Shown here in pieces: positions 1 through 64,000 of a DNA stretch of 64,000 bases. Position 1 is the stretch's first letter, and each line of letters starts with the position of its first letter. Source of the DNA: Parcubacteria group bacterium Gr01-1014_13. Lineage in GTDB: Bacteria > Patescibacteriota > Patescibacteriia > Magasanikbacterales > GWA2-37-8. The notes under the pieces are model-generated. The model saw only the letters and a program-made list of their open reading frames with translations, did not search any database and was not told the DNA's origin. The stretch is taken from contig VMGB01000001.1 of the NCBI GenBank assembly GCA_007376295.1, forward strand, positions 349,969 through 413,968, read 5' to 3'. The translations under genes were made by a program, and so were the position numbers.

Positions 1-464
1 GATATTCTTGAATCAATGACATCTATATAAATTTCTCCCGGATGTTGCAACATCAGCTTTTCATTATAACCAACAAAATCAGAGCTACTGGGCAAATACT
101 TGTCCTCAACCCCATCAACGACTCGATAAAAAACATCTGGCTCGGGTAAATAATATCTTGATTCGTTTGGAGATAAATAACCTGACGGTTCAACTTTTGA
201 AACATCATATCCCCCTCCTCCCTTTATTGCTTTTTTCAACGGAACACAAACAGGTAGATCATCCTTTGCCTGTTGTCTAAATTCATAAAATAATTCCCTG
301 GATTTTTCATCAAGTTCTTCCGTAGGCTTAGATAATTCTTTGGATTGTCTTTCTAACGTCTGAAAATAAATTTTAAAGCTTACCCGAATATCTTTTGCCC
401 AATCGGGAAGTTCAGCTTGTTCTTTATCTTCATACCCTCCTCCGCCTTCACGAAATGGAGCCAT
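1..464 (-). CDS. hypothetical protein (5'-partial in window; continues beyond position 1)
   Basis: Minus-strand ORF with ATG at 462-464 and open to the window edge. Translation begins MAPFREGGGGYEDKEQAELPDWAKD... It lies 12 nt downstream of the frr stop, so an operon position is plausible. No recognisable family. Confidence 0.35.
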   Translation of the reverse strand, partial: MAPFREGGGGYEDKEQAELPDWAKDIRVSFKIYFQTLERQSKELSKPTEELDEKSRELFYEFRQQAKDDLPVCVPLKKAIKGGGGYDVSKVEPSGYLSPNESRYYLPEPDVFYRVVDGVEDKYLPSSSDFVGYNEKLMLQHPGEIYIDVIDSRI

Positions 465-475
465 AAAAAATAATT

Positions 476-1024
476 TTAAATCGTATTAATCTCCGCCTCT
501 TTCTTTTCAGTAATTTCTTTCACTTTATCATTGTAATCTTTTACCATTTTATCCAATTCTTCTTCTAAACGATACTTATCATCTTCAGTTACTTCGTTGC
601 CTTCCTCGGCAGACTTTATCATCTCTTTTACATCTTCACGAACTTTGCGCAAAGCAATTCTGGCAGTTTCTTCTTTTTGATGCAAAATTTTTATCAGTTC
701 CTGACGGCGTTCGCTGGTAAGTTCAGGTAAAAATATACGCACTTGACTGCCGGTATTTACCGGATTTATACCCAAACCAGAATCCCGCACCGCTTTTTCT
801 ATAGCACTCAAAACACCTTTGTCCCAAGGTTCAATATTTACTGTTTTGGCATCAGGGATATTTATTGAAGCCAAAGATTTTAAGGTTTGGTGCGTGCCGT
901 AGGCTTCTACCATAATATCTTCTACAATGGCAGCTGAAGCTCTACCTGTGCGCAGCCCGGAAATATCTTCCTTGAAAAAGCTGACCGCGCTCTCAAAATC
1001 TCCTTTAAAATCAGATATTTGCAT
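476..1024 (-). CDS. frr: ribosome recycling factor
   Basis: 182 aa, full-length similarity to RRF (MQISDFKGDFESAVSFFKEDISGLRTGRASAAIVEDIMVEAYG...). Confidence 0.9.
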   Translation of the reverse strand: MQISDFKGDFESAVSFFKEDISGLRTGRASAAIVEDIMVEAYGTHQTLKSLASINIPDAKTVNIEPWDKGVLSAIEKAVRDSGLGINPVNTGSQVRIFLPELTSERRQELIKILHQKEETARIALRKVREDVKEMIKSAEEGNEVTEDDKYRLEEELDKMVKDYNDKVKEITEKKEAEINTI

Positions 1025-1033
1025 AGGTATAAA

Positions 1034-2116
1034 TTAATCTAAAACTGTAAATCCTAAGAATAATAATTTACTATTTTCACGGCTCGTTACCAGGTCTACC
1101 GGTATAGTGTTAGTAGGCAGTTTTCTTGTTACCCAGTTTACTCCGCCATCTACGCTTTTGTAAAGAGTAGAGCGCACATTCTTGTTATTATCCCCTAAAA
1201 TTGTGCCGGTATAATAAAGTTCGTTAGGATTTCTTGGATTAAAGGCAAAACCGTAAATATTTACACTGCCTGGCGGCGTAAGCAATTTTATTTCACTCCA
1301 AGAGGCGCCGGCATTGTCGGATCGAAGTATCCCGTATTTAGAAATCCAGAATAAGCTGTCTTTTTGAGCGGTATTTAAAACAAATCGATTAAAACTTAAA
1401 CTGTCATTGAACTTTTCAAATCCATTTCCGGCATTAACCCAATTTTCACCGCCATCATCGGATCGATACAGCCCCTGGTTATACGCAGCAGCGTATAATC
1501 GGTTAGGGTTAAATGGATCTGCAACCAAATGACGCAGTTCAAAACCAAATCTCTTGATTATCCTCCAGCTCTGTCCGCCATCTCGACTGCGAAAAACATC
1601 TCCACCTAACTGCGCGCCGTAAATAATTTTGGAATCAGTTGTATCTACCGCTAAAGCCACAAATCTCTGGGTGGTTCTTTCTTCGGAGAATAGTAAATCA
1701 AAATTTCTCTGACAATCAGTGGTTTTAAAAATATGCTGACCATCGCTAACATAAATTGTACATTTGTCGCGCGGATCAACTGCTAAAGCGTAAATATATT
1801 TATTGGCTAGAGCAGCAGTTGCATTCCAAGTGTCGCCATTATCATAGCTATAGAACAAACCTTGGCCGCGTGTACCCATATATAAAGCTTTAGGGTCGCT
1901 AGGATCTGTGTAAATTTTGTATACCTTAGCTCCGGACAAACTTCTTACCCCTTGGGCGGTAAGCAGAGTTGATTTGGCTACCCAGGTTTCACCAGCATCA
2001 GCAGACCGAAAAACCCCCATTGGTCCTTGAGCAGTATTTACAAACTGAATACAACCGGCACCGGTAAGTACAAGCGCGGACAAAAGTCCGAGCAAAAGTT
2101 GAATTTTTTTGTGCAT
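1034..2116 (-). CDS. secreted BNR/Asp-box repeat protein (Ycf48/sialidase-like beta-propeller)
   Basis: N-terminal signal peptide. Six SxDxGxTW-type Asp-box motifs (SADAGETW, SYDNGDTW, SRDGGQSW, SDDGGENW, SDNAGASW, SVDGGVNW). Confidence 0.7.
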   Translation of the reverse strand: MHKKIQLLLGLLSALVLTGAGCIQFVNTAQGPMGVFRSADAGETWVAKSTLLTAQGVRSLSGAKVYKIYTDPSDPKALYMGTRGQGLFYSYDNGDTWNATAALANKYIYALAVDPRDKCTIYVSDGQHIFKTTDCQRNFDLLFSEERTTQRFVALAVDTTDSKIIYGAQLGGDVFRSRDGGQSWRIIKRFGFELRHLVADPFNPNRLYAAAYNQGLYRSDDGGENWVNAGNGFEKFNDSLSFNRFVLNTAQKDSLFWISKYGILRSDNAGASWSEIKLLTPPGSVNIYGFAFNPRNPNELYYTGTILGDNNKNVRSTLYKSVDGGVNWVTRKLPTNTIPVDLVTSRENSKLLFLGFTVLD

Positions 2117-2121
2117 ATCGT

Positions 2122-3048
2122 TTAATTAAAACTTAACAAAATTTGTTCAACGACTAGGCGCGGATTTATATTTTGCGCCAGTAAAATTTGTGATTTTTTA
2201 AAATTATCTACTAAGCCGGCCATTTCAGATAAAGACAGTCCTTCATTTTTTTGCGGATTAGCTACTTTTTCTAAAATTTTTTCTCTCCAGAGCACTGTCC
2301 AGGTCTGCAAAGCATCGGAAAGTTTTTCGCTAGTGCGGAGATTGTCGGTTTTTTCGTTAAATAAATCCTCGACCGCTTTTATTTTTTTATAAAATGGCGC
2401 TCCTGATATTTTTTGCCAGCGTTCTATTTCCATATTAAAATTTTTCCGCAACCCTTCATCAGTCGCTGCCATTACTGCTCGCCCCGGTCTGCCCCAAGAT
2501 AATTTTGTAGATTCGGCGGCCAGCTCTTGAGCATAACCCAGCTTTACCAAACCATTTTCGATAACTTTTTCATCTACAGATGAAAAATAGAACATCTGAC
2601 AACGCGAACGGATGGTAGCCAACAATTCATTGTCATCGGTAGTTAACAAAAAAAATACTCTTTGTTTCCCAGCTTCTTCCAGACTTTTCAGCAAGGCATT
2701 GCCTGACTCTTCATTTAACAACTCTGCTTCGTCTATTACTATCACCTGATAACCGCCAAACCAGGATCTCCGGCCCAATTTTTCCTTTAGCTGTCGAACT
2801 TGGGCAATACCAATATCTTTTTTTAGTTTTTCCGTTTTTTCGTCTACTTGGCGGCTAAGATAATAAAAATCTGGATGCGTATCCAGTTGTTTGTCAGTTA
2901 TTTTTAATACTTGCGCAGCCAAATATTTAGCTACTGTTTTTTTACCCACACTCTCGGTGCCAACAAAACAATAAGACTGGGACAGCGCGCTGTTGGCTAT
3001 CACCTTGTCAAAAAATGAGATAATTTTTTCGTGGCCGATAAGGGACAT
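2122..3048 (-). CDS. holB: DNA polymerase III delta' subunit-like AAA+ protein
   Basis: 308 aa. Walker A-like GTESVGKKT, the LIVIDEAELL box B, and an SRC-like motif (TIRSRCQ), typical of clamp-loader delta'/gamma folds. Confidence 0.65.
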   Translation of the reverse strand: MSLIGHEKIISFFDKVIANSALSQSYCFVGTESVGKKTVAKYLAAQVLKITDKQLDTHPDFYYLSRQVDEKTEKLKKDIGIAQVRQLKEKLGRRSWFGGYQVIVIDEAELLNEESGNALLKSLEEAGKQRVFFLLTTDDNELLATIRSRCQMFYFSSVDEKVIENGLVKLGYAQELAAESTKLSWGRPGRAVMAATDEGLRKNFNMEIERWQKISGAPFYKKIKAVEDLFNEKTDNLRTSEKLSDALQTWTVLWREKILEKVANPQKNEGLSLSEMAGLVDNFKKSQILLAQNINPRLVVEQILLSFN

Positions 3049-3092
3049 TTTATTTACGAAATGAGCTCCTCGGAGCTTGCTCCGAACAGCCT

Positions 3093-3470
3093 TTATTTTA
3101 ATTTAGACCTGACTTTTTCTACTACGTCATTTATATTCCAATCCGCTTTCACTAAATACTCATACACTCCGTGTTCCATTGCCTCCGCCACCTTCTTTCC
3201 ATCGCTCAAATTGGTGAGTAGTATTACCTGTGCGTTTTTCCCCCAGGAATCTTCACGTAATTTCCTTAACATAGTCATGCCATCCATAACAGGCATCACA
3301 ATATCCAACAAAATTAAATCAGGATGATGACGCAAAGCCTGTTCCAAACCAACCTCGCCGTTTGGAGCTTGTATAATCTCAAATTTTTCGATGCTAAATT
3401 TCTGGGACAAAACTCCCAAAAGATCCACTTCGTCTTCCACGATAAGAATTTTATTTCTAGTTTTGGCCAT
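3093..3470 (-). CDS. single-domain response regulator (CheY-like receiver)
   Basis: 125 aa with ILIVEDE and LILLDIVMPVMDG motifs (phospho-acceptor Asp region) and no output domain. Immediately downstream of a histidine kinase. Confidence 0.8.
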   Translation of the reverse strand: MAKTRNKILIVEDEVDLLGVLSQKFSIEKFEIIQAPNGEVGLEQALRHHPDLILLDIVMPVMDGMTMLRKLREDSWGKNAQVILLTNLSDGKKVAEAMEHGVYEYLVKADWNINDVVEKVRSKLK

Positions 3471-3497
3471 ACAATAAATTTATGTTAAATAACTAGA

Positions 3498-4826
3498 TTA
3501 AACAACTAGCTCTTTTTCACCGACAACTTTTTTCATGCCGCCTTTAGGAATAGTGAAGTGAAACGCGCTCCCTTTTCCTTCGATTGATTCAAACCAGATT
3601 TTTCCTCCGCTTATTTCTACTATTAATTTGACTATGTACAAACCGAGTCCCGTTCCGCCGGTATAAAATTTAATGGCGTTATCGGCACGGAAAAACTTGT
3701 CAAAAATTTTATTTTGGACATCGGCGGGAATGCCTATTCCCTCGTCAACCACGTCAATCTGATAATACTCTTCTATTTCTTTAAAATCAACTTTTGTTTT
3801 GCACTTCCTTGGTTTGGAATAGTGAACAGCATTGTTTAATAAGTTTAAAAGAGCCTGTCTAAACAAAACCGTATCCACATTGATCAGAGGCAGTGGCCGA
3901 AACGGTTTATTGAATATAATAGCGCAATTTTTGGCCTCGGCGTAAGCAGAAACCTCGGAAATAATACTGGAAATTGTCGCTATTATATCTGTCGGCTTTG
4001 GTTCGACTTTAATTTTTTCGGCATCCAAACGCGAAATATTAAGCAAAGAATTGATGAGGGTAGCCATACGCTTTTCTCCGCGTTCTATTTCAGATAAGTA
4101 CCGTTTTTGCTCTGATGTTAAATTATCATTATTCTCGCCTCTTAACAGTTCCGCGTTCCACTTTATAACTGTAAGCGGGGTGCGTAATTGATGGGAAGCA
4201 AAAGAAATAAAATCTGTCTTCAATTGTTCCGCTTCTTTGAGCTTGGTAATATCTCTTTCCACTCCAACAAAAAACTGTATATCGCCTTTACTGTCTAAAA
4301 TTGGCGCGATTCTTAGTTCGGCCGTATAGGCCTGGCCATTTTTTCGATGATTTACTACGTCGACAATAAAAGTATGTGTTTGGCCGTTTTTTCGATAATT
4401 TGTCAATTCGCCGACAAAAGGCTTCTTTTCTGTTTTTATAGTATGCCACATCTTCTCATAAAAATCTTTTGACATGTTTCCACCCCAAAGCTCTCCGGCC
4501 TTTTTCCCTATAGCTTCTTCCGCTTTGTAGCCGGTAATATTCTCGGCGGCTTTATTCAGATACAAAATAACGCTATTTTTATCGGTAATCATGATGTGAT
4601 CGGACTCGCTGTCTACGGCCAGCTTAAATTTATCCAAGTCTTTGGCTAATCTACTAGTCGTTCTATTTAAAAAATAAATAAAAAACGCTCCTTCCAACAA
4701 AATTAATGCTATAATATGCGCTGTCTTGTTATTTAGGCTTAACCAACCCGCCACCGCCGCTAAAAATACTGCCATTAAACTCAATGTAGCGAATGGTCGT
4801 GTCTTTGTTTTAAAAATATTAAGCAT
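3498..4826 (-). CDS. sensor histidine kinase (2 TM, PAS, HisKA, HATPase_c)
   Basis: N-terminal TM helices, a PAS-like segment (ITDKNSVILYLNKAAENITGY), H-box FASHQLRTPLTV, and G-boxes GGTGLGLYIV. Confidence 0.8.
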   Translation of the reverse strand: MLNIFKTKTRPFATLSLMAVFLAAVAGWLSLNNKTAHIIALILLEGAFFIYFLNRTTSRLAKDLDKFKLAVDSESDHIMITDKNSVILYLNKAAENITGYKAEEAIGKKAGELWGGNMSKDFYEKMWHTIKTEKKPFVGELTNYRKNGQTHTFIVDVVNHRKNGQAYTAELRIAPILDSKGDIQFFVGVERDITKLKEAEQLKTDFISFASHQLRTPLTVIKWNAELLRGENNDNLTSEQKRYLSEIERGEKRMATLINSLLNISRLDAEKIKVEPKPTDIIATISSIISEVSAYAEAKNCAIIFNKPFRPLPLINVDTVLFRQALLNLLNNAVHYSKPRKCKTKVDFKEIEEYYQIDVVDEGIGIPADVQNKIFDKFFRADNAIKFYTGGTGLGLYIVKLIVEISGGKIWFESIEGKGSAFHFTIPKGGMKKVVGEKELVV

Positions 4827-4887
4827 AATTTTTTCGTAATCTATATTATATTATAACATAGATACAAAAAAACCTAAATCTCCGCGC

Positions 4888-5895
4888 CTATTTTGTCGCC
4901 AAAATGCTTCTTTTATAATTTTCCAAATTATCCAAAGCAATCCCCACGCCTTTGGCAACGCAAAGCAGTGGCTCTTCGGCCACATAAGTAGCCACGCCAG
5001 TTGCTTGAGCAATAAGTTCATTTAAATTTCGCAGCATCGCCGAACCGCCCGATAAAATTATGCCTTTGTCTATAACGTCCGCCGAGAGTTCCGGCGGAGT
5101 TTTATGTAAAACTTCTTTGATGGCTTCAATTAAATTTCCTAAGTCGTGCTGCAAAGCTTCGGTAGTATCATCAGAATTTACTGTAATAGTTTTTGGTAAA
5201 CCAGAAATCATATCCCGGCCTTTCAACTCATAGGTTAAAGGTTTGTCCATATACATCGCCGAACCAATTTTTATTTTTATTTCTTCGGCCGATCTTTCGC
5301 CAATGGACAAATTATATTTATGACGAATATATTCTATGATAGCCTGATCAAATTTGTTTCCGCCAATTCGCGCTGATCCCCAAGAAACAATTCCACCCAA
5401 AGATATTACGGCGATTTCCGATGTTCCACCACCAATATCTATAATCATATGCCCAGAAGCCGCGCCAATAGGGATATCTGCGCCAATAGCAGCCACCACT
5501 GGCTCTTTGATGATATATGCAGCACGGGCACCAGCCGCGATAGTAGCGTCAATTACCGCTCTTCTTTCCGTAGAAGTAATCCCAGCGGGCACTGTTACCA
5601 TTACCTCAGGGCGAAAAAGGTGGACTCCCCCTAAAGCTTTGTTTATAAAATACCTAAGCATCGCTTCGGTAGTATGATAATTGGCAATCACGCCGTCTTT
5701 TAATGGTCTTTCAGCAACTATAGAATCAGGAGCGCGGCCAATCATGTCTTTAGCTTCCAGTCCTACGGCCAATACTTTGCCGTCTACTTTGGACACAGCC
5801 ACCACACTAGGCTCGTTTATTACAATGCCTTTTTTCGGCACATACACCAAAACATTGGTGGTCCCCAAATCAATACCAATTTTTTTGATGAACAT
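4888..5895 (-). CDS. mreB: rod shape-determining protein MreB
   Basis: 335 aa actin-like ATPase (IGIDLGTTNVLVYV, DIGGGTSEIAVISLGG). Confidence 0.9.
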   Translation of the reverse strand: MFIKKIGIDLGTTNVLVYVPKKGIVINEPSVVAVSKVDGKVLAVGLEAKDMIGRAPDSIVAERPLKDGVIANYHTTEAMLRYFINKALGGVHLFRPEVMVTVPAGITSTERRAVIDATIAAGARAAYIIKEPVVAAIGADIPIGAASGHMIIDIGGGTSEIAVISLGGIVSWGSARIGGNKFDQAIIEYIRHKYNLSIGERSAEEIKIKIGSAMYMDKPLTYELKGRDMISGLPKTITVNSDDTTEALQHDLGNLIEAIKEVLHKTPPELSADVIDKGIILSGGSAMLRNLNELIAQATGVATYVAEEPLLCVAKGVGIALDNLENYKRSILATK

Positions 5896-5910
5896 AAATA
5901 AAAGTGGTAA

Positions 5911-7335
5911 CTAGTTCAAATTAACTTTGAAGTCCCTGTCTAACCGTAAATCTGTTTTGTAATTATAAATTTGATTTCCTAAATCTGTTTTGACTTCCCC
6001 AGGTTCCGCGGAAGATATATTTTTACCAAAGTTAAGATCCAGAGTCAATCCGCTAGCGATAGTTCCTGCTTGTTTTTGAACAAATAAATTATATGAATTC
6101 TTTTTTATTTTCTCAACCACTGTTGGTGATAAATAAAATTGCCAAACCAACTCACCAGTTTTGCCCGGCTCGATAGAAGTAAATGTGCCAAACCATTGCT
6201 TGCCGTTTTCTACTCCCTGATCTACAACGCCCGGTTCGGTTGTGCGGTCCTTTTTCATGCTTCCTAACACAGAAACAAACTGGCTCCCCGCAGGCAAAAA
6301 TACCCGAGCATAAGTTCTGTATCTAGTAGTAAATTTAGTAAAAGTTCCTTTGTTGGTATATTTCATTTTAACAGTGGCAATATATCTACCACTAGTGGTT
6401 GGCGCAAATGAATAAGACAGTTCACGATCCATCACTTTATCAGTTTTTAAAGCTGCCAAGTTAGCGTCTACCCACAACAGATAATCGCCTGAGGTTTGCT
6501 TCATTTCTCCAGCCCAATTTTTTGCTAATAAAACACTTTGTGTTTCCGGATCAGTGGAATAAGCAATAATATGTTTTTCTGCTAACATTCTCTGGCTTAG
6601 AGCCCAATACTGCGACCAATGTTTTAAAATGTCTCCGCGAATACGGGCCATCAAAGCATGGGTTAAATCCGCCAAAACTTTTTTACGTTCATCAAAATGC
6701 AGTCCTTGATCGGCATAACCAAACTCAACCTCATATTCCAATTTTTCTGTAAAATTCTCTGCAGTAAATACTTGGCCATTTACCGTAATAGGTCCGCCGA
6801 TTTTTAGAACTTCTTCTAACAGAGTTGGGGTAATACCAATTACTCCGGTAATATCTTCGGCTGCCGTACCCCTTTCTTTTTTAAACAGATCCATTCCTTT
6901 TATAGACGAACTGGCAAAATCTGGAGACCAGTTGCTGTCGCGAAAGCCCCATCTTTTTATAGATAAATATTTTTGCAGCGGCTCGGGCGGCACAGACGGG
7001 AAATCTTGCGGACTACGATTATCTAAAATTTCGGTTCCTTCCACTTTTAAAATTTCCGGCATACCCTTGTTGACCCGTACCACACCATAAGCGCCGATAA
7101 ATCCCCCACCCGGACGAATTTCTGTGTTGTTTAAAAATAAAATAAGATATGTTTGCGGCTGGGAAAAACCAAGAACCTTTTGAATAAGATTACTTTCGTT
7201 GACATTGGAGGTAATCTTCTTACTTACTTGCTCTACCACCACGCTTTGCAATTTGCCGGAACGATACCAAGAACGCAGGGTTAGAGCTCCTGCCACCAAA
7301 CCAACTACAAGTAAAAGAAGGATGTATTTACGCAT
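5911..7335 (-). CDS. membrane-anchored extracytoplasmic protein (DUF4012-like)
   Basis: 474 aa with a single N-terminal TM helix and a large exported domain. Sits directly upstream of a processive GT2, a pairing often seen for DUF4012 proteins. Family assignment from memory only. Confidence 0.4.
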   Translation of the reverse strand: MRKYILLLLVVGLVAGALTLRSWYRSGKLQSVVVEQVSKKITSNVNESNLIQKVLGFSQPQTYLILFLNNTEIRPGGGFIGAYGVVRVNKGMPEILKVEGTEILDNRSPQDFPSVPPEPLQKYLSIKRWGFRDSNWSPDFASSSIKGMDLFKKERGTAAEDITGVIGITPTLLEEVLKIGGPITVNGQVFTAENFTEKLEYEVEFGYADQGLHFDERKKVLADLTHALMARIRGDILKHWSQYWALSQRMLAEKHIIAYSTDPETQSVLLAKNWAGEMKQTSGDYLLWVDANLAALKTDKVMDRELSYSFAPTTSGRYIATVKMKYTNKGTFTKFTTRYRTYARVFLPAGSQFVSVLGSMKKDRTTEPGVVDQGVENGKQWFGTFTSIEPGKTGELVWQFYLSPTVVEKIKKNSYNLFVQKQAGTIASGLTLDLNFGKNISSAEPGEVKTDLGNQIYNYKTDLRLDRDFKVNLN

Positions 7336-7345
7336 GAATTTTGGG

Positions 7346-8830
7346 TTAAGTTCTTTTTTTCACCGATACATTGAAACCTAAATATTTTCCAAACATCAAA
7401 TGAGTAACTGCGTCCAAACAAGGAAGAGAGGAAAACAAAATCAAAGAAACCGGAACCAGCGCCCACTGCAAAACCATGAATAAATATTGATGGCGCGGTT
7501 GATTTCCCGGGCGTCTGGGTAGTATTAGCATACTCATTATTGCCGAAACAAACAAGCCCATCATGGCCAAAGTCATCAACACTTCCAAAATATTTGGGGC
7601 ATTAAAGAATAGTGCGCTCTGCCGAACTTCATCACCCGCTACCCAAAGCGGCAGACGGCCGATGAGCGTAATTAAAATAGCCACTACAGCCCAACTCCAC
7701 TTACCTTCCCATTCATGAAAAAGAGTGGTAAATTTTTTTATCCAGCTAATTTTTTTGTTTTTACGAAACTGCCACAACAAGTAAGGAATATGTTCGGTGC
7801 CCCAAGCCCAACGTCGCTGTTGTAAATATAAATTTTTTAAACTTTTCCACCAGCTCTCATCGCGCACTGTATCCATAGAAACAGGAATATAAAGCGGCGT
7901 GACTTCGTAATCTCCATTATACCTCAACCAACACTGATAAAAAATACGCGAATCTTCGCTGATAATATCTTTGCTATGGCCGCCACAATCCATAATCGCT
8001 TTAAAGCTCATGCTGTGCGAAGAAAAAGTAATTAAGTTATCTAATCTGGCCAAACTAAACAGCATCCAAAAACTGGTACCAAACGCCATAATACGAATTA
8101 TTGCCGGCGATTCCCAGAGATTGTTGTTATACAAAGTTAGCGGTTGAAACGAACTGCGTTCCGGGCGAGGGTGTTTACAATATAAATAGGACAGATGGGC
8201 AAAGTACTGAGGATGAACAATAGTGTCGATATCAAAAATGGACGCGATAATGTCGGCATAATCCCAACCGCGAGCATCGGCATATTTTTGGAATTCCATT
8301 TCCGCATTATGGATATTAGAACCTTTACCAGGGATTTCATCGGGCAAATTATCAGGGTGCGTATAAAAAATTAAATCGGCAAATTTACCGGCATAACTTT
8401 CAGCTATGCGGGTCTGCATTTTTTGCCAATGCTCTAATTTTCGTCCTTCTCCGGAAATAACCAAATAAATTTTACTAGCTGGGTAGGTAGACGCTAAAAA
8501 ACTATTCAATGTTGATTCAATCACTTCCCAACCTTCATTGTATAAGGGCAAAAAAATAACATTTTTTCTTTTCTCCCAAAGCGGAAATTCTCTGGTCAAA
8601 CTTTCAAACCAATCGGCACGGATAGCCTTACGAAAACGCCGCCATGATAAAAATAGATAAAAAGAAAAATAGATAACCCGCAGTACCCAGTAAACATCGA
8701 AAATTAAAATAAAATAAATCATCCATAAAGGTTTTATGAATGATAAAGTTATGCTGACAATTAAAGTCAGCCAAATAGTGAGGCCAGGTAAAATTTCGTA
8801 TAAACGATAACGATGATAATTTGAAAGCAT
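7346..8830 (-). CDS. processive family-2 glycosyltransferase (cellulose/chitin-synthase-like, membrane-integrated)
   Basis: 494 aa with N- and C-terminal TM helices, a GT-A catalytic core, and a QxxRW motif (LQQRRWAWG) characteristic of processive beta-glycan synthases. Confidence 0.7.
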   Translation of the reverse strand: MLSNYHRYRLYEILPGLTIWLTLIVSITLSFIKPLWMIYFILIFDVYWVLRVIYFSFYLFLSWRRFRKAIRADWFESLTREFPLWEKRKNVIFLPLYNEGWEVIESTLNSFLASTYPASKIYLVISGEGRKLEHWQKMQTRIAESYAGKFADLIFYTHPDNLPDEIPGKGSNIHNAEMEFQKYADARGWDYADIIASIFDIDTIVHPQYFAHLSYLYCKHPRPERSSFQPLTLYNNNLWESPAIIRIMAFGTSFWMLFSLARLDNLITFSSHSMSFKAIMDCGGHSKDIISEDSRIFYQCWLRYNGDYEVTPLYIPVSMDTVRDESWWKSLKNLYLQQRRWAWGTEHIPYLLWQFRKNKKISWIKKFTTLFHEWEGKWSWAVVAILITLIGRLPLWVAGDEVRQSALFFNAPNILEVLMTLAMMGLFVSAIMSMLILPRRPGNQPRHQYLFMVLQWALVPVSLILFSSLPCLDAVTHLMFGKYLGFNVSVKKRT

Positions 8831-8834
8831 AATT

Positions 8835-9206
8835 TTAGCCTATACGCGCTTCCCCGCTATATGTGGGAATAACGTATTTACCTACCACGGCTGATTTGGC
8901 TAATTCAAGAGCGGCTGTTTGATCAAAATTTTTAGGCAAAGCTACTGCCGGTATTTTTAAACTATATGCCAGCGTATTTACTGTTGTCACTGCCAACCGG
9001 GAAGCTGTAAACCGTCCTGCGCCCACAACTACACCTAAGTACTTAATATCTTTTCGGGTTAGCTTCAAACTTGATAGTAATTTATCCAAAAAAATTAATA
9101 CATCTCTATTGTCCTTTGTTTCAAAAATTCGTTGAATAAATTTGTTATCCAACGAAAAATCAAAGATTACTTTGCCTTCTTCTGTATTATCAACAATCAA
9201 AAACAT
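8835..9206 (-). CDS. tsaB: TsaB/YeaZ-like protein (short form)
   Basis: 123 aa. N-terminal YeaZ core (LIVDNTEE...LGVVVGAGRFTASRLAVTTVNTLAYSL). Shorter than canonical TsaB. Confidence 0.45.
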   Translation of the reverse strand: MFLIVDNTEEGKVIFDFSLDNKFIQRIFETKDNRDVLIFLDKLLSSLKLTRKDIKYLGVVVGAGRFTASRLAVTTVNTLAYSLKIPAVALPKNFDQTAALELAKSAVVGKYVIPTYSGEARIG

Positions 9207-9224
9207 ACGTTTTTTTGATAACTA

Positions 9225-9833
9225 TTATAGCTGACTAAGTTCGTCTATAACACTGACATGTTTAGCTTCAAAGATGCTGTATAAGAACTTATCGCCTATC
9301 TCTCTGCGGTCGTTCCATTCTTTTTGGGTCATAATGGTGTAGCGCAAAGATTTACCCAGCTTCTTTTCAAATTCACTAATAAGCTTTGATACCAAAACCG
9401 GCTTGATTTCTCCCACCAATAAAATATCTGTTTCTACACTCTTGGCATCGGTAAAACAGCCGGTAAACAATAACACCTTTATCTTGCCGGCTTTTTCTTT
9501 CAAAAGATCAATTAATTCCCGCTCATACAACATCTGCGCTTTGAAGAGTAAAGACTTCATTTCTGGATATAACAAACAAGCTGGATCTAGCTTATAGTAT
9601 TTAGAGCGGCCAGTACCCACGCCTTCCGCTACCTCTACTTTATCTATGGCCATAGGCATTATCAGGCCAACCTGTTCCAAATTGGCCAGCTCTCTTCTGA
9701 TGGCATTAAGTTGGGATTCGGCCAACCGAGCTAGCTCTCGAACATAAAAAGGCCGTTCGGGTGAATGGAAAAAGATATATAAAAGCTTTACCCTGGTCTT
9801 TGAACCAAAAAGTTGTTCAAGCATATTTTGCAC
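9225..9833 (-). CDS. winged-helix transcriptional regulator-like protein
   Basis: N-terminal wHTH signature (SKTRVKLLYIFFHSPERPFYVRELARLAESQLNAIRRELANLEQVGLI). C-terminal domain of unknown function. Divergent from the large membrane protein gene. Confidence 0.45.
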   Translation of the reverse strand: MQNMLEQLFGSKTRVKLLYIFFHSPERPFYVRELARLAESQLNAIRRELANLEQVGLIMPMAIDKVEVAEGVGTGRSKYYKLDPACLLYPEMKSLLFKAQMLYERELIDLLKEKAGKIKVLLFTGCFTDAKSVETDILLVGEIKPVLVSKLISEFEKKLGKSLRYTIMTQKEWNDRREIGDKFLYSIFEAKHVSVIDELSQL

Positions 9834-9877
9834 CTAAAGATCTATGTATATTAATGAAGTCTTAGTCCTTGTTTATT

Positions 9878-9906
9878 TTTACATTTTAAGGCCAGTATAG
9901 TATAAT
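9878..9906 (+). promoter_or_regulatory. sigma70-type promoter for the 9947 gene (TTTACA-17-TATAAT)
   Basis: TTTACA at 9878-9883, a 17-nt spacer, and TATAAT at 9901-9906, 40 nt upstream of the ATG. Confidence 0.5.
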
Positions 9907-9946
9907 TATAATGACTTAAAAAGTCAAAATCAAGCTAAACAATCCC

Positions 9947-12256
9947 ATGGAACCAGCTCTACATTTACATGAATTCTTTGTGGAAGGGAGCAATCCTGAG
10001 ATATCGCACGTGCTCCTAAATATTACTGAACCTTCTACCCCCACCGAAAGGGACAAGGGCTACTTTTTTGCTATCTGCGAAATAAACAATGCCACCACGA
10101 AATATATTGCCAAGATGCAGAACGTGATAGACGAAATAGAAAACAGCTACTACGAAATCCCTGATAAAATAGGACAAACAGCCATGGAGATTGTTCTAGA
10201 TAAAATTAACCAGGAAAGCCTGGCCATGGTGCAACCGGATATTTCCTTGCATTGTATTGTCGGGGCAATACGCCAAAATGATATAATTTTCAGTTTCTAC
10301 GGACAACCACAGATGGTGCTATTCTACAAAGCCAAAGATGACACCTATAAAAAATTAGATTTGGTTGAACAAAATAAATCAAATGAACAAGATGATGAAA
10401 TAGATGGCAAACAAGAAAAAAATCAGTTATTTTCACAGATCGTACAGGGAAAAATCGGACCTAATGATTTTTTCTTTGCGGGTACTGCTCATATTGTAAA
10501 ATATTTCAACCATGACCGATTGCAAAAAATTATCACTACCAGACCGCCCCGCCAAAGCGCAGAGCATCTACAGAGAGTTCTGTCAGAAATCAAAAACAAC
10601 TTATCATTCGGCGGTATAATTATAAATCTACAGCCTGGCCCAGCCGCTCCTGTTTTGATAAAATCATCCCCTGCCAGAAAAGGCGGAGCGGGCCGATCGC
10701 TAAAAAACCTGTTTAGCACCGAAAGAAATACAGCCCACATGCTCTCACCGTCTCTCTTATCCAGATTTGAAGAAGAGACTCCGTCAGCCAAAGAAGACAG
10801 CGCGTTTGCTGGCGGAATGCTTGCAAGCGAAGAAGGTTCGAGATCCAACACCGAGATTACTTCTTCCCATCTTCGCGCCAGAACTGGAAAAATCAAAAAA
10901 GCAGAAGACGATACAAAAGTACAAGATATATTAAAAAAGACAGGGGTAATTATTTGGAAAATGTTAAAATATGCAGCTCGTGGCTTAGTATTGCTACTAC
11001 TGTTTATTAGCACTATAATTTCTACCCTAGGAAGAAATTTCCTTTTGTTATTTTTTATTATTACCAACTACCAAAATAGACGTCATACTATTTTGGCTCA
11101 ATGGGCGAGATGGTGGAAAAATATAAAAGAAAATGCCAAACACCTTCCAGTGGTAACAAAGATATTGCTAGCATTATCTTTGGTTCTGCTCTTGACGTTT
11201 GGCGCTGGGATATTTTATATAGGCGCCAAACAAAAAAAGCAGGCGCGAGCGGCCGCGTACACTAAAGCTGTACAGGATATAAAAACAAAGGAAGACGCCG
11301 CGGAAAGTTCTCTTGTTTATAACGATACCGTAGCCGCACTGGCCAGCATTAAAGAAGCCGAGCAAGTTTTAAAACAATTATCCTGTGTAACAACTTTGGA
11401 AAAATCCACTTGTAAAAATTTACAAGACCGGCTTGATGATTTACAGATGAGAGCGCGCAAAGTTACTTTAGTTCGCCCCACATTACTAGCAAATTGGGAT
11501 AATTTGGGACAAAACATTCAAGTGAATAATGTATTTTTGTTAAGCAATAAAATTTATGGCTTTGGCCAAACTAGCGCTGACATAATAACATATGACCCCT
11601 TGGTAAAAGAATCAAAGGTGGTTTCACCAGGTATATTTGTAGCAAATTTCAATGCCGCTTCTGTACCGAAAGAAAACGATTACGCCGTCTTGTTATACGA
11701 AGGAAAAGATCTTGTCCAGTTTAATCCAAAGGATAATTCCTGGAAAAAAATAGATATTGATTATCCAAATGAAAATGTCAAAATTAGCAGTGTGTCTGTA
11801 TACAATCGTCGTCTATACACTATAGATATTGAAAACAATCAAATCTATAAACACGATGCTATAAAAACAGGTTTCTCTACCGGCAAAGAATGGACAAAGA
11901 ATAATACTAGCGATATAAAAACAGGCGTAGATTTAGCGGTTGATGGTGACGTTTTTGTCCTAGGAAACAACGGCTCTATTTACAAATTTTCCAATGGCAT
12001 AGTGCAGCCATTTGCTATTAGCGGTTTAGAACCGGAGCTTAAATCAGCAGATAAAATTTGGACTTATAATGATTTAAATTATATTTACATTCTAGATACT
12101 GCTGGCAAGAGAATAATTGTGCTGGATAAAACCGGACAACTAAAGAAACAAATTACAGCAACGGAATTCTCCAATCCTACCGGCATGATTATAGATGAAG
12201 AAAAAAGTACTGCCTATATACTCGACAGCAACAAACTATACCAGATTAGTTTATAA
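9947..12256 (+). CDS. large bitopic membrane protein: cytoplasmic N-domain, 2-3 TM helices, extracytoplasmic beta-propeller-like repeats
   Basis: 769 aa. Hydrophobic helices lie around residues 330-420. The C-terminal ~350 aa carry repeated YxxD/YILD-type blades (YTIDIENNQIYKHD, YILDTAGKRIIVLDKTG, YILDSNKLYQISL). The N-domain is unassigned. Confidence 0.45.
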   Translation: MEPALHLHEFFVEGSNPEISHVLLNITEPSTPTERDKGYFFAICEINNATTKYIAKMQNVIDEIENSYYEIPDKIGQTAMEIVLDKINQESLAMVQPDISLHCIVGAIRQNDIIFSFYGQPQMVLFYKAKDDTYKKLDLVEQNKSNEQDDEIDGKQEKNQLFSQIVQGKIGPNDFFFAGTAHIVKYFNHDRLQKIITTRPPRQSAEHLQRVLSEIKNNLSFGGIIINLQPGPAAPVLIKSSPARKGGAGRSLKNLFSTERNTAHMLSPSLLSRFEEETPSAKEDSAFAGGMLASEEGSRSNTEITSSHLRARTGKIKKAEDDTKVQDILKKTGVIIWKMLKYAARGLVLLLLFISTIISTLGRNFLLLFFIITNYQNRRHTILAQWARWWKNIKENAKHLPVVTKILLALSLVLLLTFGAGIFYIGAKQKKQARAAAYTKAVQDIKTKEDAAESSLVYNDTVAALASIKEAEQVLKQLSCVTTLEKSTCKNLQDRLDDLQMRARKVTLVRPTLLANWDNLGQNIQVNNVFLLSNKIYGFGQTSADIITYDPLVKESKVVSPGIFVANFNAASVPKENDYAVLLYEGKDLVQFNPKDNSWKKIDIDYPNENVKISSVSVYNRRLYTIDIENNQIYKHDAIKTGFSTGKEWTKNNTSDIKTGVDLAVDGDVFVLGNNGSIYKFSNGIVQPFAISGLEPELKSADKIWTYNDLNYIYILDTAGKRIIVLDKTGQLKKQITATEFSNPTGMIIDEEKSTAYILDSNKLYQISL

Positions 12257-12260
12257 CAAA

Positions 12261-12285
12261 AAGAGCCCTTCCGGGCTCTTTTTTA
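12261..12285. terminator. bidirectional rho-independent terminator (AGAGCCC-ttcc-GGGCTCT + T-run)
   Basis: Perfect 7-bp stem with U-tracts on both strands, between convergent genes 9947-12256 (+) and rplL (-). Confidence 0.7.
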
Positions 12286-12299
12286 TTTCTAAAAAGTAA

Positions 12300-12704
12300 T
12301 TATTTTAGAGTTACTTTGCCGCCAGCTTCTTCAATCTTCTTTTTCATAGCTTCAGCATCTTCTTTCTTTACGCCTTCTTTAACCATCTTAGGAGCGCCAT
12401 CTACTAAAGCTTTAGCATCTGCCAAACCTAAACCGGTTACTTCTTTTACAGCTTTGATCACATTGATCTTGCTAGCACCGGCATCGGTAAGCTCAACATT
12501 GAACTCAGTTTTTTCCTCAGCGGCAGCAGCTGCGCCTCCGGCAGCTGGAGCAGCCATCATCATGGCTGGAGCAGCGGCAGAAACGCCGAATTTTTCTTCC
12601 AAAACCTTTACCAATTCGGAAAGGTCTAGAACAGACATTTTTTCAACTTCTTCTACAAGGCTTTTAAACTTTGCAGGGACTTCTACTTTATTTTCTTCGG
12701 TCAT
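12300..12704 (-). CDS. rplL: 50S ribosomal protein L7/L12
   Basis: Canonical L12: N-terminal dimerisation region, Ala-rich hinge, C-terminal domain ([24 protein letters not shown]...GGKVTLK). Start taken at the internal ATG (MTEENK), not the longer track ORF. Confidence 0.9.
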
Positions 12705-12714
12705 ATATTTATTA

Positions 12715-13239
12715 TTAAGCTTTTGATTTAGCAATATTATTAAGTACACCTACTAAACCGCGCAAATTTCCAGCCAGTACATTTACGAAACCAGAAACAG
12801 GGCTGTTGAGAGAGCCAACTAATCTGCCTAGCAATTCTTGTTTGCTTGGCAAACTGGCCAAACTCTTTACTGCGGAAACGTCTACGAATTTACCTTCCAA
12901 TACACCACCGAATATTTTTAATATTTCGTGAGTTTTGGCAAAAGTGTTTACTACTCTGGCAGCCGATACTTCGTCTCCCAAAGCCATAAAGGTAGCCACA
13001 CCACCGGCGAAAACCTTTGGATCAATATCTTTTAATCCCACGTCTTCACAAGCGCGCTTTACCAAAGTCTTTTTGGCAGCTACTACTTTAATATCATTTT
13101 TGCGGCATTCGCGTCGCAGTTCTTCTGCTTCAGAAACTTTTAAACCTTGAAAATTGGCAAAAACTACGGCTTTAGCGGCTCGCAGTCCGTCTTCCAAAGA
13201 TTTAATCGTTTCTTGTTTTTGTTGTTTTGATTTAGGCAT
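12715..13239 (-). CDS. rplJ: 50S ribosomal protein L10
   Basis: L10 family ([43 protein letters not shown]...). Start at the ATG at 13237-13239 preferred over the upstream GTG. 10-nt spacer to rplL. Confidence 0.85.
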
Positions 13240-13449
13240 ATAAAATAAAAAATCTGTGTGTTCCACAGAATTCTAGTACAAATCGACCTAACAGGCTAAA
13301 ATTGCCCTTTATTTGCACCTCGGCAGGAAATTAAGTCTTGCGACACCTGCTGTCTATGGTTGAATAGATAATATAATATCTGTGGATAAATGTCAAGGGG
13401 TTGATTTATAATAAAAGGCCGGTAAACATTTATATTTTATCGACCTTAC

Positions 13450-13740
13450 CTAACCCCGAAATTTATAAAATAGCTTCTTTAATTCTATCATCTCATTATG
13501 AAGATCATCACACTCTTCATCGGTAAGTACCGCTACAGCGTCTATATCAGGTACACTCCCTAGAGGAATTGAATCTGTCTTATGCGAACCCAAACGATGG
13601 AGTTTCTTCCAAAATTCGTCTAGTTTTTCCCAAACTAAGAATACTTCCTCATCGCTAATATCCATTTTACATCCCCAAAAACCAGGAAAAATGATCAAAA
13701 ATTCTTCTCTAATCTCTTTAACCGTAGTAGGCATGTTCAC
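13450..13740 (-). CDS. hypothetical small protein
   Basis: 96 aa, host-like composition, no recognisable domain. Confidence 0.35.
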   Translation of the reverse strand: MNMPTTVKEIREEFLIIFPGFWGCKMDISDEEVFLVWEKLDEFWKKLHRLGSHKTDSIPLGSVPDIDAVAVLTDEECDDLHNEMIELKKLFYKFRG

Positions 13741-13819
13741 CTCCTTTGGTTACCAACCCGTAATTGGGTTAACAGACTATACCAGTATAGAACCTCTCTT
13801 GTCAACTGGTACAGAGGGG

Positions 13820-13848
13820 TTGACAAAGACTAGTTTTTATGCTATGAT
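13820..13848 (+). promoter_or_regulatory. sigma70-type promoter (TTGACA-17-TATGAT) for the foreign-GC ORF
   Basis: ggTTGACAaagactagtttttatgcTATGAT; the -35 hexamer is consensus. A strong SD (AAGGGA) lies 6 nt before the ATG at 13900. Confidence 0.55.
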
Positions 13849-13899
13849 GTGACCTACATTTGGTATACCGACCAAAAAACACCAACAGAAAGGGATAAA

Positions 13900-14454
13900 A
13901 TGTCGATGTCGCTTTTGGTCCAGTATGAAGAGGACCTAGAGTCCAAACGGGAAGAAGTCTACTGCCAGCTCAAAAAGCTGGTGAAGAATCTGCCCATGTA
14001 CTTGAGCGCAACCACCAAGAGAGCGCTTCGGATTCACTTCGACAACTTCGACTTCGGGTATCAGTGGACCGAAGACGGCGAAGAGCTGATCCAGAAAGCT
14101 CGCATGGAACAGATGGCGACGGCAGAACGCTGGAAACGCTACGAAGAATTCGAACTGTTTGAAGACGAGCCCTGGATCGATGACCAGACGAAGAAGCTCT
14201 GGGGTTTCGCCGAGTACTGGGAGAACAAATTCGATCAGGAGACCATCAACGCCTGCAGGTTGAAGAAGGATCTCGCCTTTGAGTACGGAAGCATCCTCGT
14301 TCTGGAGAAGGCTTCTGGCAAAACCTACCATCGTAACGGTATCAAGCGCGATAAGACCGAGTTCTGGAACCGTCCCCAGCCGACTAGACGGCGACAGATC
14401 AAACTGCACAAAAAGATGCAGCGACGCCAGAACGACAATCAGCCTCAGGAGTAA
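13900..14454 (+). CDS. hypothetical protein of foreign base composition (acidic N-terminal half, basic C-terminal tail)
   Basis: 184 aa. By eye the coding region is ~50% GC, with CTG/GAG/AAG/CGC-rich codon use, against ~37% GC in its neighbours. Start assigned to the SD-preceded ATG at 13900 (the track ORF starts at 13849). No recognisable family. Confidence 0.55.
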   Translation: MSMSLLVQYEEDLESKREEVYCQLKKLVKNLPMYLSATTKRALRIHFDNFDFGYQWTEDGEELIQKARMEQMATAERWKRYEEFELFEDEPWIDDQTKKLWGFAEYWENKFDQETINACRLKKDLAFEYGSILVLEKASGKTYHRNGIKRDKTEFWNRPQPTRRRQIKLHKKMQRRQNDNQPQE

Positions 14455-14475
14455 CCACAACGGATGCTCCACTCA

Positions 14476-14510
14476 CCCGCCAAGACCACCTAGGTCGAAG
14501 CGGGTTTTTT
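14476..14510 (+). terminator. rho-independent terminator (CCCGC...GCGGG + T6)
   Basis: cCCCGCcaagaccacctaggtcgaaGCGGGtttttt, directly after the stop of the 13900 ORF. Confidence 0.5.
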
Positions 14511-14523
14511 AATTATACCAAGG

Positions 14524-14552
14524 TTGACAAATAGCTCGTTTTATACTATCTT
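14524..14552 (+). promoter_or_regulatory. sigma70-type promoter (TTGACA-17-TATCTT), paralogous to the 13820 promoter
   Basis: ggTTGACAAAtagctcgttttatacTATCTT; the GGTTGACAAA and GTTTTAT.CTAT blocks are shared with the promoter at 13818-13848. SD AAGGAG lies 8 nt before the ATG. Confidence 0.5.
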
Positions 14553-14572
14553 GCCTCACAAGGAGTAACCCA

Positions 14573-14866
14573 ATGGAAAAGACGCCCTATAACCCGGATG
14601 AAGACGAAAATCTCTTTGACAACTCAATGAATGCATTTTGTTTGATCTTGAGACAACTTGTTTCTCGCAACAAAAACCTCCGTAGCCAACTCTCTGATCT
14701 ATCCAGGAAACAAAAAAATGGCATATCTGCTTCCACAAAAAAAGAAATCTATAACCACCTCCTTGAAGATGATATCTGCAATGACGAGTGGTTCCAAGAT
14801 GGCAAGTGCCTACTACTAAAAGCCAAAAAAGAGGCCAAATCAAAAACCAAAAAGAGACGAAAATAA
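14573..14866 (+). CDS. hypothetical small protein with Lys-rich C-terminus
   Basis: 97 aa, host-like GC, perfect SD (AAGGAGT). C-terminal tail KAKKEAKSKTKKRRK. Confidence 0.45.
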   Translation: MEKTPYNPDEDENLFDNSMNAFCLILRQLVSRNKNLRSQLSDLSRKQKNGISASTKKEIYNHLLEDDICNDEWFQDGKCLLLKAKKEAKSKTKKRRK

Positions 14867-14875
14867 TGGCACGCG

Positions 14876-14906
14876 CCCGCCAACTGCAAAGTTTAGCGGG
14901 TTTTTT
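14876..14906 (+). terminator. rho-independent terminator (CCCGC...GCGGG + T6), paralogous to the 14476 terminator
   Basis: gCCCGCcaactgcaaagtttaGCGGGtttttt shares CCCGCCAA and AGCGGGTTTTTTA with the terminator at 14476-14510. Confidence 0.45.
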
Positions 14907-15447
14907 ATTTTCTACCAAGAAGTCTTGCCAAAAAACCTGGTTTTTTAAATTCTAAAGGTTTAACTATCATTGTTTTGTTTGCGTCTCCTGATTGGCTGTG
15001 TTTAAGATTTTCAAGCTTCTCCTCAAGATCTCTTAATCTTTCAACCGCATCTGTATCGCCATAATTTTGCTCAACATCAAAGCGAGCGCCATCTATTTGT
15101 TTTTCCAATTCGTCATAAGCAGAGATATTCTCTCTGACCAAACGAGCTTCTTCACCCATTAAATTCATTACCGGATTGGTTGATCTTGCTTTCGCTTGAT
15201 CAAACTCTACATCTGTAATTTGCTGACGCAAAATTGCCAATTCATCTTTGTCATCTTGGGTTAACTGCTCCCCTTTTCTCAATACTGGCTTTGACTCTTC
15301 TGCCTTTCTCTTAAACTCCTCAGCTTTTCTTTGTATCTCCGCAGTTTCCTCCGGAGAAAAAATTACAGCGTTGAATCGTTCTCGTTTTTTTGCTCCAAAC
15401 CCATAATTTGTTTCTGCCGGAATAAATTTTGGTTGTTTGTCGGCCAT
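14905..15447 (-). CDS. hypothetical coiled-coil protein
   Basis: 180 aa, highly charged with heptad-like pattern (EEFKRKAEESK, LRDLEEKLENLKH). No domain assignment. Confidence 0.4.
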   Translation of the reverse strand: MADKQPKFIPAETNYGFGAKKRERFNAVIFSPEETAEIQRKAEEFKRKAEESKPVLRKGEQLTQDDKDELAILRQQITDVEFDQAKARSTNPVMNLMGEEARLVRENISAYDELEKQIDGARFDVEQNYGDTDAVERLRDLEEKLENLKHSQSGDANKTMIVKPLEFKKPGFLARLLGRK

Positions 15448-15454
15448 ATAATAT

Positions 15455-16144
15455 TTATTTAATTAAACTGCCTTGGTATGTCTTACCATCTAAGACGTCT
15501 TTCAGTCCGGACAGGTCTGTACCTTTAGCAAACTTTACCGTTAAACCCAATTTTTGCGCTGTTTTGGCTGCTACCGGATCAAAAGGAAGGTTCGCCCCTG
15601 GAATCCATTTGTCCCCTACAATTTTTCGCAGTTCGTCCCAAGTTAAATTTTCCATTTTCTTTGCTTGGGAATTTTCGCGCGGATCAGCATCATAGATATA
15701 ATCTATATTGGAAAGATTAATTACTTCTTGGGCGCCATAAGTTTTGGCCAATAAAACGGCATCGTAGTCAGTGGAACAGCCGGGCTTCCAACCACCAGCT
15801 ACCAGGATAGATTTTCTTGATCTTACTTTTTTAGTCGGATTAACAATTAACTCCGGATCCGCCCTACCATTAAATAACAAACCAACAAATCTGGCATTAA
15901 AATGCGTAGCGTAAATTCCCAACCAATCCAGATCAATATCAGTAACATTGGCTGATTCTTTGGCTGCTTTCTGGTATTTGCGGCAAGTAGACCCACCGCC
16001 AATTACCAAAATAAATTTTTCCCCCACTTCAACTCTCTTTAAAATTAATTCTCTAAACTTTTTTAAAAATTCAATGTTAAATCCTTCCGGTGGAATTACG
16101 ATAGACCCTCCCAACGATATAATCCGGTATTGATTTTTCGGCAT
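15455..16144 (-). CDS. pyrH: UMP kinase homologue (amino-acid-kinase fold, archaeal-type)
   Basis: 229 aa. The RIISLGGSIV...VIGGGSTCRKY and VAGGWKPGCSTD motifs resemble the short archaeal-type PyrH rather than the bacterial long form. Confidence 0.65.
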   Translation of the reverse strand: MPKNQYRIISLGGSIVIPPEGFNIEFLKKFRELILKRVEVGEKFILVIGGGSTCRKYQKAAKESANVTDIDLDWLGIYATHFNARFVGLLFNGRADPELIVNPTKKVRSRKSILVAGGWKPGCSTDYDAVLLAKTYGAQEVINLSNIDYIYDADPRENSQAKKMENLTWDELRKIVGDKWIPGANLPFDPVAAKTAQKLGLTVKFAKGTDLSGLKDVLDGKTYQGSLIK

Positions 16145-16150
16145 AACTTA

Positions 16151-16315
16151 TTAAAATTGATTTGCTTTAAAATTATGGGTCTGTGATTTATGATTCTTCC
16201 CCATAGCTCCTTTTAACTTATTAGGCGAATACATGGATTTGTTTGCCTTAAAAGTACTTGGCGTTCTATATCCTGTCTTGCCCTTTTGAGCTCTGTTGGA
16301 AGAATAATTTTTCAT
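16151..16315 (-). CDS. possible small basic protein (54 aa), missing from the ORF track
   Basis: MKNYSSNRAQKGKTGYRTPSTFKANKSMYSPNKLKGAMGKNHKSQTHNFKANQF. Starts 4 nt after the stop of the upstream membrane-protein gene and fills an otherwise empty 170-nt gap. No SD. Confidence 0.25.
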   Translation of the reverse strand: MKNYSSNRAQKGKTGYRTPSTFKANKSMYSPNKLKGAMGKNHKSQTHNFKANQF

Positions 16316-16318
16316 AAT

Positions 16319-16657
16319 TTATTCTTTTGATAAAGAATTAACTGCCCAACTGATAAGCCACATAGCCAACGCCCCCCAAAAAGCTGGCCAAAATCCAGCT
16401 ACAAAAAATCCTTTAACTACAGAAGCTGCGAGCCAGAACATCAGAGCGTTTATTACTAAAGTAAAAAGACCTAGGGTGAATATGTTTATAGGCAAAGTTA
16501 AAACAAGAAGAATCGGACGAATAAGAGCATTTATAAGCCCCAGTATTAAAGCGGCCACAAGCGCGGAATAAAAACTTACTACCGTTATGCCAGGAATATA
16601 ATATGCAATCAGAATCAAGGCTAAAGCGCTAAGCAACCAACGAACTAATAACTTCAT
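16319..16657 (-). CDS. small 4-TM membrane protein (phage-holin-4 / YvlD-like)
   Basis: 112 aa, four hydrophobic helices. Overall resemblance to the holin superfamily IV / DUF360 membrane proteins. Confidence 0.45.
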   Translation of the reverse strand: MKLLVRWLLSALALILIAYYIPGITVVSFYSALVAALILGLINALIRPILLVLTLPINIFTLGLFTLVINALMFWLAASVVKGFFVAGFWPAFWGALAMWLISWAVNSLSKE

Positions 16658-16689
16658 ACGATTATATTAAGTTAATTAAACTGGTTAAT

Positions 16690-17286
16690 TTATGCACCGA
16701 CTAGTAAAGTAAATAATCCTTCGATCAAAGGTGAAATAAGTTCAAACAAGAAGAAAATGAAGAAAAGTAGAAGTACAAATCCGTATTTGTCCAAAAAATT
16801 TCTAACTCCTACCGCCGAATCTGGCAAAATAGCATATAAAACTTTGGAACCATCGAGTGGTGGGATAGGCACCAAGTTAAATATCATTAACATAACATTG
16901 GCGTATACTATAATAGACAGTATAGAAGTAAAATTGGATGCAGGTAAAAAACGTATCAAAACAGCAAAAGCAATGGCCAGTAAAAGGTTGGTAGCTGGTC
17001 CGGCTATGGCCACCACGGCTGGTCCCCATTTTTGATTTCTTAAGTTATATGGGTTATAAGGTACGGGCTTGGCATACGCAAAAAGAAACTTACCACCGGT
17101 AAGCACAGACAGAGTAATAGGCATTAAAATAGTCCCCCATAAATCTATATGAGGTATCGGATTTATGGTTAATCTGCCAGCCAACCTGGCTGTTGGGTCG
17201 CCAAGCATGTCTGCAGCCAAACCATGGGCATATTCGTGGATAATAGCCGAAGGGACGATGACTAAAAAGTAAAAAATGAAGTCCAT
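16690..17286 (-). CDS. site-2 protease family (M50) zinc metalloprotease
   Basis: HExxH (HEYAHG) in the first TM helix, a downstream LDG motif (PPLDGSKV), and multiple TM helices. Confidence 0.7.
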   Translation of the reverse strand: MDFIFYFLVIVPSAIIHEYAHGLAADMLGDPTARLAGRLTINPIPHIDLWGTILMPITLSVLTGGKFLFAYAKPVPYNPYNLRNQKWGPAVVAIAGPATNLLLAIAFAVLIRFLPASNFTSILSIIVYANVMLMIFNLVPIPPLDGSKVLYAILPDSAVGVRNFLDKYGFVLLLFFIFFLFELISPLIEGLFTLLVGA

Positions 17287-17289
17287 ATA

Positions 17290-17318
17290 TTGACAAAACT
17301 TAGGGATTAAAGTATAAT
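17290..17318 (+). promoter_or_regulatory. sigma70-type promoter for rpmB (TTGACA-17-TATAAT)
   Basis: aTTGACAaaacttagggattaaagTATAATtat. Confidence 0.55.
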
Positions 17319-17363
17319 TATCGCATTAGTATTATATCTCAAAAACGTTAACTTTTCAAATAT

Positions 17364-17540
17364 ATGTCCAGAATTTGCTTTATCTGCGATAAATCTGCTG
17401 CTCGTGCCAACCACGTCAGCCACTCCAATCGCAAGGTGCCACGAAGACAAAATCCTAATCTTCAATTAATCAAAGTAGCAGGCGAAAGCGTCAGAGCTTG
17501 CTCCAGCTGCCGCCGAACAATGGTTAAAAAAATGGCTTAA
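17364..17540 (+). CDS. rpmB: 50S ribosomal protein L28 (not in the ORF track, <60 aa)
   Basis: 58 aa, MSRICFICDKSAARANHVSHSNRKVPRRQNPNLQLIKV...; the L28 signature NxVSHSNxKTxRR.PNLQ is present. Confidence 0.85.
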   Translation: MSRICFICDKSAARANHVSHSNRKVPRRQNPNLQLIKVAGESVRACSSCRRTMVKKMA

Positions 17541-17572
17541 AAAAATCCCCCTCTCGGGGGATTTTTTGTTTA
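17541..17572. terminator. bidirectional rho-independent terminator (TCCCCC-tctc-GGGGGA + T-run)
   Basis: aaaaaaTCCCCCtctcGGGGGAttttttg, between convergent rpmB (+) and the cupredoxin gene (-). Confidence 0.7.
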
Positions 17573-17578
17573 TTGATT

Positions 17579-18091
17579 CTATTGCACTATTATCGTTCCG
17601 CTCATTGAAGGATGGAGACCGCAAGCATAGGCGTATGTTCCCGGCTTATCAAATTTAAGCTGATAAGATCCGCCATTACTAAGGACAGCCGAAGCTGCAA
17701 ACCGACCATCGCTAGACACAACACTGTGAGGGGCACCGTCTTTATTTGTCCATTTTACTGTTGTACCTGCTTTAACTGTAATACTGGCTGGAGCAAAGGC
17801 GAAGCTAGCAATTGCAACTTCACGAGTTTCCGGTTTGCTTTCTGCTGGAGCAGGGGTTGGTTCCGGTGCTGGAGTTGAAGGTTTGGTTTCTGGAGTTTGG
17901 GTCTGAGAAGATGCTGAAACATTTGTTTGAGATTCCGGTAGAGAGGACTGCGGAGATTGTTCAGTTGGTGCTGTAGTAGTATTTTCCAGTTGAGTTTCCG
18001 TTGTAACAGTATTGTTCGCAGCACAGCCTGCGCCCATTAAAACCAAACTGCTTACCATCGAACCTAATACCAAGAATTTTTTCATATACAA
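17579..18091 (-). CDS. cupredoxin-domain lipoprotein (plastocyanin/azurin-like type-1 copper protein)
   Basis: Lipobox LMGAGCA, a Thr/Pro/Ser-rich linker, and a C-terminal cupredoxin domain with H...C..H..M ligands (GAPHSVV...YACGLHPSMSG). Confidence 0.7.
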   Translation of the reverse strand: MYMKKFLVLGSMVSSLVLMGAGCAANNTVTTETQLENTTTAPTEQSPQSSLPESQTNVSASSQTQTPETKPSTPAPEPTPAPAESKPETREVAIASFAFAPASITVKAGTTVKWTNKDGAPHSVVSSDGRFAASAVLSNGGSYQLKFDKPGTYAYACGLHPSMSGTIIVQ

Positions 18092-18140
18092 TTGTATATT
18101 TAAGATTAATAAAATTATTATAGCACGGATTTAGAAAAAA

Positions 18141-18179
18141 GAAAAGGACATTCATTATTTTGAAATGTCCTCACAAACC
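18141..18179 (-). terminator. rho-independent terminator of the 18183-18668 gene
   Basis: On the minus strand: AGGACATttcaaaataatgaATGTCCT followed by a U-rich tail. Confidence 0.5.
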
Positions 18180-18182
18180 GCA

Positions 18183-18668
18183 TTAATCTTTTAGTTTTAC
18201 TTCTTCTTTCTCCGCCACATCTGGTTGCTGCTTATCTTGATTCAAGGCTGCAAATTCAGCCAGAGCTCCTGGGAATCTGCTTCCGACAAAGAAAGTCAAT
18301 CCCATTAATTTATTCCACCAATACCAAGTTTCCATCCGATTTTCATCATAACCTTTCTTCAGCTCCCAGCACTCACCTTCTTTTATCCACGCCCTTGGTT
18401 CATAGTCTTTTATCTCATAAAAACGGCCGGCATCAAAGAGTGCGGACAAACTCATTAACACAACAACTGAGAAAAGAATAATCAAAAGCACAAAACCATA
18501 CGTAGGAAAATGAAACGTTACAAGAGAGTATCCGTTGACTACAGCGATGATTGCAAAAAGCCCAGCCATAATTAACGACCTACGCATCATGCGCTTATAC
18601 CTTTGCGCTTTTTCTGCAGCAATTTCTTCATAAGAAAATTCTTTGCGAGCAGGTTGTGCGTCTAACAT
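18183..18668 (-). CDS. hypothetical 2-TM membrane protein
   Basis: 161 aa with two central hydrophobic helices. No family recognised. Confidence 0.4.
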   Translation of the reverse strand: MLDAQPARKEFSYEEIAAEKAQRYKRMMRRSLIMAGLFAIIAVVNGYSLVTFHFPTYGFVLLIILFSVVVLMSLSALFDAGRFYEIKDYEPRAWIKEGECWELKKGYDENRMETWYWWNKLMGLTFFVGSRFPGALAEFAALNQDKQQPDVAEKEEVKLKD

Positions 18669-18703
18669 TGTCCAACTCCTTTTTGTATGGGAATTTTACC
18701 CAG

Positions 18704-18776
18704 TCAGGCTAGCGGGACTTGAACCCGCGGCCTCATGCACCCCATGCATGCGCGATACCAACTTCGCCATAGCCTG
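18704..18776 (-). tRNA. tRNA-Pro (anticodon GGG)
   Basis: Hand-folded cloverleaf on the minus strand: acceptor CAGGCTA/TAGCCTG, D-stem GCGA/TCGC, anticodon stem CATGC/GCATG with loop AUGGGGU (G37), T-arm GCGGG-TTCAAGT-CCCGC, discriminator A. CCA is not encoded. Confidence 0.85.
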
Positions 18777-18798
18777 TTCGAATGAGAGAAGGAAATAA

Positions 18799-19878
18799 TT
18801 AAATTTCTACCAAGGTATTTTCACCCAGAATCATTTTTTGTTTACCAATTCCCTTTACCACATTTACTCCAGAGCCAACAATGCTGCCAAATAATTTTAT
18901 ATCGGCACTAATATTGCATTTATTTAAAATAATTGAATCCCCTATTTGGGCGTTCTTTATAGTACTACCAGCTCCGATAGTGGTATTTGGACTAATTATA
19001 CAATCTTCCAAAGTACAATTTTCTCCTATTAGCACCGAGCCAGTAATTTTTACATTTTTATTTACAGTTGTACCCACGCCAATACGCACCTTACCATTTA
19101 TCTGCGCGCCCTCCTCTACCTTTCCTTCTACCTTAAAATTTTCCGTAGGAATTTCTTCTAATAAAAGCTGGCTGGCAACTATCAAATCATCCGGCATACC
19201 TGTATCCCTCCACCAACCGGTTATCTCTTTATATCCAACTTTTAAATTGTTCTTTAGAAAATCAGAATGAATACTGGATATTTCATATTCTCCTCTTGAA
19301 CTTTTTTGAATATTATTAAAGGCTTTAAAAAAGACTCCTGGACCATATAAATAAATGCCGGTAACGGCAAAATTATTCGGCGGGTTTGAAGGTTTTTCTA
19401 ATACATCCACAAGATTATTTTTTTCATCAAAAACTGGCACACCAAAACTGCGGGCATCTGGAACCTGAGATAAGGACAACATGCAGTCGTAATTGCCATT
19501 TACAAATTCGTCTACAAAATTATTTAAACTTCCTAAAATTACATTATCAGAAAGATAGAATAAAAACGGATCATTACCGATAAATTTTTCCGCTTGTTTT
19601 ACCACATGCGCCACTCCTTGTGGACCGCCTTGCTGTTCAAAAAAAGTTATTTTAACCCCCCAATGTCCGCCATCACCAATATATTTTTGCAGTTCTGTTT
19701 CACCTGGATTGGTATTAATAAAAATTTCTTCTATACCCGCATTGACCGCTTTTTCTATAGCATGAAAAATCATTGGCTTATTGGCCAAAGGTATCAAATG
19801 TTTATTCATGGTAGAGGTTACTGGCCGCAGTCTAGTCGCTCGTCCCCCACCAGTTAATATTGCTTTTTTTATTTTCAT
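18799..19878 (-). CDS. sugar-1-phosphate nucleotidyltransferase with C-terminal left-handed beta-helix (G1P thymidylyl/uridylyl- or M1P guanylyl-transferase family)
   Basis: N-terminal GGxGxRL motif (LTGGGRATRLRPVT) and C-terminal hexapeptide repeats. Confidence 0.7.
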   Translation of the reverse strand: MKIKKAILTGGGRATRLRPVTSTMNKHLIPLANKPMIFHAIEKAVNAGIEEIFINTNPGETELQKYIGDGGHWGVKITFFEQQGGPQGVAHVVKQAEKFIGNDPFLFYLSDNVILGSLNNFVDEFVNGNYDCMLSLSQVPDARSFGVPVFDEKNNLVDVLEKPSNPPNNFAVTGIYLYGPGVFFKAFNNIQKSSRGEYEISSIHSDFLKNNLKVGYKEITGWWRDTGMPDDLIVASQLLLEEIPTENFKVEGKVEEGAQINGKVRIGVGTTVNKNVKITGSVLIGENCTLEDCIISPNTTIGAGSTIKNAQIGDSIILNKCNISADIKLFGSIVGSGVNVVKGIGKQKMILGENTLVEI

Positions 19879-19882
19879 ACAA

Positions 19883-20977
19883 TTACCAAAAAATAATTCT
19901 CTTTGCTATAAACCAATACGCTACCATCAGCGGATTAGCAATATATTTTAATAACGGATTATTAATATCTTTTTCTTCAAAAATAACTTTGTCCGCTGCT
20001 AATTTTAAAATCTCTTTATCTGTAACTTTACGTATAGATTGAATATGTTTGCGTTTAGCCAACCACAACTGCCAATGTTTTAAATTTAACCAATATTTAT
20101 ATACGCTTATTCGTACCGCAAACCAACCGCTTATAACTGAAAAGAATATCAGACCAATTTCCATAACTAAAGCCATCGGCAGAAGCACCAGTAAGGTAGG
20201 CCATTTAAAATACATCAACATCACACCATATCTGTTTCTTTCCATGTAGTAAAATTTGTCTTCATTACGACTAAACTGATATTTATGATAAAAAATCGCA
20301 TCTCTGACTATACATACTTTATACCCAAGAGCTTTCATGCGCAATGAATATTCTATGTCTTCGTGATACAAGAAAAAATCTTTATCCCAAGAGCCATATT
20401 CTTTGAGCAACTTCGCGCGCATAAGTATGGAAGCGCCGCTGGCATAACCGACTTCTTCTACTGGAGCCAATTTTAAATCACTTTTCTTAACTCGAAAATT
20501 TCCACAATAACCAAAGCCTAAATAATGAAAAGAGTTGCCGGCTGTATTTACTAATTCCGTTTCCGGATAAAGCAGCAACAAAGATTGAGCCGCCCCGATT
20601 TGTTGGTCTGCCTCCAAAGCTGCCACCATTTTTTCTATACAATCTGCAGCCATAAAGCCATCGTTGTTGTGCAGATACACATAATCAAAACCGTGTTCTA
20701 AGGCCCAAGCAATACCGATATTGTTACCTCCGGCAAAACCAAGGTTTTCTTTTTGAGGCAAAAGCGTAACATGCGGAATGCTACTACCAGAAATTGGCAA
20801 TAATTTTTCTTCCAGATTTCGCATTGATGAACCAAACTTTGGATGCGGGTTATCAACTACAATAAATTCTACCCGATCTTTTGGATAAGTAATTTTTTGC
20901 AACGCAGAAGTGACATCGTCTAAATAGATGTCAGAATTGAAAGATAAATAAATTATTGCGACCTTAGGATGCTGCAT
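19883..20977 (-). CDS. family-2 glycosyltransferase with C-terminal TM segment
   Basis: GT-A fold (VVDNPHP..., NLGFAGGNN, DxD-like HNNDG), a DUF-like membrane tail. Confidence 0.7.
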   Translation of the reverse strand: MQHPKVAIIYLSFNSDIYLDDVTSALQKITYPKDRVEFIVVDNPHPKFGSSMRNLEEKLLPISGSSIPHVTLLPQKENLGFAGGNNIGIAWALEHGFDYVYLHNNDGFMAADCIEKMVAALEADQQIGAAQSLLLLYPETELVNTAGNSFHYLGFGYCGNFRVKKSDLKLAPVEEVGYASGASILMRAKLLKEYGSWDKDFFLYHEDIEYSLRMKALGYKVCIVRDAIFYHKYQFSRNEDKFYYMERNRYGVMLMYFKWPTLLVLLPMALVMEIGLIFFSVISGWFAVRISVYKYWLNLKHWQLWLAKRKHIQSIRKVTDKEILKLAADKVIFEEKDINNPLLKYIANPLMVAYWFIAKRIIFW

Positions 20978-21818
20978 AATATTTATGATGACGTCGCCAT
21001 TTCCACAAGTACTTGAACCAGCTGACCAAATGAATTCTGGCCAATTTGTTTTTTATTAAAGCATTAAATATTCCCGGTACTTTGGCTGACTCGCGAGCAT
21101 GTTTATGCATTATGATAATATCATGAACATAATAAACTGGCCAGCCGTTCTCCCACATAGTCAGCGACCAATCACAGTCCTCCAGATACATAAAATAGCG
21201 TTCATCAAACCACCCAATGGAATCTACGACTTCCTGGCGAACGACCATAGCTGCCCCCAGCACCCAATCTACCGGCATAGTTTCATTGTGATCAAAATCT
21301 TTCATTAGCAATCTATCAGAGTGCTTTTTTACCCACTTGTACTTCTTATCAAAATTTATCTGTTTCAAAGGTTTGATCAAAATTGATGGCAGATCAAACC
21401 GGTAACAAGAATACTGTAAAGTCCAGTCGCTGTTGAGCAGCTTGGGACCAATGCAGCCTATCTTCGGATTATCATCCATAAACTTTATAATCCGTTCGAT
21501 GGTACGAGAATTTTCTAATACTGTAGTGTCTGGATTTAAAGCAAAATAATATCTAGCTGGTGTGGCTTTAAATCCAATAGTATTGCCTTTGCCAAAACCC
21601 ATGTTCCTGCCGCAATCTATATATTTTACCGTTGGAAACTGGGCGGCCAAATCTTCTTTAATACCGTCTTTATTTTCTGAGTTATCAGCTACAGTAATCT
21701 GAACATCATAAGGGCAGTTGGCAATATCTTTCAAAACCGAAGCAACCGCTTCTAAAATGTCGGCTCTCATGAAGTAATTTAAAAATACAATATTTATATC
21801 TTTCATCATGCCCACCAT
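20964..21818 (-). CDS. family-2 glycosyltransferase
   Basis: GT-A signatures (ITVADNSENKDG, GFGKGNTIG, LEDCDW). Confidence 0.7.
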   Translation of the reverse strand: MVGMMKDINIVFLNYFMRADILEAVASVLKDIANCPYDVQITVADNSENKDGIKEDLAAQFPTVKYIDCGRNMGFGKGNTIGFKATPARYYFALNPDTTVLENSRTIERIIKFMDDNPKIGCIGPKLLNSDWTLQYSCYRFDLPSILIKPLKQINFDKKYKWVKKHSDRLLMKDFDHNETMPVDWVLGAAMVVRQEVVDSIGWFDERYFMYLEDCDWSLTMWENGWPVYYVHDIIIMHKHARESAKVPGIFNALIKNKLARIHLVSWFKYLWKWRRHHKYYAAS

Positions 21819-22840
21819 TGGCGCATCTCCTGCCAGCTTATCTTCCTTAAAGACCTAATTAGGCGGCGTTTTTGCGCTAAATCATTAGTAAATAACCCTT
21901 TCAGCCCGCCCAGTACCCTCCTATGAAAAAACAGGAAGTAGACGAACTTCTTCAATTCATACCATAAAATCCAGGGAAAATCAAGGGTAAAGTTCTGCCA
22001 GTACTCATTTTTGTATAAGGTCATCAAATGGTTTTTGTAGCTATGGTATTTTACTAATTCAGATTGCTTTTTTTTATTAGCTAAAGCAGACAGGTCGCCG
22101 GCCTCTTTGGGGCCAGCCGCAGACCGATCGTGGTAGGCTACCGCATCCAAAACAATATATGATTTGTGCCCAGCAGATGCCAAACGAAATGCGAGATCTA
22201 CATCTTCTTTGTATGAATGATATGACTGGTCAAAAATACTGCCATCTGCATACGCAACACTTTTTAAGGCCAAGGCTCGAAATGCAGGCAACGCGCCGGA
22301 AACTCCAAACACAGGCAATGCAAGGGATGAAAAATTAGTTTTTATTTCTGACCAATTTTTTTGGGCATGGCTCTCCATAACTCGCCTACTGCGATAAACT
22401 TCCAATCCTAAAGTGTCAATTTGATCGGTAAAACTTTTTTGCAAGTCATTTACGGCTTGATTAAAATTCCATCTCATCAATCTTGGGGAAACAGAAGTGG
22501 CTTCTGGGCGTTCATCCAAAAACATGACAATTTTCTCCAAACAATCTGCTTTTAAATACATGTCTTGATTGAGCAACAACATGTATTCACTTTTAGATTC
22601 TCTAAACACCTGATTATGTCCGCCGGCAAACCCCAAGTTATTTTCATTTTCAATAATTTTGTATGGAACAGGGAAAATACTCAATTCTTTTTTAATCAGC
22701 TCCAACGTATTATCACTAGAATTATTGTCGACCACAAAAAGTGTCCAATCCTTGTATGTCTGTTGGCGTAGTGAATCAAAAAGAAAGGGTATATACTTTG
22801 CCCCATTCCAGACTACAAGATGAACTGATAATTTAGCCAT
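21806..22840 (-). CDS. family-2 glycosyltransferase
   Basis: VVDNNSSDNT, NLGFAGGHN, an ED-type acceptor motif. Confidence 0.7.
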   Translation of the reverse strand: MAKLSVHLVVWNGAKYIPFLFDSLRQQTYKDWTLFVVDNNSSDNTLELIKKELSIFPVPYKIIENENNLGFAGGHNQVFRESKSEYMLLLNQDMYLKADCLEKIVMFLDERPEATSVSPRLMRWNFNQAVNDLQKSFTDQIDTLGLEVYRSRRVMESHAQKNWSEIKTNFSSLALPVFGVSGALPAFRALALKSVAYADGSIFDQSYHSYKEDVDLAFRLASAGHKSYIVLDAVAYHDRSAAGPKEAGDLSALANKKKQSELVKYHSYKNHLMTLYKNEYWQNFTLDFPWILWYELKKFVYFLFFHRRVLGGLKGLFTNDLAQKRRLIRSLRKISWQEMRQWWA

Positions 22841-22844
22841 ACAA

Positions 22845-23627
22845 TTAACTCTTTCTCCATTTCCAAAAATATTGCACCATGCTTTTGATAAACTGCTTTT
22901 GTTTCCAAAAAAAGTTTATCTTTTTAAAACTCTGCCCGACATAATCTACGCAACTAATAACCGGGGTGTAAACAACTTTTAATCCCATTTTTTTAACCTC
23001 TCGGCAAAGATCAACATCTTCAAACCAGATAAAATATCTGGGATCAAAGGCCCAGCCTAATTTTTCGTAGACCTGCCGGCGCATTATCATAAATGAACCG
23101 CGCACTGAATCTACTTCTTGTTCTATATCCGGATTAAAATCTTTGAATAAATAATTATCAACAATATTTGGGAATAGATGCGGTAATTTTAAAATTATAG
23201 CTAATTGATCCCAAATTGTCGGAAAACGTCTAGGCAAAGCGCTTCTATTTAATTTTCCATGCTGATCTACCAACTTACAGCTAGCCAATCCCACATCTGG
23301 ATGACTACGCATCCAATCTACCATTTTGTCCAGACTTCCCTCTTCTACCAGCATATCTGGGTTTAAAAAAAGCAAAAACTCGCCCATAGCGAGTTTGGCT
23401 GCTTGATTATTAGGGGAACCAAATCCCCTGTTTTTTTCGTTTTTTAATAACCTAACTCCTCCCGTTTTCTCTATCAGCTCTACCGTATTATCGGTAGAAG
23501 CATTATCGACAATAATTTCTTCAAAAGAAATATTTTTGCAGCCGGCTTTGACTGATTTTATTTGCTTTTCAATCAGTTCGGCTCCATTCCAAGTAACAGT
23601 AATTACAGATAAATCCATACAGTACAA
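22845..23627 (-). CDS. family-2 glycosyltransferase
   Basis: IVDNASTDNT, NRGFGSPNN, FEDVDLC. Confidence 0.7.
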   Translation of the reverse strand: MYCMDLSVITVTWNGAELIEKQIKSVKAGCKNISFEEIIVDNASTDNTVELIEKTGGVRLLKNEKNRGFGSPNNQAAKLAMGEFLLFLNPDMLVEEGSLDKMVDWMRSHPDVGLASCKLVDQHGKLNRSALPRRFPTIWDQLAIILKLPHLFPNIVDNYLFKDFNPDIEQEVDSVRGSFMIMRRQVYEKLGWAFDPRYFIWFEDVDLCREVKKMGLKVVYTPVISCVDYVGQSFKKINFFWKQKQFIKSMVQYFWKWRKS

Positions 23628-23631
23628 TTAA

Positions 23632-24696
23632 TTATTTTTTCAATTGGTCTTTAAAAAAATCAACCAAAGGAATAGCTGTAGGATCTATGCCTTGTAACAT
23701 GGCAGAATAAAAACTGACATAGCTGCCTAAAACAAGCACCTCGCAAGCCTGTAGTAACTTTTTCTTTTCCTGGCACTGATATGAAGTAAATGAAATTTTT
23801 TTGTTATCTAAAACCTGTTTGGTGATTTCGTATCTTTTTTGTAAACGTTTGTCGTACAACTGCGATTCCAATAAAACAAACTTGATATCATTTTTATTGC
23901 TTCCTGGAAAAGAAGTTCCTTCCATCAAATGGTGATTCATTTCTGGAACTATAAAATAACCGGCAAATCTTTTGGCATTCTCGTTCATTTGGTTGGCCGC
24001 TATATGCGCGTTACCAGCCAAATGTTCTGAAGACAGATACCATACGCTTTTACCAAGCAGGCTTGTAGCCAACTGTTTAGCCAAATTATTTACTTCCGGT
24101 TTATCAACACCAAAAAATAAATTAAATTTAGAAATTGTTTGTAGGGCATTTTTAACTTCTGCCGGAGATAGTTTGAGTAAGCCGACATTTGCTAGTAAAG
24201 CAATCTGACCAAAAATAGAATATCCGAGCCCCATTCTTGGCGACCCGCACGGATTGTTGTTGGTAGTAAAAATTAGCGCAGGAATTTTATTCTTTTTTGC
24301 CCAATCGGCCAATTTACCACCGGAACAAATCACCATCACTTTTGCTTTCTTCTTTTTGGCATCAGCGGCTGCGCTGACAATTTCTTCGGTTGATCCAGAA
24401 TAACTAGAAGCAATAACTAATGATTTTTCGTTTACAAATCTTGGAGCGTCATACCCATTTACAATTTCTACAGGAATTTGCAGGCTTTCTAGAAAAACTG
24501 ATTTGATAAGGTGCGCGCCTAAAGCTGAACCACCCATACCCAAAACCACCATGTTATTTACTTTTTTATATCCCGACGGAATTTTAACTTTTTTTGTCAA
24601 AGCCAAAACTTCTTCCACTTGCTTACCAAGCAACTGGATACTGCCAAGCATATTCTGTGAGTCTAAAGCCGATATTTTTGCTTTGTCGTCTAACAT
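23632..24696 (-). CDS. bifunctional phosphoglucose/phosphomannose isomerase (SIS-domain, archaeal-type PGI/PMI)
   Basis: Two SIS-like halves (VVLGMGGSALGAH...; ASSYSGST EE). Confidence 0.65.
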   Translation of the reverse strand: MLDDKAKISALDSQNMLGSIQLLGKQVEEVLALTKKVKIPSGYKKVNNMVVLGMGGSALGAHLIKSVFLESLQIPVEIVNGYDAPRFVNEKSLVIASSYSGSTEEIVSAAADAKKKKAKVMVICSGGKLADWAKKNKIPALIFTTNNNPCGSPRMGLGYSIFGQIALLANVGLLKLSPAEVKNALQTISKFNLFFGVDKPEVNNLAKQLATSLLGKSVWYLSSEHLAGNAHIAANQMNENAKRFAGYFIVPEMNHHLMEGTSFPGSNKNDIKFVLLESQLYDKRLQKRYEITKQVLDNKKISFTSYQCQEKKKLLQACEVLVLGSYVSFYSAMLQGIDPTAIPLVDFFKDQLKK

Positions 24697-24810
24697 ATTT
24701 AATAATTAAAAGTTATGCTATTTTAGCAATTTTGGCATATTTTGTAAAGAAAAAAATAACATACTAAAAAGACCCGTTTCAGTAGATCTTTTTGCTCCTG
24801 GCTATTAGAT

Positions 24811-25659
24811 TTAATTACTAGCTTTTTTCAGCGCGGCGTATTTTTTCATCGTATCAACTACAGCTTCCTTTATCGGTCGCATATGAATACCCAATTTTTC
24901 CAAATTTTCCGATTGTAAAAAATTATTTGATCTTAATTTTTTAGCTAATCCGGTTGTAACCAATTCCTCCTCTGTAATCCATTCATTGGCATGATTTGGG
25001 TCAACATATTCTTTGTACAAAGCAATAAGCTCTTTATGCTTTAGAGTTCCGGGATTGGTAACATGAAATATTCCGGTTGCCTGTTTTTCCAAAAGCTGCG
25101 CAAAAACATGAATCATATCTTCCAAAACCGTTACGCTGTTTTCCACATCAATAACTTTTTTATAAGATGCCAATTTGTCAATTAAATTTCCCGGAGAAGA
25201 AATATAATCTATAGGCATGCGAATACGGCCGATACCCACGTTGGGCAAAGTGGACAAAACTAAATCAGCGGCATATTTGGCGCGGCTATAAACTGCGGAA
25301 GGGTTAGCAAAATCACTTTCTTTCCAGCCTTTTGGATCGGGTGATTCGCCATAAAATACACAACCACTACCCATATGCAGTAAATATACATTTTTTTTCT
25401 GACAGGCCTCGGCCAGCATTATCGGCAAAACTGTGTTACCAAACATTGTTTCCAATTGGTGAGTTTCGCACCAGTCGACATTTGGCTTACCAGTAATTCC
25501 GGCAGCATTAAGAACCGAATCAGGTTTGTGTTCATCTAACAAATCCTCCGCGTCTTTTACCGAAGTAATAATCTTACCGGATAAAACTGCATCCGGCCAA
25601 GCGCCGGCACAGCGAGTACCCATAAAACCATTGCCGATAATTAAAATCTTTTTCGCCAT
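24811..25659 (-). CDS. rfbD: dTDP-4-dehydrorhamnose reductase-like (RmlD family)
   Basis: Short Rossmann GNGFMG and YSRAK (YxxxK). Adjacent to RmlB. Confidence 0.6.
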   Translation of the reverse strand: MAKKILIIGNGFMGTRCAGAWPDAVLSGKIITSVKDAEDLLDEHKPDSVLNAAGITGKPNVDWCETHQLETMFGNTVLPIMLAEACQKKNVYLLHMGSGCVFYGESPDPKGWKESDFANPSAVYSRAKYAADLVLSTLPNVGIGRIRMPIDYISSPGNLIDKLASYKKVIDVENSVTVLEDMIHVFAQLLEKQATGIFHVTNPGTLKHKELIALYKEYVDPNHANEWITEEELVTTGLAKKLRSNNFLQSENLEKLGIHMRPIKEAVVDTMKKYAALKKASN

Positions 25660-25660
25660 A

Positions 25661-26662
25661 TTATTTGTATTGCTTTTTATAATACTCCAGATACTCGCCG
25701 CTTTTTAATTTTCTCCACCAAGACTCATTGGCACGATACCATTCAATGGTTTCTTCCAAACCCTCGCCAAAATCCTTTTCGGGCTCCCAACCTAAATCTT
25801 CTTTTATTTTACTCCAATTAATAGAATAACGTCTATCGTGACCAGGACGGTCTTTGACCGGCTCAATCATTTCCTCGCCCTGTCCCATTTCCGCTAAAAT
25901 TAATTTTGTTAGCTCTACATTTTCTATTTCCTGGCCAGTGCCGATGTTATAAACTTCTCCGGGTTCGGCTTTATGCAATAACAAATCAATGGCGCGGCAA
26001 TGATCGCTAGTATGAATCCATTCTCTAACATTTTTACCATCGCCGTACAATGGCACTTTTTTTCCTTCCAAAAGATTGGTTATAAATAAAGGAATAATTT
26101 TTTCCGGATATTGATTAGCGCCGTAAAAATTACAGCTATGCGAAACAACTACTGGTGTTTGATAAGTAACAAAATACGCGCGGCACAGATGATCGCCTCC
26201 GGCTTTGGCTGCAGCATATGGACTGTTGGGCGCAAACGGAGATTCTTCGGTAAAACTCCCCTTCTCAATACTTCCATAAACTTCGTCGGTAGAGACCTGG
26301 ACCATCTTTTTTAAATTAAATTTTTTGGTAACTTCAAGCAGATTAAATGTACCCAAAACATCAGTGCGTAAAAATGCGTCTGGATCCATAATTGATCTGT
26401 CCACATGAGTTTCAGCAGCATAATTTACAATTGCTTCAATACCGAACTCTTGCACAGTTTTTTCTAATATTTCGCGGTCGCAAATATCACCTTGGACAAA
26501 TTTATAGCGCGGATCATTTTCTACCTCGTGTAAGTTTTCCAAATAGCCAGCATAAGTTAATTTATCAAAATTCACCACCTGGTAATCGGGGTACTTTGCC
26601 AAAATATATTTTATGAAGTGCGAACCCATAAAACCGGCTCCGCCACAAACTAACAATTTCAT
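25661..26662 (-). CDS. rfbB: dTDP-glucose 4,6-dehydratase
   Basis: GGAGFMGSHF, the catalytic TDEVYG...YAAAKAGGDH triad region, and a length typical for RmlB. Confidence 0.85.
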   Translation of the reverse strand: MKLLVCGGAGFMGSHFIKYILAKYPDYQVVNFDKLTYAGYLENLHEVENDPRYKFVQGDICDREILEKTVQEFGIEAIVNYAAETHVDRSIMDPDAFLRTDVLGTFNLLEVTKKFNLKKMVQVSTDEVYGSIEKGSFTEESPFAPNSPYAAAKAGGDHLCRAYFVTYQTPVVVSHSCNFYGANQYPEKIIPLFITNLLEGKKVPLYGDGKNVREWIHTSDHCRAIDLLLHKAEPGEVYNIGTGQEIENVELTKLILAEMGQGEEMIEPVKDRPGHDRRYSINWSKIKEDLGWEPEKDFGEGLEETIEWYRANESWWRKLKSGEYLEYYKKQYK

Positions 26663-26664
26663 AG

Positions 26665-27777
26665 TTACTTGTAATTACTTTTTTTGCTTACACCAGCCAC
26701 TATTCCCATCGCTGCCAGCATTACCAGCATGGCCGAACCACCATGACTGATAAACGGCAGGGGCACACCGGTGAGCGGTAATAGCCCTATAGTTGTGCTA
26801 ATATTAAGGAAAGATTGCCAGACAAACCATACCATAATTCCGGCAGTAAGTAAATGGCCGAACTGGTCCGGCGCTCCCTTGGCTATTTTAAACCCCCGAA
26901 AACCCAAAAATACAATAAGCACTACCAAAGCCACGCTAATTAATAACCCCATTTCCTCGGCAATTACGGCAAAAATGGAATCTGCCTGTACTTCTGGTAA
27001 GTACTGAAACTTTTGTCGCGAATGGCCCAATCCTAGACCCCAAATCCCTCCAGATCCTACGGCCAGGAAAGATTGATTGATTTGATAGCCGATTCCTTGC
27101 GGATCCAGCTCGGGATGTAAAAAAGTTGTTAACCTTTTTACCCTATAACTATCAGGAGCAACCACCAGCATCAGAACAAAACAAACTACCCCAATTAATC
27201 CTAAAATAGCTAAATAAATCTTGGGGGTGTCTGCTAAATAAAGCATGGCAAAAATAATCACTGCCAAAATAGACAGTGTACCAACATCTGGCTGCGCCGC
27301 GATTAACAGAACTGCTGGAGAAAGCATGGCCAAAACCGGCATTAGTCCATTTTTCCAATCTCTTAAATCCCTACCTTCAGAAAGCAGTTTGGCCAAAATT
27401 ATAATTACAGCCAGTTTGGCAAACTCAGAAGGCTGTAAACTTAAACCGAGCACCTGAATCCAGCTGCGGGCGCCATTTAGCACCAAACCGACACCAGGTA
27501 TAAAAACCAAAGCCAAAAGAATTAAGGCTAATATATAAATCACTCCGCTTAATTTTCGCAATAAATTATAATTAAGACGAGCGAAAATTAAAAATAAAAA
27601 AACTCCCGGCAATAAACCAAATAAAAATTGTTTCTTAATGAAATAAAAGGTATCACCAAACCGGGAATAACCGGCGGGCGAACTCGCCGAAGCTAACATC
27701 ACCAGCCCAAATACCACTAAAATTCCAACGAGTAATAGAAACAGCCTGTCCGCTGATTTTGAAGAGGCTTCTTGCAC
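26665..27777 (-). CDS. rodA: SEDS family peptidoglycan polymerase (RodA/FtsW)
   Basis: 10-TM protein with SEDS signatures (PSEFAKL, QADSIFAVIAEEMG, FISHGGS). Confidence 0.8.
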   Translation of the reverse strand: MQEASSKSADRLFLLLVGILVVFGLVMLASASSPAGYSRFGDTFYFIKKQFLFGLLPGVFLFLIFARLNYNLLRKLSGVIYILALILLALVFIPGVGLVLNGARSWIQVLGLSLQPSEFAKLAVIIILAKLLSEGRDLRDWKNGLMPVLAMLSPAVLLIAAQPDVGTLSILAVIIFAMLYLADTPKIYLAILGLIGVVCFVLMLVVAPDSYRVKRLTTFLHPELDPQGIGYQINQSFLAVGSGGIWGLGLGHSRQKFQYLPEVQADSIFAVIAEEMGLLISVALVVLIVFLGFRGFKIAKGAPDQFGHLLTAGIMVWFVWQSFLNISTTIGLLPLTGVPLPFISHGGSAMLVMLAAMGIVAGVSKKSNYK

Positions 27778-27779
27778 AC

Positions 27780-28133
27780 TTAAATGTTTAATCTAACTAG
27801 AAGTATTGTCCCGATCATTAAAAACACATGGAAAAATAAAACCCAAACGCTCATAAGCCTGGCCAAAAATTTATCTACCGAATAAAACATTAATGAAAAA
27901 AAGTAATTTAACAAAATTACCGCCAAACCAAGCAAGGGTATAAAATAAATCCTCCACCATTCACCCACCAAATCTACTCCGAAAATTATATTATAATGCA
28001 AAAAAATCTGGGCAGCATCGGGCCGAATATTGGAAATCAAATACCACCACAAAAATATTTGAATCAAAATAGTGCCTAATAATGGCACCCCGGTCCAAAT
28101 ATCGCGAAAATATAGCTTGGGAGAGTAAAACAT
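27780..28133 (-). CDS. hypothetical 3-TM membrane protein
   Basis: 117 aa, hydrophobic, downstream of rodA. Confidence 0.4.
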   Translation of the reverse strand: MFYSPKLYFRDIWTGVPLLGTILIQIFLWWYLISNIRPDAAQIFLHYNIIFGVDLVGEWWRIYFIPLLGLAVILLNYFFSLMFYSVDKFLARLMSVWVLFFHVFLMIGTILLVRLNI

Positions 28134-28153
28134 GGTAATTTAGGGCTAGTCTA

Positions 28154-28182
28154 TTGACAATTACTATGAAATATATTATACT
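28154..28182 (+). promoter_or_regulatory. sigma70-type promoter for rpmA (TTGACA-17-TATACT)
   Basis: aTTGACAattactatgaaatatatTATACTatt. Confidence 0.5.
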
Positions 28183-28227
28183 ATTTTTACTAAATTAATC
28201 AATCTTTCTAACTTCAATAATAAGCAT

Positions 28228-28503
28228 ATGTCCCATAAAAAAGCAGGTGGTTCTACCCGGTTGGGCCGAGATTCCAATGCCCAGCGCCTAGGAGTAAAAC
28301 TCCATGACGGCCAAGCCGTACGAACCGGTATGATCATAATCCGCCAGCGCGGTACCAAATTCCATTTAGGAAAAAATGTCAAAAGAGGCGCAGATGATAC
28401 TATTTTCTCCATGGCTAATGGAAAAGTAAAATTCACCCAACATAAACGACGTAGATTTGATGGCAGCCTAAAAATGGCAAAATTTGTCCACGTTGAAGCC
28501 TAA
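28228..28503 (+). CDS. rpmA: 50S ribosomal protein L27
   Basis: [24 protein letters not shown]...[16 protein letters not shown]; canonical L27. Confidence 0.9.
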
Positions 28504-28520
28504 AAACAATCTTCAAAAAA

Positions 28521-28547
28521 ATCCTCCCAAATTTGGGAGGATTTTTA
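28521..28547. terminator. bidirectional rho-independent terminator (ATCCTCCCA-aatt-TGGGAGGAT + T-run)
   Basis: Perfect 9-bp stem between convergent rpmA (+) and the epimerase gene (-). Confidence 0.7.
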
Positions 28548-28558
28548 ATTTATATATT

Positions 28559-29467
28559 TTATAGGCCGGCCTCTTTTTTTAATTCGGCAACACCTTCTTC
28601 TAAAGTTATTGTTGGCCCCCAGCCTAGGAGTTTTTTAATTAATGTAATATCTGCCATTGTACTTCTTGGATCTCCTGGCCTAGGATCAACAAAGATATAA
28701 TCTCCTCCAATTAATTTTGCCACATCATTTACAGTATAAGGCTTACCATTGCCTACATTCATCACTTCACCATGGCCAACTTTTTCTGATTCCATAGCTA
28801 ATATGTTTGCCCTGGCAACATCATAGACATGAATATAATCACGAAGATATTCACCATCGCCACAAATAGTCATGGGCTTTCCTTCTTTGATCTGTTTAAG
28901 AAATTTGGCTACTACTAAAGCGTAAGCACCCTCTGGATCCATGTGTGGCCCATAAAGATTAAAATAACGAAGAGAAACAGTGTTAAACTTGTAAAGTTCA
29001 TAGAATAAACGGCAGTACTCTTCACCAACATATTTTTGCAACCCATACGGACTTAACGGCGCAGGCTTCATAGTTTCTACCAAAAGATCTGACTTTTGTT
29101 CTCCATAGGCTGAAGAAGAAGCGCTATAAACCAATCTTTTTACTCCATTATCCCGGGCAGACACCAAAACATTGAGAGTTCCGCCTATATTAATATCATT
29201 GGTTTCTTGAGGATTTTCTATCGAATATGGCATACGAGCCATTGCCGCCAGATGGAAGACTCCATCAACGCCAGCCATCACTTTGTTTATATCTTCCATG
29301 TTGCGGATGTCTCCTTCAACATATTTAACGTTGGGCTGTACTCTATCCGGAAATCTTCCGCCGCTATAATTATCAAAAGATACAACTTCATCACCTTTTG
29401 CTAAAAGCTGTTTAATAAGGTTTGTGCCGATAAAACCGGCTCCGCCGGTAACAAGATACTTTGACAT
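28559..29467 (-). CDS. NAD-dependent nucleotide-sugar epimerase/dehydratase (GalE/WbpP-like SDR)
   Basis: TGGAGFIG and YxxxK (YGLQK). Confidence 0.7.
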   Translation of the reverse strand: MSKYLVTGGAGFIGTNLIKQLLAKGDEVVSFDNYSGGRFPDRVQPNVKYVEGDIRNMEDINKVMAGVDGVFHLAAMARMPYSIENPQETNDINIGGTLNVLVSARDNGVKRLVYSASSSAYGEQKSDLLVETMKPAPLSPYGLQKYVGEEYCRLFYELYKFNTVSLRYFNLYGPHMDPEGAYALVVAKFLKQIKEGKPMTICGDGEYLRDYIHVYDVARANILAMESEKVGHGEVMNVGNGKPYTVNDVAKLIGGDYIFVDPRPGDPRSTMADITLIKKLLGWGPTITLEEGVAELKKEAGL

Positions 29468-29471
29468 AAAT

Positions 29472-30875
29472 TTAAATCTTACTTTTTAGAAACGAAGAAC
29501 CTACCGCTATTACGTCATAGCCTTTACTTTGTAATTCCTCATATTTGTCTTGAACCAACCGTCTGCCGTCCATAATTAAGTATGGTGGCGGACAAATTGA
29601 CTGAATTTTTTCGCCTAACAAACGGAACTGGGCCCAATCAGTTAAAATCAAACAAGCGTTGCTGCCCTTTAGCGCTTCTTCTTCTGTATCAAAATACTCT
29701 ATTTTCTCATAACGAGGATCATTTTTAGGGTTAAATAGATTTTTGAACATTGGCAGCGCAGCCGGGTCATAAATCCTGATTTTACTTACGTTAGAATTAA
29801 TAAGATGTCTTACTATATCAATAGCTGGAGAATGTCTAACATCATTTGTATTTTGCTTAAAGGCTACGCCTAAAACAGTAATAACTTTTCCATCCCACGA
29901 AAAACCAGCTTCTTTTTCGGCGCGGCTATAAAAATGATCGCGCTGAAACTTGTTTGCTTCAAGCGATAATCTAATTTGATGAGTGTTGGCGCCAGCTTCT
30001 TCCATTTGATGAGCCAAAGAAGCAGCGTCTTTTATAAAACAACTACCCCCAGCGTAAACACTGTCATAAAGCCCCCAAGTGCCTATCCGGGCATCGGTAT
30101 TAATTATCTGTCTAACATTTTCAAATTTTATGTTTGGAAAAAATTCACAAAGTCTGCCAATAACATCAAAGGTGACCGCCAATTTGCTAAACAAAAGATA
30201 GTTGGCCAATAATTTTCCAGCGGCCGCTTCATATGGATTTGTTTCAATGTATTTTACATTAGTGGAACTAAAACGGGCATATACCTCGCGCATGATCTTA
30301 AAATCCTGCTCTTTTTCAGCGCCGATTATTACCCTATCCGGTCTGATTGATCCTTCGATAGCTTTTCCTTCGACCAAAAATTCTGGATTAGACACTACGC
30401 CAAAATTTATTACTCCATGTTCATTCATTATCTGCGCCGTCATGTTTATCATGTTCACCGGTACTGTGCTTTTATTAACAATGACAATATACTTGCTTTG
30501 CTCGCCTTTATTTCGTTTGGCTAAATGGCTAGCTAATTCGTTGGCGGCTTTATAATAATAAGACAGGTCCGATTCTCCTTCAGAACCTTCCTTTTCCGGA
30601 GTCGGCAAACACATAAAGACAGCGTCGATATCATTTAAAGCCTTAACAACGTCATTATAATCAGCGGTAAAGGTTATTCTATCTTTATTGTTTGCAAGCA
30701 TTTTACAGAGGCCATCTTCCAACAGACATGACTCTATCTCCTCTACATTATTTGAGGCGAGCATTTTGATTTTTCTTTCATCTATATCATATACCAAAAC
30801 ATCATGCCCAGAGTCAGCCATTACAGCCGCGGAACAAGTACCAACATATCCAGAACCTATATATAAAATCTTCAT
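29472..30875 (-). CDS. ugd: UDP-glucose 6-dehydrogenase family
   Basis: GSGYVGT Rossmann, central catalytic Cys region (GGSCFIKD), C-terminal UDP-binding domain. Confidence 0.8.
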   Translation of the reverse strand: MKILYIGSGYVGTCSAAVMADSGHDVLVYDIDERKIKMLASNNVEEIESCLLEDGLCKMLANNKDRITFTADYNDVVKALNDIDAVFMCLPTPEKEGSEGESDLSYYYKAANELASHLAKRNKGEQSKYIVIVNKSTVPVNMINMTAQIMNEHGVINFGVVSNPEFLVEGKAIEGSIRPDRVIIGAEKEQDFKIMREVYARFSSTNVKYIETNPYEAAAGKLLANYLLFSKLAVTFDVIGRLCEFFPNIKFENVRQIINTDARIGTWGLYDSVYAGGSCFIKDAASLAHQMEEAGANTHQIRLSLEANKFQRDHFYSRAEKEAGFSWDGKVITVLGVAFKQNTNDVRHSPAIDIVRHLINSNVSKIRIYDPAALPMFKNLFNPKNDPRYEKIEYFDTEEEALKGSNACLILTDWAQFRLLGEKIQSICPPPYLIMDGRRLVQDKYEELQSKGYDVIAVGSSFLKSKI

Positions 30876-30880
30876 GATAA

Positions 30881-31747
30881 TTACGATTTAAAAATATTTA
30901 TACTTAACGCCAAAAACATTCTAAATTTAATTCCTAGCCAAACTATTAAATCAATTAAGAAGTTGTATTTAAAATGTTTTTTATAATACAACCACATCGC
31001 CTCATAGAAATTTACCAGGGATTTTACCCGGCGTTTGCCGCTGCTTTGACCACCAAAATGAATAATCTTGGCATCACTAACATACACTATTTTCCAGCCT
31101 TTATCAAGCACTCGTTTGCAAAAATCGAGATCCTCGCCATACATAAAAAATCTTTCATCAAAACCTCCAATTTCCGCATAAACCTGCCGACGAAACATCA
31201 TAGCTGCTCCAGACAAAGCCTGGGTCGAACCGGTAATTTCTGGATCAATGGCATATTGCTTGTACTGATTGACCAATTTGTTGTTTTTAAAAATTTTAGT
31301 CAGTCCAAATAAATGAAAAAGTGAATTTAAAGGATTTGGCAGCATTCTACGGCAAGCATGTTGAAAAGTCATGTCTTTATTAAGCAGTCTGGGCCCGACC
31401 AGCATAACATCAGCATGTTGATCCAGATAATTTACCAACTTGTTTAAGGCGCTATCTAAAACCACGACATCGGTATTTAAAAACATTAAATAATCACCTT
31501 GGGCAATTTTTAATCCTTGATTGTTAGCTTTGCCAAAACCGCGATTATCCGGATTGACAATTAAAACTACTTGCGGGAATTCTTTTTTTATCATTTCTAC
31601 ACTGTTGTCTGCCGAATTGTTATCAACCACAATTACTTCAAAATCTATCCCGCTAGTTTCTTTATAAATAGAAGCAAGCGCCTGTTTGGTCAGGTCGCAA
31701 GTGTTCCAATTAACTAAAATCACAGACAATTTCATACTAATTTTCAA
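30881..31747 (-). CDS. family-2 glycosyltransferase
   Basis: VVDNNSADNS, NRGFGKANN, YGEDLD. Confidence 0.7.
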   Translation of the reverse strand: MKISMKLSVILVNWNTCDLTKQALASIYKETSGIDFEVIVVDNNSADNSVEMIKKEFPQVVLIVNPDNRGFGKANNQGLKIAQGDYLMFLNTDVVVLDSALNKLVNYLDQHADVMLVGPRLLNKDMTFQHACRRMLPNPLNSLFHLFGLTKIFKNNKLVNQYKQYAIDPEITGSTQALSGAAMMFRRQVYAEIGGFDERFFMYGEDLDFCKRVLDKGWKIVYVSDAKIIHFGGQSSGKRRVKSLVNFYEAMWLYYKKHFKYNFLIDLIVWLGIKFRMFLALSINIFKS

Positions 31748-32702
31748 ATTTTACTTTACCAGTATACCTCTCATAAACCCCGACTGGCCAACCGCACATT
31801 TTGGCGATATCCCCATAAACAATAATAAATGGTAAAAAAACAAATCCCAAAATTTTACTAACTAAAGAAAGTTTCTCGCAATATATAAACCATCTTTTCC
31901 AAAATTTTCTTAAATAATCCAACCAAACAAGCAGTAATAACGCCCCTAATAATGGACCTGTTTTAAGGCTTAAATACAAAAAAAATATATTTACAGAATA
32001 AAAAACATATCTTGCCATCTGGCGATGGAACCATAATTTACCATGACCATCGCTTCTGGTATAACCAAACAATTGTTTAAAGTAACTTTTTAAATTGGTC
32101 CTAGGTCGCCAAAAAACCAACGGCTCCCGTATATACTCTGTTTTTATTGCTAATTTAGAAATTTTTAAATCAAAAACTACATCTTCGCACAACGGAATCC
32201 ATTCTGGATAACCACCCGCCTGTTGCCAAACTTCCTTTTTAAAAGCAACCGAACGGCTGGACGGCAACCAATTTTTTCTAAATTCAAAAGGTGCGGGGAT
32301 AGTAGCGGCGGCTATGAGCCGCGTCAATAAGCTATCATTTGCCTTAAACCATGGACCAAAACCGGTAGCCACAAAACTGCTTTGGCCAGACAAAATTGGA
32401 TCGGTAATTTTTCTAAACCAATTAACATCATAATTACAACCAGCATCAGTTACGACGATTATTTCGCCCTGCGCCTCGCCGATGGCAAAATTTCTGCCGG
32501 CAGATATATTCCCAGGGTATTGCCAAACTTTTACCAAGCTATTTTGCCTGCTTTTTTCCTGCAGCATTTCCCAGGTGCCATCTTTCGAACCTCCATCGAC
32601 GATAATTATTTCTTCGGGCAAAACCGTTTGCGACAAAACCCCCTCTAGCCAATCGGCTAAATTACCGCTTTCGTTTAAAACAGTAGTGATTAGAGAGATC
32701 AT
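31737..32702 (-). CDS. family-2 glycosyltransferase with C-terminal TM helices
   Basis: IIVDGGSKDGT, TDAGC and a hydrophobic C-terminus. Confidence 0.7.
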   Translation of the reverse strand: MISLITTVLNESGNLADWLEGVLSQTVLPEEIIIVDGGSKDGTWEMLQEKSRQNSLVKVWQYPGNISAGRNFAIGEAQGEIIVVTDAGCNYDVNWFRKITDPILSGQSSFVATGFGPWFKANDSLLTRLIAAATIPAPFEFRKNWLPSSRSVAFKKEVWQQAGGYPEWIPLCEDVVFDLKISKLAIKTEYIREPLVFWRPRTNLKSYFKQLFGYTRSDGHGKLWFHRQMARYVFYSVNIFFLYLSLKTGPLLGALLLLVWLDYLRKFWKRWFIYCEKLSLVSKILGFVFLPFIIVYGDIAKMCGWPVGVYERYTGKVKFEN

Positions 32703-32778
32703 AAATATTTAACTCTATCGCTTGATTATACCGTATATAAGCGTAATTTGACAAGTTGTATCATACCACCAAAAGGTA

Positions 32779-32807
32779 TTGACATATCTATTTATTTAAG
32801 GTATAAT
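32779..32807 (+). promoter_or_regulatory. sigma70-type promoter (TTGACA-17-TATAAT) for the lipoprotein gene
   Basis: Perfect consensus hexamers with 17-nt spacing. SD AGGAGTAAC lies 7 nt before the ATG. Confidence 0.55.
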
Positions 32808-32866
32808 TGGCGACATTCTGGTAGGCGTTCTATTCAGAAAAACCAAATCTTTCAGGAGTAACACAA

Positions 32867-33154
32867 ATGCGTAGAAAGATGTTCATGATCAGCTCGGTAG
32901 TAGTGGTTTTAACTATTGGGGCTTGTGAAAAACGTCAACCACCTCCAATAAATACCGCGGTGGAAAGCGCTCCAGTATCACTGATGCAACAGCTAGACCA
33001 GGTCGGTATCCAAATAAAGCTGAATACCTTGACCGTTGTCTGTGATCCGGCAAGGGGAAACCTTATTTATATCGTCGGTGGAGGCGGCGGATTTGGTGGA
33101 ACCAATGGACAGATAGACGTAGCGCTTGCAGTAGTCCATCAACCCTGCCAATAA
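32867..33154 (+). CDS. small lipoprotein, hypothetical (Gly-rich C-terminal region)
   Basis: Signal peptide with lipobox LTIGAC and a GGGGGFGGTNG stretch. Confidence 0.45.
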   Translation: MRRKMFMISSVVVVLTIGACEKRQPPPINTAVESAPVSLMQQLDQVGIQIKLNTLTVVCDPARGNLIYIVGGGGGFGGTNGQIDVALAVVHQPCQ

Positions 33155-33178
33155 TAAGGATTTTCTACCATATCAAGC

Positions 33179-33212
33179 GGGGCATTCACGCATAGCGTAG
33201 TGCCCCTTTTTT
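33179..33212 (+). terminator. rho-independent terminator (GGGGCA...TGCCCC + T6)
   Basis: GGGGCAttcacgcatagcgtagTGCCCCtttttt after the lipoprotein gene. Confidence 0.6.
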
Positions 33213-33300
33213 ATACCATATTGCAGTAAGTTGATATATAATATACTATACTGAAAAGATAGTTTACATTTAACTTTTCTTCTCATCACTCATTTCCTTT

Positions 33301-34437
33301 ATGAGACCAACAACAATCGCTGTAAATGCCCGCATGTTGCTAAAAAATCGACTTGATGGCATAGGCTGGATAGCCTACCACACCTTGAAACGCATGGTGC
33401 AGGAACACCCGGAAATTAACTTTATTTTTTTATTTGACCGAAAATACGACAAGGAATTTATCTTTGGTCCAAATGTTACTCCATATGTAGTTTTCCCGCC
33501 AACTCGCCATCCGGTTTTATACGTTCTGTGGTTCCAAATCGCTATCCCCCGTATCCTAAACAAACTTAAGCCGGATTTATTTTTATCCCATGACGGCCTG
33601 ATAACATTGGGAGCAAAATACAAACAACTCTCGGTTATCTGCGATATTAATTTTTTTCATTACCCTAAGGATCTCCCGTTTGCTTACCGTACTTTCTTTA
33701 ACTTTTTTTTCCCGCGCTACGCAGCCCAAGCAACTAGAATTCTTACCATATCTAACTTTTGTAAAAATGATATTGTAAAAAGCTATCACACTAACCCAGA
33801 CAAAATAGATGTAACATATGTTGGCGTAGAAAGCTCTTTTGCCCCACTCCCGGAAGAAAAACAAGCAGAAGTTCGCGCAAAACATACCGACGGAAAAAAA
33901 TACTTTATTTTTGTCGGCTCAATTCATCCAAGAAAAAATATTGTTGGATTGCTAAAAGCATTTGAACTATTTAAACAAAAAAGCGGCAGCGACTATAAGT
34001 TGGTGCTGGCCGGATCATTTTTTTGGGGCAAAAAAGAAATCAACAAAACCTTGGAAGAAATGAAATACAAAAATGATGTTATTTTTACAGGCCGTACACC
34101 TGATAATACTTTGCGCGAACTGCTCGCTTCGGCATTTTGCCTAACATTTGTTTCTTACTTTGAAGGTTTTGGTATTCCTCTAATCGAAGCGATGCGCTGC
34201 CATACTCCCATTATTTCCTCAAACGTAACCTCATTACCGGAAGTAGCTGGCGATGCAGCGATATATGTTGATCCGTTTAATATTGAAGATATGTGCCGCG
34301 GAATGCTTACCATGTATCAAGACGAAACTTTGCGCAATTCACTTATAAAAAACGGCATTGAACAGTATAAAAAATTTACTTGGGATGCTTCGGCTCAAGG
34401 TTTTTGGTCGAGTATACAAAAAACCTTATCCCAATAA
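33301..34437 (+). CDS. family-4 (GT-B) glycosyltransferase
   Basis: EX7E-type motif (EGFGIPLIEAMRCHTPII), FVGSIHPRKN. Confidence 0.8.
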   Translation: MRPTTIAVNARMLLKNRLDGIGWIAYHTLKRMVQEHPEINFIFLFDRKYDKEFIFGPNVTPYVVFPPTRHPVLYVLWFQIAIPRILNKLKPDLFLSHDGLITLGAKYKQLSVICDINFFHYPKDLPFAYRTFFNFFFPRYAAQATRILTISNFCKNDIVKSYHTNPDKIDVTYVGVESSFAPLPEEKQAEVRAKHTDGKKYFIFVGSIHPRKNIVGLLKAFELFKQKSGSDYKLVLAGSFFWGKKEINKTLEEMKYKNDVIFTGRTPDNTLRELLASAFCLTFVSYFEGFGIPLIEAMRCHTPIISSNVTSLPEVAGDAAIYVDPFNIEDMCRGMLTMYQDETLRNSLIKNGIEQYKKFTWDASAQGFWSSIQKTLSQ

Positions 34438-35445
34438 CGTTGTAGCTTCTCCGGCTTGTCTGCGCCGAATCCACTGCGCAGTTTTTAAAATTCCTTCACG
34501 AAGTGAGATTGTAGGATGCCAATCGATTGCCTTCTCTAACTTTTCGGCTATCATCTCACGGCGCACGGCAGTGACGGCCTTTGTTTCTTTTACTACATAC
34601 TCAAAAGGTCTTTCGTCGCCCAACAGCTCCCAAACCAATTTTGCCGCATCAACAATTTTTGTCGCTTCGCTTGTACCTACATTAAAATCGGTATTCATAA
34701 CTTGAACATCTCGTTGTACGGCCTTTTCTACAATTGCTACTGTTGCCGCCACAGCGTCATCAACATAGGTAAATGGTCTGGTTGCATCTTCGCCACCCAA
34801 AAGTTCAAGCGGGTATTGCCCAGATAAGACCTTCTCAATAAACGCAGGCAGAACATGAATATCGCCGGGAGTTGATCCTTTTGAATCTTCTCCAGGACCA
34901 TAGATGTTATGATAACGAAGAATTACATACGGCATCTGATACTGGGAAAAATATGCACGGCAAAAATATTCACCAGCTAATTTTGACATACCATATACAT
35001 TGGTTGGAAGGTAAGCTTTGGACAAATCTTCTTCACGATATGGAAACACCGTAGATCCTTGAAACGCCATGGAGCTTCCAGAATAGATAATACATGGTTT
35101 GCCAGCATCAAGCGCGGCTGGATAGACCGCAGCATCAATGGCCATATTTTCCTGAAGAATTTCTGCCTGATGCTCATGCATATAGGTTAGCGATCCGATG
35201 TTGGCAGCGAGATGCAAAATAGTATGCGCGTCAGCTAATGCGGATTTGGCAAAAGCAGAATCACGAAGATCGCCTTGTCTTATTTCAACAGAGCTATCAA
35301 ACTCAATACCGCGTTCTTTGGGATGTACTTTATCCACGACTACCACAGGATAACCAAGCTTACAAAGCTCAATAACTACGCGGCTGCCCACATAACCGCT
35401 CCCCCCGGTAACAATAATCTTTTTATCTTTCCCCAAGTCCTTCAT
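34426..35445 (-). CDS. NAD-dependent nucleotide-sugar epimerase/dehydratase (SDR)
   Basis: TGGSGYVGS and YGMSK. Confidence 0.7.
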   Translation of the reverse strand: MKDLGKDKKIIVTGGSGYVGSRVVIELCKLGYPVVVVDKVHPKERGIEFDSSVEIRQGDLRDSAFAKSALADAHTILHLAANIGSLTYMHEHQAEILQENMAIDAAVYPAALDAGKPCIIYSGSSMAFQGSTVFPYREEDLSKAYLPTNVYGMSKLAGEYFCRAYFSQYQMPYVILRYHNIYGPGEDSKGSTPGDIHVLPAFIEKVLSGQYPLELLGGEDATRPFTYVDDAVAATVAIVEKAVQRDVQVMNTDFNVGTSEATKIVDAAKLVWELLGDERPFEYVVKETKAVTAVRREMIAEKLEKAIDWHPTISLREGILKTAQWIRRRQAGEATTLLG

Positions 35446-36736
35446 ATGTAATATGACTATATGATTTTATAACTTTAGAATCAAACAAATGCCAACCATC
35501 AAAAAAGAACGCCTGCTGATTTAAATTTGGAAGTAATTTTTCAATATCAAAATATTCATACGACACATGGTTGTTCATAAAGAGAACACAATCCGCGCCT
35601 TGAAAACCTTCTTCCAGTGTGCACGGCGTAATACCAAGCCCAACAATTGCTTCTCTTTTTACCACGAAATCATGGCCATGTATATTTTTCGCACCCGCTT
35701 CCTGGAGACATTTTAGAAAATCTACTGTTGGAGAACCGCGCAGATCGTCGGTCTCTGGTCTTCCTTTAAATGCCAATCCGGAAACAAAAATTTTTGCGGT
35801 CGCTATGTCTTTACCATTGGCAGCGCAGTGTTTTCGAACCAGGTCAGCGGTAAATACAGGCAAAGATTCATTTACCTTACGTGCCATCGCTACCAACTGA
35901 GGTGTATATCCAGCGGTCGTAGCAAAATCAACTAGAATATGCGGATCTTTTTCCAAACAGGCTCCTCCCACAAATCCAGGTACTGGCACATTGGTTCTAG
36001 GATATCCGAAATTAGCTGCTTCTATGAGCTCTATAGCGTTCAAGCCGAGTTGACGAGACACCATAGCTACTTCATTAGCAAAAGCAAACGTAAGATCCCT
36101 ATATGAATTATCTAAAATTTTAATCATTTCAGCTGACTCAAGAGAAGAAACTCTAATGATAGTTTTAGTAACTTGAATAAAAATTTCCGAAGCTTTATTT
36201 AAGCTTTCTTCGTCTAGCCCGCCAATAACCTGTGGCAGATATTTCAATTCGGAAAGTGCTTTCCCTTCAATTGTACGCTCAGAGGCAAAAGCCAAATAGA
36301 AACGCTCCTTCTGATGTTTCTGTATCATGGGCAATACATAATTTCTGGTAAGCCCTACCGGTACTGTGCTGCGCAATACTACCAAACCACCCGGTCGTAA
36401 GTTCTTGGCCACATCGGTAACAGCGCTTTCAATATGGCTGATAATTGGTTTTTTAGTACTTTTATCAAGCGGTGTTCCTACGGATATAACAAAAACATCC
36501 ATCGCTATGTCTGCGGGAATGGTTGCGGAAATAAACAAATTTTTATTAACAAATTTTTTTAAAAGCACCTCGAGCCCTTTCTCATGGAAATGCGGCTTGC
36601 CATTTCTTAGCTGTTCCGCGAGCTCTTCGCTCTTAGTAATGCCGTAGACTTGGAATCCTTTTTCTGCAAGCACTACTGACAAAGTAAGCCCCACATATCC
36701 CAGCCCTACCACACAAATCTTTTTTGATTCCACCAT
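35423..36736 (-). CDS. nucleotide-sugar dehydrogenase (UDP-ManNAc/UDP-GlcNAc dehydrogenase, WecC/WbpA-like)
   Basis: VVGLGYVGL Rossmann, catalytic Cys (GGACLEKD), C-terminal NDP-sugar binding domain. Confidence 0.75.
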   Translation of the reverse strand: MVESKKICVVGLGYVGLTLSVVLAEKGFQVYGITKSEELAEQLRNGKPHFHEKGLEVLLKKFVNKNLFISATIPADIAMDVFVISVGTPLDKSTKKPIISHIESAVTDVAKNLRPGGLVVLRSTVPVGLTRNYVLPMIQKHQKERFYLAFASERTIEGKALSELKYLPQVIGGLDEESLNKASEIFIQVTKTIIRVSSLESAEMIKILDNSYRDLTFAFANEVAMVSRQLGLNAIELIEAANFGYPRTNVPVPGFVGGACLEKDPHILVDFATTAGYTPQLVAMARKVNESLPVFTADLVRKHCAANGKDIATAKIFVSGLAFKGRPETDDLRGSPTVDFLKCLQEAGAKNIHGHDFVVKREAIVGLGITPCTLEEGFQGADCVLFMNNHVSYEYFDIEKLLPNLNQQAFFFDGWHLFDSKVIKSYSHITYEGLGER

Positions 36737-36808
36737 ATAATTTCTTGCTTTTATTGCTTAGCTATTTAAGACATCCCATTATACGCTCTCTAAAGACAAC
36801 TGTCAATT

Positions 36809-37663
36809 TCAAATCTTCCTTGCTACCAAAGACAAAGTATCTCGCACATTAATCGGTATGGCGAAGTCCTTTAAGAAACTTTTAGCTGACCATTCGGCTA
36901 GTTTGGAAAAGATTTTTAATCCTGTCCAACTATAGAGCAATCGGATTATATAAGGGACAGTAAACCATTTGCCATGGTGCGCTGTATGCACAACTTCAAA
37001 ACCATTTTTTTCCAAGATAGAACCAAGATTTTTGGCAGAGAAATAAAACAGGTGCTGCGGCGGCACAAAGGCATGCCATTTTTTATTCCAAACTCTGGCC
37101 CACAAACTACCAGCATCAGGTGTAGTGAAAAGCAACAGACCTTTGTCTGCAAGCAAGTTTTTTGCTCTATTTATAACATCTACCGGGTCTTTTACATGCT
37201 CAATCACATCCTGCATTACTATTACATCAAATTTCTTTACACTTTGGTATGATTCAAGTGTTGTGGCGGAGGCTGCCAAACCCTTTTCCTGGGCTTTTTT
37301 CACAGCATACTCAGATATATCAATCCCCTCTGTTTCCCAGCCTCTCTGGCGGGCTAAATCCATAAAAAATCCAGTAGCACAGCCTACTTCAAACATACTA
37401 ACCTGGCCTTGTTTGTGAATATATTTAGCAAGCAGGTCGATGTAGTCGATATAGGTTTTTTTAGTTACTTCTTTATCTAAATCATAATCAATATAGCCAT
37501 CGAGCGTCACATCTCCGGTGAAATATCCTTCCGAATAATATGGACTCAGATCTGCTGGAATATTTTCTACGGCCATCAATTTGCAGGACGGGCAACGCAT
37601 AATATGAAAAGTTTTCTTCACAAAATATGGTTCCATTTTTGTCTGACAATTAATACAAATCAT
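36809..37663 (-). CDS. class I SAM-dependent methyltransferase with N-terminal zinc ribbon
   Basis: CxxC...CxxC at the N-terminus. Motif I VGCATGFF. Acidic motif II. Confidence 0.65.
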   Translation of the reverse strand: MICINCQTKMEPYFVKKTFHIMRCPSCKLMAVENIPADLSPYYSEGYFTGDVTLDGYIDYDLDKEVTKKTYIDYIDLLAKYIHKQGQVSMFEVGCATGFFMDLARQRGWETEGIDISEYAVKKAQEKGLAASATTLESYQSVKKFDVIVMQDVIEHVKDPVDVINRAKNLLADKGLLLFTTPDAGSLWARVWNKKWHAFVPPQHLFYFSAKNLGSILEKNGFEVVHTAHHGKWFTVPYIIRLLYSWTGLKIFSKLAEWSAKSFLKDFAIPINVRDTLSLVARKI

Positions 37664-37664
37664 A

Positions 37665-39878
37665 TTAAATTTTTTCTAATAAAAATACAGTATATTTATA
37701 GGTGTAGCTAGGACGGTTAAGAATTTTTTCTTTCACTTTTTTAAAAGTTGGATCAAGTGGCACGCTATCAAATCGTTTGATAACCTTATACCCTTCCGGC
37801 ACACCGGCTTCGGTATCAATTGTTTCTTCCGCACCCTCGGAGCCTGTCGAAAAAAACCAAATTTGCGCATGCGCAGGCAAGTCTACAGAACTCGGGTTAT
37901 TAAAATTAATTGGAATGGTGTTGCTAAAATATTTTTCTTTATAAAAATCATAAACCCCGCCAATTGCGTTGGGCGTAATAGCTAAATATTGGCCCGGCCG
38001 GGAATGATCGCGAACATACTGATACTGTTCAAAGGTTCGGAAATAACTGGGATTGAGATAATTTTTTGCCTGATAAAAGTTACAAAGACCACACACGGCT
38101 ACTATCCCCCACAACAAAAACAAAACGAATTGAATTTTATAGCGTAATTTACTTAAACATAACACGAATACCATAATCCATAACGGATAAGCCACAAAAC
38201 CAAATTTCGGATAAACTATAAAATTATAGCGGGGATCGGCTATATTCATAAAAAAAGTGTTCAGTAAAACCATCGACGCCGCTAGAAAAACAACAAATAA
38301 TTGTCCGGCTGTCCACATTTTTTTTCTAAACCCATAAACAAATCCTGCTATAACTGCGATTAAAACAGTGATACCGACTACAAAGACATAGTTCCAAGGG
38401 AAAATATTTTCCCCAAAGAAAAAACTGTAAATATGAAAAAATACCGCAAAAACAATGTGTTTCCATGAATTTGCCAGCAGATTAATATTGCTCCAACCGC
38501 CATCGCCTTGAATAACTATTCGGTGATATATCATCCATACTAACGGGCTCAACAAAATAGCTGCAACCAACTGACCGAAAAACCATTTTACAAATGGTAT
38601 TATCGGCCGGCGTCTAATTAAACCATACAAATAAACTAGGTTGGTAAAAAAGGCAACATAAAAAAAATGCGGATAGTCGGTATAACCAACCAAAACTAAC
38701 GCGGCTAAGTACCAATACCAGACATGTTTGCGGTATCCCTCAAACAGAAGCCGGTAAAAAAAATAAAATGTCAGCAAAGAAAAAAAGGCTGCTAAACTAT
38801 GATAGCGGGCCATTTGCGAAATCAAGACAAAGTATGACGAAAAAGCGGTAAAAAAAGCGGCTAGCAAAGCTACTTTTTTATTACCTACTACTAAATGAGT
38901 AAATTTATAAACCAAACAAACAATCCCCAATCCGGCTAAAATAGAAACCAGTCTGATTGTTAATTCTGTCCAAGGAAAAATCTTACTCGCTATAAGCACC
39001 AAAAAATAATAAAGCGGAGGATGATTATCTGGATGATTCCAATAGGAAACTATAAAACCGCCAACACTGTTTTTTAAATAATCTAAGACCGCCGTCTCAT
39101 CGCCCCAAAAAGTGCGATAAGCAACGCGGTATAACAATAAAAAAACCGATAAAGCCAATATGCCGACTAAATATTTATGCTTGCATGCCCAATGCCAAAA
39201 TTTATAAAAGCTATAAAAAATAATTTGTTTTAAAAATAGCCAGTACTCTTTTTTGTCCAATTTTGAAGTGCTAAATTTTCTAATTCTAAATTGAAAAGGC
39301 ACTTCTTTAACTCGCGCCTGTTTGCCCTTAATTAAAATTTCCAAAAGAATTTTATAACCCACGGTACTAAGCGGGACTCCGGTAATTACTTCCCGTTTCA
39401 AGAAAAAAAACCCGCTCAGCGGATCTTTAACGCCAGTTAAAAATCTGGTTGCCATCACTCCGGCTTCGGAAATAAGTTTACGCCACCACTTCCACTGTTC
39501 AACACTACTTCCCTTTTCAAATCTGCTACCTAAAACAATGTCGTGATCTTTTAGCAAACCGACCATTTCGTTTATATTTTTTGGGTCATGACTTAAATCT
39601 GCATCCATTACTCCTAGTAGCGGCCTGTCGGAATGGTTAAAACCTTCACGTACAGCGCTGCCTAATCCCAGCTTACCAGATCTATGTACCACTTTGATAG
39701 GAAATTGCTTGCTTAACTCTTCCGCTACCTGACCAGTTCCATCCGGCGAATTATCATCTACAACAATAAGTTCGGCATCAATTTCTGTCTTATTAATAAC
39801 GCTAAAAACTTCTTCCACTAAAAGTGGTAAATTTTTTGCTTCATTATAAGTTGGAATAATAATTGAAACCTTTAGCAT
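37665..39878 (-). CDS. fusion protein: polyprenol-phosphate sugar synthase-like GT2 (DPM1/GtrB/ArnC-like) + PMT/ArnT-like GT-C glycosyltransferase
   Basis: The N-terminal ~230 aa is a GT-A (IIIPTYNEAKNL, VVDDNSPDGT, DADLSHDP). It is followed by >10 TM helices carrying a DE motif (FWGDETAV) and an HPPL-like motif (NHPPLYYFL) in the first extracytoplasmic loop, as in PMT/ArnT GT-C enzymes. Confidence 0.65.
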   Translation of the reverse strand: MLKVSIIIPTYNEAKNLPLLVEEVFSVINKTEIDAELIVVDDNSPDGTGQVAEELSKQFPIKVVHRSGKLGLGSAVREGFNHSDRPLLGVMDADLSHDPKNINEMVGLLKDHDIVLGSRFEKGSSVEQWKWWRKLISEAGVMATRFLTGVKDPLSGFFFLKREVITGVPLSTVGYKILLEILIKGKQARVKEVPFQFRIRKFSTSKLDKKEYWLFLKQIIFYSFYKFWHWACKHKYLVGILALSVFLLLYRVAYRTFWGDETAVLDYLKNSVGGFIVSYWNHPDNHPPLYYFLVLIASKIFPWTELTIRLVSILAGLGIVCLVYKFTHLVVGNKKVALLAAFFTAFSSYFVLISQMARYHSLAAFFSLLTFYFFYRLLFEGYRKHVWYWYLAALVLVGYTDYPHFFYVAFFTNLVYLYGLIRRRPIIPFVKWFFGQLVAAILLSPLVWMIYHRIVIQGDGGWSNINLLANSWKHIVFAVFFHIYSFFFGENIFPWNYVFVVGITVLIAVIAGFVYGFRKKMWTAGQLFVVFLAASMVLLNTFFMNIADPRYNFIVYPKFGFVAYPLWIMVFVLCLSKLRYKIQFVLFLLWGIVAVCGLCNFYQAKNYLNPSYFRTFEQYQYVRDHSRPGQYLAITPNAIGGVYDFYKEKYFSNTIPINFNNPSSVDLPAHAQIWFFSTGSEGAEETIDTEAGVPEGYKVIKRFDSVPLDPTFKKVKEKILNRPSYTYKYTVFLLEKI

Positions 39879-41041
39879 AATGATCTGTAAATATCGGTTA
39901 CTTGATGAACATACTCTTCCACAGCAAATTTTTTAGTCTCTTTTTGACAGCCAGCCTTTAAGTGGCTATATACAACTTGGTCATCTAAACTAGCTAAAGC
40001 ATTGGCTAGCGCAATTGGATGAGCTGGCGGCACAATTAAACCAGCCTCCCCGACTACTTCCGGAATTGCGCCGCAATAGGTGGAAACAATGGGCACTTGC
40101 GCGCAAATAGCTTCGCCCAAAACATAGCCAAATTGTTCTTGCCAAGTTGGTCGAGGAATACTTCCTAAGATAAGACATTTTGCCCCTTTATAAAACGCTA
40201 ACATTTCGTCATATGGTAATTGACTGTGGAAAATAACCTTATCGGTTAAGCCCCAATCCTTCACAATTCTAACCATGTTCTGGAGTTCAGGACCCTTACC
40301 AACTATTACCAATAATTTTTTGCTTGAATCTAATAATTTGGAAAGGTATATCCTCCAACCATACAAAACATCGTAAACCCCTTTTTCTTTTACCAAACGA
40401 TTTACCATTAAATATACTTCTTTTCCGGCTAATTGAGGCGGAAAAATAGTTTTATCAATTACGGGAGCGGGTACGATTCCAGGAATAACAACCTGAATTT
40501 TTTTCTCTGGAACACCATAATCCAATAATAACCCCGCAGCATCATGGGAAACTGGCAAGAACTTATCAACTTCTTCTTTGTTGTAATCCATTATTTTTTT
40601 AAGTTGACGACGCCAATAAAGAGGTGGCATTTTAAAACCTGGCCAATAATTATATTCAAATCTGCCAAAACTGTTTTCCCAAACTGTAACGACTGTCTTT
40701 AATTTTTTATTTATTTTTTTAGCCATCACCGCCTGATACGTAAAGTAGTTATACAATTCACTAGTATGAACGATATCAAAACCTTCCAACTTTTTTTCCA
40801 AACCAAAAAACCTTTTATACTGACCGAAAAAATATTTATAAAAATTTTTAGACAAAAAATTATCGCTGCTGGTATGCATTTTTATCATTGGAAACGGCAA
40901 AGGCGATTGAACATAAACATTTTTACGCGCCGCAAAAACTGTTTGGACTATATCTTCGGGAAAATATTTCCAAGTCTTAGTTTCGTGATCTCCCAAACCA
41001 TCTCCGCGAATCTGAGCTACGGTAATTTTTTTCTGAGACAT
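39872..41041 (-). CDS. family-4 (GT-B) glycosyltransferase
   Basis: EQFGYVLGEAICAQVPIV EX7E motif. Confidence 0.75.
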   Translation of the reverse strand: MSQKKITVAQIRGDGLGDHETKTWKYFPEDIVQTVFAARKNVYVQSPLPFPMIKMHTSSDNFLSKNFYKYFFGQYKRFFGLEKKLEGFDIVHTSELYNYFTYQAVMAKKINKKLKTVVTVWENSFGRFEYNYWPGFKMPPLYWRRQLKKIMDYNKEEVDKFLPVSHDAAGLLLDYGVPEKKIQVVIPGIVPAPVIDKTIFPPQLAGKEVYLMVNRLVKEKGVYDVLYGWRIYLSKLLDSSKKLLVIVGKGPELQNMVRIVKDWGLTDKVIFHSQLPYDEMLAFYKGAKCLILGSIPRPTWQEQFGYVLGEAICAQVPIVSTYCGAIPEVVGEAGLIVPPAHPIALANALASLDDQVVYSHLKAGCQKETKKFAVEEYVHQVTDIYRSLC

Positions 41042-41045
41042 AAAA

Positions 41046-42245
41046 TTATTTCATTTCGTATTTAAAATACAACACATCGCCTGTGGTGCTAAACTGATCC
41101 CTATTTTTCCAAAAATAGTTCCATGTACAAGGAATGTTATTTTTACACAGATTCATGATTGTAAAAAGAGTGGCGTAACGAAGGGTGCTTTGGATAATAT
41201 AAGGAGTGATCATAGCTAGAACTACCATACCAATAGCGAGATGCTTAAACCAACGTCCTTTAATATAAATGTTATATATACCATAAGCAGCTATTGGCGC
41301 AAACAGCCAGGCGGAAATAAATACCGTCCTGGCTATAAACATTGGCCAGCTATAATATGATAGACTTGATAGTATAACTGCTAACAAATAAATTTTTATA
41401 TTCTTATCCAAATTCCGCCAATTTCTTATTAAGAAATATAAACCAATTGCAATAAATAGCCACAAAATATTATAGGTACTGGCATGAACACCAAACCATC
41501 TAAGCAAAGTAAAATTTTCCGCGACGTATGCCTTCCAATTTTCTGTAAACCAATATGCTGAACTGTAATTAACATCCTGCCCTCTGAAAAAATTGACAAT
41601 AATTGTCGCAAACGGAAAAATAGAAAATCTAATAAAGTTAAACACTCTTTCTTTCCAAGAAACTTTATCGAGTAAAAATAAAATACCGACAAATAATGCG
41701 CCCATACTGCCACTTTCCTTTGTCAAAAGCCCAAACGCAACGGCCATACCGCCTAAATAAAGCCATGACTTATTCTTATCTTCCCACCATCTCCAACCAG
41801 CATAAAGGGTCAGCACAAACCAAAAGTATCCGCCCATATCCTGAACTTGAGTAAGCGCATAACGCACCATTGCATATCCGGTCATGACAGTAATAGCGGA
41901 AACAAAACCGATAAAATTATTTTTAAAAACTCGCCTAATTAATCCGTATGTTAAAAGTACCAGGCCATAATAAAAAACTATATTGGTCGTAATCAAACTT
42001 TGCTCCGGCGACATAAAAAATAGCAACTTTGCGCTTACTACCGCATAAAAAGGATTCAGGTACCTGGCGGGGAAAAAGGAAACATCGTATCCTCTAAAAA
42101 ATTTGATCAAATCTATAAAGCCCGATGTGTCGTTATTGGGATGAAAACCATATAAAAAACTAAAAACAACCAAATTAAGCGTGGCCAAAAAAGCTAGTGA
42201 AAAAATGATTTTGTGTTTTTTTATTTTTTCAAATAAAGCCACCAT
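41046..42245 (-). CDS. polytopic membrane protein, possible GT-C-fold glycosyltransferase
   Basis: 399 aa, ~11 TM helices, aromatic-rich. Adjacent to a GtrB-like GT2. No clear DE motif. Confidence 0.4.
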   Translation of the reverse strand: MVALFEKIKKHKIIFSLAFLATLNLVVFSFLYGFHPNNDTSGFIDLIKFFRGYDVSFFPARYLNPFYAVVSAKLLFFMSPEQSLITTNIVFYYGLVLLTYGLIRRVFKNNFIGFVSAITVMTGYAMVRYALTQVQDMGGYFWFVLTLYAGWRWWEDKNKSWLYLGGMAVAFGLLTKESGSMGALFVGILFLLDKVSWKERVFNFIRFSIFPFATIIVNFFRGQDVNYSSAYWFTENWKAYVAENFTLLRWFGVHASTYNILWLFIAIGLYFLIRNWRNLDKNIKIYLLAVILSSLSYYSWPMFIARTVFISAWLFAPIAAYGIYNIYIKGRWFKHLAIGMVVLAMITPYIIQSTLRYATLFTIMNLCKNNIPCTWNYFWKNRDQFSTTGDVLYFKYEMK

Positions 42246-42260
42246 ACTTTTTATATAAAT

Positions 42261-42971
42261 TTAAAATGATTTAAAACGCCATTTTAAAATTGTCCACAAA
42301 ACAACTAGTCCATCCCGATAACGAATCTTTTTTCCTTCCGCAAAAGTTCTCGGATTATAATGAATAGGAACTTCTGCTATTTTTAACCCCTTTCTAAAAA
42401 GTTTGCACAGTAATTCGACATCGTAGGCAAAACCATCGGCTTGAATTGGCAAATCGACCATATACTGTCGTGGAATTATTTTGTAGCAAGCAAAAAAATC
42501 CGTCCCCTGTCTATTATACAACAAATTAATACTGGCTATAATAAGTTTATTCCCCAAATATGTGAGCGGGTGCGGGTGAGACCAGCCTGTATGAATATTT
42601 TTTAATTCACTAAACCTAGCTCTGGATCCCAAACTAATATCGGCTATATTTTTTTGTATTGGCTCAATCAAGGCTTTTAGGTCCTGTGGGTCATATTCTA
42701 AATCAGCATCTTGAATAGTAATGTAATCTCCCGTAGCCTGCGCTATCCCCAGCTTTACTGATGCCCCCTTACCGCTGTTTTTTTCTTTAAAAACAACTTT
42801 GTAGGTATCGCCCAAACCTTTTAAAATCTCCCGGGTTCCATCGGTTGAACAGTCATCAACAATAATGATTTCTTTTTGGCAATCATTTAAAAAAACTTGA
42901 TCTACCCTTTTTAATATTTCAAGAATTGTATCTTTTTCATTGTAAGCAGGGATAATTATGGAAAGTTTCAT
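42261..42971 (-). CDS. polyprenol-phosphate sugar transferase-like GT2 (GtrB/DPM1-like)
   Basis: IIIPAYNEKDTI, IIVDDCSTDGT, DADLEYDP. Confidence 0.75.
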   Translation of the reverse strand: MKLSIIIPAYNEKDTILEILKRVDQVFLNDCQKEIIIVDDCSTDGTREILKGLGDTYKVVFKEKNSGKGASVKLGIAQATGDYITIQDADLEYDPQDLKALIEPIQKNIADISLGSRARFSELKNIHTGWSHPHPLTYLGNKLIIASINLLYNRQGTDFFACYKIIPRQYMVDLPIQADGFAYDVELLCKLFRKGLKIAEVPIHYNPRTFAEGKKIRYRDGLVVLWTILKWRFKSF

Positions 42972-43894
42972 AGCCGTTTACTTATTTCTTCCATCATCTT
43001 TGTAACCTTGCTTCCAAATTCGATACCGGTTAGCGGACGGCTATTTGTATTTATACACTCAATAAAATGTTCTAATTCATTTCTCAGCGGTTCACGCGCT
43101 GTTACTATAGGAACAACAGGCTGATCAATTACACCGGATAAAGGCAAGGTCGATTTATTTCCGTCCCGTACCGGATATGAATTTTTAATCCATTTTAATT
43201 TTACTTCTTCACGATCATTAAACAAAACCATTCCTTTGTCTCCCACTAGTGTTACTTTACGCACTTTTTCCGGCCAATACCAAGATGTGATTAGGTGGGC
43301 TGTCAGACCGCTTTGAAACTTTACTGTAACACCGGTAAAATCATCTTTGGCGGAAGAATTAAACGAACGACTTGCTCCCGAAATTTTTACAATCTTTCCC
43401 GGAGAAAATAAATACTCCACTACCGCCAGATCGTGTATGCCGGCATCCATGAAACTTCCGACATCAGCTCTTAAAAGTCCGCAATAAAGATTTTCTCCCA
43501 TTAAGTACTTAACTGTTCCCAGTTCGCTAATACGATTCTTTATATATCGAATCGAATCGTTATAAATATATTGAAAACCAACCATGAAAACTAAACTTTT
43601 ATTTTTCTTTAATTCTTTTTCTACTTTTTTGGCTTCGGCAACGCTAAGCACCATCGGTTTTTCAACCAAAACATGCTTACCGGCGCGAAGAGATTTAAGT
43701 ATTATTTCGCAATGAGTAGAGGGCGGGGTAGCAATGACAACACAATCAATTTCTTTGTTATTTATAATTTCATCCGTTTCTGCAGATGTATTAGAGGTTT
43801 TGACTAACTTTACACCAGGAATTTCCGGCAACAAACGAACATAGTGTTTTCCAAAATGCCCCAATCCGATTATCCCAAATTGCAGAATTTTCAT
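42968..43894 (-). CDS. Gfo/Idh/MocA family NAD(P)-dependent oxidoreductase
   Basis: N-terminal Rossmann IIGLGHFG with EKP motif (VLVEKP) and a C-terminal alpha/beta domain. Confidence 0.7.
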   Translation of the reverse strand: MKILQFGIIGLGHFGKHYVRLLPEIPGVKLVKTSNTSAETDEIINNKEIDCVVIATPPSTHCEIILKSLRAGKHVLVEKPMVLSVAEAKKVEKELKKNKSLVFMVGFQYIYNDSIRYIKNRISELGTVKYLMGENLYCGLLRADVGSFMDAGIHDLAVVEYLFSPGKIVKISGASRSFNSSAKDDFTGVTVKFQSGLTAHLITSWYWPEKVRKVTLVGDKGMVLFNDREEVKLKWIKNSYPVRDGNKSTLPLSGVIDQPVVPIVTAREPLRNELEHFIECINTNSRPLTGIEFGSKVTKMMEEISKRL

Positions 43895-43909
43895 ACTGCA
43901 AAATTATAT

Positions 43910-46201
43910 TTATATTAAGATGTTTTTCATCCATTTATAGGAACGAGCTAATCCGTCTTGTAAACTGATCGATGGGTTATAGCCCACCATCGACTTGGCT
44001 TTGGACAAATCCGGACAGCGTCTGGAAGGTTCGTCTTGAGGGTAATTATCAGGATAATTAACTAAGTTTATTTCAACTTTTTTGTCTGGTACAACAGTTA
44101 CAAAAATTTCGGCTAGTGATTTCATATTAATTTCCGGACCATCGTTGCCAATATTAAACACTTCACCATTTTTGTCGGAAAGCAAAACTTTAAAGAAACC
44201 GATGATGGCGTCGGTAACATAACAAAATGTCCGTGTCTGATTTCCTTTATCGTGGACGGTTAGTGGCTTGCCTTCAATGGCCTGGCTTAAAAATGTTGGT
44301 ACGACTCTGTAGTCTTTAGCGCTCATCCCTGGACCATAGACATTAAAAGGACGGACAAATTTAACAGGAACTTGGTGTGTTTGGTAATAAGCCATGCACA
44401 AAGTTTCACCAAGACGCTTGGATTCATCATAGCAAGATCGTGGGCCGGTGGAAGAAACATTGCCCTTGTATGTCTCCGGAGTAGGAATAAACTTTGGATC
44501 CGGATCTCCGTAAATTTCACTGGAACTAAAATATAATACGCTGGTTACATTTTTCGCCAAAGCCAGCTTTAACATGTTATTTAAACCTAAAACTGTTCCT
44601 TCTATAGTTTCGATTGGGTATTTCTTGTAATAAACAGGTGAAGCAATGCCGGCGGCAGAAACAATATAATCAATCGGCATATCCAGAGAAATTGGCTCAC
44701 AGATGTTGTGCTGTTTAAACACAATATATTCGCTGTTCACTTCTTTGAGAAGATTGTTTTTCTTTCCGACAATATGATTGTCGAGCGAAAGTACTCGGCA
44801 AGGTGTTTTAAAATATTTTTTATTTAACAAGTCTATCGTCGCTGTTAGGTAGCTGCCGACAAATCCGGATCCGCCCGTAATCAAAACAGTTTTACCTTCG
44901 AGCGCACCCGCCACTTTCTCTATCCCTTTGGCAATAACATTTAAATCTTCTTCCACTACCCCACTAACAACTTGGGCAAATGGTACGGGGATAATAAAAT
45001 TCTCGAAATCAGAACATTTCTTAATAATAGAATCGGCAAAATTCCAAGCTAAAATTAGGATATAATCCGGAGGATTTTCTTTCAATTCAGTAGCGGCTTT
45101 TACCGGAATATGCGTACCCGGAGAATATAGCCCTTGTTTCCACACGCTATCATCAACAATATAATCCAAAGTTTCCGGTCCGATATTAAAGTAATTCAAC
45201 AAAGTACTGCCTTTTGCCGGAGCGCCATAACCAATAATTTTTTTGCCTTTAGATTTTAAGTCGCGCAAAAGTTCCAGCAAACGAGTTTTATTTTCACTAA
45301 TTTTGCCTTGAAAATTTAGAAAGGTTTCTATATCAGTCATCTTTCTTTCGTTTTCATGAGCGATAAATTTTTCTATGTTTGGCGATACAGTATGCTTCCC
45401 GCCTTTTCTCTGCACAAAGACACGCAGAGATCCACCGTGAGTATCTGTTTTTTCAACATCAAATACCTGCATTCCCAAACGATCAAATAAAGTACTGATT
45501 GTTTTTACAGTAAAATAAGAAAGGTGTTCATGATAAATAGTGTCAAATAAATTTTTCTCGATTAAATCCAATAAATAGTATGCTTCGATAACAAAAACAC
45601 CATCATCAGCCAATAAAGTTTTTACTCCTTCCACCACAGAATCCAAATCGTCTATGTGCGGAAAAACGCTGGTGGCTGTCATCAGAGATGCTTTGCCCTT
45701 TTCTTGCGCTATTTTACCAGCCACTTCCGGAGTAAAATATGCCGCCATTGTTTCTATACCATTTTCGGTTGCTCTCGCCGCAATATTTGCAGCCGGATCA
45801 ACGCCCATTATCTTTATACCCATTTCTTTATATGGACGCAGTAAAATTCCATCATTGCTGCCAATATCAACCACCAATGAATTGCTATCTAAAGCAAATC
45901 GCTGAGCCATTTCACTGGCAAAAGATTTGAAATGGGCCACAAAAACTGGTGAAGTGGATGAGCTATAGACATAATTACCAAAAAGAAGATCTGGAGATAC
46001 TACGTCTGTGAGCTGAACAAATGAACAGTCCTTACAAAAAGACAGCTCCAGCGGAAAGCTGGGCTCTGGTTTGTCTAGGTCTTCTGGTTTTAAGAAAGCA
46101 TTGGCCGGAGGCGTGCTTCCCAAACTTAATACTTTGGCTAAATTTGTTCCTTTACAGACCCTACAGTCATTTTTTGTTACACAGAGATCACCAAGAGACA
46201 T
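43910..46201 (-). CDS. fusion protein: TylCIII-like NDP-sugar C-methyltransferase + UXS/ArnA-like SDR (decarboxylase/4-ketoreductase family)
   Basis: N-terminal Cys4 zinc ribbon (CRVCKG...CKDCS), SAM motif VVDIGSNDGILL and a C-methyltransferase C-domain (residues ~1-430). The C-terminal ~320 aa carry TGGSGFVGS and the UXS-type CYDESKRLGETLC motif. Confidence 0.7.
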   Translation of the reverse strand: MSLGDLCVTKNDCRVCKGTNLAKVLSLGSTPPANAFLKPEDLDKPEPSFPLELSFCKDCSFVQLTDVVSPDLLFGNYVYSSSTSPVFVAHFKSFASEMAQRFALDSNSLVVDIGSNDGILLRPYKEMGIKIMGVDPAANIAARATENGIETMAAYFTPEVAGKIAQEKGKASLMTATSVFPHIDDLDSVVEGVKTLLADDGVFVIEAYYLLDLIEKNLFDTIYHEHLSYFTVKTISTLFDRLGMQVFDVEKTDTHGGSLRVFVQRKGGKHTVSPNIEKFIAHENERKMTDIETFLNFQGKISENKTRLLELLRDLKSKGKKIIGYGAPAKGSTLLNYFNIGPETLDYIVDDSVWKQGLYSPGTHIPVKAATELKENPPDYILILAWNFADSIIKKCSDFENFIIPVPFAQVVSGVVEEDLNVIAKGIEKVAGALEGKTVLITGGSGFVGSYLTATIDLLNKKYFKTPCRVLSLDNHIVGKKNNLLKEVNSEYIVFKQHNICEPISLDMPIDYIVSAAGIASPVYYKKYPIETIEGTVLGLNNMLKLALAKNVTSVLYFSSSEIYGDPDPKFIPTPETYKGNVSSTGPRSCYDESKRLGETLCMAYYQTHQVPVKFVRPFNVYGPGMSAKDYRVVPTFLSQAIEGKPLTVHDKGNQTRTFCYVTDAIIGFFKVLLSDKNGEVFNIGNDGPEINMKSLAEIFVTVVPDKKVEINLVNYPDNYPQDEPSRRCPDLSKAKSMVGYNPSISLQDGLARSYKWMKNILI

Positions 46202-46209
46202 ATTTTAAT

Positions 46210-46605
46210 TTATATAAGCTTCACACGAACAGTATCTTGTTCATAATCACCCTGACTTCTGGATTTTAAAGCAAAAACGAAACAAGTTGTATCTTCCAAA
46301 AACTTCATGGCATGAGCTACCATTGGTCGAGAAAAAACCATATCACCAGCTTTAACAATCTCTTTTTCCATCTTGGTTAAATCTGGGACACCATCAACTA
46401 GAGGTGCTTCATAATACTCCATGCTTCCGGTGAGTAAATAAACATGATGCCCGTCTTCTTTGTGGTAATGATTAGCGCGAATAGCACCCGGCTTAGAAGT
46501 CATCATTAGCATACTTTTAATAGTTGTCTGGCCATCATCGAGCAATTTGGTGATTCCACCTCTGTCATCAACAAATTCTGGAGCAATATTTCTTACGATT
46601 TGCAT
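46210..46605 (-). CDS. small cupin, WxcM/FdtA-like (NDP-4-keto-sugar 3,4-ketoisomerase family)
   Basis: 131 aa single cupin barrel with an HYHKEDGHH His cluster. Size and context fit the FdtA/WxcM N-domain family rather than RmlC. Confidence 0.5.
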   Translation of the reverse strand: MQIVRNIAPEFVDDRGGITKLLDDGQTTIKSMLMMTSKPGAIRANHYHKEDGHHVYLLTGSMEYYEAPLVDGVPDLTKMEKEIVKAGDMVFSRPMVAHAMKFLEDTTCFVFALKSRSQGDYEQDTVRVKLI

Positions 46606-46680
46606 ACTAAAAATGAGTTAATTTAATGAGATTAGTTGATAAAATTATATTATACCAGCCAAACAAAGTCAACTGGGATA

Positions 46681-46710
46681 TTGACTTTTTACCCAAAAAC
46701 AGCCTATAAT
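46681..46710 (+). promoter_or_regulatory. sigma70-type promoter (TTGACT-18-TATAAT) for the radical SAM gene
   Basis: TTGACTttttacccaaaaacagccTATAAT. SD AAGGAGT lies 7 nt before the ATG at 46740. Confidence 0.55.
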
Positions 46711-46739
46711 TCAGCCAGACTGATAACAAGGAGTATATA

Positions 46740-48272
46740 ATGTCGAGACTACAACCAAAAATTCTTTTGGTTTACCCGCCTAACCAGCTGATGGCTATTG
46801 AAATGCCCCGGCCGGACGGTTCGCTCGGCCCATTGTACCTCAGCGGCGCTCTTCGCGACGCAGGGTTTGATGTTGATCTACTGGACGCTTCTGTCGGTAC
46901 AAACGAAGATAAGCTCAGTGATACGTTCCACAACCGAGTTCTCTTGCCGAACGGTCTAACCCGTATCGGCATGACCCCGGATCGCCTGCGGGAATACTTC
47001 GCCAAAGGCAACTTTGATATCGTAGGTATTAGCAGTAACTTCACCCCCCAGACCAAAATGGCTCTGGAGGTGGCAGGCATTGCTAAAGAAGTAAACCCCG
47101 AAACTCTAGTTATTGCGGGTGGTGTCAATGCCCGCGCACTTTCGGATCGTTTCCTAGCGAGTCGTTTGGTGGACGTGGTCATCCTCACCGAAGGTGAAAA
47201 AATCATCGTCGACCTGGCTCGTGCCTGGCAACAAAACACGTCGTTTGACAATGTAAATGGTATTAAATACTTGCGCACGGGATTCCCGGTGACTAGGCCA
47301 GTAACTCCGGAATTAATCTCGGATAATCTGGACAGTCTACCGATTCCAGCCTGGGATCTTCTACCACATGCCAAATACGACGAAATCAATAGTCCGCATG
47401 GTAGTATCATTAGCAGTCAGAAGCGGCGTTACGCCCCTATCATGACCTCGCGCGGCTGTCCGTTCCGCTGCGCATACTGCCACATTAGTGAAGAAAAAGA
47501 GGCCGGCTCCTTCACAGGCGATATCGGCTCATTGCGACTCAAATCGATTGATCGCGTTATGGAGGAACTAAAAAAATTACTCGCGCTTGGAGTAACCCAC
47601 CTCTATATCGAAGACGACAGTCTTCTCGCCAAAAAAGCTCGCATCAAAGATCTTTTTCATCGCCTTACCGGCCTTGGACTGAAGATTAGCGGTGTGAACG
47701 GCGTAAATCTAGTCCACTTTGGTATCCCGACTACAAACGGACGGCTAAAACCAGACGTTGGGTATCTGGAAATCCTAAAGGGTGCTGGATTTGATGAGAT
47801 TGTCTTCCCGGTAGAATCCGGAAATCAACGGATTCTTGATAAATACGCTACGTCTAAACTGCCTCTGGATAAACTTGATGTCATCCAACTCGTGCGCGAT
47901 GCGGTGGAAGTCGGAATTACCTGTCCAGTCAATATGATGGTTGGGTTCCCCGACGAAACTAAAGCCGAGATGAATGAGAGTGTTGAGCTGGCAAAGAAAC
48001 TCATCGATGCTGGTGCTCGATACGTAACGTTCTTTATTCCTATTCCGTTCCCCGGAAGCAAGCTATACCGTATGGCTATCGACGGGGGCCACTTGTCAGC
48101 TGATTTCGATCCGGACACGATGAATTGGAAAAATGCTGTCATGCAAAATACGACGGTGCCACCGGAGGAAGTGGTGGAATTCCGCGATTGGGCGTGGGAA
48201 ACAGTAAATAGCGAAGACTATAAGAAGAAACGTAAAGAAAGAGAAATTGGCGATCAGCGCTTTGCAAAATAA
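46740..48272 (+). CDS. B12-binding radical SAM enzyme (class B, cobalamin-dependent radical SAM methylase family)
   Basis: 510 aa with an N-terminal B12-binding-like Rossmann domain and a CxxxCxxC cluster motif (SRGCPFRCAYCH). The ORF is clearly GC-enriched (~50%) relative to flanking genes. Confidence 0.85.
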   Translation: MSRLQPKILLVYPPNQLMAIEMPRPDGSLGPLYLSGALRDAGFDVDLLDASVGTNEDKLSDTFHNRVLLPNGLTRIGMTPDRLREYFAKGNFDIVGISSNFTPQTKMALEVAGIAKEVNPETLVIAGGVNARALSDRFLASRLVDVVILTEGEKIIVDLARAWQQNTSFDNVNGIKYLRTGFPVTRPVTPELISDNLDSLPIPAWDLLPHAKYDEINSPHGSIISSQKRRYAPIMTSRGCPFRCAYCHISEEKEAGSFTGDIGSLRLKSIDRVMEELKKLLALGVTHLYIEDDSLLAKKARIKDLFHRLTGLGLKISGVNGVNLVHFGIPTTNGRLKPDVGYLEILKGAGFDEIVFPVESGNQRILDKYATSKLPLDKLDVIQLVRDAVEVGITCPVNMMVGFPDETKAEMNESVELAKKLIDAGARYVTFFIPIPFPGSKLYRMAIDGGHLSADFDPDTMNWKNAVMQNTTVPPEEVVEFRDWAWETVNSEDYKKKRKEREIGDQRFAK

Positions 48273-48279
48273 CAATACC

Positions 48280-48311
48280 CGAGATAGAACCTCCCTATCT
48301 CGTTTTTTTTT
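48280..48311 (+). terminator. rho-independent terminator (CGAGATAG...CTATCTCG + T9) for the radical SAM gene
   Basis: The hairpin overlaps the stop codon of the convergent GT2 gene and is followed by T9. Confidence 0.65.
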
Positions 48312-49128
48312 GACTTTTTTCTATCTGCCAAACTTGCCAATAAAGAGAGAAGTAATAAATATAATTATAAAAACAGAGTTTCCATCCCGTCCAACTGGCC
48401 CATAATCCGTTTTTAAATTGGCCGAGAAAATCTTTAATCGGGTTAACGATTAAATAAAACACGATATGTGTTCTTACTTTTTTTGCGTAAGTAATCCATT
48501 TCTCTGGGGTCGTATTAAAACATTCATAAGTTACTAATTCCGGAAAAAAATATCTGGCATGAATCGGAGACCACATTTCTCTTTTTCTTTTAACGGTGGC
48601 TCGCGAGATATTGTTATAAAGCGGGCGGTGTCGCAGATATATTTCTAACTTTTCAGTTTTACCGTCAACCTCTCCCATCGCATGAGGAATACCGACAAAA
48701 CGCATAGCCGATTTTTTGAAAAGACAGGCTTTTTGAATTCCTTTGCAGCGTAAAGTTTTTTTGCCGTCCCACATCTCCCAATTAAATATAAATCTATTAA
48801 CGCCATTTTGATTATTTACTTTTTCCCTGATTAACGGAAAATCTTTTTCTTCCAGAGATTCATCGGCATCCATAAGCAGGATCCAGTCTCCCACTGCGGT
48901 ATTAAAACAAAAAACAAAATGCAGAGTAGAAATCCCGGCATGCGGCCGCACAAAAACTTTGTCGGTATATTCTCTAGCTATTTCCAAAGTTTTGTCTTTG
49001 CATTCGCCATCATGTACCACAATAATTTCATCCACTAAACCTTTAATACTGTCCAAGCATTTTCGCACAATTTTTTCTTCGTTGTACACGATAAGACAGG
49101 CAGAAATTTTTTGCTTGCTATTTTCCAT
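48295..49128 (-). CDS. family-2 glycosyltransferase
   Basis: CLIVYNEEKIV, VVHDGECKDKT, MDADE. Confidence 0.7.
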   Translation of the reverse strand: MENSKQKISACLIVYNEEKIVRKCLDSIKGLVDEIIVVHDGECKDKTLEIAREYTDKVFVRPHAGISTLHFVFCFNTAVGDWILLMDADESLEEKDFPLIREKVNNQNGVNRFIFNWEMWDGKKTLRCKGIQKACLFKKSAMRFVGIPHAMGEVDGKTEKLEIYLRHRPLYNNISRATVKRKREMWSPIHARYFFPELVTYECFNTTPEKWITYAKKVRTHIVFYLIVNPIKDFLGQFKNGLWASWTGWKLCFYNYIYYFSLYWQVWQIEKSQKKTR

Positions 49129-49150
49129 ATGCTAATTAGCTGATTTTAAA

Positions 49151-49873
49151 TTACAGCTGCTGCATTGCTTTGCTAGCGTCATTGATAAATTGTACCACAG
49201 TTTCTTTGGTACGGGCAGAGAGAAGACATTTGGCGAGTACTTCCGGAGGAATAGTGAGAATGTGGGCTCCGCTTTTACCCCACAAATCTACGTTTTCCGG
49301 ACTGCGTACAGACCCAACGATAATTTCAATGTTTTTATAGTTATGAAAATCAAGCCATTGTCTGACATCTTCGAGGACTTTTTGCGCTTGCTCTACACCA
49401 TGTTCTTCTGAAATTCTACCGGCAAAAATACTTATATTATGAATTTTTCTTGCGCTAGTCTTCGCCATACCTGCATTGATTGCTTTGGCGGCAAGTATTG
49501 CCTGATTAAAGGTCATCATTGCTGTCACATTTACAGAAATACCTTCGCTAACCAGTCTGTAAATAGCAGGTAAAAGAGAATTACCATTGCGATCAGTAAT
49601 AGTTACTTTTACGGTGATGTTTTCTGCCCAGGTATTGAATTTTCTTGCCTGATTAAGAACCTGTTCTAAATCATCGCTTGTCACCTCAACGCTTAGTGGC
49701 TGGGGCGCAATTAAACGAGCGATTTCGATCAATCTTTGTTTCATTCCTTCTTCTCCGCCGGAAACGCCGGATTTTAAACAAATACTTGGGTTGGTAGTAA
49801 CTCCATCACAAATCCCCCAGCTTACATATTTTTCAATTTCCTTGATGTCAGCGCTGTCGATAAATATTTTCAT
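49151..49873 (-). CDS. tal: transaldolase / fructose-6-phosphate aldolase family (short type)
   Basis: 240 aa TIM-barrel Tal/Fsa signature (FIDSADIKEI...GVTTNPS). Confidence 0.75.
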   Translation of the reverse strand: MKIFIDSADIKEIEKYVSWGICDGVTTNPSICLKSGVSGGEEGMKQRLIEIARLIAPQPLSVEVTSDDLEQVLNQARKFNTWAENITVKVTITDRNGNSLLPAIYRLVSEGISVNVTAMMTFNQAILAAKAINAGMAKTSARKIHNISIFAGRISEEHGVEQAQKVLEDVRQWLDFHNYKNIEIIVGSVRSPENVDLWGKSGAHILTIPPEVLAKCLLSARTKETVVQFINDASKAMQQL

Positions 49874-49892
49874 ATAAATTACTGGTTTATTA

Positions 49893-50429
49893 TTAATTGA
49901 TAATTTCCAAAATAGAAAGTAAATCTTGTATTCGTGAGTCTGGTTCTAAATGATCATTACGGCCATCAGAGACAATCACAGACCGAACCCCGGCAGCTCT
50001 GGCAGCCAGAAGATCATTATCCGTGTCACCTATCATATATGATGATGGCAAATGAATATTCCATTTTTTTGCCGCATCCAGTAGCATGCCTGGGAGTGGT
50101 TTTTTGCAGAGACAGCCGTCATTACGACGATGAAAGCAGATAAAAATATCATCAAATGAAAGATTTTTTACCTCAGCCATTATGCGCTCGTGTTGTTCCT
50201 GGGGTAATTTACCATATGCTATATCCGGTTGGTTTGTAACTAGGATACGAAGATATCCTAGCTTACCAACAGCTTCCAATACTTCCTTAATCCCTGACTT
50301 GAAACGGAATTCACTGTGATGATGTGGCGCAGTAAAACGAACCTTCTTTTCTCCAACAAAAAAATTTTCGCCCCGATCTATAACTTCATTCACAACTCCA
50401 TCGCGGTCAAAAAAGACAGCCTTTACCAT
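49893..50429 (-). CDS. gmhB: D-glycero-D-manno-heptose 1,7-bisphosphate phosphatase (HAD-IIIA)
   Basis: FFDRDGVVN, NQPDIAYG, and a CxC zinc motif (CFHRRNDGCLCKKP). Confidence 0.75.
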   Translation of the reverse strand: MVKAVFFDRDGVVNEVIDRGENFFVGEKKVRFTAPHHHSEFRFKSGIKEVLEAVGKLGYLRILVTNQPDIAYGKLPQEQHERIMAEVKNLSFDDIFICFHRRNDGCLCKKPLPGMLLDAAKKWNIHLPSSYMIGDTDNDLLAARAAGVRSVIVSDGRNDHLEPDSRIQDLLSILEIIN

Positions 50430-50435
50430 AATATT

Positions 50436-51020
50436 TTAATAACCACTTTGCTGTTTTAACAAATTTATCAATAAATGGTTAACTACTAATTGATAATCTT
50501 CAGTGTGAGGAGTTACCATGGATTCTTCGATTTTTGGCACAACTAAACAAGCGTCGGCAACCTGAGCAGCGACACCAGTCTCCCTGCCAACCACAGCCAG
50601 AATTCTTGCACCCACAACTTTGGCATATTCCATAGCCTTGACTAAATTTCCAGAAATATTTTGAGTTCCTCCGTTAACAGAGAAAATAAATAGGCAGTCT
50701 TTAGCAGTAAGATTATGCATTTCCAGTTGACGTTTAAAAACAGAATCCCAGCCTTCGTCGTTGGCTAACGCGCTAAACAAGCCCACGTTATCGGTAAGAC
50801 AAAAAGTAGAGATATTGGCAATTTTATTAAAGTCGTTGGTAGCGTGGGAAGCCGAAGCTCCTCCTCCACCTATACCCAAAAAGAAAACTCTGCCTTTGAG
50901 TTCGCGTGTAATAGATAAAATATCAGCCATTTTTTCCAAACGTTCTCGACTGCACTCATTGGCAATTTGAGCTGTTCTTTTTAGGTACTGATCTATAAAA
51001 TTGTGCTTGTCCATAACCAT
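50436..51020 (-). CDS. gmhA: phosphoheptose isomerase (SIS domain)
   Basis: RVFFLGIGGGGASASHATNDF and SVNGGT. Confidence 0.8.
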   Translation of the reverse strand: MVMDKHNFIDQYLKRTAQIANECSRERLEKMADILSITRELKGRVFFLGIGGGGASASHATNDFNKIANISTFCLTDNVGLFSALANDEGWDSVFKRQLEMHNLTAKDCLFIFSVNGGTQNISGNLVKAMEYAKVVGARILAVVGRETGVAAQVADACLVVPKIEESMVTPHTEDYQLVVNHLLINLLKQQSGY

Positions 51021-51115
51021 GAAAATTAAAAAAATATCAAAAAAACTGACCCCCTTAATTAATACTAACGTTACCTTTTTTTGCCAAGAATGTCAATAAT
51101 CGACCTGCTCTGTGC

Positions 51116-52111
51116 CTAGTCAAAATCAACCATTGTCTTTGCCCCTTCTTTTTCAAATCTAAAGGGCATTTCTTTCAAACCGTTGGTTTTCATCGCTTCA
51201 CGCACGCTTTTTCTCTCTTTATCTCCAGGACAATAAAATACCAAAAATCCACCGCCGCCGGCTCCCATAATTTTGCCACCCAAAGACCCATTTTCTTTGG
51301 CCAAAGCATAAAGCCTGTCAATATTTGGATCAGACATTTTTGTAGACATTGTTTTTTTGATTCGCCAATGCTCATCCATTAATCTACCAAAATTATCCAA
51401 ATTACCACCTTGAATAGAATTTTTAATTTCCATTCCAATCTCTTTAATCTGTAATAGCGATTTAGTCACATCACTTTCTTTTTTCTCAGCCGCAGCGCTC
51501 TGCTCGCCCAAAATTACCATAGCACTTCGAGAAATACCCGTATAAAATAATAGTAACTTATTTTGCAAATCTTCTACTGTTTCACGAGCAATTGCCGCAT
51601 CAGATACCTGCACGGCTCCATTTTTATCAATATTCATTATCGTAAAACCGCCATAGGCTGCCAAATATTGGTCCTGCTTGCCCACAGGCTTATGTAGTAA
51701 GTCAATTTCGATATGACAAGCTAGTTCTGCCAGTTCTTGAACTCCGGAACCCCTACGGGTTAATGTCTGCAATCCTTTTAAAAGTCCAACCAAATAAGAA
51801 CCAGACGAACCCATCCCTGTACCTGCCGGCACATCGGCCGTGGAAGCGATTTCGATTTGGTCTTTAATGCCATAATATTCCAAAGCAGCCCGAGCCAAAT
51901 CATGCTCCAGTTGCGCGGTATTTTCTACAATCTCAATACGAGAATATTTTACACGAACAAGCGAATCCAAAATCGGTCGATTGATACTTATATACATGTA
52001 CTTATCAATAGCGGCACTAAATACAAAACCGCCATGCTGTTTATAAAAAGCAGGCAAATCCGTACCGCCTCCGCCAAGCGGGATCCTAAATGGGGTGCGA
52101 GTTAAAATCAC
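51116..52111 (-). CDS. hddA: GHMP-family sugar kinase, D-glycero-D-manno-heptose 7-phosphate kinase-like
   Basis: GHMP motifs (PLGGGGTDLP; PAGTGMGSSGS). Embedded between gmhA and a heptose-1-P nucleotidyltransferase. Confidence 0.7.
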   Translation of the reverse strand: MILTRTPFRIPLGGGGTDLPAFYKQHGGFVFSAAIDKYMYISINRPILDSLVRVKYSRIEIVENTAQLEHDLARAALEYYGIKDQIEIASTADVPAGTGMGSSGSYLVGLLKGLQTLTRRGSGVQELAELACHIEIDLLHKPVGKQDQYLAAYGGFTIMNIDKNGAVQVSDAAIARETVEDLQNKLLLFYTGISRSAMVILGEQSAAAEKKESDVTKSLLQIKEIGMEIKNSIQGGNLDNFGRLMDEHWRIKKTMSTKMSDPNIDRLYALAKENGSLGGKIMGAGGGGFLVFYCPGDKERKSVREAMKTNGLKEMPFRFEKEGAKTMVDFD

Positions 52112-52115
52112 AATT

Positions 52116-52832
52116 TTATTTAATATTAGTAAAAAAATCTTGGGTCCGATGATAACCTTCTATGTTATCACAACCAAAAACATACTCTTCTTGGCTAAAT
52201 TGGTACGTGCCAATTTTAATATTGTCCCTCAAAAGCAATGGAAAAACATCCCAACCGAAATCATATTTCTGCCCCTCGGGAATATATTTAAAAATCTCCG
52301 GTTCAAGAACATATGATCCCGCGCTCACCAAACTGCTCATTTCATCGGCATTTTCCATGAACTCTTTGACGCTTCTATCAGAATTAAGCAAAACCCGACC
52401 CCGACCGATACCACTATTTTTATTTTTAGTCATGTCGTGAATAGCCATCGTACAAATAGTTTCATTTTTCTGATGAGCTAACAAAAGATTTTCTAAATTA
52501 CAATTGGTAACATTATCACCATACAAAAGAAAAAATGGTTCGGTAAATTCTTTTTCCACTTTCTTCACCGCCCCTGCGCTACCTAAGAGCTCTTCTTCTC
52601 TGGAATAAACAATGGACACGCCGAATTTTGAGCCATCTTGAAAATAATCCATTATTTGATCGGCTTTATAGCAAACATTGATAATTATTTCCCGCACGCC
52701 ATATTGGCGCGCCAAATCAATATTGTGCTCTAAAATGGGCTTGCCGTTAATCTCAACCAAAACCTTAGGAATATTATCAGTAAGCGGACGGAGTCTAGTA
52801 CCCTCTCCGGCCGCCAAAATCATGGCTTTCAT
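52116..52832 (-). CDS. hddC: D-glycero-D-manno-heptose 1-phosphate guanylyltransferase-like nucleotidyltransferase
   Basis: ILAAGEGTRLRPLTDNIPK, 238 aa with no LbH tail. Context with gmhA, hddA and gmhB. Confidence 0.65.
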   Translation of the reverse strand: MKAMILAAGEGTRLRPLTDNIPKVLVEINGKPILEHNIDLARQYGVREIIINVCYKADQIMDYFQDGSKFGVSIVYSREEELLGSAGAVKKVEKEFTEPFFLLYGDNVTNCNLENLLLAHQKNETICTMAIHDMTKNKNSGIGRGRVLLNSDRSVKEFMENADEMSSLVSAGSYVLEPEIFKYIPEGQKYDFGWDVFPLLLRDNIKIGTYQFSQEEYVFGCDNIEGYHRTQDFFTNIK

Positions 52833-54166
52833 AATATCTTTTTTAATAATGTTTGCGACTTTCTTTTATATTTTAGATAGCACAACCAAATCTTTTCCAA
52901 GATAGAATCAGGATACTCTTTTCCATAAATATCTTCAAGTCGTCTGTAATACTCTTCGAACCAACTTTTTATACTATTTTCATCCGGAAAAAAATTGTTA
53001 GAAGCGTAATATGCCAAAATATTTGGCGACAATTCGATTTTTTTATCCAACGCGCTCTCAATAAATATTTTTTCAAATGTTTTTATACCTATTCTGGCAT
53101 CGTATTTTTCTAGTACCTCTGTATGATTTTTTTCTCCCATTCGGGCAACTTCTTCTAAATGGTGATATAGGTAATCAACCGCTTTGGCCATAGCAGCTCC
53201 GCTCTCAACCACATAACCATTAACCCCATTTTTAATTTGTTCTATCTGACCATTATCCTTGGTATGACTTTTGCCCAACGTAAATCTAGGAAATGGCGTA
53301 GATTTAACTACAACAGGTTTCTTAAAAAACATAGCCTCGGCAATTGTGGAACAGCTGCATTCCCCTATGTGACTATCGTGCACAAAAACATCAATGGCCG
53401 AATAAAAAAGCCCGAGCTCCTTGTCCGAAGAAGTCATATCAAGCATTATCAGATTTTCCGGTGTGCCGGCAGCAATAAGTAAGTTCTTTCTTTCCTCCGG
53501 AACCCCATAAATCAAAAATTTTATTTTTGGATTCATTTTACAAAGCCTTTTCCACATCACCAACATTTCATCATCCCATTTTTCCATTACCGGCCTGGCC
53601 GCCCTGCCTATCACAAAACTTCCTTCCAAACCCAATTTCATCTTGTAATCTTTTATCTCCGCTTCTGTAGGCATATTTTCTTGCCAGTGCTCACAATTTA
53701 CCAGCCCATACACTGTCTTGAGTTTTTTAAAATCAAATTTTATCTTATTTTGCACGCAATATTTTACAAGGTTGGTCTGACTAACAAAGACATGCTTATC
53801 ACAGCGCTGACCAAAATAGCCTTTATCAAGCACACTGAAGGTGTTCATTTCTAAAAGCGATATGCTATCGCCGATTTCTTTTGCCACCGCATCATGAGCC
53901 GGCTCGTTTCTGCCATGTCTGTGCGTATATACAACATCAATATTGTTGTCTTTCAAGGTCTGAGCTATTTCTTTAGGATCGGAAATAAAGAAAATTTTAT
54001 CGCTATCAATAGATTTGGACCGTGGATCATCTTTAGAACCCATTGAAATCACAAAATGACTGAAAAATTCCTTGTTCAGATTCTTATTCATTGTAATAAT
54101 TTCTCTGGCCGTACCCCCTATGCCCATGCCGTTGGTCAGAGAAGCAACTCTTATTTTATTGGTCAT
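52829..54166 (-). CDS. GT-B (family-4-like) glycosyltransferase with C-terminal extension
   Basis: EX7E-like motif (GECSCSTIAEAMFFKKPVV) and a two-Rossmann layout. Confidence 0.5.
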   Translation of the reverse strand: MTNKIRVASLTNGMGIGGTAREIITMNKNLNKEFFSHFVISMGSKDDPRSKSIDSDKIFFISDPKEIAQTLKDNNIDVVYTHRHGRNEPAHDAVAKEIGDSISLLEMNTFSVLDKGYFGQRCDKHVFVSQTNLVKYCVQNKIKFDFKKLKTVYGLVNCEHWQENMPTEAEIKDYKMKLGLEGSFVIGRAARPVMEKWDDEMLVMWKRLCKMNPKIKFLIYGVPEERKNLLIAAGTPENLIMLDMTSSDKELGLFYSAIDVFVHDSHIGECSCSTIAEAMFFKKPVVVKSTPFPRFTLGKSHTKDNGQIEQIKNGVNGYVVESGAAMAKAVDYLYHHLEEVARMGEKNHTEVLEKYDARIGIKTFEKIFIESALDKKIELSPNILAYYASNNFFPDENSIKSWFEEYYRRLEDIYGKEYPDSILEKIWLCYLKYKRKSQTLLKKIL

Positions 54167-54833
54167 TTTTTTTATTCTTAGTTGCGACTAATATATACTG
54201 AATAGCTATTAACTTTGGCCAAAGAAAAAATAATTTTTGACCAATACCAAATAGCTTGTTTATGCCAAACCGTTCCCAGCCGCCATTTGATGGCCGCGCT
54301 TTTTCCAAATGCAAACCAGCTTGCTCGATTAATTCTTTCATTGTCTTTAGAGTGAAAAAACGCATATGGGTCCGATCCATTATACCACCATCCTTATAAT
54401 CCCAACGGCCAACTAACAATTCCCAACGTATGGAATAATGGGCGACATTCGGTAATGAGATCACAAATCTTCCTGTTGGTTTTAGAAATTTCTTTAAACC
54501 AATAAGTACCTGTAGAGGATCAGTCATATGCTCCAGCACGTCTCCCAAAAAAATAACGTCAAATTCTTGACCGGCCATTTCCGGCAAATTCAAAAATTCT
54601 TCAGCGGTATTTTTGAATAATTTAGTATAACCGTAATTTTTCGCGTCTTCATAGAGCTCTTGCACCGGCTCAACGCCCCAAACTTCACAATTTTTTTCCT
54701 TAATTAAATACTCACCCATATATCCACTGGCCGTGCCGATTTCCAAAACACGCGAACCTACGGGCACTTCTTGTAAAAGCAGCCAATGTGTTTGATACTT
54801 TCCGGAATCGTAACGATAATTGCGTTGTTGCAT
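54156..54833 (-). CDS. class I SAM-dependent methyltransferase
   Basis: Motif I VLEIGTASG, motif II DVIFLGDVLEH. Confidence 0.7.
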   Translation of the reverse strand: MQQRNYRYDSGKYQTHWLLLQEVPVGSRVLEIGTASGYMGEYLIKEKNCEVWGVEPVQELYEDAKNYGYTKLFKNTAEEFLNLPEMAGQEFDVIFLGDVLEHMTDPLQVLIGLKKFLKPTGRFVISLPNVAHYSIRWELLVGRWDYKDGGIMDRTHMRFFTLKTMKELIEQAGLHLEKARPSNGGWERFGINKLFGIGQKLFFLWPKLIAIQYILVATKNKKNDQ

Positions 54834-54839
54834 ATATTA

Positions 54840-55697
54840 CTATTTATTAAGCCAGGTATATTTATAACGTTTATGCATTATCTTATTCTTTAACGGCTGA
54901 TAAAGTTTTTTAAGATATGAGTAAATAAACTTTGGGGTTATCCTTTTAAAAACCCCAAAACAAAATGCGTAAATAGCACCCCATAAAAAAAATAGGTCAG
55001 TACGAATTCCCCCGAAATATTTCCGAGCAATGCTCCAATTTTCAAATCGAGCTTTCCACTGATTACTATGTGAAAAACCCATCGTTCCAACTTGATAAAT
55101 AACTGGCTCAACTTTTTTAAATCTGCGCCCTTCCGAAATACAACGAAGCACAAAGTCACCATCGCCCGAAACTTTATATTTCGTGTTAAACTTATATTTT
55201 TTCATAAGTTCAGTCCGAGCAAAAAGTGTTTGGTGTCCAAGCGGCAAGCCTTTCCAAGCTATACTCTTTACATCGTCATATGCCTCACATAATACCGCCT
55301 GACCGTTAATTTGGCCAATGAACCCCCCATACAAGCAGTCGGCTTGCTCAATCGTTGGGTCCGTAAATATTTTTTCGAAAACATCTGTTTGATAAAAATA
55401 ATCACCGCTGTTCATAAAATTTATCCACTCACCGGTAGTATGATCAATACCCTTATTCATAGCCTGAAATATTCCCCCATCTTTTTCACTTACCCAAAAA
55501 GCCAATCGATTTGCATATTTTTTTATAATATCAACTGTGCCATCGGTTGAACCCCCGTCTATAACAATATACTCAACATGTGGGTAAGTTTGATTTAGAA
55601 CACTAAGCATTGTTTGCTCAATATGCTCCACATCATTAAGCACTACGGTAACTATGGAAACCATAGGCGGTTTGAATTCTGTGGTATTGCTATTCAT
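54840..55697 (-). CDS. family-2 glycosyltransferase
   Basis: SIVTVVLNDVEH, VIDGGSTDGT, NSGD. Confidence 0.75.
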   Translation of the reverse strand: MNSNTTEFKPPMVSIVTVVLNDVEHIEQTMLSVLNQTYPHVEYIVIDGGSTDGTVDIIKKYANRLAFWVSEKDGGIFQAMNKGIDHTTGEWINFMNSGDYFYQTDVFEKIFTDPTIEQADCLYGGFIGQINGQAVLCEAYDDVKSIAWKGLPLGHQTLFARTELMKKYKFNTKYKVSGDGDFVLRCISEGRRFKKVEPVIYQVGTMGFSHSNQWKARFENWSIARKYFGGIRTDLFFLWGAIYAFCFGVFKRITPKFIYSYLKKLYQPLKNKIMHKRYKYTWLNK

Positions 55698-56482
55698 AAT
55701 CGGTTAATTACCCAAGCTACAATCAACTTGTTAAAATTAACAAATGACGTTATAGCGCCCATTTTAAACTCATTTTTATTTTGCAAAACTTCCGGAATTG
55801 GTTCGTTTATTTTCCTGCCAATAATAAAATATGTCAATCTTCTTTTTACTTTCCGATTACCGCCAGAGCTATAATCGGAATCATCTTTGGATGATCTGCG
55901 AAGATGAGTAGTATGCCAATATCTATTGGTTAAAAATCGGCTATTAGCTATTTTACAAAATTCCTCATTATCTTTATCTAATAATGTATCTTTGTTGTAG
56001 TCGCCTTGCCAATGCACACCCGAGGTAATTTTAATAAATCTTGGATAGTGAAAATCCTTTTTTCCTAAAATTTTTATAACTCCCTTGCGGTAATAAGTAT
56101 GATAAATATCTCCAACACATAGATAAAAAGGGGCTACCAAACACTCCACACCCGCATTTTCTGTAATTATTTTTTTAGCTTCACTCAAGACTCTGGCTGT
56201 CCAAATTTCGTCGCCATCTAAAATCATAAACCAATCTGTCTTTGTTCTATCCACCATTTCTTGCCGCAACTCGGTATGTCGCTTGCCGTCTGCCACGCCT
56301 TTTTCCTCAAAAATTATCTTATTCGGATACTCTTTTACCAAACTTTGAATAATGGCTACAGTTTTATCGGTAGAACCAGTATCAAAGACCATAACCTGGT
56401 CGACAAAATTAATTACCGACTTAATGGCGTAATAAATAAAATTTTCTTCATTTTTTACCAAACAATGGGCGGTAATTGACAT
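55694..56482 (-). CDS. family-2 glycosyltransferase
   Basis: CLVKNEENFI, FDTGSTDKT, LDGDE. Confidence 0.65.
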   Translation of the reverse strand: MSITAHCLVKNEENFIYYAIKSVINFVDQVMVFDTGSTDKTVAIIQSLVKEYPNKIIFEEKGVADGKRHTELRQEMVDRTKTDWFMILDGDEIWTARVLSEAKKIITENAGVECLVAPFYLCVGDIYHTYYRKGVIKILGKKDFHYPRFIKITSGVHWQGDYNKDTLLDKDNEEFCKIANSRFLTNRYWHTTHLRRSSKDDSDYSSGGNRKVKRRLTYFIIGRKINEPIPEVLQNKNEFKMGAITSFVNFNKLIVAWVINRL

Positions 56483-56485
56483 ATT

Positions 56486-57820
56486 CTACACTACAATGAA
56501 ATCTTTTTTCTTAATTAAGAAAAAAGCCCAAATTAGGTTCCACAAGAAATTGGCTACTAAACTAATTATATAAGTATAGGCTACTCCCATAATACCGTAT
56601 CGAGGAATAAATACTAGATTACAAATAACAAGGAGTACTAGCTGAAAAAATGCGCCTATAGCCATAATATGAGTTTTGTTGAAAATAGTAACGGTCATCG
56701 AAAATGGAATGGCTAAAATATTTAATAAAAAACCATAAGCCAATATCAAATAAACAGGCATCGCCGCCACATATTTCTGGCCAAAAAGAAAATTTATCAG
56801 GTATTGAGATGGGTATATAAGAAGCGCAATTCCAATTGTACCGACAAGTACCCATTTAAATACTCGCTTAACAAAGGCAATAAGCTCTGTTTTGTTTACC
56901 AAAGCGCTTATCTTCGGCATTAAAACGGAACTGATAGAACCATAAACCACCGGAAAAATTTGAATTAACTGCCAGGCGACGGTAAAAACTGCCACCTGTT
57001 CTAGCCCAAGATAATGACTGATCATTACTTGATCTATTTTACCGCCGGCAATAGCCATAAGCGATGAAATGGTAAGCCAAAAACTAAACTTAGCCAATTG
57101 TGAATGCAGATTACTTTTGACTTCTTGATCTACCTCAACTTTTCGGAATTTATCTGGGAACACTCCGTAATTTACTAAAAATAAAATCCAGGGCACAAAA
57201 ATATAAACGGATAAATACACGAATAAATTTCTAACGCCCGCCAACGCCAAAATTATAACTATTAACAGGCGCAAAAATCCTTTTAGGGACTGGACTGAAG
57301 CCTGATAAAAAAATCTTTGATTGGACTGCAGATAAGTAGCCAAAAAACCAAGCAAGATAACGCCGCCAATACCCAGAAAAGAATAAGCCAAGTAAGGGGC
57401 GATTTTGGCTTGGCCAAATAAATATTTAGCCAAAGGATATGATAAAACTATGCCGCCAAGCGTAAGTATCCAAGTTAACGCTACTCGCCAACGCCATACC
57501 GTTTTTAGTAATTGTTTTAACTTATCTGTTTGATTAGTAGCGATGTAATATGGAGCAAATCGCAGTAGGCCCATGTTTAAACCAAAATCAGATATCTCGG
57601 CCATTGTGCTTAACGCTAAAACCGAAAGCGAAAAAATACCAAAAAACTCCTGGCTTAAAGCTCTGGCCAAAATAATATTAAGGACAAGCAAAGACACGCC
57701 GTTTATCAATGACCCGACAGTCACAAAAGCGGTCTGGTGTAAGGCCCTTTTTTTAAAAATAGATTGTATACGCTCTTGAATTTGCATAATTTCCACTCCA
57801 AAAAATTTAGGCCTTAACAA
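56486..57820 (-). CDS. wzx: Wzx-like oligosaccharide flippase (MOP superfamily polysaccharide biosynthesis protein)
   Basis: 444 aa, ~12-14 TM helices, typical PST-family layout. Confidence 0.7.
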   Translation of the reverse strand: MLRPKFFGVEIMQIQERIQSIFKKRALHQTAFVTVGSLINGVSLLVLNIILARALSQEFFGIFSLSVLALSTMAEISDFGLNMGLLRFAPYYIATNQTDKLKQLLKTVWRWRVALTWILTLGGIVLSYPLAKYLFGQAKIAPYLAYSFLGIGGVILLGFLATYLQSNQRFFYQASVQSLKGFLRLLIVIILALAGVRNLFVYLSVYIFVPWILFLVNYGVFPDKFRKVEVDQEVKSNLHSQLAKFSFWLTISSLMAIAGGKIDQVMISHYLGLEQVAVFTVAWQLIQIFPVVYGSISSVLMPKISALVNKTELIAFVKRVFKWVLVGTIGIALLIYPSQYLINFLFGQKYVAAMPVYLILAYGFLLNILAIPFSMTVTIFNKTHIMAIGAFFQLVLLVICNLVFIPRYGIMGVAYTYIISLVANFLWNLIWAFFLIKKKDFIVV

Positions 57821-58595
57821 ACCAAAAACATCCGCAACCGTAAACTTGTTTCTCCACTAAAGATTTGTCCGCATTGGAGATTAATTTTCCCTCATCGGTT
57901 AGTAATGTAAATTCCCGGACTTGGAGATTGGAAAAGGCATTTACAACCTGGTCGTAAGAAAAAATTCTCTGAGAATTAAACTGGACATTAGGTTTTCCTA
58001 CTGGTACTACAATTAATAAACTACCTCCTACCGCCAACACTCTTTGCAATTCTTTCATGGCCTTGATGTCGCCAACAGGGTCTATCGGATCACCATATCT
58101 ACCCAAGCCGATATGCTCCAGCGTGTGCATGCAGGAAAGCGATTTAAGGCTGTTGTCTGCAAAAGGCAACTTTAACAAATCAGCGGATTCTGAGGAAAAA
58201 TTACTCAAAGTTATGTCCGCAGGTCTATAATCGTAAAATTTTACAGGGATAAAGGCTGAAACTAGCGTACTGAAATTAAGCGTGGAACTAATATCAGTAT
58301 GAAATTCAGGATTAATTTCCTTAAGCTTTCTGGCAGCCCAAGCCGGATGATAAGTATAATGACGATCAAAATCTTGCGTACTTGATTTTTCGTGTAAAAT
58401 AGGATAAAAATTTTTGGCCGACAAAACAAACCGGTTGTCCCCGACTTTGACCGATGCCTCTTTAAACTGTTTCCAATCTTTTAAGAATCCAATATACCTA
58501 AATTTGTTTAATACACGATCTTTCATCCTATTTGCCATCACCAATAATCCCAAAGGGAAAGTTTTCTTTAGAAATTGTTTAAGTTTTGGATTCAT
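57807..58595 (-). CDS. DUF268-like methyltransferase-fold protein
   Basis: LSCMHTLEHIGLGRYGDPIDP...GGSLLIVVP; a SAM-MTase-like fold family recurrent in polysaccharide loci. Confidence 0.45.
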   Translation of the reverse strand: MNPKLKQFLKKTFPLGLLVMANRMKDRVLNKFRYIGFLKDWKQFKEASVKVGDNRFVLSAKNFYPILHEKSSTQDFDRHYTYHPAWAARKLKEINPEFHTDISSTLNFSTLVSAFIPVKFYDYRPADITLSNFSSESADLLKLPFADNSLKSLSCMHTLEHIGLGRYGDPIDPVGDIKAMKELQRVLAVGGSLLIVVPVGKPNVQFNSQRIFSYDQVVNAFSNLQVREFTLLTDEGKLISNADKSLVEKQVYGCGCFWFVKA

Positions 58596-58605
58596 AGTAG
58601 ATAAA

Positions 58606-59376
58606 TTAATCTTTAATTATTTCGCTGGAAGATGCGCCGATACCCGATACTCCGAGCCTGACCAGCCTGTGTACTTTTTTTCTGGGGATATATTTTGCTA
58701 ATGTATTTTCGATCGGATACGCTACCATTGTTAATGGAATCCCTTTAAGAAGGGCGCTCTTCCAGATACTATACGCGGATTTACGAAAACCATACAAACG
58801 CGTACAAATATAATCTTCTTTAATATACTGTAATACGAACTCTCCTTCTTCCCAATCATGCAAATTAAATTCTTCATTTAAAAAATATCGTCCGCTTATT
58901 TTAAAATAAAAATCGGCAGAAAATTTAAACTTCTTCATCGCGTAGTATAACATCATTATTTCACCCAAACTTTTCTGCTTACTATCACAGGACCAACGCA
59001 CTAATTTTTTATTTCCCACATAAATGTACTGATCAACTTTTTTCTCCAGTTCAAAAGGTAGATTTTCTTGCAGACCGCTTTCCACCAAAATTATTTTTGC
59101 GCCCGGTACTCGGCTATATATAGAATCAATCGTTTGCTGAGTTTGTTTGGCGCGTTCTTCGGGGCTAAAAATAGAGCGCGGTCCATCGTACTGAATTAAT
59201 TTGCCTTGTTTTGGATAAATTACCGAAGTAATAATAAAACAATACTCCACCATTTCTCTACCTGCCGGTTGTTTCTCAAACAAACCGCCGATCATTACTA
59301 CCAGCTGAAATGGCCATACAAAAAAAATTCTATAGACTTGGCGTAATATAAATGATATTAAATTTTTTAATGTCAT
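58606..59376 (-). CDS. hypothetical protein (glycan-locus associated)
   Basis: 256 aa, N-terminal hydrophobic segment, no recognised domain. Confidence 0.35.
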   Translation of the reverse strand: MTLKNLISFILRQVYRIFFVWPFQLVVMIGGLFEKQPAGREMVEYCFIITSVIYPKQGKLIQYDGPRSIFSPEERAKQTQQTIDSIYSRVPGAKIILVESGLQENLPFELEKKVDQYIYVGNKKLVRWSCDSKQKSLGEIMMLYYAMKKFKFSADFYFKISGRYFLNEEFNLHDWEEGEFVLQYIKEDYICTRLYGFRKSAYSIWKSALLKGIPLTMVAYPIENTLAKYIPRKKVHRLVRLGVSGIGASSSEIIKD

Positions 59377-59377
59377 A

Positions 59378-60070
59378 TCATTTTTTCAAATTATCCATAA
59401 AACCTAAAACATCCTTGGCTTCCGGAAGATCATCTTCTGTATTTTCAATGTCTTGATGGTTAACTGCGCCCTCAAATTCCACCTCGACCCCTATATGTTT
59501 AGCTACGCTCTCTAAAGTTATGGCATTTTTCCCTCCTAACTCCACAATACCTTGACGGTCCAAATTTGATGCTAGCCAAGATACGCAAAAAGAGAGCGGG
59601 ATAAAAGAATAACGGCTTCTCTTATCTACAAAAACTTTTTTACCCTCCAGCATATCAACCAGTACCCCTTTCTTCATATTGTCGCCATAGAGCGCTCCGA
59701 GACGAACAATTAAATTATTGCCAAAATCACACAGCTTTTCTGCCGCAGCCTTATGTCTGCCATAAATAGTATCTGTCTGGCAGCGGGCGGAAACGGTGCT
59801 TATCTGTACAAACTTTTTAAATTGCCAACCGTACAACAGGTCAGCTGTTTTTTTTACTGTTTCCGTAAAATCTTCTTCGGGATGATTATTTGCCCAAAAA
59901 CGACCGGACGGCATAGCGCAATTTATAATTATATCGAACTTTTGCGCTTGTGTGGCGAGATAATTCTCTTTGGTTACTCCTACAACCGAATACTTTGAAG
60001 AATCAAGCAACTCTTTATATAGCGCGCTTCCAACATATCCTTTTGAGCCTATGACGGCTATGGAAAGCAT
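59378..60070 (-). CDS. short-form NAD(P)-dependent sugar-nucleotide reductase (RmlD-like SDR)
   Basis: IGSKGYVGS Rossmann and YGRHK (YxxxK), 230 aa. Confidence 0.55.
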   Translation of the reverse strand: MLSIAVIGSKGYVGSALYKELLDSSKYSVVGVTKENYLATQAQKFDIIINCAMPSGRFWANNHPEEDFTETVKKTADLLYGWQFKKFVQISTVSARCQTDTIYGRHKAAAEKLCDFGNNLIVRLGALYGDNMKKGVLVDMLEGKKVFVDKRSRYSFIPLSFCVSWLASNLDRQGIVELGGKNAITLESVAKHIGVEVEFEGAVNHQDIENTEDDLPEAKDVLGFMDNLKK

Positions 60071-60072
60071 AA

Positions 60073-60522
60073 TTACTTTATCATTGATTGTTTAAATTTC
60101 CCGGGTTCCAACAAAGTCCAGTCGGTTATATTTTTTTTGAGCTGCTCATGTAGAGGAATTTTAAGACGGTGTGTATCACTTTCGTATTTATCGCCGCCGC
60201 GAGGACCATTAACAAAACTTAAGAAAGCACACTTTTCAAGGGCAATAAATTCATGGGCTTCTCCTTTGTCCCAAGTTGTAAAATCATTTTGAGAAATGAC
60301 GGTTTTTTCAATTTTTTTACTACCCTGTTTTCTGCTATAAGCTACCATTTTACCAAAAAGCATAAAATCTGACTGCTGAGAGAGTTTATGAAAATGATTT
60401 CCCCGCACCGCTCCTTTATTTGAATAAATGATAACGCAGTGCTCATAAGGCTCCTTAACAAAAACATCCATAATTGACCCGCGCACATCTTTAAAATCTA
60501 TTTTTCTTTTAACTCGTTTCAT
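60073..60522 (-). CDS. small cupin, WxcM/FdtA-like
   Basis: 149 aa, His cluster GNHFHK. Paralogous in layout to 46210-46605. Confidence 0.5.
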   Translation of the reverse strand: MKRVKRKIDFKDVRGSIMDVFVKEPYEHCVIIYSNKGAVRGNHFHKLSQQSDFMLFGKMVAYSRKQGSKKIEKTVISQNDFTTWDKGEAHEFIALEKCAFLSFVNGPRGGDKYESDTHRLKIPLHEQLKKNITDWTLLEPGKFKQSMIK

Positions 60523-60540
60523 AAATAAGAATTATATTAA

Positions 60541-61749
60541 TTACGATTCTATAACATGAGGAGTAATAAATTGAAGATGGGGAAATTTTGGCGAAATTTT
60601 AGCTTTGAGAAAATCAGCGATGTTCCAGGCAAGAATAAGAGCGTGAGAAACATCCTTATCTATCGTGTCGTCTGAAAAAATTGGTAAATGCGAACCAGGA
60701 GTATATTTTCCAATTTTAAGAGGGGAAGCATCAGTTGCAAAATCTATAAGCGTAGCATCAATGCCACAGTAATTTAAAAGGGTATTGCCCTTGGCCGCTG
60801 CGCCAATCGCAACAATTTTTCCGCCGCTCTCCCGCGCTTTTACCAATTCTTTAAGCAAATTAATTTTGCAATTTTTTACTTCTTCTGCAAACTTTCTCCA
60901 CTCTGCCTGGTCATACAGGCCAAACTTTTCTTCCAAAGCAATTTGCTTCGCTACCAATTCACTTTCTTGGCCGTATCCCACAAAAATCCTTATCGATCCG
61001 CTCATATAATTATTTTCTTCGAGGTGCGTAATCGAGAGTCCAAATTTTTTAAAAAAAGGCACGAGCGGTTTTATAGCGATATAAGATACGTGTTCTAAAT
61101 AAATAACATCAAAGTGTTTTTTTCTTATGATTTCCAAAAAATATGGCAACTCAATTATAAAACTACCCTCTTTGTCCAAAATGGAAATAACGTTTTCCAT
61201 AAATTCATCAAGGGGAGAAATATGATTAAAGGCATTGGTAATGGTGATAACCTTCGCCTTCCCTCTTTTTAATATTTTTTCGGCCGAAGAAGCGTTAAAA
61301 AAATCATTTATTGTTGGAATACCATTTTTTTCGGCCAGCGCGGCAATATTGTGTGAAGGGTCGACCCCCTGAACTTCTGCTCCGAGATCTTTAAACGCGC
61401 CCAGAAGCGTTCCGATATTACTGCCTATATCAACCACCAAATCACCATTTTTTACACCAGCTCTTTTTACTACTTCTTGAGCCATCTCCTGGAAGTGTTG
61501 TATTGAAATTTTAGAATTACCAGAATCATAACTATAATCGTTTTCTTGATAGCGGACTTCGGCGGGCACAACAAAACTATTCATCCCGTGTCCACAGTCT
61601 TGGCAAAGAAGTACACAAAGAGGGTATCGTCTCTCCGGTTCGTCTAGTTGACTTTCTTTCAAAAAAAAGTCCGCCAAAGGGTGAAATCCTAAATCAAGGA
61701 CTTTGGTTAGATTTTTTGAAGCACATAAATGGCATTGCGAAACTTTCAT
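60541..61749 (-). CDS. TylCIII-like NDP-sugar C-methyltransferase (stand-alone)
   Basis: Cys4 ribbon (CHLCAS...CQDCGH), VVDIGSNIGTLL and a C-methyltransferase C-domain. Paralogue of the N-half of 43910-46201. Confidence 0.7.
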   Translation of the reverse strand: MKVSQCHLCASKNLTKVLDLGFHPLADFFLKESQLDEPERRYPLCVLLCQDCGHGMNSFVVPAEVRYQENDYSYDSGNSKISIQHFQEMAQEVVKRAGVKNGDLVVDIGSNIGTLLGAFKDLGAEVQGVDPSHNIAALAEKNGIPTINDFFNASSAEKILKRGKAKVITITNAFNHISPLDEFMENVISILDKEGSFIIELPYFLEIIRKKHFDVIYLEHVSYIAIKPLVPFFKKFGLSITHLEENNYMSGSIRIFVGYGQESELVAKQIALEEKFGLYDQAEWRKFAEEVKNCKINLLKELVKARESGGKIVAIGAAAKGNTLLNYCGIDATLIDFATDASPLKIGKYTPGSHLPIFSDDTIDKDVSHALILAWNIADFLKAKISPKFPHLQFITPHVIES

Positions 61750-61754
61750 AAGAT

Positions 61755-62144
61755 CTATAAAAATATTTTATCATCTACATATGGCCCGTCCTTGAAGGCA
61801 TAAATCAAAGCGTTCTTTGTTATTTTTATTTCATGCGCTCCATCTACTATCAACAAACACTGGCCAGATGAAACATTCTTTTTGGCGATAATTTTTCCTT
61901 TCCTGTCAAAAATACTAGCTTCTATAGCGCCTTTCATAACCACAATTGCTTCCTGGGGCTGTTTGGTAACTTTACGAATTTTTTTATGCACATGCTTTAC
62001 CACAACATGGCCTTGCTTTCGCTTCATTAAAAGCAACTGCAGGGGCCACGAAGGGTCAGTTATTGGAAATGTGCCTTCTTTTGCGGAAGAAAGGTCAATA
62101 ACCAGGGCAAATATTTTGTTTCCTGACTTAATTTTAGTTACCAT
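61755..62144 (-). CDS. small cupin-like protein
   Basis: 129 aa beta-rich with HVVVKHVHKK. Between the GMD-like dehydratase and the C-methyltransferase. Confidence 0.4.
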   Translation of the reverse strand: MVTKIKSGNKIFALVIDLSSAKEGTFPITDPSWPLQLLLMKRKQGHVVVKHVHKKIRKVTKQPQEAIVVMKGAIEASIFDRKGKIIAKKNVSSGQCLLIVDGAHEIKITKNALIYAFKDGPYVDDKIFL

Positions 62145-63119
62145 TTAGGTGTTATCATTAAAATGTTCTAAATCATAATCCATCATGGCGTGTACTATTT
62201 CATTGAATTTCATTTTTGGCTCCCATCCCAGTTTTTTTATTTTTGAAGGGTCACCAAGAAGCAAAGGGACTTCATTCGGTCTTTTATACTTGTCATCTAT
62301 CTTTACATAATCTTCGGAGTTAAGGCCTACATAGGAAAAAGCTTCTTCAACAAACTCTTTTATGGTATGAGTTTCTCCTGTTGCAACTACGAACACATCC
62401 GGTTTCTCCTGTTGCATTATAAGATATATAGCTTCCACAAATTCCGGAGACCAACCCCAATCGCGTTTAGCATCCAGATTTCCTAATACCAAAGAATCCT
62501 GCGTGCCATTTTTAATTCGCGCCACTGCTTTAGTGATTTTTTTGGTCACGAACGTGCCGCCTCTTCTTGGACTCTCATGATTAAATAATATGCCGGTAGT
62601 AGCGAATAATCCGTAACCATCACGATACTGTCTGGTTAGATGGTAGGCGGCTAGTTTTGCTACTCCATACGGACTCTGGGGCATCATGGGGGTATTTTCA
62701 TTGTATGGGGCAGGCACTCCGGGCACACCAAACATTTCCGAGCTTGATGCCTGATAAAACTTTGTTTGAGGAGAAAATTTTCTAATTGCTTCAAGGACGT
62801 TTAAAACACCGACTGCATTTGTTTGAAGCGTATACTCTGGAACTTCAAATGACACTTTTACTTGAGACATTGCTCCAATATTATAGAACTCATCCGGCTT
62901 GATATCTGAAATTAGTCCGGCCGTAGCAAGAGCATCTGTAAGATCGCCATAATGTATATGAATGTTTGGATTGGAGGTAATAAGATGATCGATTCTGCCT
63001 GATGCAAAAGAAGAGATGCGGCGCATTATTCCGTGCACTTCATATCCCTTTGAAAGAAGTAATTCCGCCAAGTACGAACCATCCTGTCCCGTAATTCCGC
63101 TAATAATCGCTTTTTTCAT
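62145..63119 (-). CDS. gmd: GDP-mannose 4,6-dehydratase family (could act on GDP-heptose)
   Basis: ISGITGQDGSYLAELLLSKGYEVHGI...HYGDLTD; canonical Gmd N-terminus and length. Confidence 0.85.
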   Translation of the reverse strand: MKKAIISGITGQDGSYLAELLLSKGYEVHGIMRRISSFASGRIDHLITSNPNIHIHYGDLTDALATAGLISDIKPDEFYNIGAMSQVKVSFEVPEYTLQTNAVGVLNVLEAIRKFSPQTKFYQASSSEMFGVPGVPAPYNENTPMMPQSPYGVAKLAAYHLTRQYRDGYGLFATTGILFNHESPRRGGTFVTKKITKAVARIKNGTQDSLVLGNLDAKRDWGWSPEFVEAIYLIMQQEKPDVFVVATGETHTIKEFVEEAFSYVGLNSEDYVKIDDKYKRPNEVPLLLGDPSKIKKLGWEPKMKFNEIVHAMMDYDLEHFNDNT

Positions 63120-63178
63120 ATTGTTTTACTATTGAAAATGAGGTGAATAAAATATTTAACTTGAAGCATATTATAGCA

Positions 63179-64000
63179 TTACTTCTTAAAAAGTAAAGCA
63201 TCGCCACTAGCAGTGTTTGGCTTATCAATATTGAACCTGGCTTTTCTTAATTTAAGGAGATTATACACTGGATAAGCGAAAATTGACAAAACTATATAAT
63301 AATAAAACCATAGCTTGGGGGAAATATCTCCCCCCTTGGTAATTTGATAGTAGGCTATCCACATAAAATAGAAGAACAACGGCGATAAGGTAACCCAGGC
63401 CGTTATCCTTTTTAAATACTCATTTCCGCTTTTTATATAAGCGATCATTCCCAGCGGCAAAAGCCAAATCATATACCATGGCCAGATAGCCTTTTGCCAA
63501 AAAATTATATACACCACCATACTGATAAACAAAGCTACCAGAAAATCCGACTCGCTTAACGTATCTCTCTTCAAAATAACCAAAACCGCTTTTTTTATAA
63601 ACGGATACATCAAATACAGTATTAGCCCCAACAATCCGAATTGCACAAACCTGGTTAAATACCAATGAAAATTTGCGCCTGCCACAAACTTAAACAGCGG
63701 CTCCAAACTATAATACAACGTGGCAAAAACGCTCATCACCGCCCATTTTGACAATTTGGCTATTGTTTCGAAAACAGCAAACCCCTGCCAAAATTTTGCC
63801 CAAACTAAAACAGTTATTGCAACAGAAATTATAGCCCCCAACAATTGTCCACCAAGCATTTTTTTCCAATTCTGCCAATTTACTTCCTGCCACCATTTTA
63901 ATACAAACCAGGGTATAAAAAATATCGGTATAAATTTGATCCAAATACCAACAACAAGACAAGGCAATACCAACCACCAAGTTTTACGTTTTGTTAAAAT
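63179..64000 (-). CDS. polytopic membrane protein (3'-complete; N-terminus beyond window end)
   Basis: Hydrophobic multi-TM ORF open to position 64000. Resembles O-antigen ligase/polymerase-like or generic membrane proteins; no call made. Confidence 0.35.
   Translation of the reverse strand: MLTKRKTWWLVLPCLVVGIWIKFIPIFFIPWFVLKWWQEVNWQNWKKMLGGQLLGAIISVAITVLVWAKFWQGFAVFETIAKLSKWAVMSVFATLYYSLEPLFKFVAGANFHWYLTRFVQFGLLGLILYLMYPFIKKAVLVILKRDTLSESDFLVALFISMVVYIIFWQKAIWPWYMIWLLPLGMIAYIKSGNEYLKRITAWVTLSPLFFYFMWIAYYQITKGGDISPKLWFYYYIVLSIFAYPVYNLLKLRKARFNIDKPNTASGDALLFKK

Follow-up and report, generated by a model that had tools for sequence, protein, structure and literature searches.

Genes and signals between rplJ and the pyrH-like gene

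The small genes ORF1 and ORF2 belong to a groundwater bacterium of the candidate phyla radiation (CPR) and lie in the gap that separates rplJ from a pyrH-like kinase gene. They were analysed within the window, which here denotes the whole 64-kb stretch of DNA, and in comparison with related loci. The features of the gap and its borders are as follows.

13238-13377, minus strand: ribosomal protein L10 leader (Rfam RF00557, 72.8 bits, E 8e-11)
13396-13368, minus strand: rplJ promoter, from a promoter search
13450-13740, minus strand: orf96, an acidic, lineage-specific ORF of 96 aa between the rplJ promoter and P1
13776-13805, minus strand: predicted divergent promoter of orf96 (TTGACA, 18 nt, TATAGT, with TG)
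13818-13848, plus strand: predicted promoter P1 of ORF1 (-35 TTGACA at 13820-13825, 17-nt spacer, -10 TATGAT at 13843-13848)
13900-14454, plus strand: ORF1, 184 aa, the long (A) form, GC3 0.72, with orthologues at the same locus elsewhere
14475-14510, plus strand: predicted terminator T1, a two-tier hairpin (outer ACCCGC/GCGGGU, inner GACC/GGUC) followed by U6
14511-14523, plus strand: T1-P2 junction AATTATACCAAGG, read from the sequence and the repeat alignment
14522-14552, plus strand: predicted promoter P2 of ORF2 (-35 TTGACA at 14524-14529, 17-nt spacer, -10 TATCTT at 14547-14552)
14560-14565, plus strand: Shine-Dalgarno site AAGGAG, 7 nt 5' of the ORF2 start codon, read from the sequence
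14573-14866, plus strand: ORF2, 97 aa, the short (B) form, GC3 0.43, homologous to ORF1 and the long forms
14875-14906, plus strand: predicted terminator T2, a hairpin (outer CCCGCC/GCGGG, inner AACU/AGUU) followed by U6
14905-15447, minus strand: c180, a converging coiled-coil ORF of 180 aa at the right border of the duplicated region

The L10 leader, the only Rfam match between 12000 and 16500, forms together with the rplJ promoter the left anchor of the variable locus. orf96, for which neither a homologue in 60 related loci nor a family match was found, is part of the context and lies outside the duplicated unit. Weak homologues of c180 occur in the relative L001 (190 aa), and in L066 an ORF of 174 aa takes the corresponding position. 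Searches of Pfam, PHROGs, PADLOC, NCBIfam and PDB sequences returned nothing meaningful on the function of ORF1, ORF2, orf96 or c180. The -35 boxes of P1 and of the divergent orf96 promoter together make up an inverted repeat.

The order promoter, ORF, terminator occurs twice on the plus strand, with the promoters 704 nt and the terminators 400 nt apart. P1 and P2 are predicted sigma-70-type promoters on the strength of their consensus elements: each combines TTGACA with a TATAAT-like hexamer upstream of an ORF, at a spacing of 17 nt that agrees with the 17 +/- 1 nt typical of such promoters. P1, which carries an extended -10 TG at 13840-13841 as well as GG and GTACAGAGGG upstream, matches the consensus at 11 of 12 positions, TG included, and P2 at 10 of 12. 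P2 is probably the weaker promoter, because its -10 hexamer is poorer and the TG is missing. The identical 10-mer GGTTGACAAA that the first-pass annotation had noticed at both promoters was recovered as exact matches at 13818 and 14522, its only two sites in the 64 kb, and the similarity of the promoter blocks was borne out by a pairwise alignment in which 21 of 28 nt are identical. Outside the hexamers, P1 and P2 share 18 of 41 positions, the highest value among 36 promoter pairs of the window, followed by pairs sharing 17 and 16. Since this corresponds to a z of only 2.4, the 5' similarity alone is not compelling, and it is the comparative data that carry the case. The spacer pattern GG...AA...GTTTT(T)AT.CTAT is confined to P1 and P2 among the promoters of the window. 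The P1-type module, including the upstream GTACAGAGGG, also precedes the family gene P0014 in L063-65, and modules close to it stand before the family genes of L006 and L067; across roughly 700 kb of window and related loci, the motif is restricted to the rplJ/pyrH-like locus.

T1 and T2 are predicted intrinsic (Rho-independent) terminators, each consisting of a GC-rich hairpin and a U-tract behind a stop codon. T1 lies 21 nt past the ORF1 stop codon and folds at -17.4 kcal/mol (z -4.5), and T2 lies 9 nt past the ORF2 stop codon and folds at -13.1 kcal/mol (z -1.05), its U-tract overlapping the stop codon of the converging c180. The shared 3' signal, which had also been remarked upon earlier, was confirmed as the pattern CCCGCCAA-N(8-30)-AGCGGGTTTTTT, found in the window at 14476-14510 and 14876-14906 only and not at all in 100 shuffles; the remaining terminators of the window are unlike T1 and T2. 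The likeness reaches past the functional parts, with CAC.C.CCCGCCAA upstream and TTTTTTA..TACCAAG downstream. In other genomes, the 5' arm of T1 is near-identical in L001 and L066, its architecture is kept in L004 and L067, and T2 aligns with family terminators; within the window and the related loci, this terminator type stands behind family genes only. Covariation is not claimed as support, as the seven family terminators contain 1 compensatory pair.

At the T1-P2 junction, the 7-mer TACCAAG (14516-14522) recurs 3' of T2 at 14913-14919 with the same offset, where its reverse complement makes up the final codons of c180. By our own estimate, such a repeat would arise by chance with a probability of about 0.002-0.005. 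The repeat does no more than suggest that the junction is the joint between the end of one unit and the start of the other.

ORF1, ORF2 and their family

The first-pass annotation had regarded the two ORFs as sharing no similarity, and this proved wrong: BLASTP, Smith-Waterman, hhalign, tblastn and HMM comparisons all show homology over about 80 residues. ORF1 consists of an N-terminal three-helix domain (approximately residues 2-77; AlphaFold2 pLDDT >90 at residues 10-75), a middle part that is acidic and rich in Trp, and a basic motif in the C-terminal part, HRxGxKRDKTEFWNRPQPTRR...QPQE, for which the family as a whole shows HRAGxKRDKTExWxRPxPTRR. Its start at 13900 (MSMSLL) agrees with its homologues. 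In ORF2, the N-domain of the family (residues 18-88) follows a 17-aa N-extension and precedes a tail of Lys and Arg; the acidic middle and the C-terminal motif are missing. ORF2 residues 18-97 align to the three-helix domain of ORF1. BLASTP pairs ORF1 residues 2-64 with ORF2 residues 18-81 at 27% identity (E 0.001), hhalign gives E 3.8e-5, and the Smith-Waterman score is 68 against 30.1 +/- 4.9 for shuffled sequences (z 7.8, 0/2000). Against P0002, an independent orthologue of ORF1, the ORF2 score rises to 77 versus 29.4 +/- 4.5 (z 10.5), and the matches sit on columns invariant between ORF1 and P0002, namely Q23, L24, L27, S36, T39, K40, H46, W56, D59, G60, L63, K66, A67 and E70. Furthermore, tblastn with ORF2 reaches the long-form gene of L004 (E 4e-5), and an HMM built from long forms, with ORF1 and ORF2 left out, picks out ORF2 from about 4,450 ORFs at E 2.6e-9, with zero false positives up to E 10. 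With about 27% protein identity over the 80 or so aligned residues and 40% codon-aligned nucleotide identity, ORF2 is, on these alignments, a truncated and diverged paralogue of ORF1. The protein closest to it is P0014 (Smith-Waterman score 179, z 29), from which it differs at a dN/dS of 0.39. Given this purifying selection and the strong Shine-Dalgarno site, ORF2 can be considered a live gene.

The family to which both belong is an orphan, previously undescribed, fast-evolving, dispensable and lineage-restricted. It comprises 12 representatives among 1.84 billion proteins, and no homologue outside the clade was found among these; the family has no Pfam, PDB or fold match and is absent from the viral contigs. 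P0010 (5774 aa), with 19 matches to the family profile, is repetitive and eukaryote-like in sequence and was set aside as spurious. In a metagenome scan for further family loci, the matches listed contained only a duplicate of L006. The window holds two family copies, and these were also the only family proteins from the source genome among the results of the protein searches. Wherever the context is readable, in Magasanikbacteria-type genomes, the family gene has rplJ on one side and the pyrH-like kinase gene on the other. Orthologues of ORF1 occupy this position in L001 (57% identity), L066, L004 and L006. Compared among relatives, as the first-pass annotation had proposed, the gap was found to vary in presence and content: it may be empty, contain the long form or the short form, or hold other genes. 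In distant relatives, the same locus-specific promoter precedes a cold-shock-domain (CSD) protein gene (L014) or a small membrane protein gene (L024, L027), and in L065 an rve transposase adjoins the promoter of P0014. Both forms together were seen in this genome only among those sampled.

The family evolves 3-10 times faster than its neighbour genes, with dN of 0.27-0.66 versus 0.02-0.19 and omega of 0.26-0.46 versus 0.03-0.13, and the promoter and terminator modules are kept across family members of other genomes. The sister genomes L004 and L067 illustrate this divergence. Their pyrH-like proteins share 91% amino-acid identity and their terminators 37 of 40 nt, yet the A-type gene of L004 and the B-type gene of L067 are 33% identical, at a dN of 0.66 versus 0.06 for neighbours.

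The difference in base composition between the ORFs, also pointed out earlier, holds: the GC content of ORF1 is 0.51-0.54 versus about 0.38, and GC3 is 0.72 versus 0.43 for ORF2. Long forms from five lineages, separated by pairwise dS of 0.8-1.5, all lie at GC3 0.72-0.83. Recent transfer from a GC-rich donor is unlikely, with high GC3 maintained in five lineages and no homologues outside the clade or in viral contigs. Expression-type codon bias was rejected as the cause because the ribosomal protein genes rplJ and rplL have GC3 of 0.30-0.33. An antisense gene at 13936-14472 (minus strand, 178 aa) was likewise discarded, as the frame is interrupted in L066 and L004. It is codon-aligned with ORF1, substitutions peak at the sense codon position 3, the one that varies most among ORF1 orthologues, and the frame is open because TTA, CTA and TCA codons are rare.

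As for function, it may be guessed, with low confidence, that ORF1 and ORF2 are accessory interaction or conflict proteins, and, as a further guess, that ORF2 possibly pairs with ORF1 through the shared N-domain.

Origin of the tandem pair

ORF1 and ORF2 are very probably two head-to-tail copies of one ancestral monocistronic transcription unit. Because the ORFs are homologous, copying of the whole unit accounts for the repeated signals, and the signals look more alike than the ORFs because the coding part evolves 3-10 times faster while the signals are conserved. In keeping with a tandem duplication, the copies are homologous, adjacent and in the same orientation, with collinear flanks. The ancestral unit would have consisted of a sigma-70-type promoter, a Shine-Dalgarno site, an ORF and an intrinsic terminator; the copied segment would have run from about GTTGACAAA to just beyond the terminator, leaving the presumed joint ...TACCAAG|GTTGACAAA at 14516-14531. 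The copies would then have diverged strongly, ORF1 retaining the full-length long (A) architecture and ORF2, of an N-extended B lineage, losing the basic C-terminal motif together with the acidic middle while keeping the three-helix N-domain and the Lys/Arg tail. Judging from the consensus signals, each gene would be transcribed separately: initiation at P1, near-consensus with an extended -10, would yield a transcript stopped at T1, P2 would re-initiate 12 nt further on, and T2 would end the second transcript against the converging c180. The repeated promoter and terminator modules may, in addition, ease the loss of either copy by recombination. Easy loss of this kind fits the relatives, which hold the long form only, the short form only or neither.

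Several observations complicate this account, among them the low identity of the two ORFs, the modest z of the promoter similarity within the window and the single compensatory pair of the terminators. The GC3 gap between ORF1 (0.72) and ORF2 (0.43) counts against a simple in-place duplication, which does not explain it. The copies are, moreover, not each other's closest relatives, as ORF2 is closer to P0014, P0012 and P0009, short or N-extended forms of other genomes, than to ORF1; the split must therefore be old or the second unit imported. An old tandem pair needs many independent losses, since no other sampled genome has both forms.

A possible, if somewhat unlikely, alternative is that A and B are old alternative alleles, held apart by diversifying selection while their flanks recombine, and that a B unit from a related strain was added beside the resident A through recombination within terminator or promoter modules common to both; the units would then be homologous and the pair xenologous. 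The affinity of ORF2 to P0014, P0012 and P0009 rather than ORF1, the strongly different genes of the sister genomes L004 and L067, the P1-type left flank GTACAGAGGGTTGACAAA carried by P0014, the unlike GC3 of the two forms and their co-occurrence in this genome alone all speak for it. However, differential loss from an ancestral A+B tandem gives the same pattern, and direct module repeats favour deletions. The TACCAAG flanking T1 repeats the c180 end 3' of T2 in the same genome and looks like an internal joint, while no donor, recombination tract or second A+B genome was found, and the metagenome matches listed added nothing.

A broader and more doubtful proposal concerns the gap itself, which in Magasanikbacteria-type CPR could be an "expression slot" that retains a locus-specific strong outward promoter and, in the case of this family, a conserved terminator as well, while its core is diversified or swapped at a rate at least 10 times that of the neighbours. 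Sister genomes would accordingly hold A or B forms and distant genomes unrelated cargo, with the cargo held GC3-rich. The locus might be diversified by recombination, perhaps with GC-biased gene conversion, and its product might be an orphan protein serving the interactions of an episymbiont; the ORF1-ORF2 tandem would be an intermediate caught with two alleles.

That the promoters and terminators resemble each other through the organism's consensus for strong signals, and not by common ancestry, is very improbable. TTGACA(AA) does occur at other strong promoters of the window, for instance at 17290 and 32779, the non-hexamer sharing of P1 and P2 barely exceeds that of other pairs, and CCCGC...GCGGG-U6 is a generic terminator design. 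Nevertheless, neither the spacer pattern nor the terminator pattern recurs at other signals of the window, the likeness extends outside the functional parts, the modules are shared by descent with orthologous loci, and the enclosed ORFs are homologous and collinear.

Mobile gene cassettes, integron-like or other, in which the modules would be adaptors for unrelated, exchangeable ORFs, are the least credible reading. The repetition of both modules, the differing content among relatives, the locus-specific promoter before unrelated genes in L014, L024 and L027, and the rve transposase abutting the P0014 promoter in L065 are all compatible with it. Against it stand the homology of the ORFs, the absence of the terminator module from unrelated cargo, the lack of viral-contig copies, the confinement of the modules to this one place in the window and to the rplJ/pyrH-like locus in relatives, and a syntenic neighbourhood without integrase or recombinase. 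No integron integrase (IntI) or attI was detected, the genes called near the locus (L002) and, in the syntenic relative L066, within 6 kb on either side being housekeeping or unknown, and none of the genes called around the locus has a recombinase Pfam match. Nor do attC sites bound the ORFs: GTTGACA, 3' of T1, does not fit GTTRRRY, T2 is not followed by a site of this kind, and in place of attC-type cores (RYYYAAC/GTTRRRY) there are hairpins with U-tracts, which are terminator-like. Of the original proposal of cassettes or duplicated modules, the part that survives is that the signals are homologous copies and not organism-wide consensus; the cargo is not unrelated, and nothing points to a system that mobilises cassettes.

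The preferred reading of a duplicated unit removes a false lead towards a new cassette or recombination system, and it illustrates that seemingly unrelated small ORFs with look-alike flanking signals can be paralogues separated by a deep divergence. A new orphan family, with long and short forms, is also defined, in a small CPR clade at one variable locus beside the L10 operon; two noteworthy traits of this family are that its signals are better conserved than its coding core and that its GC3 excess is long-lasting. The locus offers a compact natural test case for accessory-gene turnover and odd codon usage in reduced episymbiont genomes, and the two promoter/terminator pairs are candidate portable parts for CPR genetics.

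Comparison with known systems

Dispersed repeats of the REP or MITE type were dismissed, since there are only two copies in 64 kb and the motifs stay at one locus when about 700 kb from related loci is considered. A Type II toxin-antitoxin pair, that is, two small, unrelated, co-transcribed genes with toxin or antitoxin domains, was rejected as well; here each gene has its own promoter and terminator, the proteins are homologous, and there is no Pfam, NCBIfam or PADLOC match.

Integron cassettes carry attC sites with an inverse core RYYYAAC and a core GTTRRRY and are usually promoterless. The locus resembles them in its serial short ORFs, each followed by an imperfect hairpin, and in its varying content among relatives. 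It differs in the absence of IntI, attI and attC cores, in the separate promoter of each ORF and in the homology of the ORFs.

Phage "morons", a concept of Hendrix and Juhala, are reportedly autonomous promoter-ORF-terminator units of deviant base composition between conserved genes. Each unit here likewise has its own sigma-70-type promoter and terminator as predicted, ORF1 deviates in composition, and presence varies between conserved genes. Unlike morons, the units occupy one fixed chromosomal CPR locus beside rplJ and not a prophage, viral contigs hold no copies, and the GC3 excess has been maintained for long and does not mark a fresh import.

A further analogy is provided by hypervariable allelic loci whose flanks are conserved, such as those of the pherotype or immunity type under diversifying selection. 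Conserved flanking signals around a diverged core, forms that differ between sister genomes (L004 versus L067) and variable presence are common to both, whereas no partner gene (receptor, toxin or immunity) was identified here and the gene-wide dN/dS is below 1.

Finally, in comparison with usual tandem paralogues, the pair is unusual in combining an identity of about 27% with still recognisable signals, in the different codon composition of the copies, and in the nearest relative of ORF2 residing in other genomes, so that its origin may be old or in part xenologous. With diverged tandem paralogues it shares the head-to-tail order, the collinear succession of promoter, ORF and terminator, the shortening of one copy and the repeats that permit loss.

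The ORF pair and its surroundings

On a 495-kb contig of the MAG 'Parcubacteria group bacterium Gr01-1014_13', ORF1 (184 aa, G01um101413_371) and ORF2 (97 aa, G01um101413_372) are located in the gap that separates the rplJ-rplL operon from a pyrH-like amino-acid-kinase gene (PF00696) in converging orientation.

Features of the locus, in window positions
13238-13377, minus strand: L10 leader (RF00557) of the rplJ-rplL operon
13396..13368, minus strand: promoter of the rplJ-rplL operon
13450-13740, minus strand: orf96, with its own promoter at 13805..13776
13818-13848, plus strand: P1, promoter of ORF1
13900-14454, plus strand: ORF1
14475-14510, plus strand: T1, terminator of ORF1
14522-14552, plus strand: P2, promoter of ORF2
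14560-14565, plus strand: Shine-Dalgarno site AAGGAG
14573-14866, plus strand: ORF2
14875-14906, plus strand: T2, terminator of ORF2
14905-15447, minus strand: c180, a converging ORF of 180 aa

The acidic 96-aa orf96, whose near-consensus promoter diverges from P1, has no homologue in 60 related loci and no family match, and resembles a lineage-specific insertion that separates P1 from the rplJ promoter. Where orf96 is absent, the ORF1-type and rplJ promoters share a palindromic -35 box pair, TTGACAATTGTCAA (L001 2549-2562 and equivalents in the related loci L004 and L066), and therefore the divergent promoters that drive the accessory gene and the L10 operon overlap. On the other side, the stop codon of the coiled-coil ORF c180 overlaps the U-tract of T2, and a further small hairpin (14882..14867, minus strand) could serve as the terminator of c180. 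Counterparts of c180 occur only in L001 and L066, and it evolves very fast, with 28-39% identity to the 190-aa counterpart in L001.

One promoter-ORF-terminator unit in two homologous copies

The first-pass annotation had described two ORFs that share no similarity, a description that fails against BLASTP, Smith-Waterman, hhalign, tblastn and HMM comparisons. By BLASTP, residues 2-64 of ORF1 align to residues 18-81 of ORF2 (27% identity, E 0.001), and hhalign relates the two at E 3.8e-5. Smith-Waterman scores reach 68 for ORF1/ORF2 against 30.1 +/- 4.9 in 2000 shuffles (z 7.8), and 77 against 29.4 +/- 4.5 (z 10.5) for ORF2 and P0002, an independent orthologue, with ORF2 identical at columns invariant in ORF1/P0002 (Q23, L24, L27, S36, T39, K40, H46, W56, D59, G60, L63, K66, A67 and E70). 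Additionally, an ORF2 query matches the L004 long-form gene by tblastn (E 4e-5), and a profile built from the long forms of other genomes, with ORF1 and ORF2 left out, recovers ORF2 at E 2.6e-9 with no false positives up to E 10 among ~4,450 ORFs searched. ORF2 is made up of the family N-domain, preceded by a 17-residue N-extension and followed by a Lys/Arg tail, without the acidic Trp-rich middle and basic C-terminal motif of ORF1.

The motif repeats around the ORFs are real at both ends. The window contains exactly two copies of the 10-mer GGTTGACAAA, at 13818 and 14522, the P1 and P2 blocks are identical at 21/28 nt, and both promoters combine TTGACA, a 17-nt spacer and a TAT-type -10, with an extended -10 TG in P1. 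At non-hexamer positions they have 18/41 in common, the top of 36 promoter pairs with a z of only 2.4 within the window, so the earlier caveat that the 5' likeness may partly reflect promoter consensus was justified. The terminator likeness is the stronger signal: the pattern CCCGCCAA-N8-30-AGCGGGTTTTTT has just two matches, at 14476-14510 and at 14876-14906, and none in 100 shuffles. T1 and T2 fold into two-tier hairpins followed by U6 (-17.4 and -13.1 kcal/mol), and the likeness of the two units exceeds these functional parts, extending to CAC.C.CCCGCCAA upstream and TTTTTTA..T.TACCAAG downstream.

Similar signals accompany family genes elsewhere. The terminator design (CCGCC, aa or cc, GACC, loop, GGTC, short spacer, GGCGG, U-tract) is present in L001, L066, L004 and L067 and degenerate in L064; the T1 5' arm is identical in L001. 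The family promoters read ctGTACAGAGGGTTGACAAAagtgtgaTTTTGTGCTATATT for P0014, where even the upstream GTACAGAGGG is common to P1, GGGGTTGACAAAtgaatGTTTTTATGGTAT in L067 and TTGACAAAacacctATTTTGTGCTAT in L006. Across ~700 kb (the window and the loci), the P1-type motif is confined to this locus and the terminator type is found only 3' of family genes; consensus convergence is therefore rejected. The promoter and terminator signals are inherited together with the gene, and the two units are homologous, both being copies of a single such unit.

A fast-evolving family fixed to one locus

Searched in full with HMMER, 1.84 billion representatives yield just 12 family proteins. The long A forms are ORF1, P0002, P0004, P0005, P0006, P0007 and P0008, with P0011 and P0013 more distant; the N-extended B forms comprise full-length P0009, truncated P0012 and P0014, which has 115 aa and the architecture of ORF2. 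ORF2 is closest to P0014 (score 179, z 29), followed by P0012 and P0009, and then by the long forms. Pfam, PHROG, NCBIfam, PADLOC and PDB-sequence searches returned no match for the family, and no copy was found on viral contigs. AlphaFold2, with a 13-sequence alignment, predicts a confident three-helix N-domain (pLDDT >90 at residues 10-75), and Foldseek gave no significant match in PDB or BFVD. The giant repetitive, eukaryote-like P0010 (5774 aa) has 19 family-profile matches (summed E 8e-12) that are most likely an artefact of composition or helical repeats. For P0012 (L067 130-570) and P0009, the N-termini given in the database are over-called, the annotated TTG start of P0012 lying inside its -35 box; the true starts are most likely MKRLEDD... 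and MERLEDT..., respectively.

The comparison set comprised 60 related loci fetched via rplJ from Magasanikbacteria-type CPR genomes, in which the rplJ to pyrH-like gap spans ~200 to ~2,400 nt. Family genes occur only in L004 (P0005) and L006 among these, and in the metagenome or assembly contigs L001 (P0002), L066 (P0004), L063-65 (P0014) and L067 (P0012); among the matches listed, a metagenome scan brought nothing new beyond a duplicate of L006. Every family gene lies in this gap in the same orientation. In the close relatives L003 and L005 the gap is empty except for the L10 leader, and no sampled genome other than the source has both forms together; relatives therefore do not keep both genes in conserved order, and the locus is truly variable. 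In the organism of P0014, an rve-family transposase gene (L065 73-966 and the 5' ends of L063 and L064) takes the place of the rplJ side and ends ~20 nt upstream of the P0014 promoter.

Between the window and L001, amino-acid identity is 57% for the family gene, 93-96% for rplJ/rplL and 79% for a 769-aa neighbour. Family dN is 0.27-0.66 against 0.02-0.19 in neighbours, and omega 0.26-0.46 against 0.03-0.13. In the sisters L004 and L067, the pyrH-like proteins are 91% identical and the terminators match at 37/40 nt, whereas the family genes are 33% identical (dN 0.66 versus 0.06). Such fast coding divergence explains why the signals are more alike than the ORFs between them, and the L004/L067 contrast shows that A-type and B-type cores have been either differentially lost or swapped between conserved flanks. 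The family evolves fast, is dispensable and stays at a single locus.

The sharp difference in base composition noted at first reading was borne out (GC3 0.72 in ORF1 versus 0.43 in ORF2, a value shared by the short form P0014); rplJ and rplL stand at 0.30-0.33, nearby ribosomal protein genes at 0.30-0.43, and ORF1 GC at 0.51-0.54 versus ~0.38. Long forms (window 13900-14454, L001 2643-3176, L066 6001-6534, and the L004 and L006 family genes) retain a GC3 of 0.72-0.83 across five lineages that differ pairwise by dS 0.8-1.5, host genomes being at ~0.3-0.45. Un-ameliorated horizontal transfer does not fit these values, nor does ribosomal-type codon bias, given rplJ/rplL. Locus-specific recombination or GC-biased conversion, or mRNA selection, are candidate causes. 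An antisense ORF over nearly all of ORF1 (13936-14472, minus strand, 178 aa) is a by-product of the GC3-rich codons: it is codon-aligned with ORF1, kept open only by the rarity of TTA, CTA and TCA codons, and broken in L066 and L004.

Several unrelated genes in the same gap of other relatives are GC3-rich too. In more distant relatives, the P1-type, locus-specific outward promoter (TTGACAAA...TTTT(T)RTGSTAT) precedes such genes, in L014 (a cold-shock-domain (CSD) protein, GC3 0.78) and in L024 and L027 (a small membrane protein, 0.66-0.69), with terminators that differ from the family type. The L030 gap holds a Cys-rich secreted-looking protein behind a looser promoter version that fails the strict motif, and the L022 gap a Band_7/SPFH gene (GC3 0.83). 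A 180-224-aa gene without Pfam matches (gap coordinates 1257-1931 in L024 and 1033-1575 in L027, both minus strand; GC3 0.91-0.98) is clearly foreign DNA in host genomes of ~46% GC.

Origin, predicted expression and alternatives

The pair probably arose by tandem duplication. The end-to-start joint would lie at 14516-14531, judged from TACCAAG after both T1 and T2, a 7-mer that is suggestive only and that, at T2, corresponds to the final codons of c180 in reverse complement. The A/B split appears to be old, since ORF2 clusters with the B forms found in other genomes. Recombination between the repeated modules may have reduced an ancestral A+B tandem time and again; alternatively, a B unit may have entered the source lineage by capture from a relative. 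For each unit, an autonomous monocistronic transcript is predicted, with P1 stronger than P2, T1 insulating ORF2, and T2 ending the transcript where it abuts the converging c180 gene.

A dispersed repeat is rejected, as the window has no further copies and the motifs stay confined to this locus in relatives. A toxin-antitoxin pair is likewise rejected: the ORFs are homologous and without Pfam, NCBIfam or PADLOC matches. The first-pass reading of unrelated cargo in cassettes, integron-like or otherwise mobile, is unsupported; there is no integrase in the neighbourhood in the source genome or the syntenic L066, no attC core at the locus and no other copy in the window. Compared with such cassettes, the hairpins here are terminators and the ORFs are homologous. 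The two ORFs are deeply diverged tandem paralogues that belong to a hitherto undescribed orphan family, and their locus, beside the L10 operon, is variable.

Follow-up and report, generated by a model that had tools for sequence, protein, structure and literature searches.

A gene encoding 184 amino acids at positions 13900–14454 (+ strand) of the window (the whole 64-kb stretch of DNA analysed, from Parcubacteria group bacterium Gr01-1014_13) is markedly GC-rich, and our analysis points to a vertically inherited, clade-specific gene for a predicted helical protein, whose transcript owes its lasting GC-richness to a fixation bias that acts most likely on the mRNA; we put the probability of this reading at roughly 0.55. 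It is very probable that the GC-rich composition is maintained and not recently foreign, and the narrower proposal that the mechanism works specifically at the level of the mRNA is tentative, at rather less than even odds.

The open reading frame has a GC content of 0.521 against 0.387 for the 64-kb window, and in sliding windows of 555 nt this corresponds to z = 4.3, with the window-wide maximum falling at the ORF itself, which bears out the foreign-looking GC content that an earlier, sequence-only reading had ascribed to it. The excess is restricted to synonymous sites: GC at the first, second and third codon positions is 0.53, 0.31 and 0.72, the second-position value being if anything below that of the neighbouring genes (0.35), whilst the third-position value (GC3) is the highest among the 60 window ORFs of at least 150 amino acids (mean 0.36, sd 0.065). 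Along the gene GC3 is evenly high (0.65–0.81), a near-neutral linker region included. The codons had been described as rich in CTG, GAG, AAG, GGC and CGC, which the counts support for CTG (6), GAG (11), AAG (11) and CGC (5) but not for GGC, which occurs just twice; other preferences are CAG (13, with no CAA) and ATC (6, with one ATT and no ATA). The adjacent and highly expressed rplJ and rplL have a GC3 of 0.30–0.33, so high expression does not account for the codon usage of the ORF. Elsewhere in the window, a radical-SAM gene at 46740–48272 (GC3 0.51) is the sole other GC-elevated gene.

The product is annotated as the hypothetical protein G01um101413_371. It is laid out as an acidic, helical N-domain (residues ~1–110), a fast-evolving linker (~111–143) and a conserved basic tail, for which the family consensus is HRxGxKRDKTEFWxRPxPTRR...QPQE; the acidic N-half and basic C-tail noticed earlier are evident in the charge, with a pI of 4.7 for residues 1–135 and 11.3 for residues 136–184. 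The overall dN/dS of the gene is 0.29–0.54, with the N-domain at 0.2–0.5, the linker close to 1 and the basic tail near 0.2, and conservation is lowest at codon position 3 (0.61, versus 0.71 and 0.72 at positions 1 and 2). By both measures the ORF is a genuine protein-coding frame, and the other sense frames contain many stops in all family members except one (L010). An AF2 model built on an 11-sequence alignment is all-helical (pLDDT 73, pTM 0.40), with helices predicted at residues 3–29, 37–48, 54–88, 95–137 and 163–179 and low confidence in the linker. That the protein has no recognisable domain was confirmed, as sequence searches of Pfam, PHROGs, NCBIfam, PADLOC and PDB placed it in no family, and Foldseek searches with the AF2 model against PDB and BFVD returned nothing below E = 0.3. 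A kinship of the tail with bS21, suggested by a likeness seen by eye (EFWNRPQPTRRR in the tail, EFYEKPTTERKR in bS21), was rejected: E. coli S21 aligned to the family profile with an hhalign probability of 0.4%, and Pfam gave no hit. The charge layout, and a fixed place back-to-back with the rplJL promoter, suggest that the protein is probably a nucleic-acid- or ribosome-associated factor. In the literature we found no description of the gene or of a comparable case in CPR bacteria.

The composition also leaves a long open frame on the opposite strand (13936–14472, −, 178 aa), which the sequence-only reading had suspected of being a GC artefact, rightly in our analysis. Family members carry 0–4 stops in this frame, and the combined usage of CTA and TCA, at 0.086, is compared with 0.107 for A3 in the remaining four-fold boxes; these codons are no rarer than other A-ending codons, so there is no specific avoidance of them and the antisense ORF is a by-product of codon usage. 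An antisense reading would, moreover, make the first codon position the least conserved, and the conservation observed fits the sense frame. A gene at 13936–14472 is therefore ruled out, the open frame arising from the scarcity of TTA, CTA and TCA codons.

Nine relatives (E-values 8e-60 to 9e-4, lengths 145–202 aa) emerged when 1.84 billion representatives were searched exhaustively with HMMER, and word-indexed searches gave a single relative at 55% identity, which indicates a tiny, clade-restricted orphan family of about 10 proteins. We compared 11 loci, the window and 10 further assemblies, three of which (L007, L008 and L009) are nearly identical, with one base differing over 7 kb. At all 11 loci with context the gene diverges from the rplJ–rplL promoter and L10 leader. 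In the window this divergent neighbour operon comprises the L10 leader at 13238–13377 (−; Rfam RF00557, 72.8 bits), rplJ at about 12715–13239 (−) and rplL at about 12300–12704 (−), and an L10 leader lies upstream of the gene on the opposite strand in L001, L003, L004 and L010 also, even on contigs of 1–2 kb. Where the flanks suffice, the gene order runs from a ~760-aa protein (+) through rplL (−) and rplJ (−) with its L10 leader to the gene (+), and onward to a small, fast-evolving hypothetical gene (−), an AA-kinase-family gene (−), a holin-like gene and an M50 peptidase. The junction between rplJ and the AA-kinase gene is occupied by the gene in all 10 other assemblies found.

The sequence-only reading had offered two explanations: either a foreign ORF had recently been captured and placed under native expression signals, small genes of this kind beside ribosomal operons often being phage-derived, toxin or anti-defence cargo, or the composition was under strong selection. 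Recent capture draws on the atypical composition, the small size and orphan status of the ORF and its native-looking promoter and terminator, all of which we also observe; against it, orthologues at the same site and of the same composition, which the sequence-only reading had itself named as refuting evidence, are present in the 10 other assemblies, and nothing in the searches points to cargo. PHROGs gave a best match of E = 0.14, Foldseek against BFVD a best match of E = 0.34, and PADLOC single-member chance matches only; searches of IMG/VR, a scan of JGI contigs, and tblastn against INPHARED phages and PLSDB plasmids brought up no relative, and among 185,579 species genomes the only carrier was one of the MAGs already found. 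Mobility genes are absent from the flanks, which consist of housekeeping genes. The gene appears to be clade-restricted, syntenic and core-like rather than cargo, and we regard recent capture as barely credible. The other explanation, selection on composition, gains from the same composition and synteny in the 10 further assemblies, and from the retention of G and C described below.

Throughout the 11 loci the gene has a GC3 of 0.67–0.93 versus 0.22–0.50 in its neighbours, its GC2 (0.29–0.41) is not raised, and no other ORF reaches its GC3 in any of the five genomes examined (as 64 kb of one, and stretches of 14–20 kb of the other four). The shift to C or G at the third position occurs in every amino-acid family of the gene; pooled over the family, the codon fractions compared with those of neighbours are 0.88 vs. 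0.20 for ATC, 0.89 vs. 0.28 for CAG, 0.77 vs. 0.22 for AAG, 0.30 vs. 0.04 for CTC and 0 vs. 0.30 for ATA. The recurrence of the same gene, in the same place and with the same composition, in eleven loci implies an inherited and actively maintained trait, not a recent foreign origin.

Maintenance is also implied by the rate at which synonymous sites have changed. Identity at four-fold sites is 0.29–0.44 in the ordinary neighbouring gene for the 760-aa protein, where chance is about 0.27, and about 0.36–0.38 in distant pairs of the gene itself, where chance is about 0.32 and site counts are small (13–37 per pair); turnover between C and G is seen at conserved four-fold sites of the gene. The sequence has turned over whilst its composition stayed. 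Between the window gene and its L001 orthologue dS is 0.87 (neighbours 0.56–1.14), and in this one sequence pair the loss of third-position G/C is 0.26 in the gene against 0.47 in the neighbours, and 0.06 against 0.38 in the reverse direction (Fisher p = 9e-4 and 3e-7, respectively). A crude estimate of neutral decay, from a rough model, would have taken an ancestral GC3 of 0.90 down to 0.45–0.62 by now. Near-saturated four-fold sites, G/C retention and the decay estimate together argue for a persistent GC-favouring fixation bias rather than slow amelioration.

Slow amelioration belongs to an account in which the gene was acquired horizontally long ago, or in which the cassette was repeatedly replaced from a GC-rich reservoir by way of the conserved flanks. 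The whole unit is atypical, including the untranslated spacer 3′ of the gene, as such an account would have it, and on the crude estimate decay at synonymous rates as low as those of rplJ would lead to a GC3 of about 0.62–0.66, near the lowest value observed. Protein divergence is also not clock-like and does not follow that of the neighbours, with L007 and L011 sharing 34% identity in the gene but 76% in a neighbour, and L010 and the window 35% in the gene but 94% in rplJ; this leaves room for allele exchange, and the pattern could reflect either such exchange or episodic fast evolution. However, four-fold sites are near-saturated and GC3 is nonetheless at least 0.67 in 11/11 loci, G and C are kept more than in neighbours, no homologue was found outside the synteny or in the GC-rich, viral or plasmid sources searched, the junctions are free of mobility genes, and the edges of the GC block correspond to the ends of the transcript rather than to arbitrary recombination junctions. 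We consider ancient transfer or repeated cassette replacement improbable, and a maintained, vertically inherited composition remains the reading that we prefer.

The edges of the block coincide with expression signals, of which the promoter, the SD and the terminator are all present as first described. The sigma-70-type promoter at 13820–13848 (+) reads TTGACA-17-TATGAT with a TG-extended −10 box (11/12 matches), and its position is kept across the family; in L001, L002, L005 and L010 this −35 box lies back-to-back with its rplJ counterpart, and the two make up a single palindrome (CTTGACAATTGTCAAG). It is followed by a 5′ UTR at 13849–13899 (+), with the SD AAGGGA at 13890–13895. The coding sequence is followed by a C-rich untranslated spacer between stop codon and terminator at 14455–14474 (+), with a semi-conserved CAACG motif, and by an intrinsic terminator at 14475–14511 (+), a hairpin with an internal loop (14475–14505) and then U6, which folds at −18.7 kcal/mol (z = −3.3) and is conserved in relatives, in L001 at the DNA level. 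Pooled over 10 members the spacer has a GC of 0.60 (C 0.44, T 0.14) and a length of 14–34 nt, and inspection by eye revealed no consistent complementarity between it and the SD. The description of these signals as AT-rich and host-like is correct for the promoter and 5′ UTR of the window, but in most relatives GC enrichment extends to the 5′ UTR and to the 3′ spacer. The 60 nt before the start codon have a GC of 0.38–0.60 in the family versus 0.29 ± 0.07 in 38 other genes, a difference that is confounded because hairpins and SD are inherently GC-rich. Most relatives' transcripts open with two small hairpins, GTCGT-TTT-GCGAC and CCATACCA-TTT-TGGTATGG, which show compensatory changes at 5 of 11 predicted pairs among nine relatives and are followed by a strong SD (AAGGAGAAGG); in the window copy the first hairpin is missing, and its UTR is no more stably folded than shuffled sequences (z = −0.17). 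The opening 30 nt of the coding sequence have a lower GC (0.33–0.53), as expected if initiation requires an open start. The mean GC over the 11 loci rises from 0.28 in the promoter bin to 0.45–0.60 in the transcript and 0.69 in the terminator, and falls to 0.18 in the T-tract. The GC block is bounded by the transcript, running from the predicted transcription start to the terminator.

Immediately downstream, the window holds a tandem partial paralogue at 14573–14866 (+, 97 aa), which shares the N-domain motif of the family (STKKEIYNHL...EWFQDGKCLLLKAKKE) and has a short basic tail. Its relationship to the family profile is well supported (hhalign probability 96.8%, E = 2.8e-10; BLASTP E = 3e-5), its promoter look-alike at 14524–14552 (+; TTGACA-17-TATCTT) aligns with the promoter of the main gene, and the design of its terminator resembles the main gene's; a protein search found it in the Gr01-1014_13 genome only. 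The GC3 of the paralogue is 0.43, whereas the stretch of the main gene that aligns with it has 0.74, and the locus itself therefore does not force GC-richness. The paralogue, freed from the constraint on the main gene, has relaxed to native composition and serves as a natural control: the unit would have been duplicated in this genome, after which the truncated copy may have lost constraint and drifted.

The same decay of a paralogue confined to a single genome, and so lacking recombination partners, is what GC-biased gene conversion would produce, in which a local recombination hotspot lifts GC at weakly constrained sites. Synonymous and untranslated sites are affected alike, in agreement with such a process, and the fast, non-clock-like protein evolution is consistent with frequent exchange. 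Yet rplJ and the promoter, which would lie inside the conversion tracts, show no GC enrichment, such tracts would not be expected to leave sharp boundaries in the shape of a transcript, and the shift in GC3 amounts to +35 to +55 points, whereas bacterial gene conversion effects are, to our knowledge, far smaller. Although selection and GC-biased gene conversion are inseparable in divergence data alone, we consider conversion distinctly improbable here.

Mutation in bacteria is AT-biased, and selection or a selection-like bias can favour GC (PMC2936535, PMC2936529). At this gene a GC-favouring fixation bias counters the AT-biased mutation pressure that shaped every neighbouring gene, and we propose that it most likely acts on the mRNA, since a GC-rich and more strongly paired transcript would be more stable or longer-lived among AU-rich mRNAs. 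In most relatives the predicted 5′-proximal hairpins and strong SD at the start of the transcript, and the strong terminator at its end, may add to this, whilst translation initiation would keep the first ~10 codons less GC-rich. The minimum free energy (MFE) of the coding sequence is −0.33 kcal/mol per nt versus about −0.25 in neighbours; against synonymous-codon shuffles, however, z-scores in the family (+0.8 to −3.5, mean about −1.8) are no stronger than those of control neighbours (+0.7 to −4.3), which makes bulk stability a plausible target and a specific fold not. The coding sequence accordingly gives no evidence of a specific RNA structure. The avoidance of motifs such as the toxin site ACA, which is slightly enriched instead, was rejected; once codon usage is allowed for, depletion is confined to SD-like motifs (AGGA, GAGG, GGAGG). 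The leader of the window copy, AT-rich and not significantly structured, counts against the mRNA-stability reading.

Selection might also act on the RNA itself, if the transcript has to evade decay or binding directed at AU-rich RNA, perhaps by the basic-tailed protein that it encodes (self-avoidance), or if it doubles as a structured RNA; we think this rather unlikely as a whole. Its last form, a dual-function structured RNA whose structure is served by GC, can be judged separately. By a known heuristic, a GC island delimited by promoter and terminator in an AT-rich genome typically marks a structural RNA gene; the present block has that shape, its MFE per nt is lower than in neighbours, and the 5′ hairpins of the relatives covary. 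On the other side, the only Rfam matches are to the L10 leader and a tRNA, the MFE z-scores are no better than those of control genes, and synonymous sites are saturated, with no conserved blocks beyond the protein motifs. A dual function of this kind seems to us very improbable.

The force could alternatively lie in translation. G/C-ending codons are rare in this genome and might give the gene a 'private lane' through particular tRNAs or Watson-Crick G34:C3 decoding, with robust, accurate or condition-dependent translation as the outcome, much as in regulation coupled to rare codons or tRNA modification. The details of the shift are partly as this would predict, being most pronounced where two-fold boxes prefer NNC to NNU (ATC 0.88, AAC 0.80, TTC 0.78), strong also for CAG and AAG, and favouring C over G in most four-fold boxes; the sole tRNA within the 64 kb is a tRNA-Pro(GGG), which reads CCC. 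But the adjoining ribosomal protein genes do not favour these codons (GC3 0.30–0.43), NNC and NNU are read by one tRNA and isoacceptor supply therefore cannot account for the NNC part, and the bias is spread over all amino acids. The untranslated parts of the transcript are GC-rich as well, and for that reason a force acting on the transcript explains the pattern better than one based on tRNAs. Selection at the level of translation is, in our view, unlikely, and we retain a fixation bias that most likely acts on the mRNA as the preferred reading.

Atypical GC content and codon usage are routinely taken as evidence of horizontal transfer, and this gene is a clean counter-example, being vertical and syntenic, with a GC3 excess of 35–55 points kept through synonymous saturation in every sampled lineage. 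Should selection on the transcript prove to be the cause, the gene would become a test case for why G and C are favoured against AT-biased mutation in bacteria, and the locus supplies natural comparisons in the orthologues from several genomes, the relaxed paralogue and the AT-rich ribosomal genes sharing the promoter region. If the RNA-selection reading is true, this would be a natural, gene-sized case of strong selection for synonymous GC, with the relaxed paralogue as a built-in control. The protein is of interest in its own right, as an uncharacterised family fixed beside the rplJL promoter in a clade of Parcubacteria, which may be ribosome- or RNA-associated.

Among known systems, the gene resembles horizontally acquired ORFans and genomic islets in being a small orphan ORF with a GC content and codon usage far from those of its genome. 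It differs from them in its fixed syntenic position (11/11), in a composition that outlasts synonymous saturation, in that no mobility genes, donor or external homologues were found, and in that only synonymous and untranslated sites deviate. Like GC-rich structural RNA genes in AT-rich genomes it forms a GC island between a promoter and an intrinsic terminator, but with period-3 composition, dN/dS below 1, conserved protein motifs, no Rfam family and no excess of folding energy over synonymous shuffles when set against control genes. Regulation coupled to rare codons or tRNAs, for example bldA/TTA in Streptomyces and codon-biased stress regulons, likewise involves codon usage opposite to the genome norm; here, however, all codon families shift and the UTRs share the composition. 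Long-lived bacterial mRNAs can carry 5′ stabilisers, such as the ompA 5′ hairpin and the STAB-SD and aprE leaders of Bacillus, which most relatives' transcripts recall with predicted hairpins a few nucleotides from the predicted 5′ end, a strong SD and a strong terminator, although in the window copy the first hairpin is missing and the leader shows no significant structure. A parallel in kind to the proposed force is the genome-wide bias favouring GC, where G/C fixation at synonymous sites opposes AT mutation (Hershberg & Petrov 2010, PMC2936535; Hildebrand et al. 2010, PMC2936529); there the effect is weak and spread over the whole genome, whereas here a single transcription unit shows a very large one (GC3 0.67–0.93 versus about 0.35).

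The database calls for five proteins of the family of the GC-rich orphan gene at 13900-14454 (+), namely P0006, P0007, P0008, P0010 and P0011, begin 19–45 codons too early, as judged at the 5' ends of the called genes in the related loci L003, L004, L007, L011 and L013, and the extra N-terminal residues are the translation of the conserved 5' leader hairpins. The real start in these proteins is the ATG with GGAG ahead of it (MS[LF]SL... or M[EK]RLED...). In three shorter family members, at L003 (220-570), L013 (122-559) and L006 (458-934), either the long linker and the HRxGxKRDKTEFW tail are missing or the tail is divergent; their C-terminal end is a short basic stretch, an architecture (N-domain, then a short basic tail) that the 97-aa paralogue in the window shares, and their GC3 stays at 0.71–0.83. 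These short forms may be natural short isoforms, or frameshift or assembly errors. Directly 3' of the stop codon and before the terminator stem, the window (14455-14474) and its equivalents in L001–L013 share a semi-conserved, C-rich, T-poor spacer with a CAACG/CAGCG motif; neither the SD nor the leader showed consistent complementarity to it.

Upstream, the window carries about 400 bp that are additional relative to the other loci (13397-13805) and that separate the target promoter from the rplJ leader. Within this segment is a 96-aa ORF (13450-13740, minus strand) with an SD and a strong promoter of its own (TTGACA-18-TATAGT, 13805-13776, minus strand). The L10 leader has a second promoter of consensus type at 13396-13368 (minus strand). 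Taken together, the extra segment and these two promoters suggest that an insertion split an ancestral back-to-back promoter pair and duplicated one promoter in the window. Searches of Pfam and PHROG with the 96-aa ORF gave no match, and comparison with the target family revealed no relation.

The convergent downstream gene (14905-15447, minus strand; orthologues include L001 3234-3806) encodes an acidic coiled-coil-type protein of 110–190 aa, which is also an orphan and fast-evolving (the window and L001 proteins are 39% identical, with dN/dS 0.54), and its composition is fully native (GC3 0.29). One relative, the MAG GCA_964641245.1 (CAZXML010000001.1, loci L005 and L012), is labelled ‘uncultured Gammaproteobacteria bacterium’; its locus has the same gene order as the Parcubacteria window and shares 89–93% rplJ/rplL identity with it, and the taxonomic label looks wrong.

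The sole tRNA within the 64-kb window is a tRNA-Pro(GGG) (18703-18776, minus strand), which reads CCC/CCU. The target family prefers CCC for proline (0.56 vs. 0.18 in the neighbouring genes), a match which may be a coincidence. The window's second GC-elevated stretch (47001-48000, 47–50% GC) falls in a gene for a 510-aa radical-SAM-like protein (46740-48272, plus strand), surrounded by sugar-modifying and glycosyltransferase-like genes. Here GC is raised at all codon positions (GC1/GC2/GC3 0.58/0.39/0.51), which is the more ordinary pattern expected for a transferred gene, and with which the target gene contrasts.

Follow-up and report, generated by a model that had tools for sequence, protein, structure and literature searches.

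[quoted passage not shown] The question is raised by a 737-aa ORF (37665..39878, minus strand) in a 64,000-nucleotide stretch of DNA (hereafter the window) from Parcubacteria group bacterium Gr01-1014_13, an uncultured groundwater bacterium belonging to Patescibacteria. The ORF joins a DPM1-type polyprenol-phosphate-mannose synthase domain to a PMT_2-type GT-C. Judging from sequence and structural models, the protein is probably a two-in-one enzyme of lipid-carrier-dependent extracytoplasmic glycosylation, of the 'three-component' GtrA/GtrB/GT-C type.

A synthase and a GT-C in one ORF

The original prediction of a fused GT-A/GT-C ORF was correct. Its four ORFs were all found in place on the minus strand, and the motifs DADLSHDP, FWGDETAV, and NHPPLYYFL were all found within the 737-aa translation. 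Pfam matches were scored against curated cut-offs, and three exceed them on the 737-aa protein: Glycos_transf_2 (residues 5-136, E=3.8e-30), PMT_2 (residues 285-448, E=1.8e-10, 41.7 bits against a cut-off of 26.1), and PMT (residues 287-443, E=4e-7, 30.3 bits against 22.7). The AlphaFold2 model of the fusion (pLDDT 92.4, pTM 0.87) was matched by Foldseek to the Pyrococcus furiosus synthase PfDPMS (5mlz, 3e-19) and to ArnT (5f15, 4e-7, TM 0.54). Together with phmmer, these searches uphold the assignment of a DPM1-type GT-A followed by a PMT/ArnT-like GT-C. An assembly artefact was ruled out. Two contigs carry the identical 737-aa protein, fused orthologues reach down to ~48% identity, and one ORF spans both domains (hereafter pair B) in 12 of 24 related GTDB species representatives.

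The GT-A domain and its donor sugar

The GT-A catalytic domain (residues 1-208; 39255..39878, minus strand), predicted to be cytoplasmic, has its DAD motif (D92-A-D94) at 39597-39605. It had been called GtrB-like, a label that is too unspecific: its phmmer match in the PDB to DPMS (5mlz) has E=2e-55, far better than those to GtrB (5ekp, E=6e-10) and ArnC (E=3e-11). It is 47% identical over 225 aa to the catalytic domain of P. furiosus DPMS. Using the list of PfDPMS contact residues in PMC5526996, I checked 14 that touch the donor, metal, or lipid phosphate; 12 are identical (E12, D39, L69, D89, D91, H94, R117, R131, S135, K178, R202, and K208) and two are altered (Q93 to S and F177 to Y). Among the fused members, the contact positions are invariant in 41/41 sequences, save S96 (40/41). 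The GT-A fold, both interface helices, DAD-L-x-H, the lipid-phosphate triad R117/R131/S135, K178, and the A-loop R202/K208 are common to DPM1, type III PfDPMS, actinobacterial Ppm1, and the fused N-domain. By homology and modelled fold, the N-domain is a synthase of the DPM1/DPMS type. Unlike type III enzymes, the fusion has no GtrA-like 4-TM domain, and unlike type I enzymes, it has neither a single C-terminal TM nor DPM2/3 partners; its catalytic domain is instead joined to a GT-C. Type III DPMS is defined by DADxQHPP, in place of which the fused domain has DADLSH (PMC12992685).

From the conserved contact residues alone, the donor would be mannose. Gmd (62145-63119, 407 bits), PGI/PMI (23632-24696), and a nucleotidyltransferase (18799-19878) in the window were counted as GDP-mannose supply. 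It is unlikely that the domain makes polyprenol-P-glucose, -GlcNAc, or another lipid-linked sugar, like GtrB, GacI, ArnC, or PpgS. The two altered contacts would allow this and NCBIfam gives matches to AglJ, ArnC, PgfS, and PpgS, but every one of these is far under its cut-off, while the DPMS match is ~45 orders of magnitude better than that of GtrB or ArnC. Moreover, the residues reading mannose O2/O3/O4/O6 and guanine (D89, H94, R117, K178, D39, and L69) are kept, and DADLSH fits the eukaryotic DPM1 form.

The junction, the GT-C domain, and topology

The fusion junction is an amphipathic interface helix (residues 209-233; 39180..39254, minus strand), a helix in the AlphaFold2 model that corresponds to IFH2 of PfDPMS. 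With a mean hydropathy of -0.20, compared with 1.7-2.1 in the TM helices, it is too weakly hydrophobic to span the membrane. In split orthologues, the GT2 gene stops just past this helix and the GT-C gene begins 1-2 nt on. The GT-C membrane domain (residues 235-602; 38073..39176, minus strand) has ~11 TM helices and is supported by the Pfam PMT_2/PMT matches, invariant columns, and loop charges. It carries a DE motif (D260, E261; 39096-39101), an HPP motif (H286-P288; 39015-39023), and R309 (38952-38954), all on the minus strand at verified coordinates. In 79 sequences, D260, H286, P288, R309, P445, R550, and P557 are invariant, and E261 is kept in 78. A single hydrophobic helix (235-253) separates the cytoplasmic GT-A domain from the DE motif, and K+R in the short loops number 14 inside vs 8 outside. 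The DE motif is thus predicted to lie on the outer side, as had been proposed; neither a cytoplasmic DE motif nor a transporter-family C-domain was found.

The DE motif in the first outer loop, the HPP with an Arg 23 residues on from the His, the 11 TM helices, and the modelled GT-C fold liken the domain to the GT39 PMTs (yeast Pmt1/2, S. coelicolor and M. tuberculosis Pmt) and to ArnT (GT83). Loop 1 of S. coelicolor Pmt holds D113/E114, H159, and R182 (PMC8698208), so that its H159-to-R182 spacing equals that of H286 to R309. However, profiles of both GT-C families of the window gave no sequence-level match to solved structures, and the PMT_4TMC domain of true GT39 enzymes is absent from the Pfam results on the 737-aa protein, which also has no MIR domain. 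A further difference is a distinct C-terminal alpha/beta soluble domain (residues 603-737; 37668..38072, minus strand), modelled by AlphaFold2 as strands and helices with high pLDDT. It comes after the 11th TM, is predicted to be extracytoplasmic, and is conserved within the GT-C family; no Pfam match was found for it.

Two pairs, fused or split

The second pair (hereafter pair A) had been placed downstream of the fusion. This was wrong; since the genes lie on the minus strand, pair A is just upstream (5') in the same operon. Its GT2 (236 aa; 42261..42971, minus strand; Pfam Glycos_transf_2 E=4.6e-35; DAD motif at 42702-42710) is polyprenol-phosphate-sugar synthase-like and has no TM helices. 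In the PDB it comes closest to DPMS (1e-20) and ArnC (1e-12). It is 32% identical to PfDPMS, and the sugar and phosphate contacts differ. The neighbouring 399-aa protein (41046..42245, minus strand) is a minimal GT-C that has ~11 TM helices but lacks a soluble domain. Like the C-part of the 737-aa ORF, it matches PMT_2 above the cut-off (E=1.5e-7, 32.2 bits against 26.1). Its invariant residues are D39 (42129-42131, first outer loop), D136, and K176-E177. The AlphaFold2 model (pLDDT 92.2, pTM 0.91) and Foldseek agree with a GT-C-based pair, as the best 35 PDB matches are all GT-Cs (STT3, ALG12, AglB, PglB, Pmt4, ArnT, AftB, and Emb). A transporter was rejected for this protein, transporters showing up only at E>0.3 and TM ~0.13. 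Overall, the original prediction held for the domains, the topology, and the second GT-C pair, but not fully for 'uncommon', 'GtrB-like', and 'downstream'.

Do the two enzymes of each pair work together? The related loci L002 and L003 encode the pair B orthologues in two genes, a 230-aa GT2 and a 516/517-aa GT-C, with 1 nt between them. Conversely, L002 fuses the other pair into a 625-aa protein equivalent to the window's 236-aa (45% identity) and 399-aa (56% identity) proteins. All four fused/split combinations of pairs A and B were seen among the 24 related species representatives; it is therefore very likely that every GT2 acts together with the GT-C beside it. This reciprocal fusion and split strengthens the pairing of synthase and GT-C that had been suggested. 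In distant Patescibacteria, a ~235-aa DPM1-like GT2 lies 1-3 kb from a homologous GT-C.

Is the fusion uncommon, as had been claimed? It is within the GT-C family, whose best 150 representatives include one clearly fused and one possibly fused protein, but not in the clade described above. Nor does the claim hold among the 120 listed clusters of a search with P0118, a triple fusion only 26% identical to the 737-aa protein: ~59 are GT2+GtrA+PMT_2 fusions and 9 are GT2+PMT_2 fusions, from several phyla. The uncharacterised triple fusions (875-960 aa; e.g. Rubinisphaera margarita, Desulfobacterales, Nitrospiraceae) and the GT2+PMT_2 fusions of ~768 aa have the synthase N-terminal to the GT-C in a single chain, as here. 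In the triple fusions, a GtrA-like module lies between the enzymes, whereas in the 737-aa protein the interface helix leads directly into TM1. Databases name these fusions only 'glycosyltransferase' or 'dolichol-phosphate mannosyltransferase', and a literature search found no paper describing them or the fusion of the 737-aa type. The component enzymes are well known and their fusion is recurrent; it is a natural clue that both enzymes operate as a pair.

Comparison with known systems

In the three-component systems compared (GtrA/GtrB/Gtr(type), ArnC/ArnE-F/ArnT, CsbB/GtcA/YfhO, GacI/GacL, and PgfS/PgfM), clustered genes encode a cytoplasmic GT2, which produces a polyprenol-P-monosaccharide, and a GT-C that spends it outside (PMC11127046, PMC7389260, PMC12041528). 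The 737-aa fusion is a variant of this scheme with synthase and transferase in one chain. It differs in that the synthase is DPM1-like, without the two C-terminal TM helices of GtrB, and in that no GtrA-type flippase was detected. A GtrA-like ORF was found neither in the window nor in 27 related loci by single-sequence phmmer, which has limited sensitivity, and Pfam found no GtrA among the small membrane ORFs.

M. tuberculosis Ppm1 (Rv2051c) is another likeness, being a TM-less polyprenol-P-mannose synthase domain tied to a polytopic membrane protein of a related envelope pathway. Ppm1 is fused to an Lnt-like domain in M. tuberculosis and split into Ppm1/Ppm2 in M. smegmatis and C. glutamicum (PMC3460810, PMC3485146). 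In both cases, synthase and membrane partner are fused in some species and adjacent yet split in others. However, the partner of Ppm1 is N-acyltransferase-like and N-terminal to the synthase, while that of the 737-aa protein is a putative product-consuming GT-C at the C-terminus.

Operon and surrounding locus

The gene order, 5' to 3', is GT2 (236 aa), GT-C (399 aa), GT4 (389 aa), fusion (737 aa), and methyltransferase (284 aa). The GT4 between both pairs (39872..41041, minus strand; Pfam Glycos_transf_1 / Glyco_transf_4) shares 7 nt at its 3' end with the beginning of the fusion gene, and the modules of relatives are likewise accompanied by a GT4. Upstream, Pfam and NCBIfam identified nucleotide-sugar modification genes (42968..46605, minus strand) with gaps of 8, 15, and -4 nt: a cupin (46210-46605), a C-methyltransferase + SDR dehydratase fusion (43910-46201), and a GFO/IDH/MocA oxidoreductase (42968-43894). 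These genes might provide pair A with its donor sugar. The surrounding 45-kb locus is of polysaccharide type, with many GT2/GT4 genes, a Wzx-like flippase (56486-57820), and nucleotide-sugar and heptose genes.

Proposed mechanism and acceptor

The cytoplasmic GT-A domain would transfer mannose from GDP-mannose to polyprenol (undecaprenyl) phosphate on the inner face, as its conserved contacts suggest, yielding beta-mannosyl-phosphopolyprenol. The IFH2-like helix would rest on the membrane and continue into the GT-C. The lipid-sugar would then move to the outer leaflet, with no GtrA module or gene found for this step, and the GT-C, with its PMT-like first outer loop (D260/E261, H286-P-P288, R309), would pass the mannose to an extracytoplasmic acceptor. 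The C-terminal soluble domain possibly helps to bind that acceptor. Pair A would do likewise with a different sugar. The fusion probably arose from two adjacent, translationally coupled genes, and it would also anchor to the membrane a DPM1-type catalytic domain that itself lacks TM segments.

The acceptor may be the wall or S-layer glycan built by the 45-kb locus, or secreted or surface proteins. The former is favoured by a small margin; on this reading the two pairs would put two different side-branch sugars on the polysaccharide or S-layer glycan outside the cell, as Gtr, GacI/GacL, and CsdAB-type systems do. This is consistent with the operon context, the GT4 between the pairs, the nucleotide-sugar-modifying genes on both sides, the Wzx-like flippase, and L002 and L003, where the module is likewise embedded in glycan loci of a similar kind. 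Against it, characterised glycan-decorating GT-Cs are all less like the active-site signature than PMT is, the window showed no recognisable initiating phosphoglycosyltransferase, polymerase, or ligase, and polymer structures are not known from Patescibacteria. Three-component systems are typically in or beside polysaccharide clusters (PMC11127046, PMC10821137).

Nearly as likely is protein O-mannosylation, with the fusion as a Ppm1+Pmt equivalent targeting Ser/Thr of secreted or surface proteins such as pilins, S-layer, or wall-anchored proteins. The DE...HPP...R signature with its S. coelicolor-like spacing, the 11-TM topology, the Pfam PMT match above its cut-off, and the putative mannose-type donor synthase point to it. 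However, the gene is in a tight operon within a polysaccharide-type locus, the usual home of glycan-decorating GT-Cs; the absence of a PMT_4TMC domain and of a sequence-level match to any solved PMT also speaks against it, and no Ser/Thr-rich acceptor candidate was identified. PMT_2 takes in the protein O-mannosyltransferases TMTC1-4 but also ArnT-like lipid and glycan transferases, and in the functionally very diverse GT-C clan its membership is silent on the acceptor (PMC7801869). Streptococci have a GT2 + GT-C protein O-glycosylation (PMC12041528).

It is very unlikely that the GT-C is mainly a membrane anchor or activator, like the Lnt-like domain of Mtb Ppm1, and that other enzymes use the mannose-lipid: the Ppm1 precedent, the lack of TM helices in the fused GT-A domain and the 230-aa split GT2, and the joining of DPM1-like GT2s to other partners (methyltransferases, FkbM, GtrA + peptidase M28) are outweighed by a GT-C catalytic signature that stays strictly conserved whether the genes are fused or split, by split genes that stay adjacent, and by pair A behaving alike, and anchoring can coexist with consumption. 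PfDPMS without its TM domain is still active (PMC12992685).

The SAM-dependent methyltransferase at the end of the operon (36809..37663, minus strand; Pfam Methyltransf_23 2.5e-30) has an N-terminal Cys4 zinc-ribbon-like motif. Its gene begins 1 nt past the fusion gene and in every case follows pair B immediately, including in L002 and L003. The protein is homologous over its entire length (29% identity, 2e-33) to the methyltransferase of P0109, where that enzyme is joined to a DPM1-like GT2, and it weakly resembles the sugar C-methyltransferase TcaB9.

Gene organization around the fusion protein

The window derives from a low-GC (about 38%) patescibacterial genome with close relatives among Magasanikbacteria MAGs, and its 399-aa membrane protein (below) shows 100% identity to one from "Parcubacteria group bacterium Gr01-1014_13". 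ORF calling placed the fusion region inside a long series of minus-strand genes. Ten of them, ordered here from 5′ to 3′ along the minus strand and assigned with Pfam, encode a cupin (46210-46605), a C-methyltransferase fused to an SDR dehydratase (43910-46201), a GFO/IDH/MocA oxidoreductase (42968-43894), a 236-aa GT2 (42261-42971), a 399-aa PMT_2 membrane protein (41046-42245), a 389-aa GT4 (39872-41041), the 737-aa fusion protein (37665-39878), a 284-aa SAM methyltransferase (36809-37663), a UDP-sugar dehydrogenase (35423-36736), and an epimerase (34426-35445). Since the intergenic gaps from the cupin to the epimerase range from -23 to +15 nt, with a single exception of 72 nt, these genes can be regarded as one operon. 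Hereafter, the 236-aa GT2 and the 399-aa protein are called pair A, while the N-terminal GT2 (GT-A) domain and the C-terminal GT-C domain of the fusion protein are called pair B.

The N-terminal domain resembles DPM1-type mannose synthases

The original prediction assigned a GtrB-like synthase to the N-terminal domain. It is indeed a GT2 of the polyprenol-phosphate-sugar type, but it lies closer to DPM1/DPMS than to GtrB. In a PDB-wide sequence search, the top match was PfDPMS, the dolichyl-phosphate mannose synthase of P. furiosus (PDB 5mlz; E=2e-55, residues 2-223), followed by ArnC (3e-11) and GtrB (6e-10). The N-domain shares 47% identity over 225 residues with the PfDPMS catalytic domain, and 5mlz was also a structural match of the GT-A domain (Foldseek E=3e-19). 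The three motifs quoted earlier, DADLSHDP, FWGDETAV, and NHPPLYYFL, are all present in the 737-aa translation. All 41 fused members keep the DxD-L-x-H signature (here D92-A-D94-L-S-H97), and DADLSH is the eukaryotic DPM1 form of this motif.

The crystallographic contacts of PfDPMS comprise D39 for guanine, L69, D89, H94, R117, and K178 for mannose, D91 and Q93 for the metal and the diphosphate, and R117, R131, S135, and K178 for the lipid phosphate, in addition to the closing-loop residues E12, R202, and K208 (PMC5526996). The four lipid-phosphate residues, which PMC5526996 calls "conserved in bona fide DPMSs", correspond to R119, R133, S137, and K176 of the fusion protein, none of which varies. 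All of the PfDPMS contacts are kept except for Q93 (Ser) and F177 (Tyr), and the contact residues are invariant across the 41 fused family members except for S96 (40/41). The N-domain is therefore a DPM1/DPMS-type synthase. With the residues that touch guanine and mannose (D39, L69, D89, H94, R117, and K178) conserved, it would use GDP-mannose as the donor and a polyprenol or dolichol phosphate as the acceptor. GDP-mannose is evidently available in the cell because the window encodes a GDP-mannose 4,6-dehydratase (62145-63119; 407 bits), a PGI/PMI-type isomerase, and a sugar-1-phosphate nucleotidyltransferase.

The architecture differs from those of type-III DPMSs and of GtrB/ArnC enzymes. Type-III DPMSs, the class of PfDPMS, are marked by DADxQHPP and by a 4-TM, GtrA-like domain that contains N248, N277, and F338 (PMC12992685). 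In contrast, the fusion protein has DADLSHDP and no Pfam match to GtrA_DPMS_TM, and its GT-A domain runs straight into the GT-C domain. Enzymes of the GtrB/ArnC type are tetrameric, use a UDP-sugar donor, and carry two TM helices C-terminal to the GT2 domain, whereas the split orthologue of the fusion N-domain is a 230-aa protein without a TM helix.

The C-terminal domain is PMT-like and its motifs are predicted to face outward

GT-C membership was judged by Pfam clan CL0111. The C-domain matches PMT_2 (PF13231; E=1.8e-10, 41.7 bits, cut-off 26.1) and, in part, PMT (PF02366; E=4e-7, 30.3 bits, profile positions 63-228 of 245), both above the gathering scores. An AlphaFold2 model built with 79 homologues (pLDDT 92.4, pTM 0.87) retrieved GT-A relatives first in Foldseek and then ArnT (5f15; E=4e-7, TM 0.54, 620 columns). 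These matches bear out the PMT/ArnT-like assignment proposed before. D260, H286, P288, R309, P445, R550, and P557 are invariant in the 79 sequences, and E261 is found in 78 of them. The DE...HPP...R signature made up of D260/E261, H286, P288, and R309 is like that in loop 1 of S. coelicolor Pmt (D113/E114, H159-x-P161, R182; PMC8698208), the H-to-R distance being 23 residues in both. In contrast to GT39 PMTs, the fusion protein has no C-terminal PMT_4TMC domain (or eukaryotic MIR domain) detectable with Pfam, and the profiles of both GT-C families, searched against PDB sequences, matched no solved structure, PMTs included. For these reasons, the C-domain is best filed as PMT_2/GT-C and called "PMT-like" rather than a GT39 member. 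A transporter identity was rejected: the fusion protein matches ArnT, and when the model of the paralogous 399-aa protein was compared with the PDB, each of the 35 best matches was a GT-C enzyme (STT3, ALG12, AglB, PglB, Pmt4, Pmt1/2, ALG9, ArnT, AftB, Emb, and DPY19; TM 0.39-0.59 relative to the 399-aa query), transporters appearing only at E>0.3 and TM of about 0.13.

Because its substrate is a nucleotide sugar, the GT-A domain must be cytoplasmic. Next in the model come a helix at 209-233, a helix at 235-249, and a long loop opening with D260/E261, directly after TM1. If helix 209-233 were an extra TM helix, the topology would be inverted. This possibility was rejected, since the helix has a mean hydropathy of -0.20 (versus 1.7-2.1 for the TM helices), is homologous to the second interface helix (IFH2) of PfDPMS, and ends the soluble 230-aa GT2 that stands alone in relatives. 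Thus, it probably lies on the membrane and not across it. With a single crossing before D260/E261, the DE motif is therefore predicted to be outside, as had been anticipated, and when 11 TM helices are assigned from the model, the loop charges place it on the same side (14 K+R in the short K/R-rich inner loops and 8 K+R in the longer outer loops). The same assignment puts the other conserved motifs of the outer loops, as well as residues 603-737, which form the C-terminal alpha/beta domain, on the predicted extracytoplasmic side. The fusion thus pins the topology of the GT-C N-terminus, the GT-A domain being necessarily cytoplasmic.

Pair A and reversible fusion among relatives

A second, unfused GT2/GT-C pair had also been proposed, and the 399-aa protein proved to match PMT_2 (32.2 bits, cut-off 26.1) in addition to the GT-C structures. 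Its model (pLDDT 92.2, pTM 0.91) represents a minimal GT-C core without a soluble domain. The invariant D39 comes directly after TM1, in the predicted first outer loop. The GT-Cs of pairs A and B are, from a marginal profile-profile match (probability 27%, E=6.5e-4), distant paralogues. The 236-aa GT2, which lacks a TM helix, best matches DPMS (1e-20) and ArnC (1e-12). Its donor is probably not mannose, because the sugar and lipid-phosphate contacts differ from those of DPMS (L69K, Q93E, H94Y, R131H, S135Y, and K178A).

Is the fusion stable among relatives? In a related locus on a 568-kb JGI contig (L002), the order is a GT4, a 625-aa fused GT2+PMT_2 protein, a 230-aa GT2, a 517-aa GT-C, and a methyltransferase. 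The 625-aa protein corresponds to the 236-aa (45% identity, 4e-60) and 399-aa (56% identity, 7e-162) proteins of the window, and the 230-aa GT2 is 67% identical to the fusion N-domain. A single nucleotide separates the two genes of the split pair B, and about a dozen junction residues were lost on fusion. I then scored every ORF of GTDB species representatives with HMMs of the three domains, which gave 24 orthologous loci. Twelve of these have a fused pair B, nine have it split and adjacent, and one has it split with a gap; the other two could not be scored. Pair A is fused in five of the related loci examined (four of the 24 and L002) and split in the others. All four fused/split combinations were seen, both pairs being fused in L006, L015, and L026. 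An assembly or frameshift artefact was rejected, since the identical protein occurs on two contigs and fused orthologues extend down to 48% identity.

A synthase co-encoded with a GT-C, as in three-component systems, was thus found in two paralogous pairs across 24 related species. In distant Patescibacteria, e.g. Woesebacteria, a DPM1-like GT2 of about 235 aa lies 1-3 kb from a homologous GT-C. This reciprocal pattern of fusion and fission is strong evidence that each GT2 works with the adjacent GT-C. The repeated and reversible fusion serves as natural "Rosetta-stone" evidence for dedicated, probably physically associated synthase/GT-C pairs, and it gives a putative donor (mannose) to an unannotated GT-C family of Patescibacteria, in which surface glycobiology has hardly been explored.

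Many of the related loci (L004-L007, L009, L012, L013, L016, L019-L022, and L025-L027) come from TPA_asm MAGs titled "uncultured Gammaproteobacteria bacterium". They have the module as in Magasanikbacteria MAGs, with proteins 45-70% identical, and the titles are almost certainly taxonomic mislabels.

How common are synthase-transferase fusions?

The fusion had been called uncommon, a claim that has to be qualified. When 1.84 billion representative proteins were searched with a profile of the unfused GT-C family, 29,531 relatives were retrieved at E<1e-3 and 120 at E<1e-30. Among the best 150 relatives, P0022 (746 aa) is clearly a fusion, and one other may be. A second search was seeded with P0118, which has GT2 (4-165), GtrA_DPMS_TM (238-355), and PMT_2 (452-612) domains. 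Here, the three domains occur together in about 59 of the 120 listed clusters (875-960 aa), with Rubinisphaera margarita, Desulfobacterales, Nitrospiraceae, and "Pseudomonadota" among the named sources, and nine further listed clusters have GT2+PMT_2 (about 768 aa). Thus, from their domain content, synthase-transferase chains are recurrent in the databases. Both the GT2+PMT_2 and the GT2+GtrA+PMT_2 sets, spread over several phyla, are named only "glycosyltransferase", which is an annotation gap. No description of GT2-GT-C fusions was found in the open-access literature searched, and the words "fused" and "fusion" were not found in the text of PMC11127046. Five other retrieved proteins of 1037-1105 aa (P0440, P0459, P0461, P0466, and P0474) combine GT2, GtrA, and peptidase M28 domains, with PDZ domains in all but P0440.

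A methyltransferase gene next to pair B

In the window as in L002 and L003, the gene after pair B is always that of a Methyltransf_23 protein with a Cys4 motif at its N-terminus. The methyltransferase of the window (36809-37663) is homologous over its full length to the methyltransferase domain of P0109 (29% identity, 2e-33), which is fused to a DPM1-like GT2; the methyltransferase of P0102 is not similar. The sole structural hint is that it weakly resembles TcaB9, an NDP-sugar C-methyltransferase. As SAM is cytoplasmic, one may speculate that the enzyme methylates the sugar ahead of export. In other lineages, P0108-P0116 and P0119 combine a DPM1-like GT2 (44-48% identity to the fusion N-domain) with one or two SAM methyltransferase domains, and P0096 from Magasanikbacterium has a DPM1-like GT2 fused to an FkbM methyltransferase. 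The counterpart of these fused methyltransferases in the window is the gene at 36809-37663, next to the fusion gene.

Flippase, acceptor, and mechanism

The domain identities, catalytic signatures, and gene coupling found here agree essentially with the function originally predicted. The fusion protein would make Man-P-polyprenol inside the cell; the lipid would then be flipped, and the mannose transferred outside. The DPM1-type domain, lacking a TM helix, would be anchored in the membrane by its GT-C partner. An analogue is Mtb Ppm1, whose fusion partner is an Lnt-like domain (PMC3460810, PMC3485146).

What flips the lipid? The TM domain of type-III DPMSs is GtrA-like and is a proposed Dol-P-Man flippase, and the eukaryotic Dol-P-Man scramblase is still unidentified (PMC12992685). 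Exactly this module is lacking in the fusion protein. Compared with the three-component GtrA/GtrB/GT-C systems, the synthase and the GT-C are present, but the small GtrA-family component was not found in the window: no scanned ORF matched GtrA (PF04138) in Pfam, and the GtrA module of P0118 had no phmmer match in the window or in L001-L027. Of the small membrane ORFs, the one at 16319-16657 (4 TM) belongs to the holin-IV family, and the one at 27780-28133 (3 TM) has no Pfam family. The 321-aa GT2 at 31737-32702 (minus strand), considered as a candidate GtrB, has only weak DPMS similarity (7.5e-5) and no DxD-L-x-H or DAD motif. The sole flippase-like gene of the window encodes a Wzx-type protein (56486-57820). 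It is rather unlikely, in my estimation, that the fusion protein is self-sufficient, making Man-P-polyprenol inside and using it outside with no dedicated GtrA-type flippase. If it were, the lipid might flip either along the membrane part of the GT-C or where the amphipathic helices of the synthase meet the GT-C bundle, and the protein would be a minimal one-polypeptide model for the membrane crossing of Dol-P-Man or Und-P-sugars. The fusion protein is a fused, reversibly split form of the known three-component scheme without the flippase module, not a new kind of system. As a compact single-protein system for asking if synthase-transferase pairs need a separate flippase, its main interest is whether such a fusion can carry its own lipid intermediate across the membrane.

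As for the acceptor, the operon and locus context favours decoration of a wall or S-layer glycan, and the loop-1 signature favours a protein, modified by a PMT-like mannosyltransferase. No report of O-mannosylation in Patescibacteria was found in the literature searched.

Other genes in the window

In the 763-aa product of 43910-46201 (minus strand), a sugar C-methyltransferase resembling TcaB9 (Methyltransf_13/23/14) is joined to an NDP-sugar 4,6-dehydratase/epimerase domain of the SDR type, and a second, stand-alone C-methyltransferase is encoded at 60541-61749 (minus strand). The two genes suggest that the locus makes C-methylated deoxysugars. A heptose-type cassette (49151-52832, minus strand) encodes a transaldolase, a HAD phosphatase (GmhB-like), a SIS isomerase (GmhA-like), a GHMP kinase, and a nucleotidyltransferase, presumably resembling the GDP-D-glycero-D-manno-heptose pathway of S-layer glycans and capsules. 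A 510-aa B12-binding radical SAM enzyme is encoded on the opposite strand amid the glycan operon (46740-48272, plus strand), a position kept in L001.

The 321-aa GT2 has C-terminal hydrophobic helices, and most related loci (L002, L003, L006-L008, and others) also have it, at about 320 aa, close to the module. The 112-aa product of 16319-16657 (minus strand) matches "Mycobacterial 4 TMS phage holin, superfamily IV" (E=5e-36) and adjoins an M50-type peptidase fragment. The 117-aa ORF at 27780-28133 (minus strand), with three hydrophobic segments, is directly upstream of FtsW/RodA (26665-27777), a pairing also seen in L003. Two further proteins have no Pfam match: a 494-aa polytopic membrane protein with at least six hydrophobic segments (7346-8830, minus strand) and a 769-aa protein (9947-12256, plus strand).
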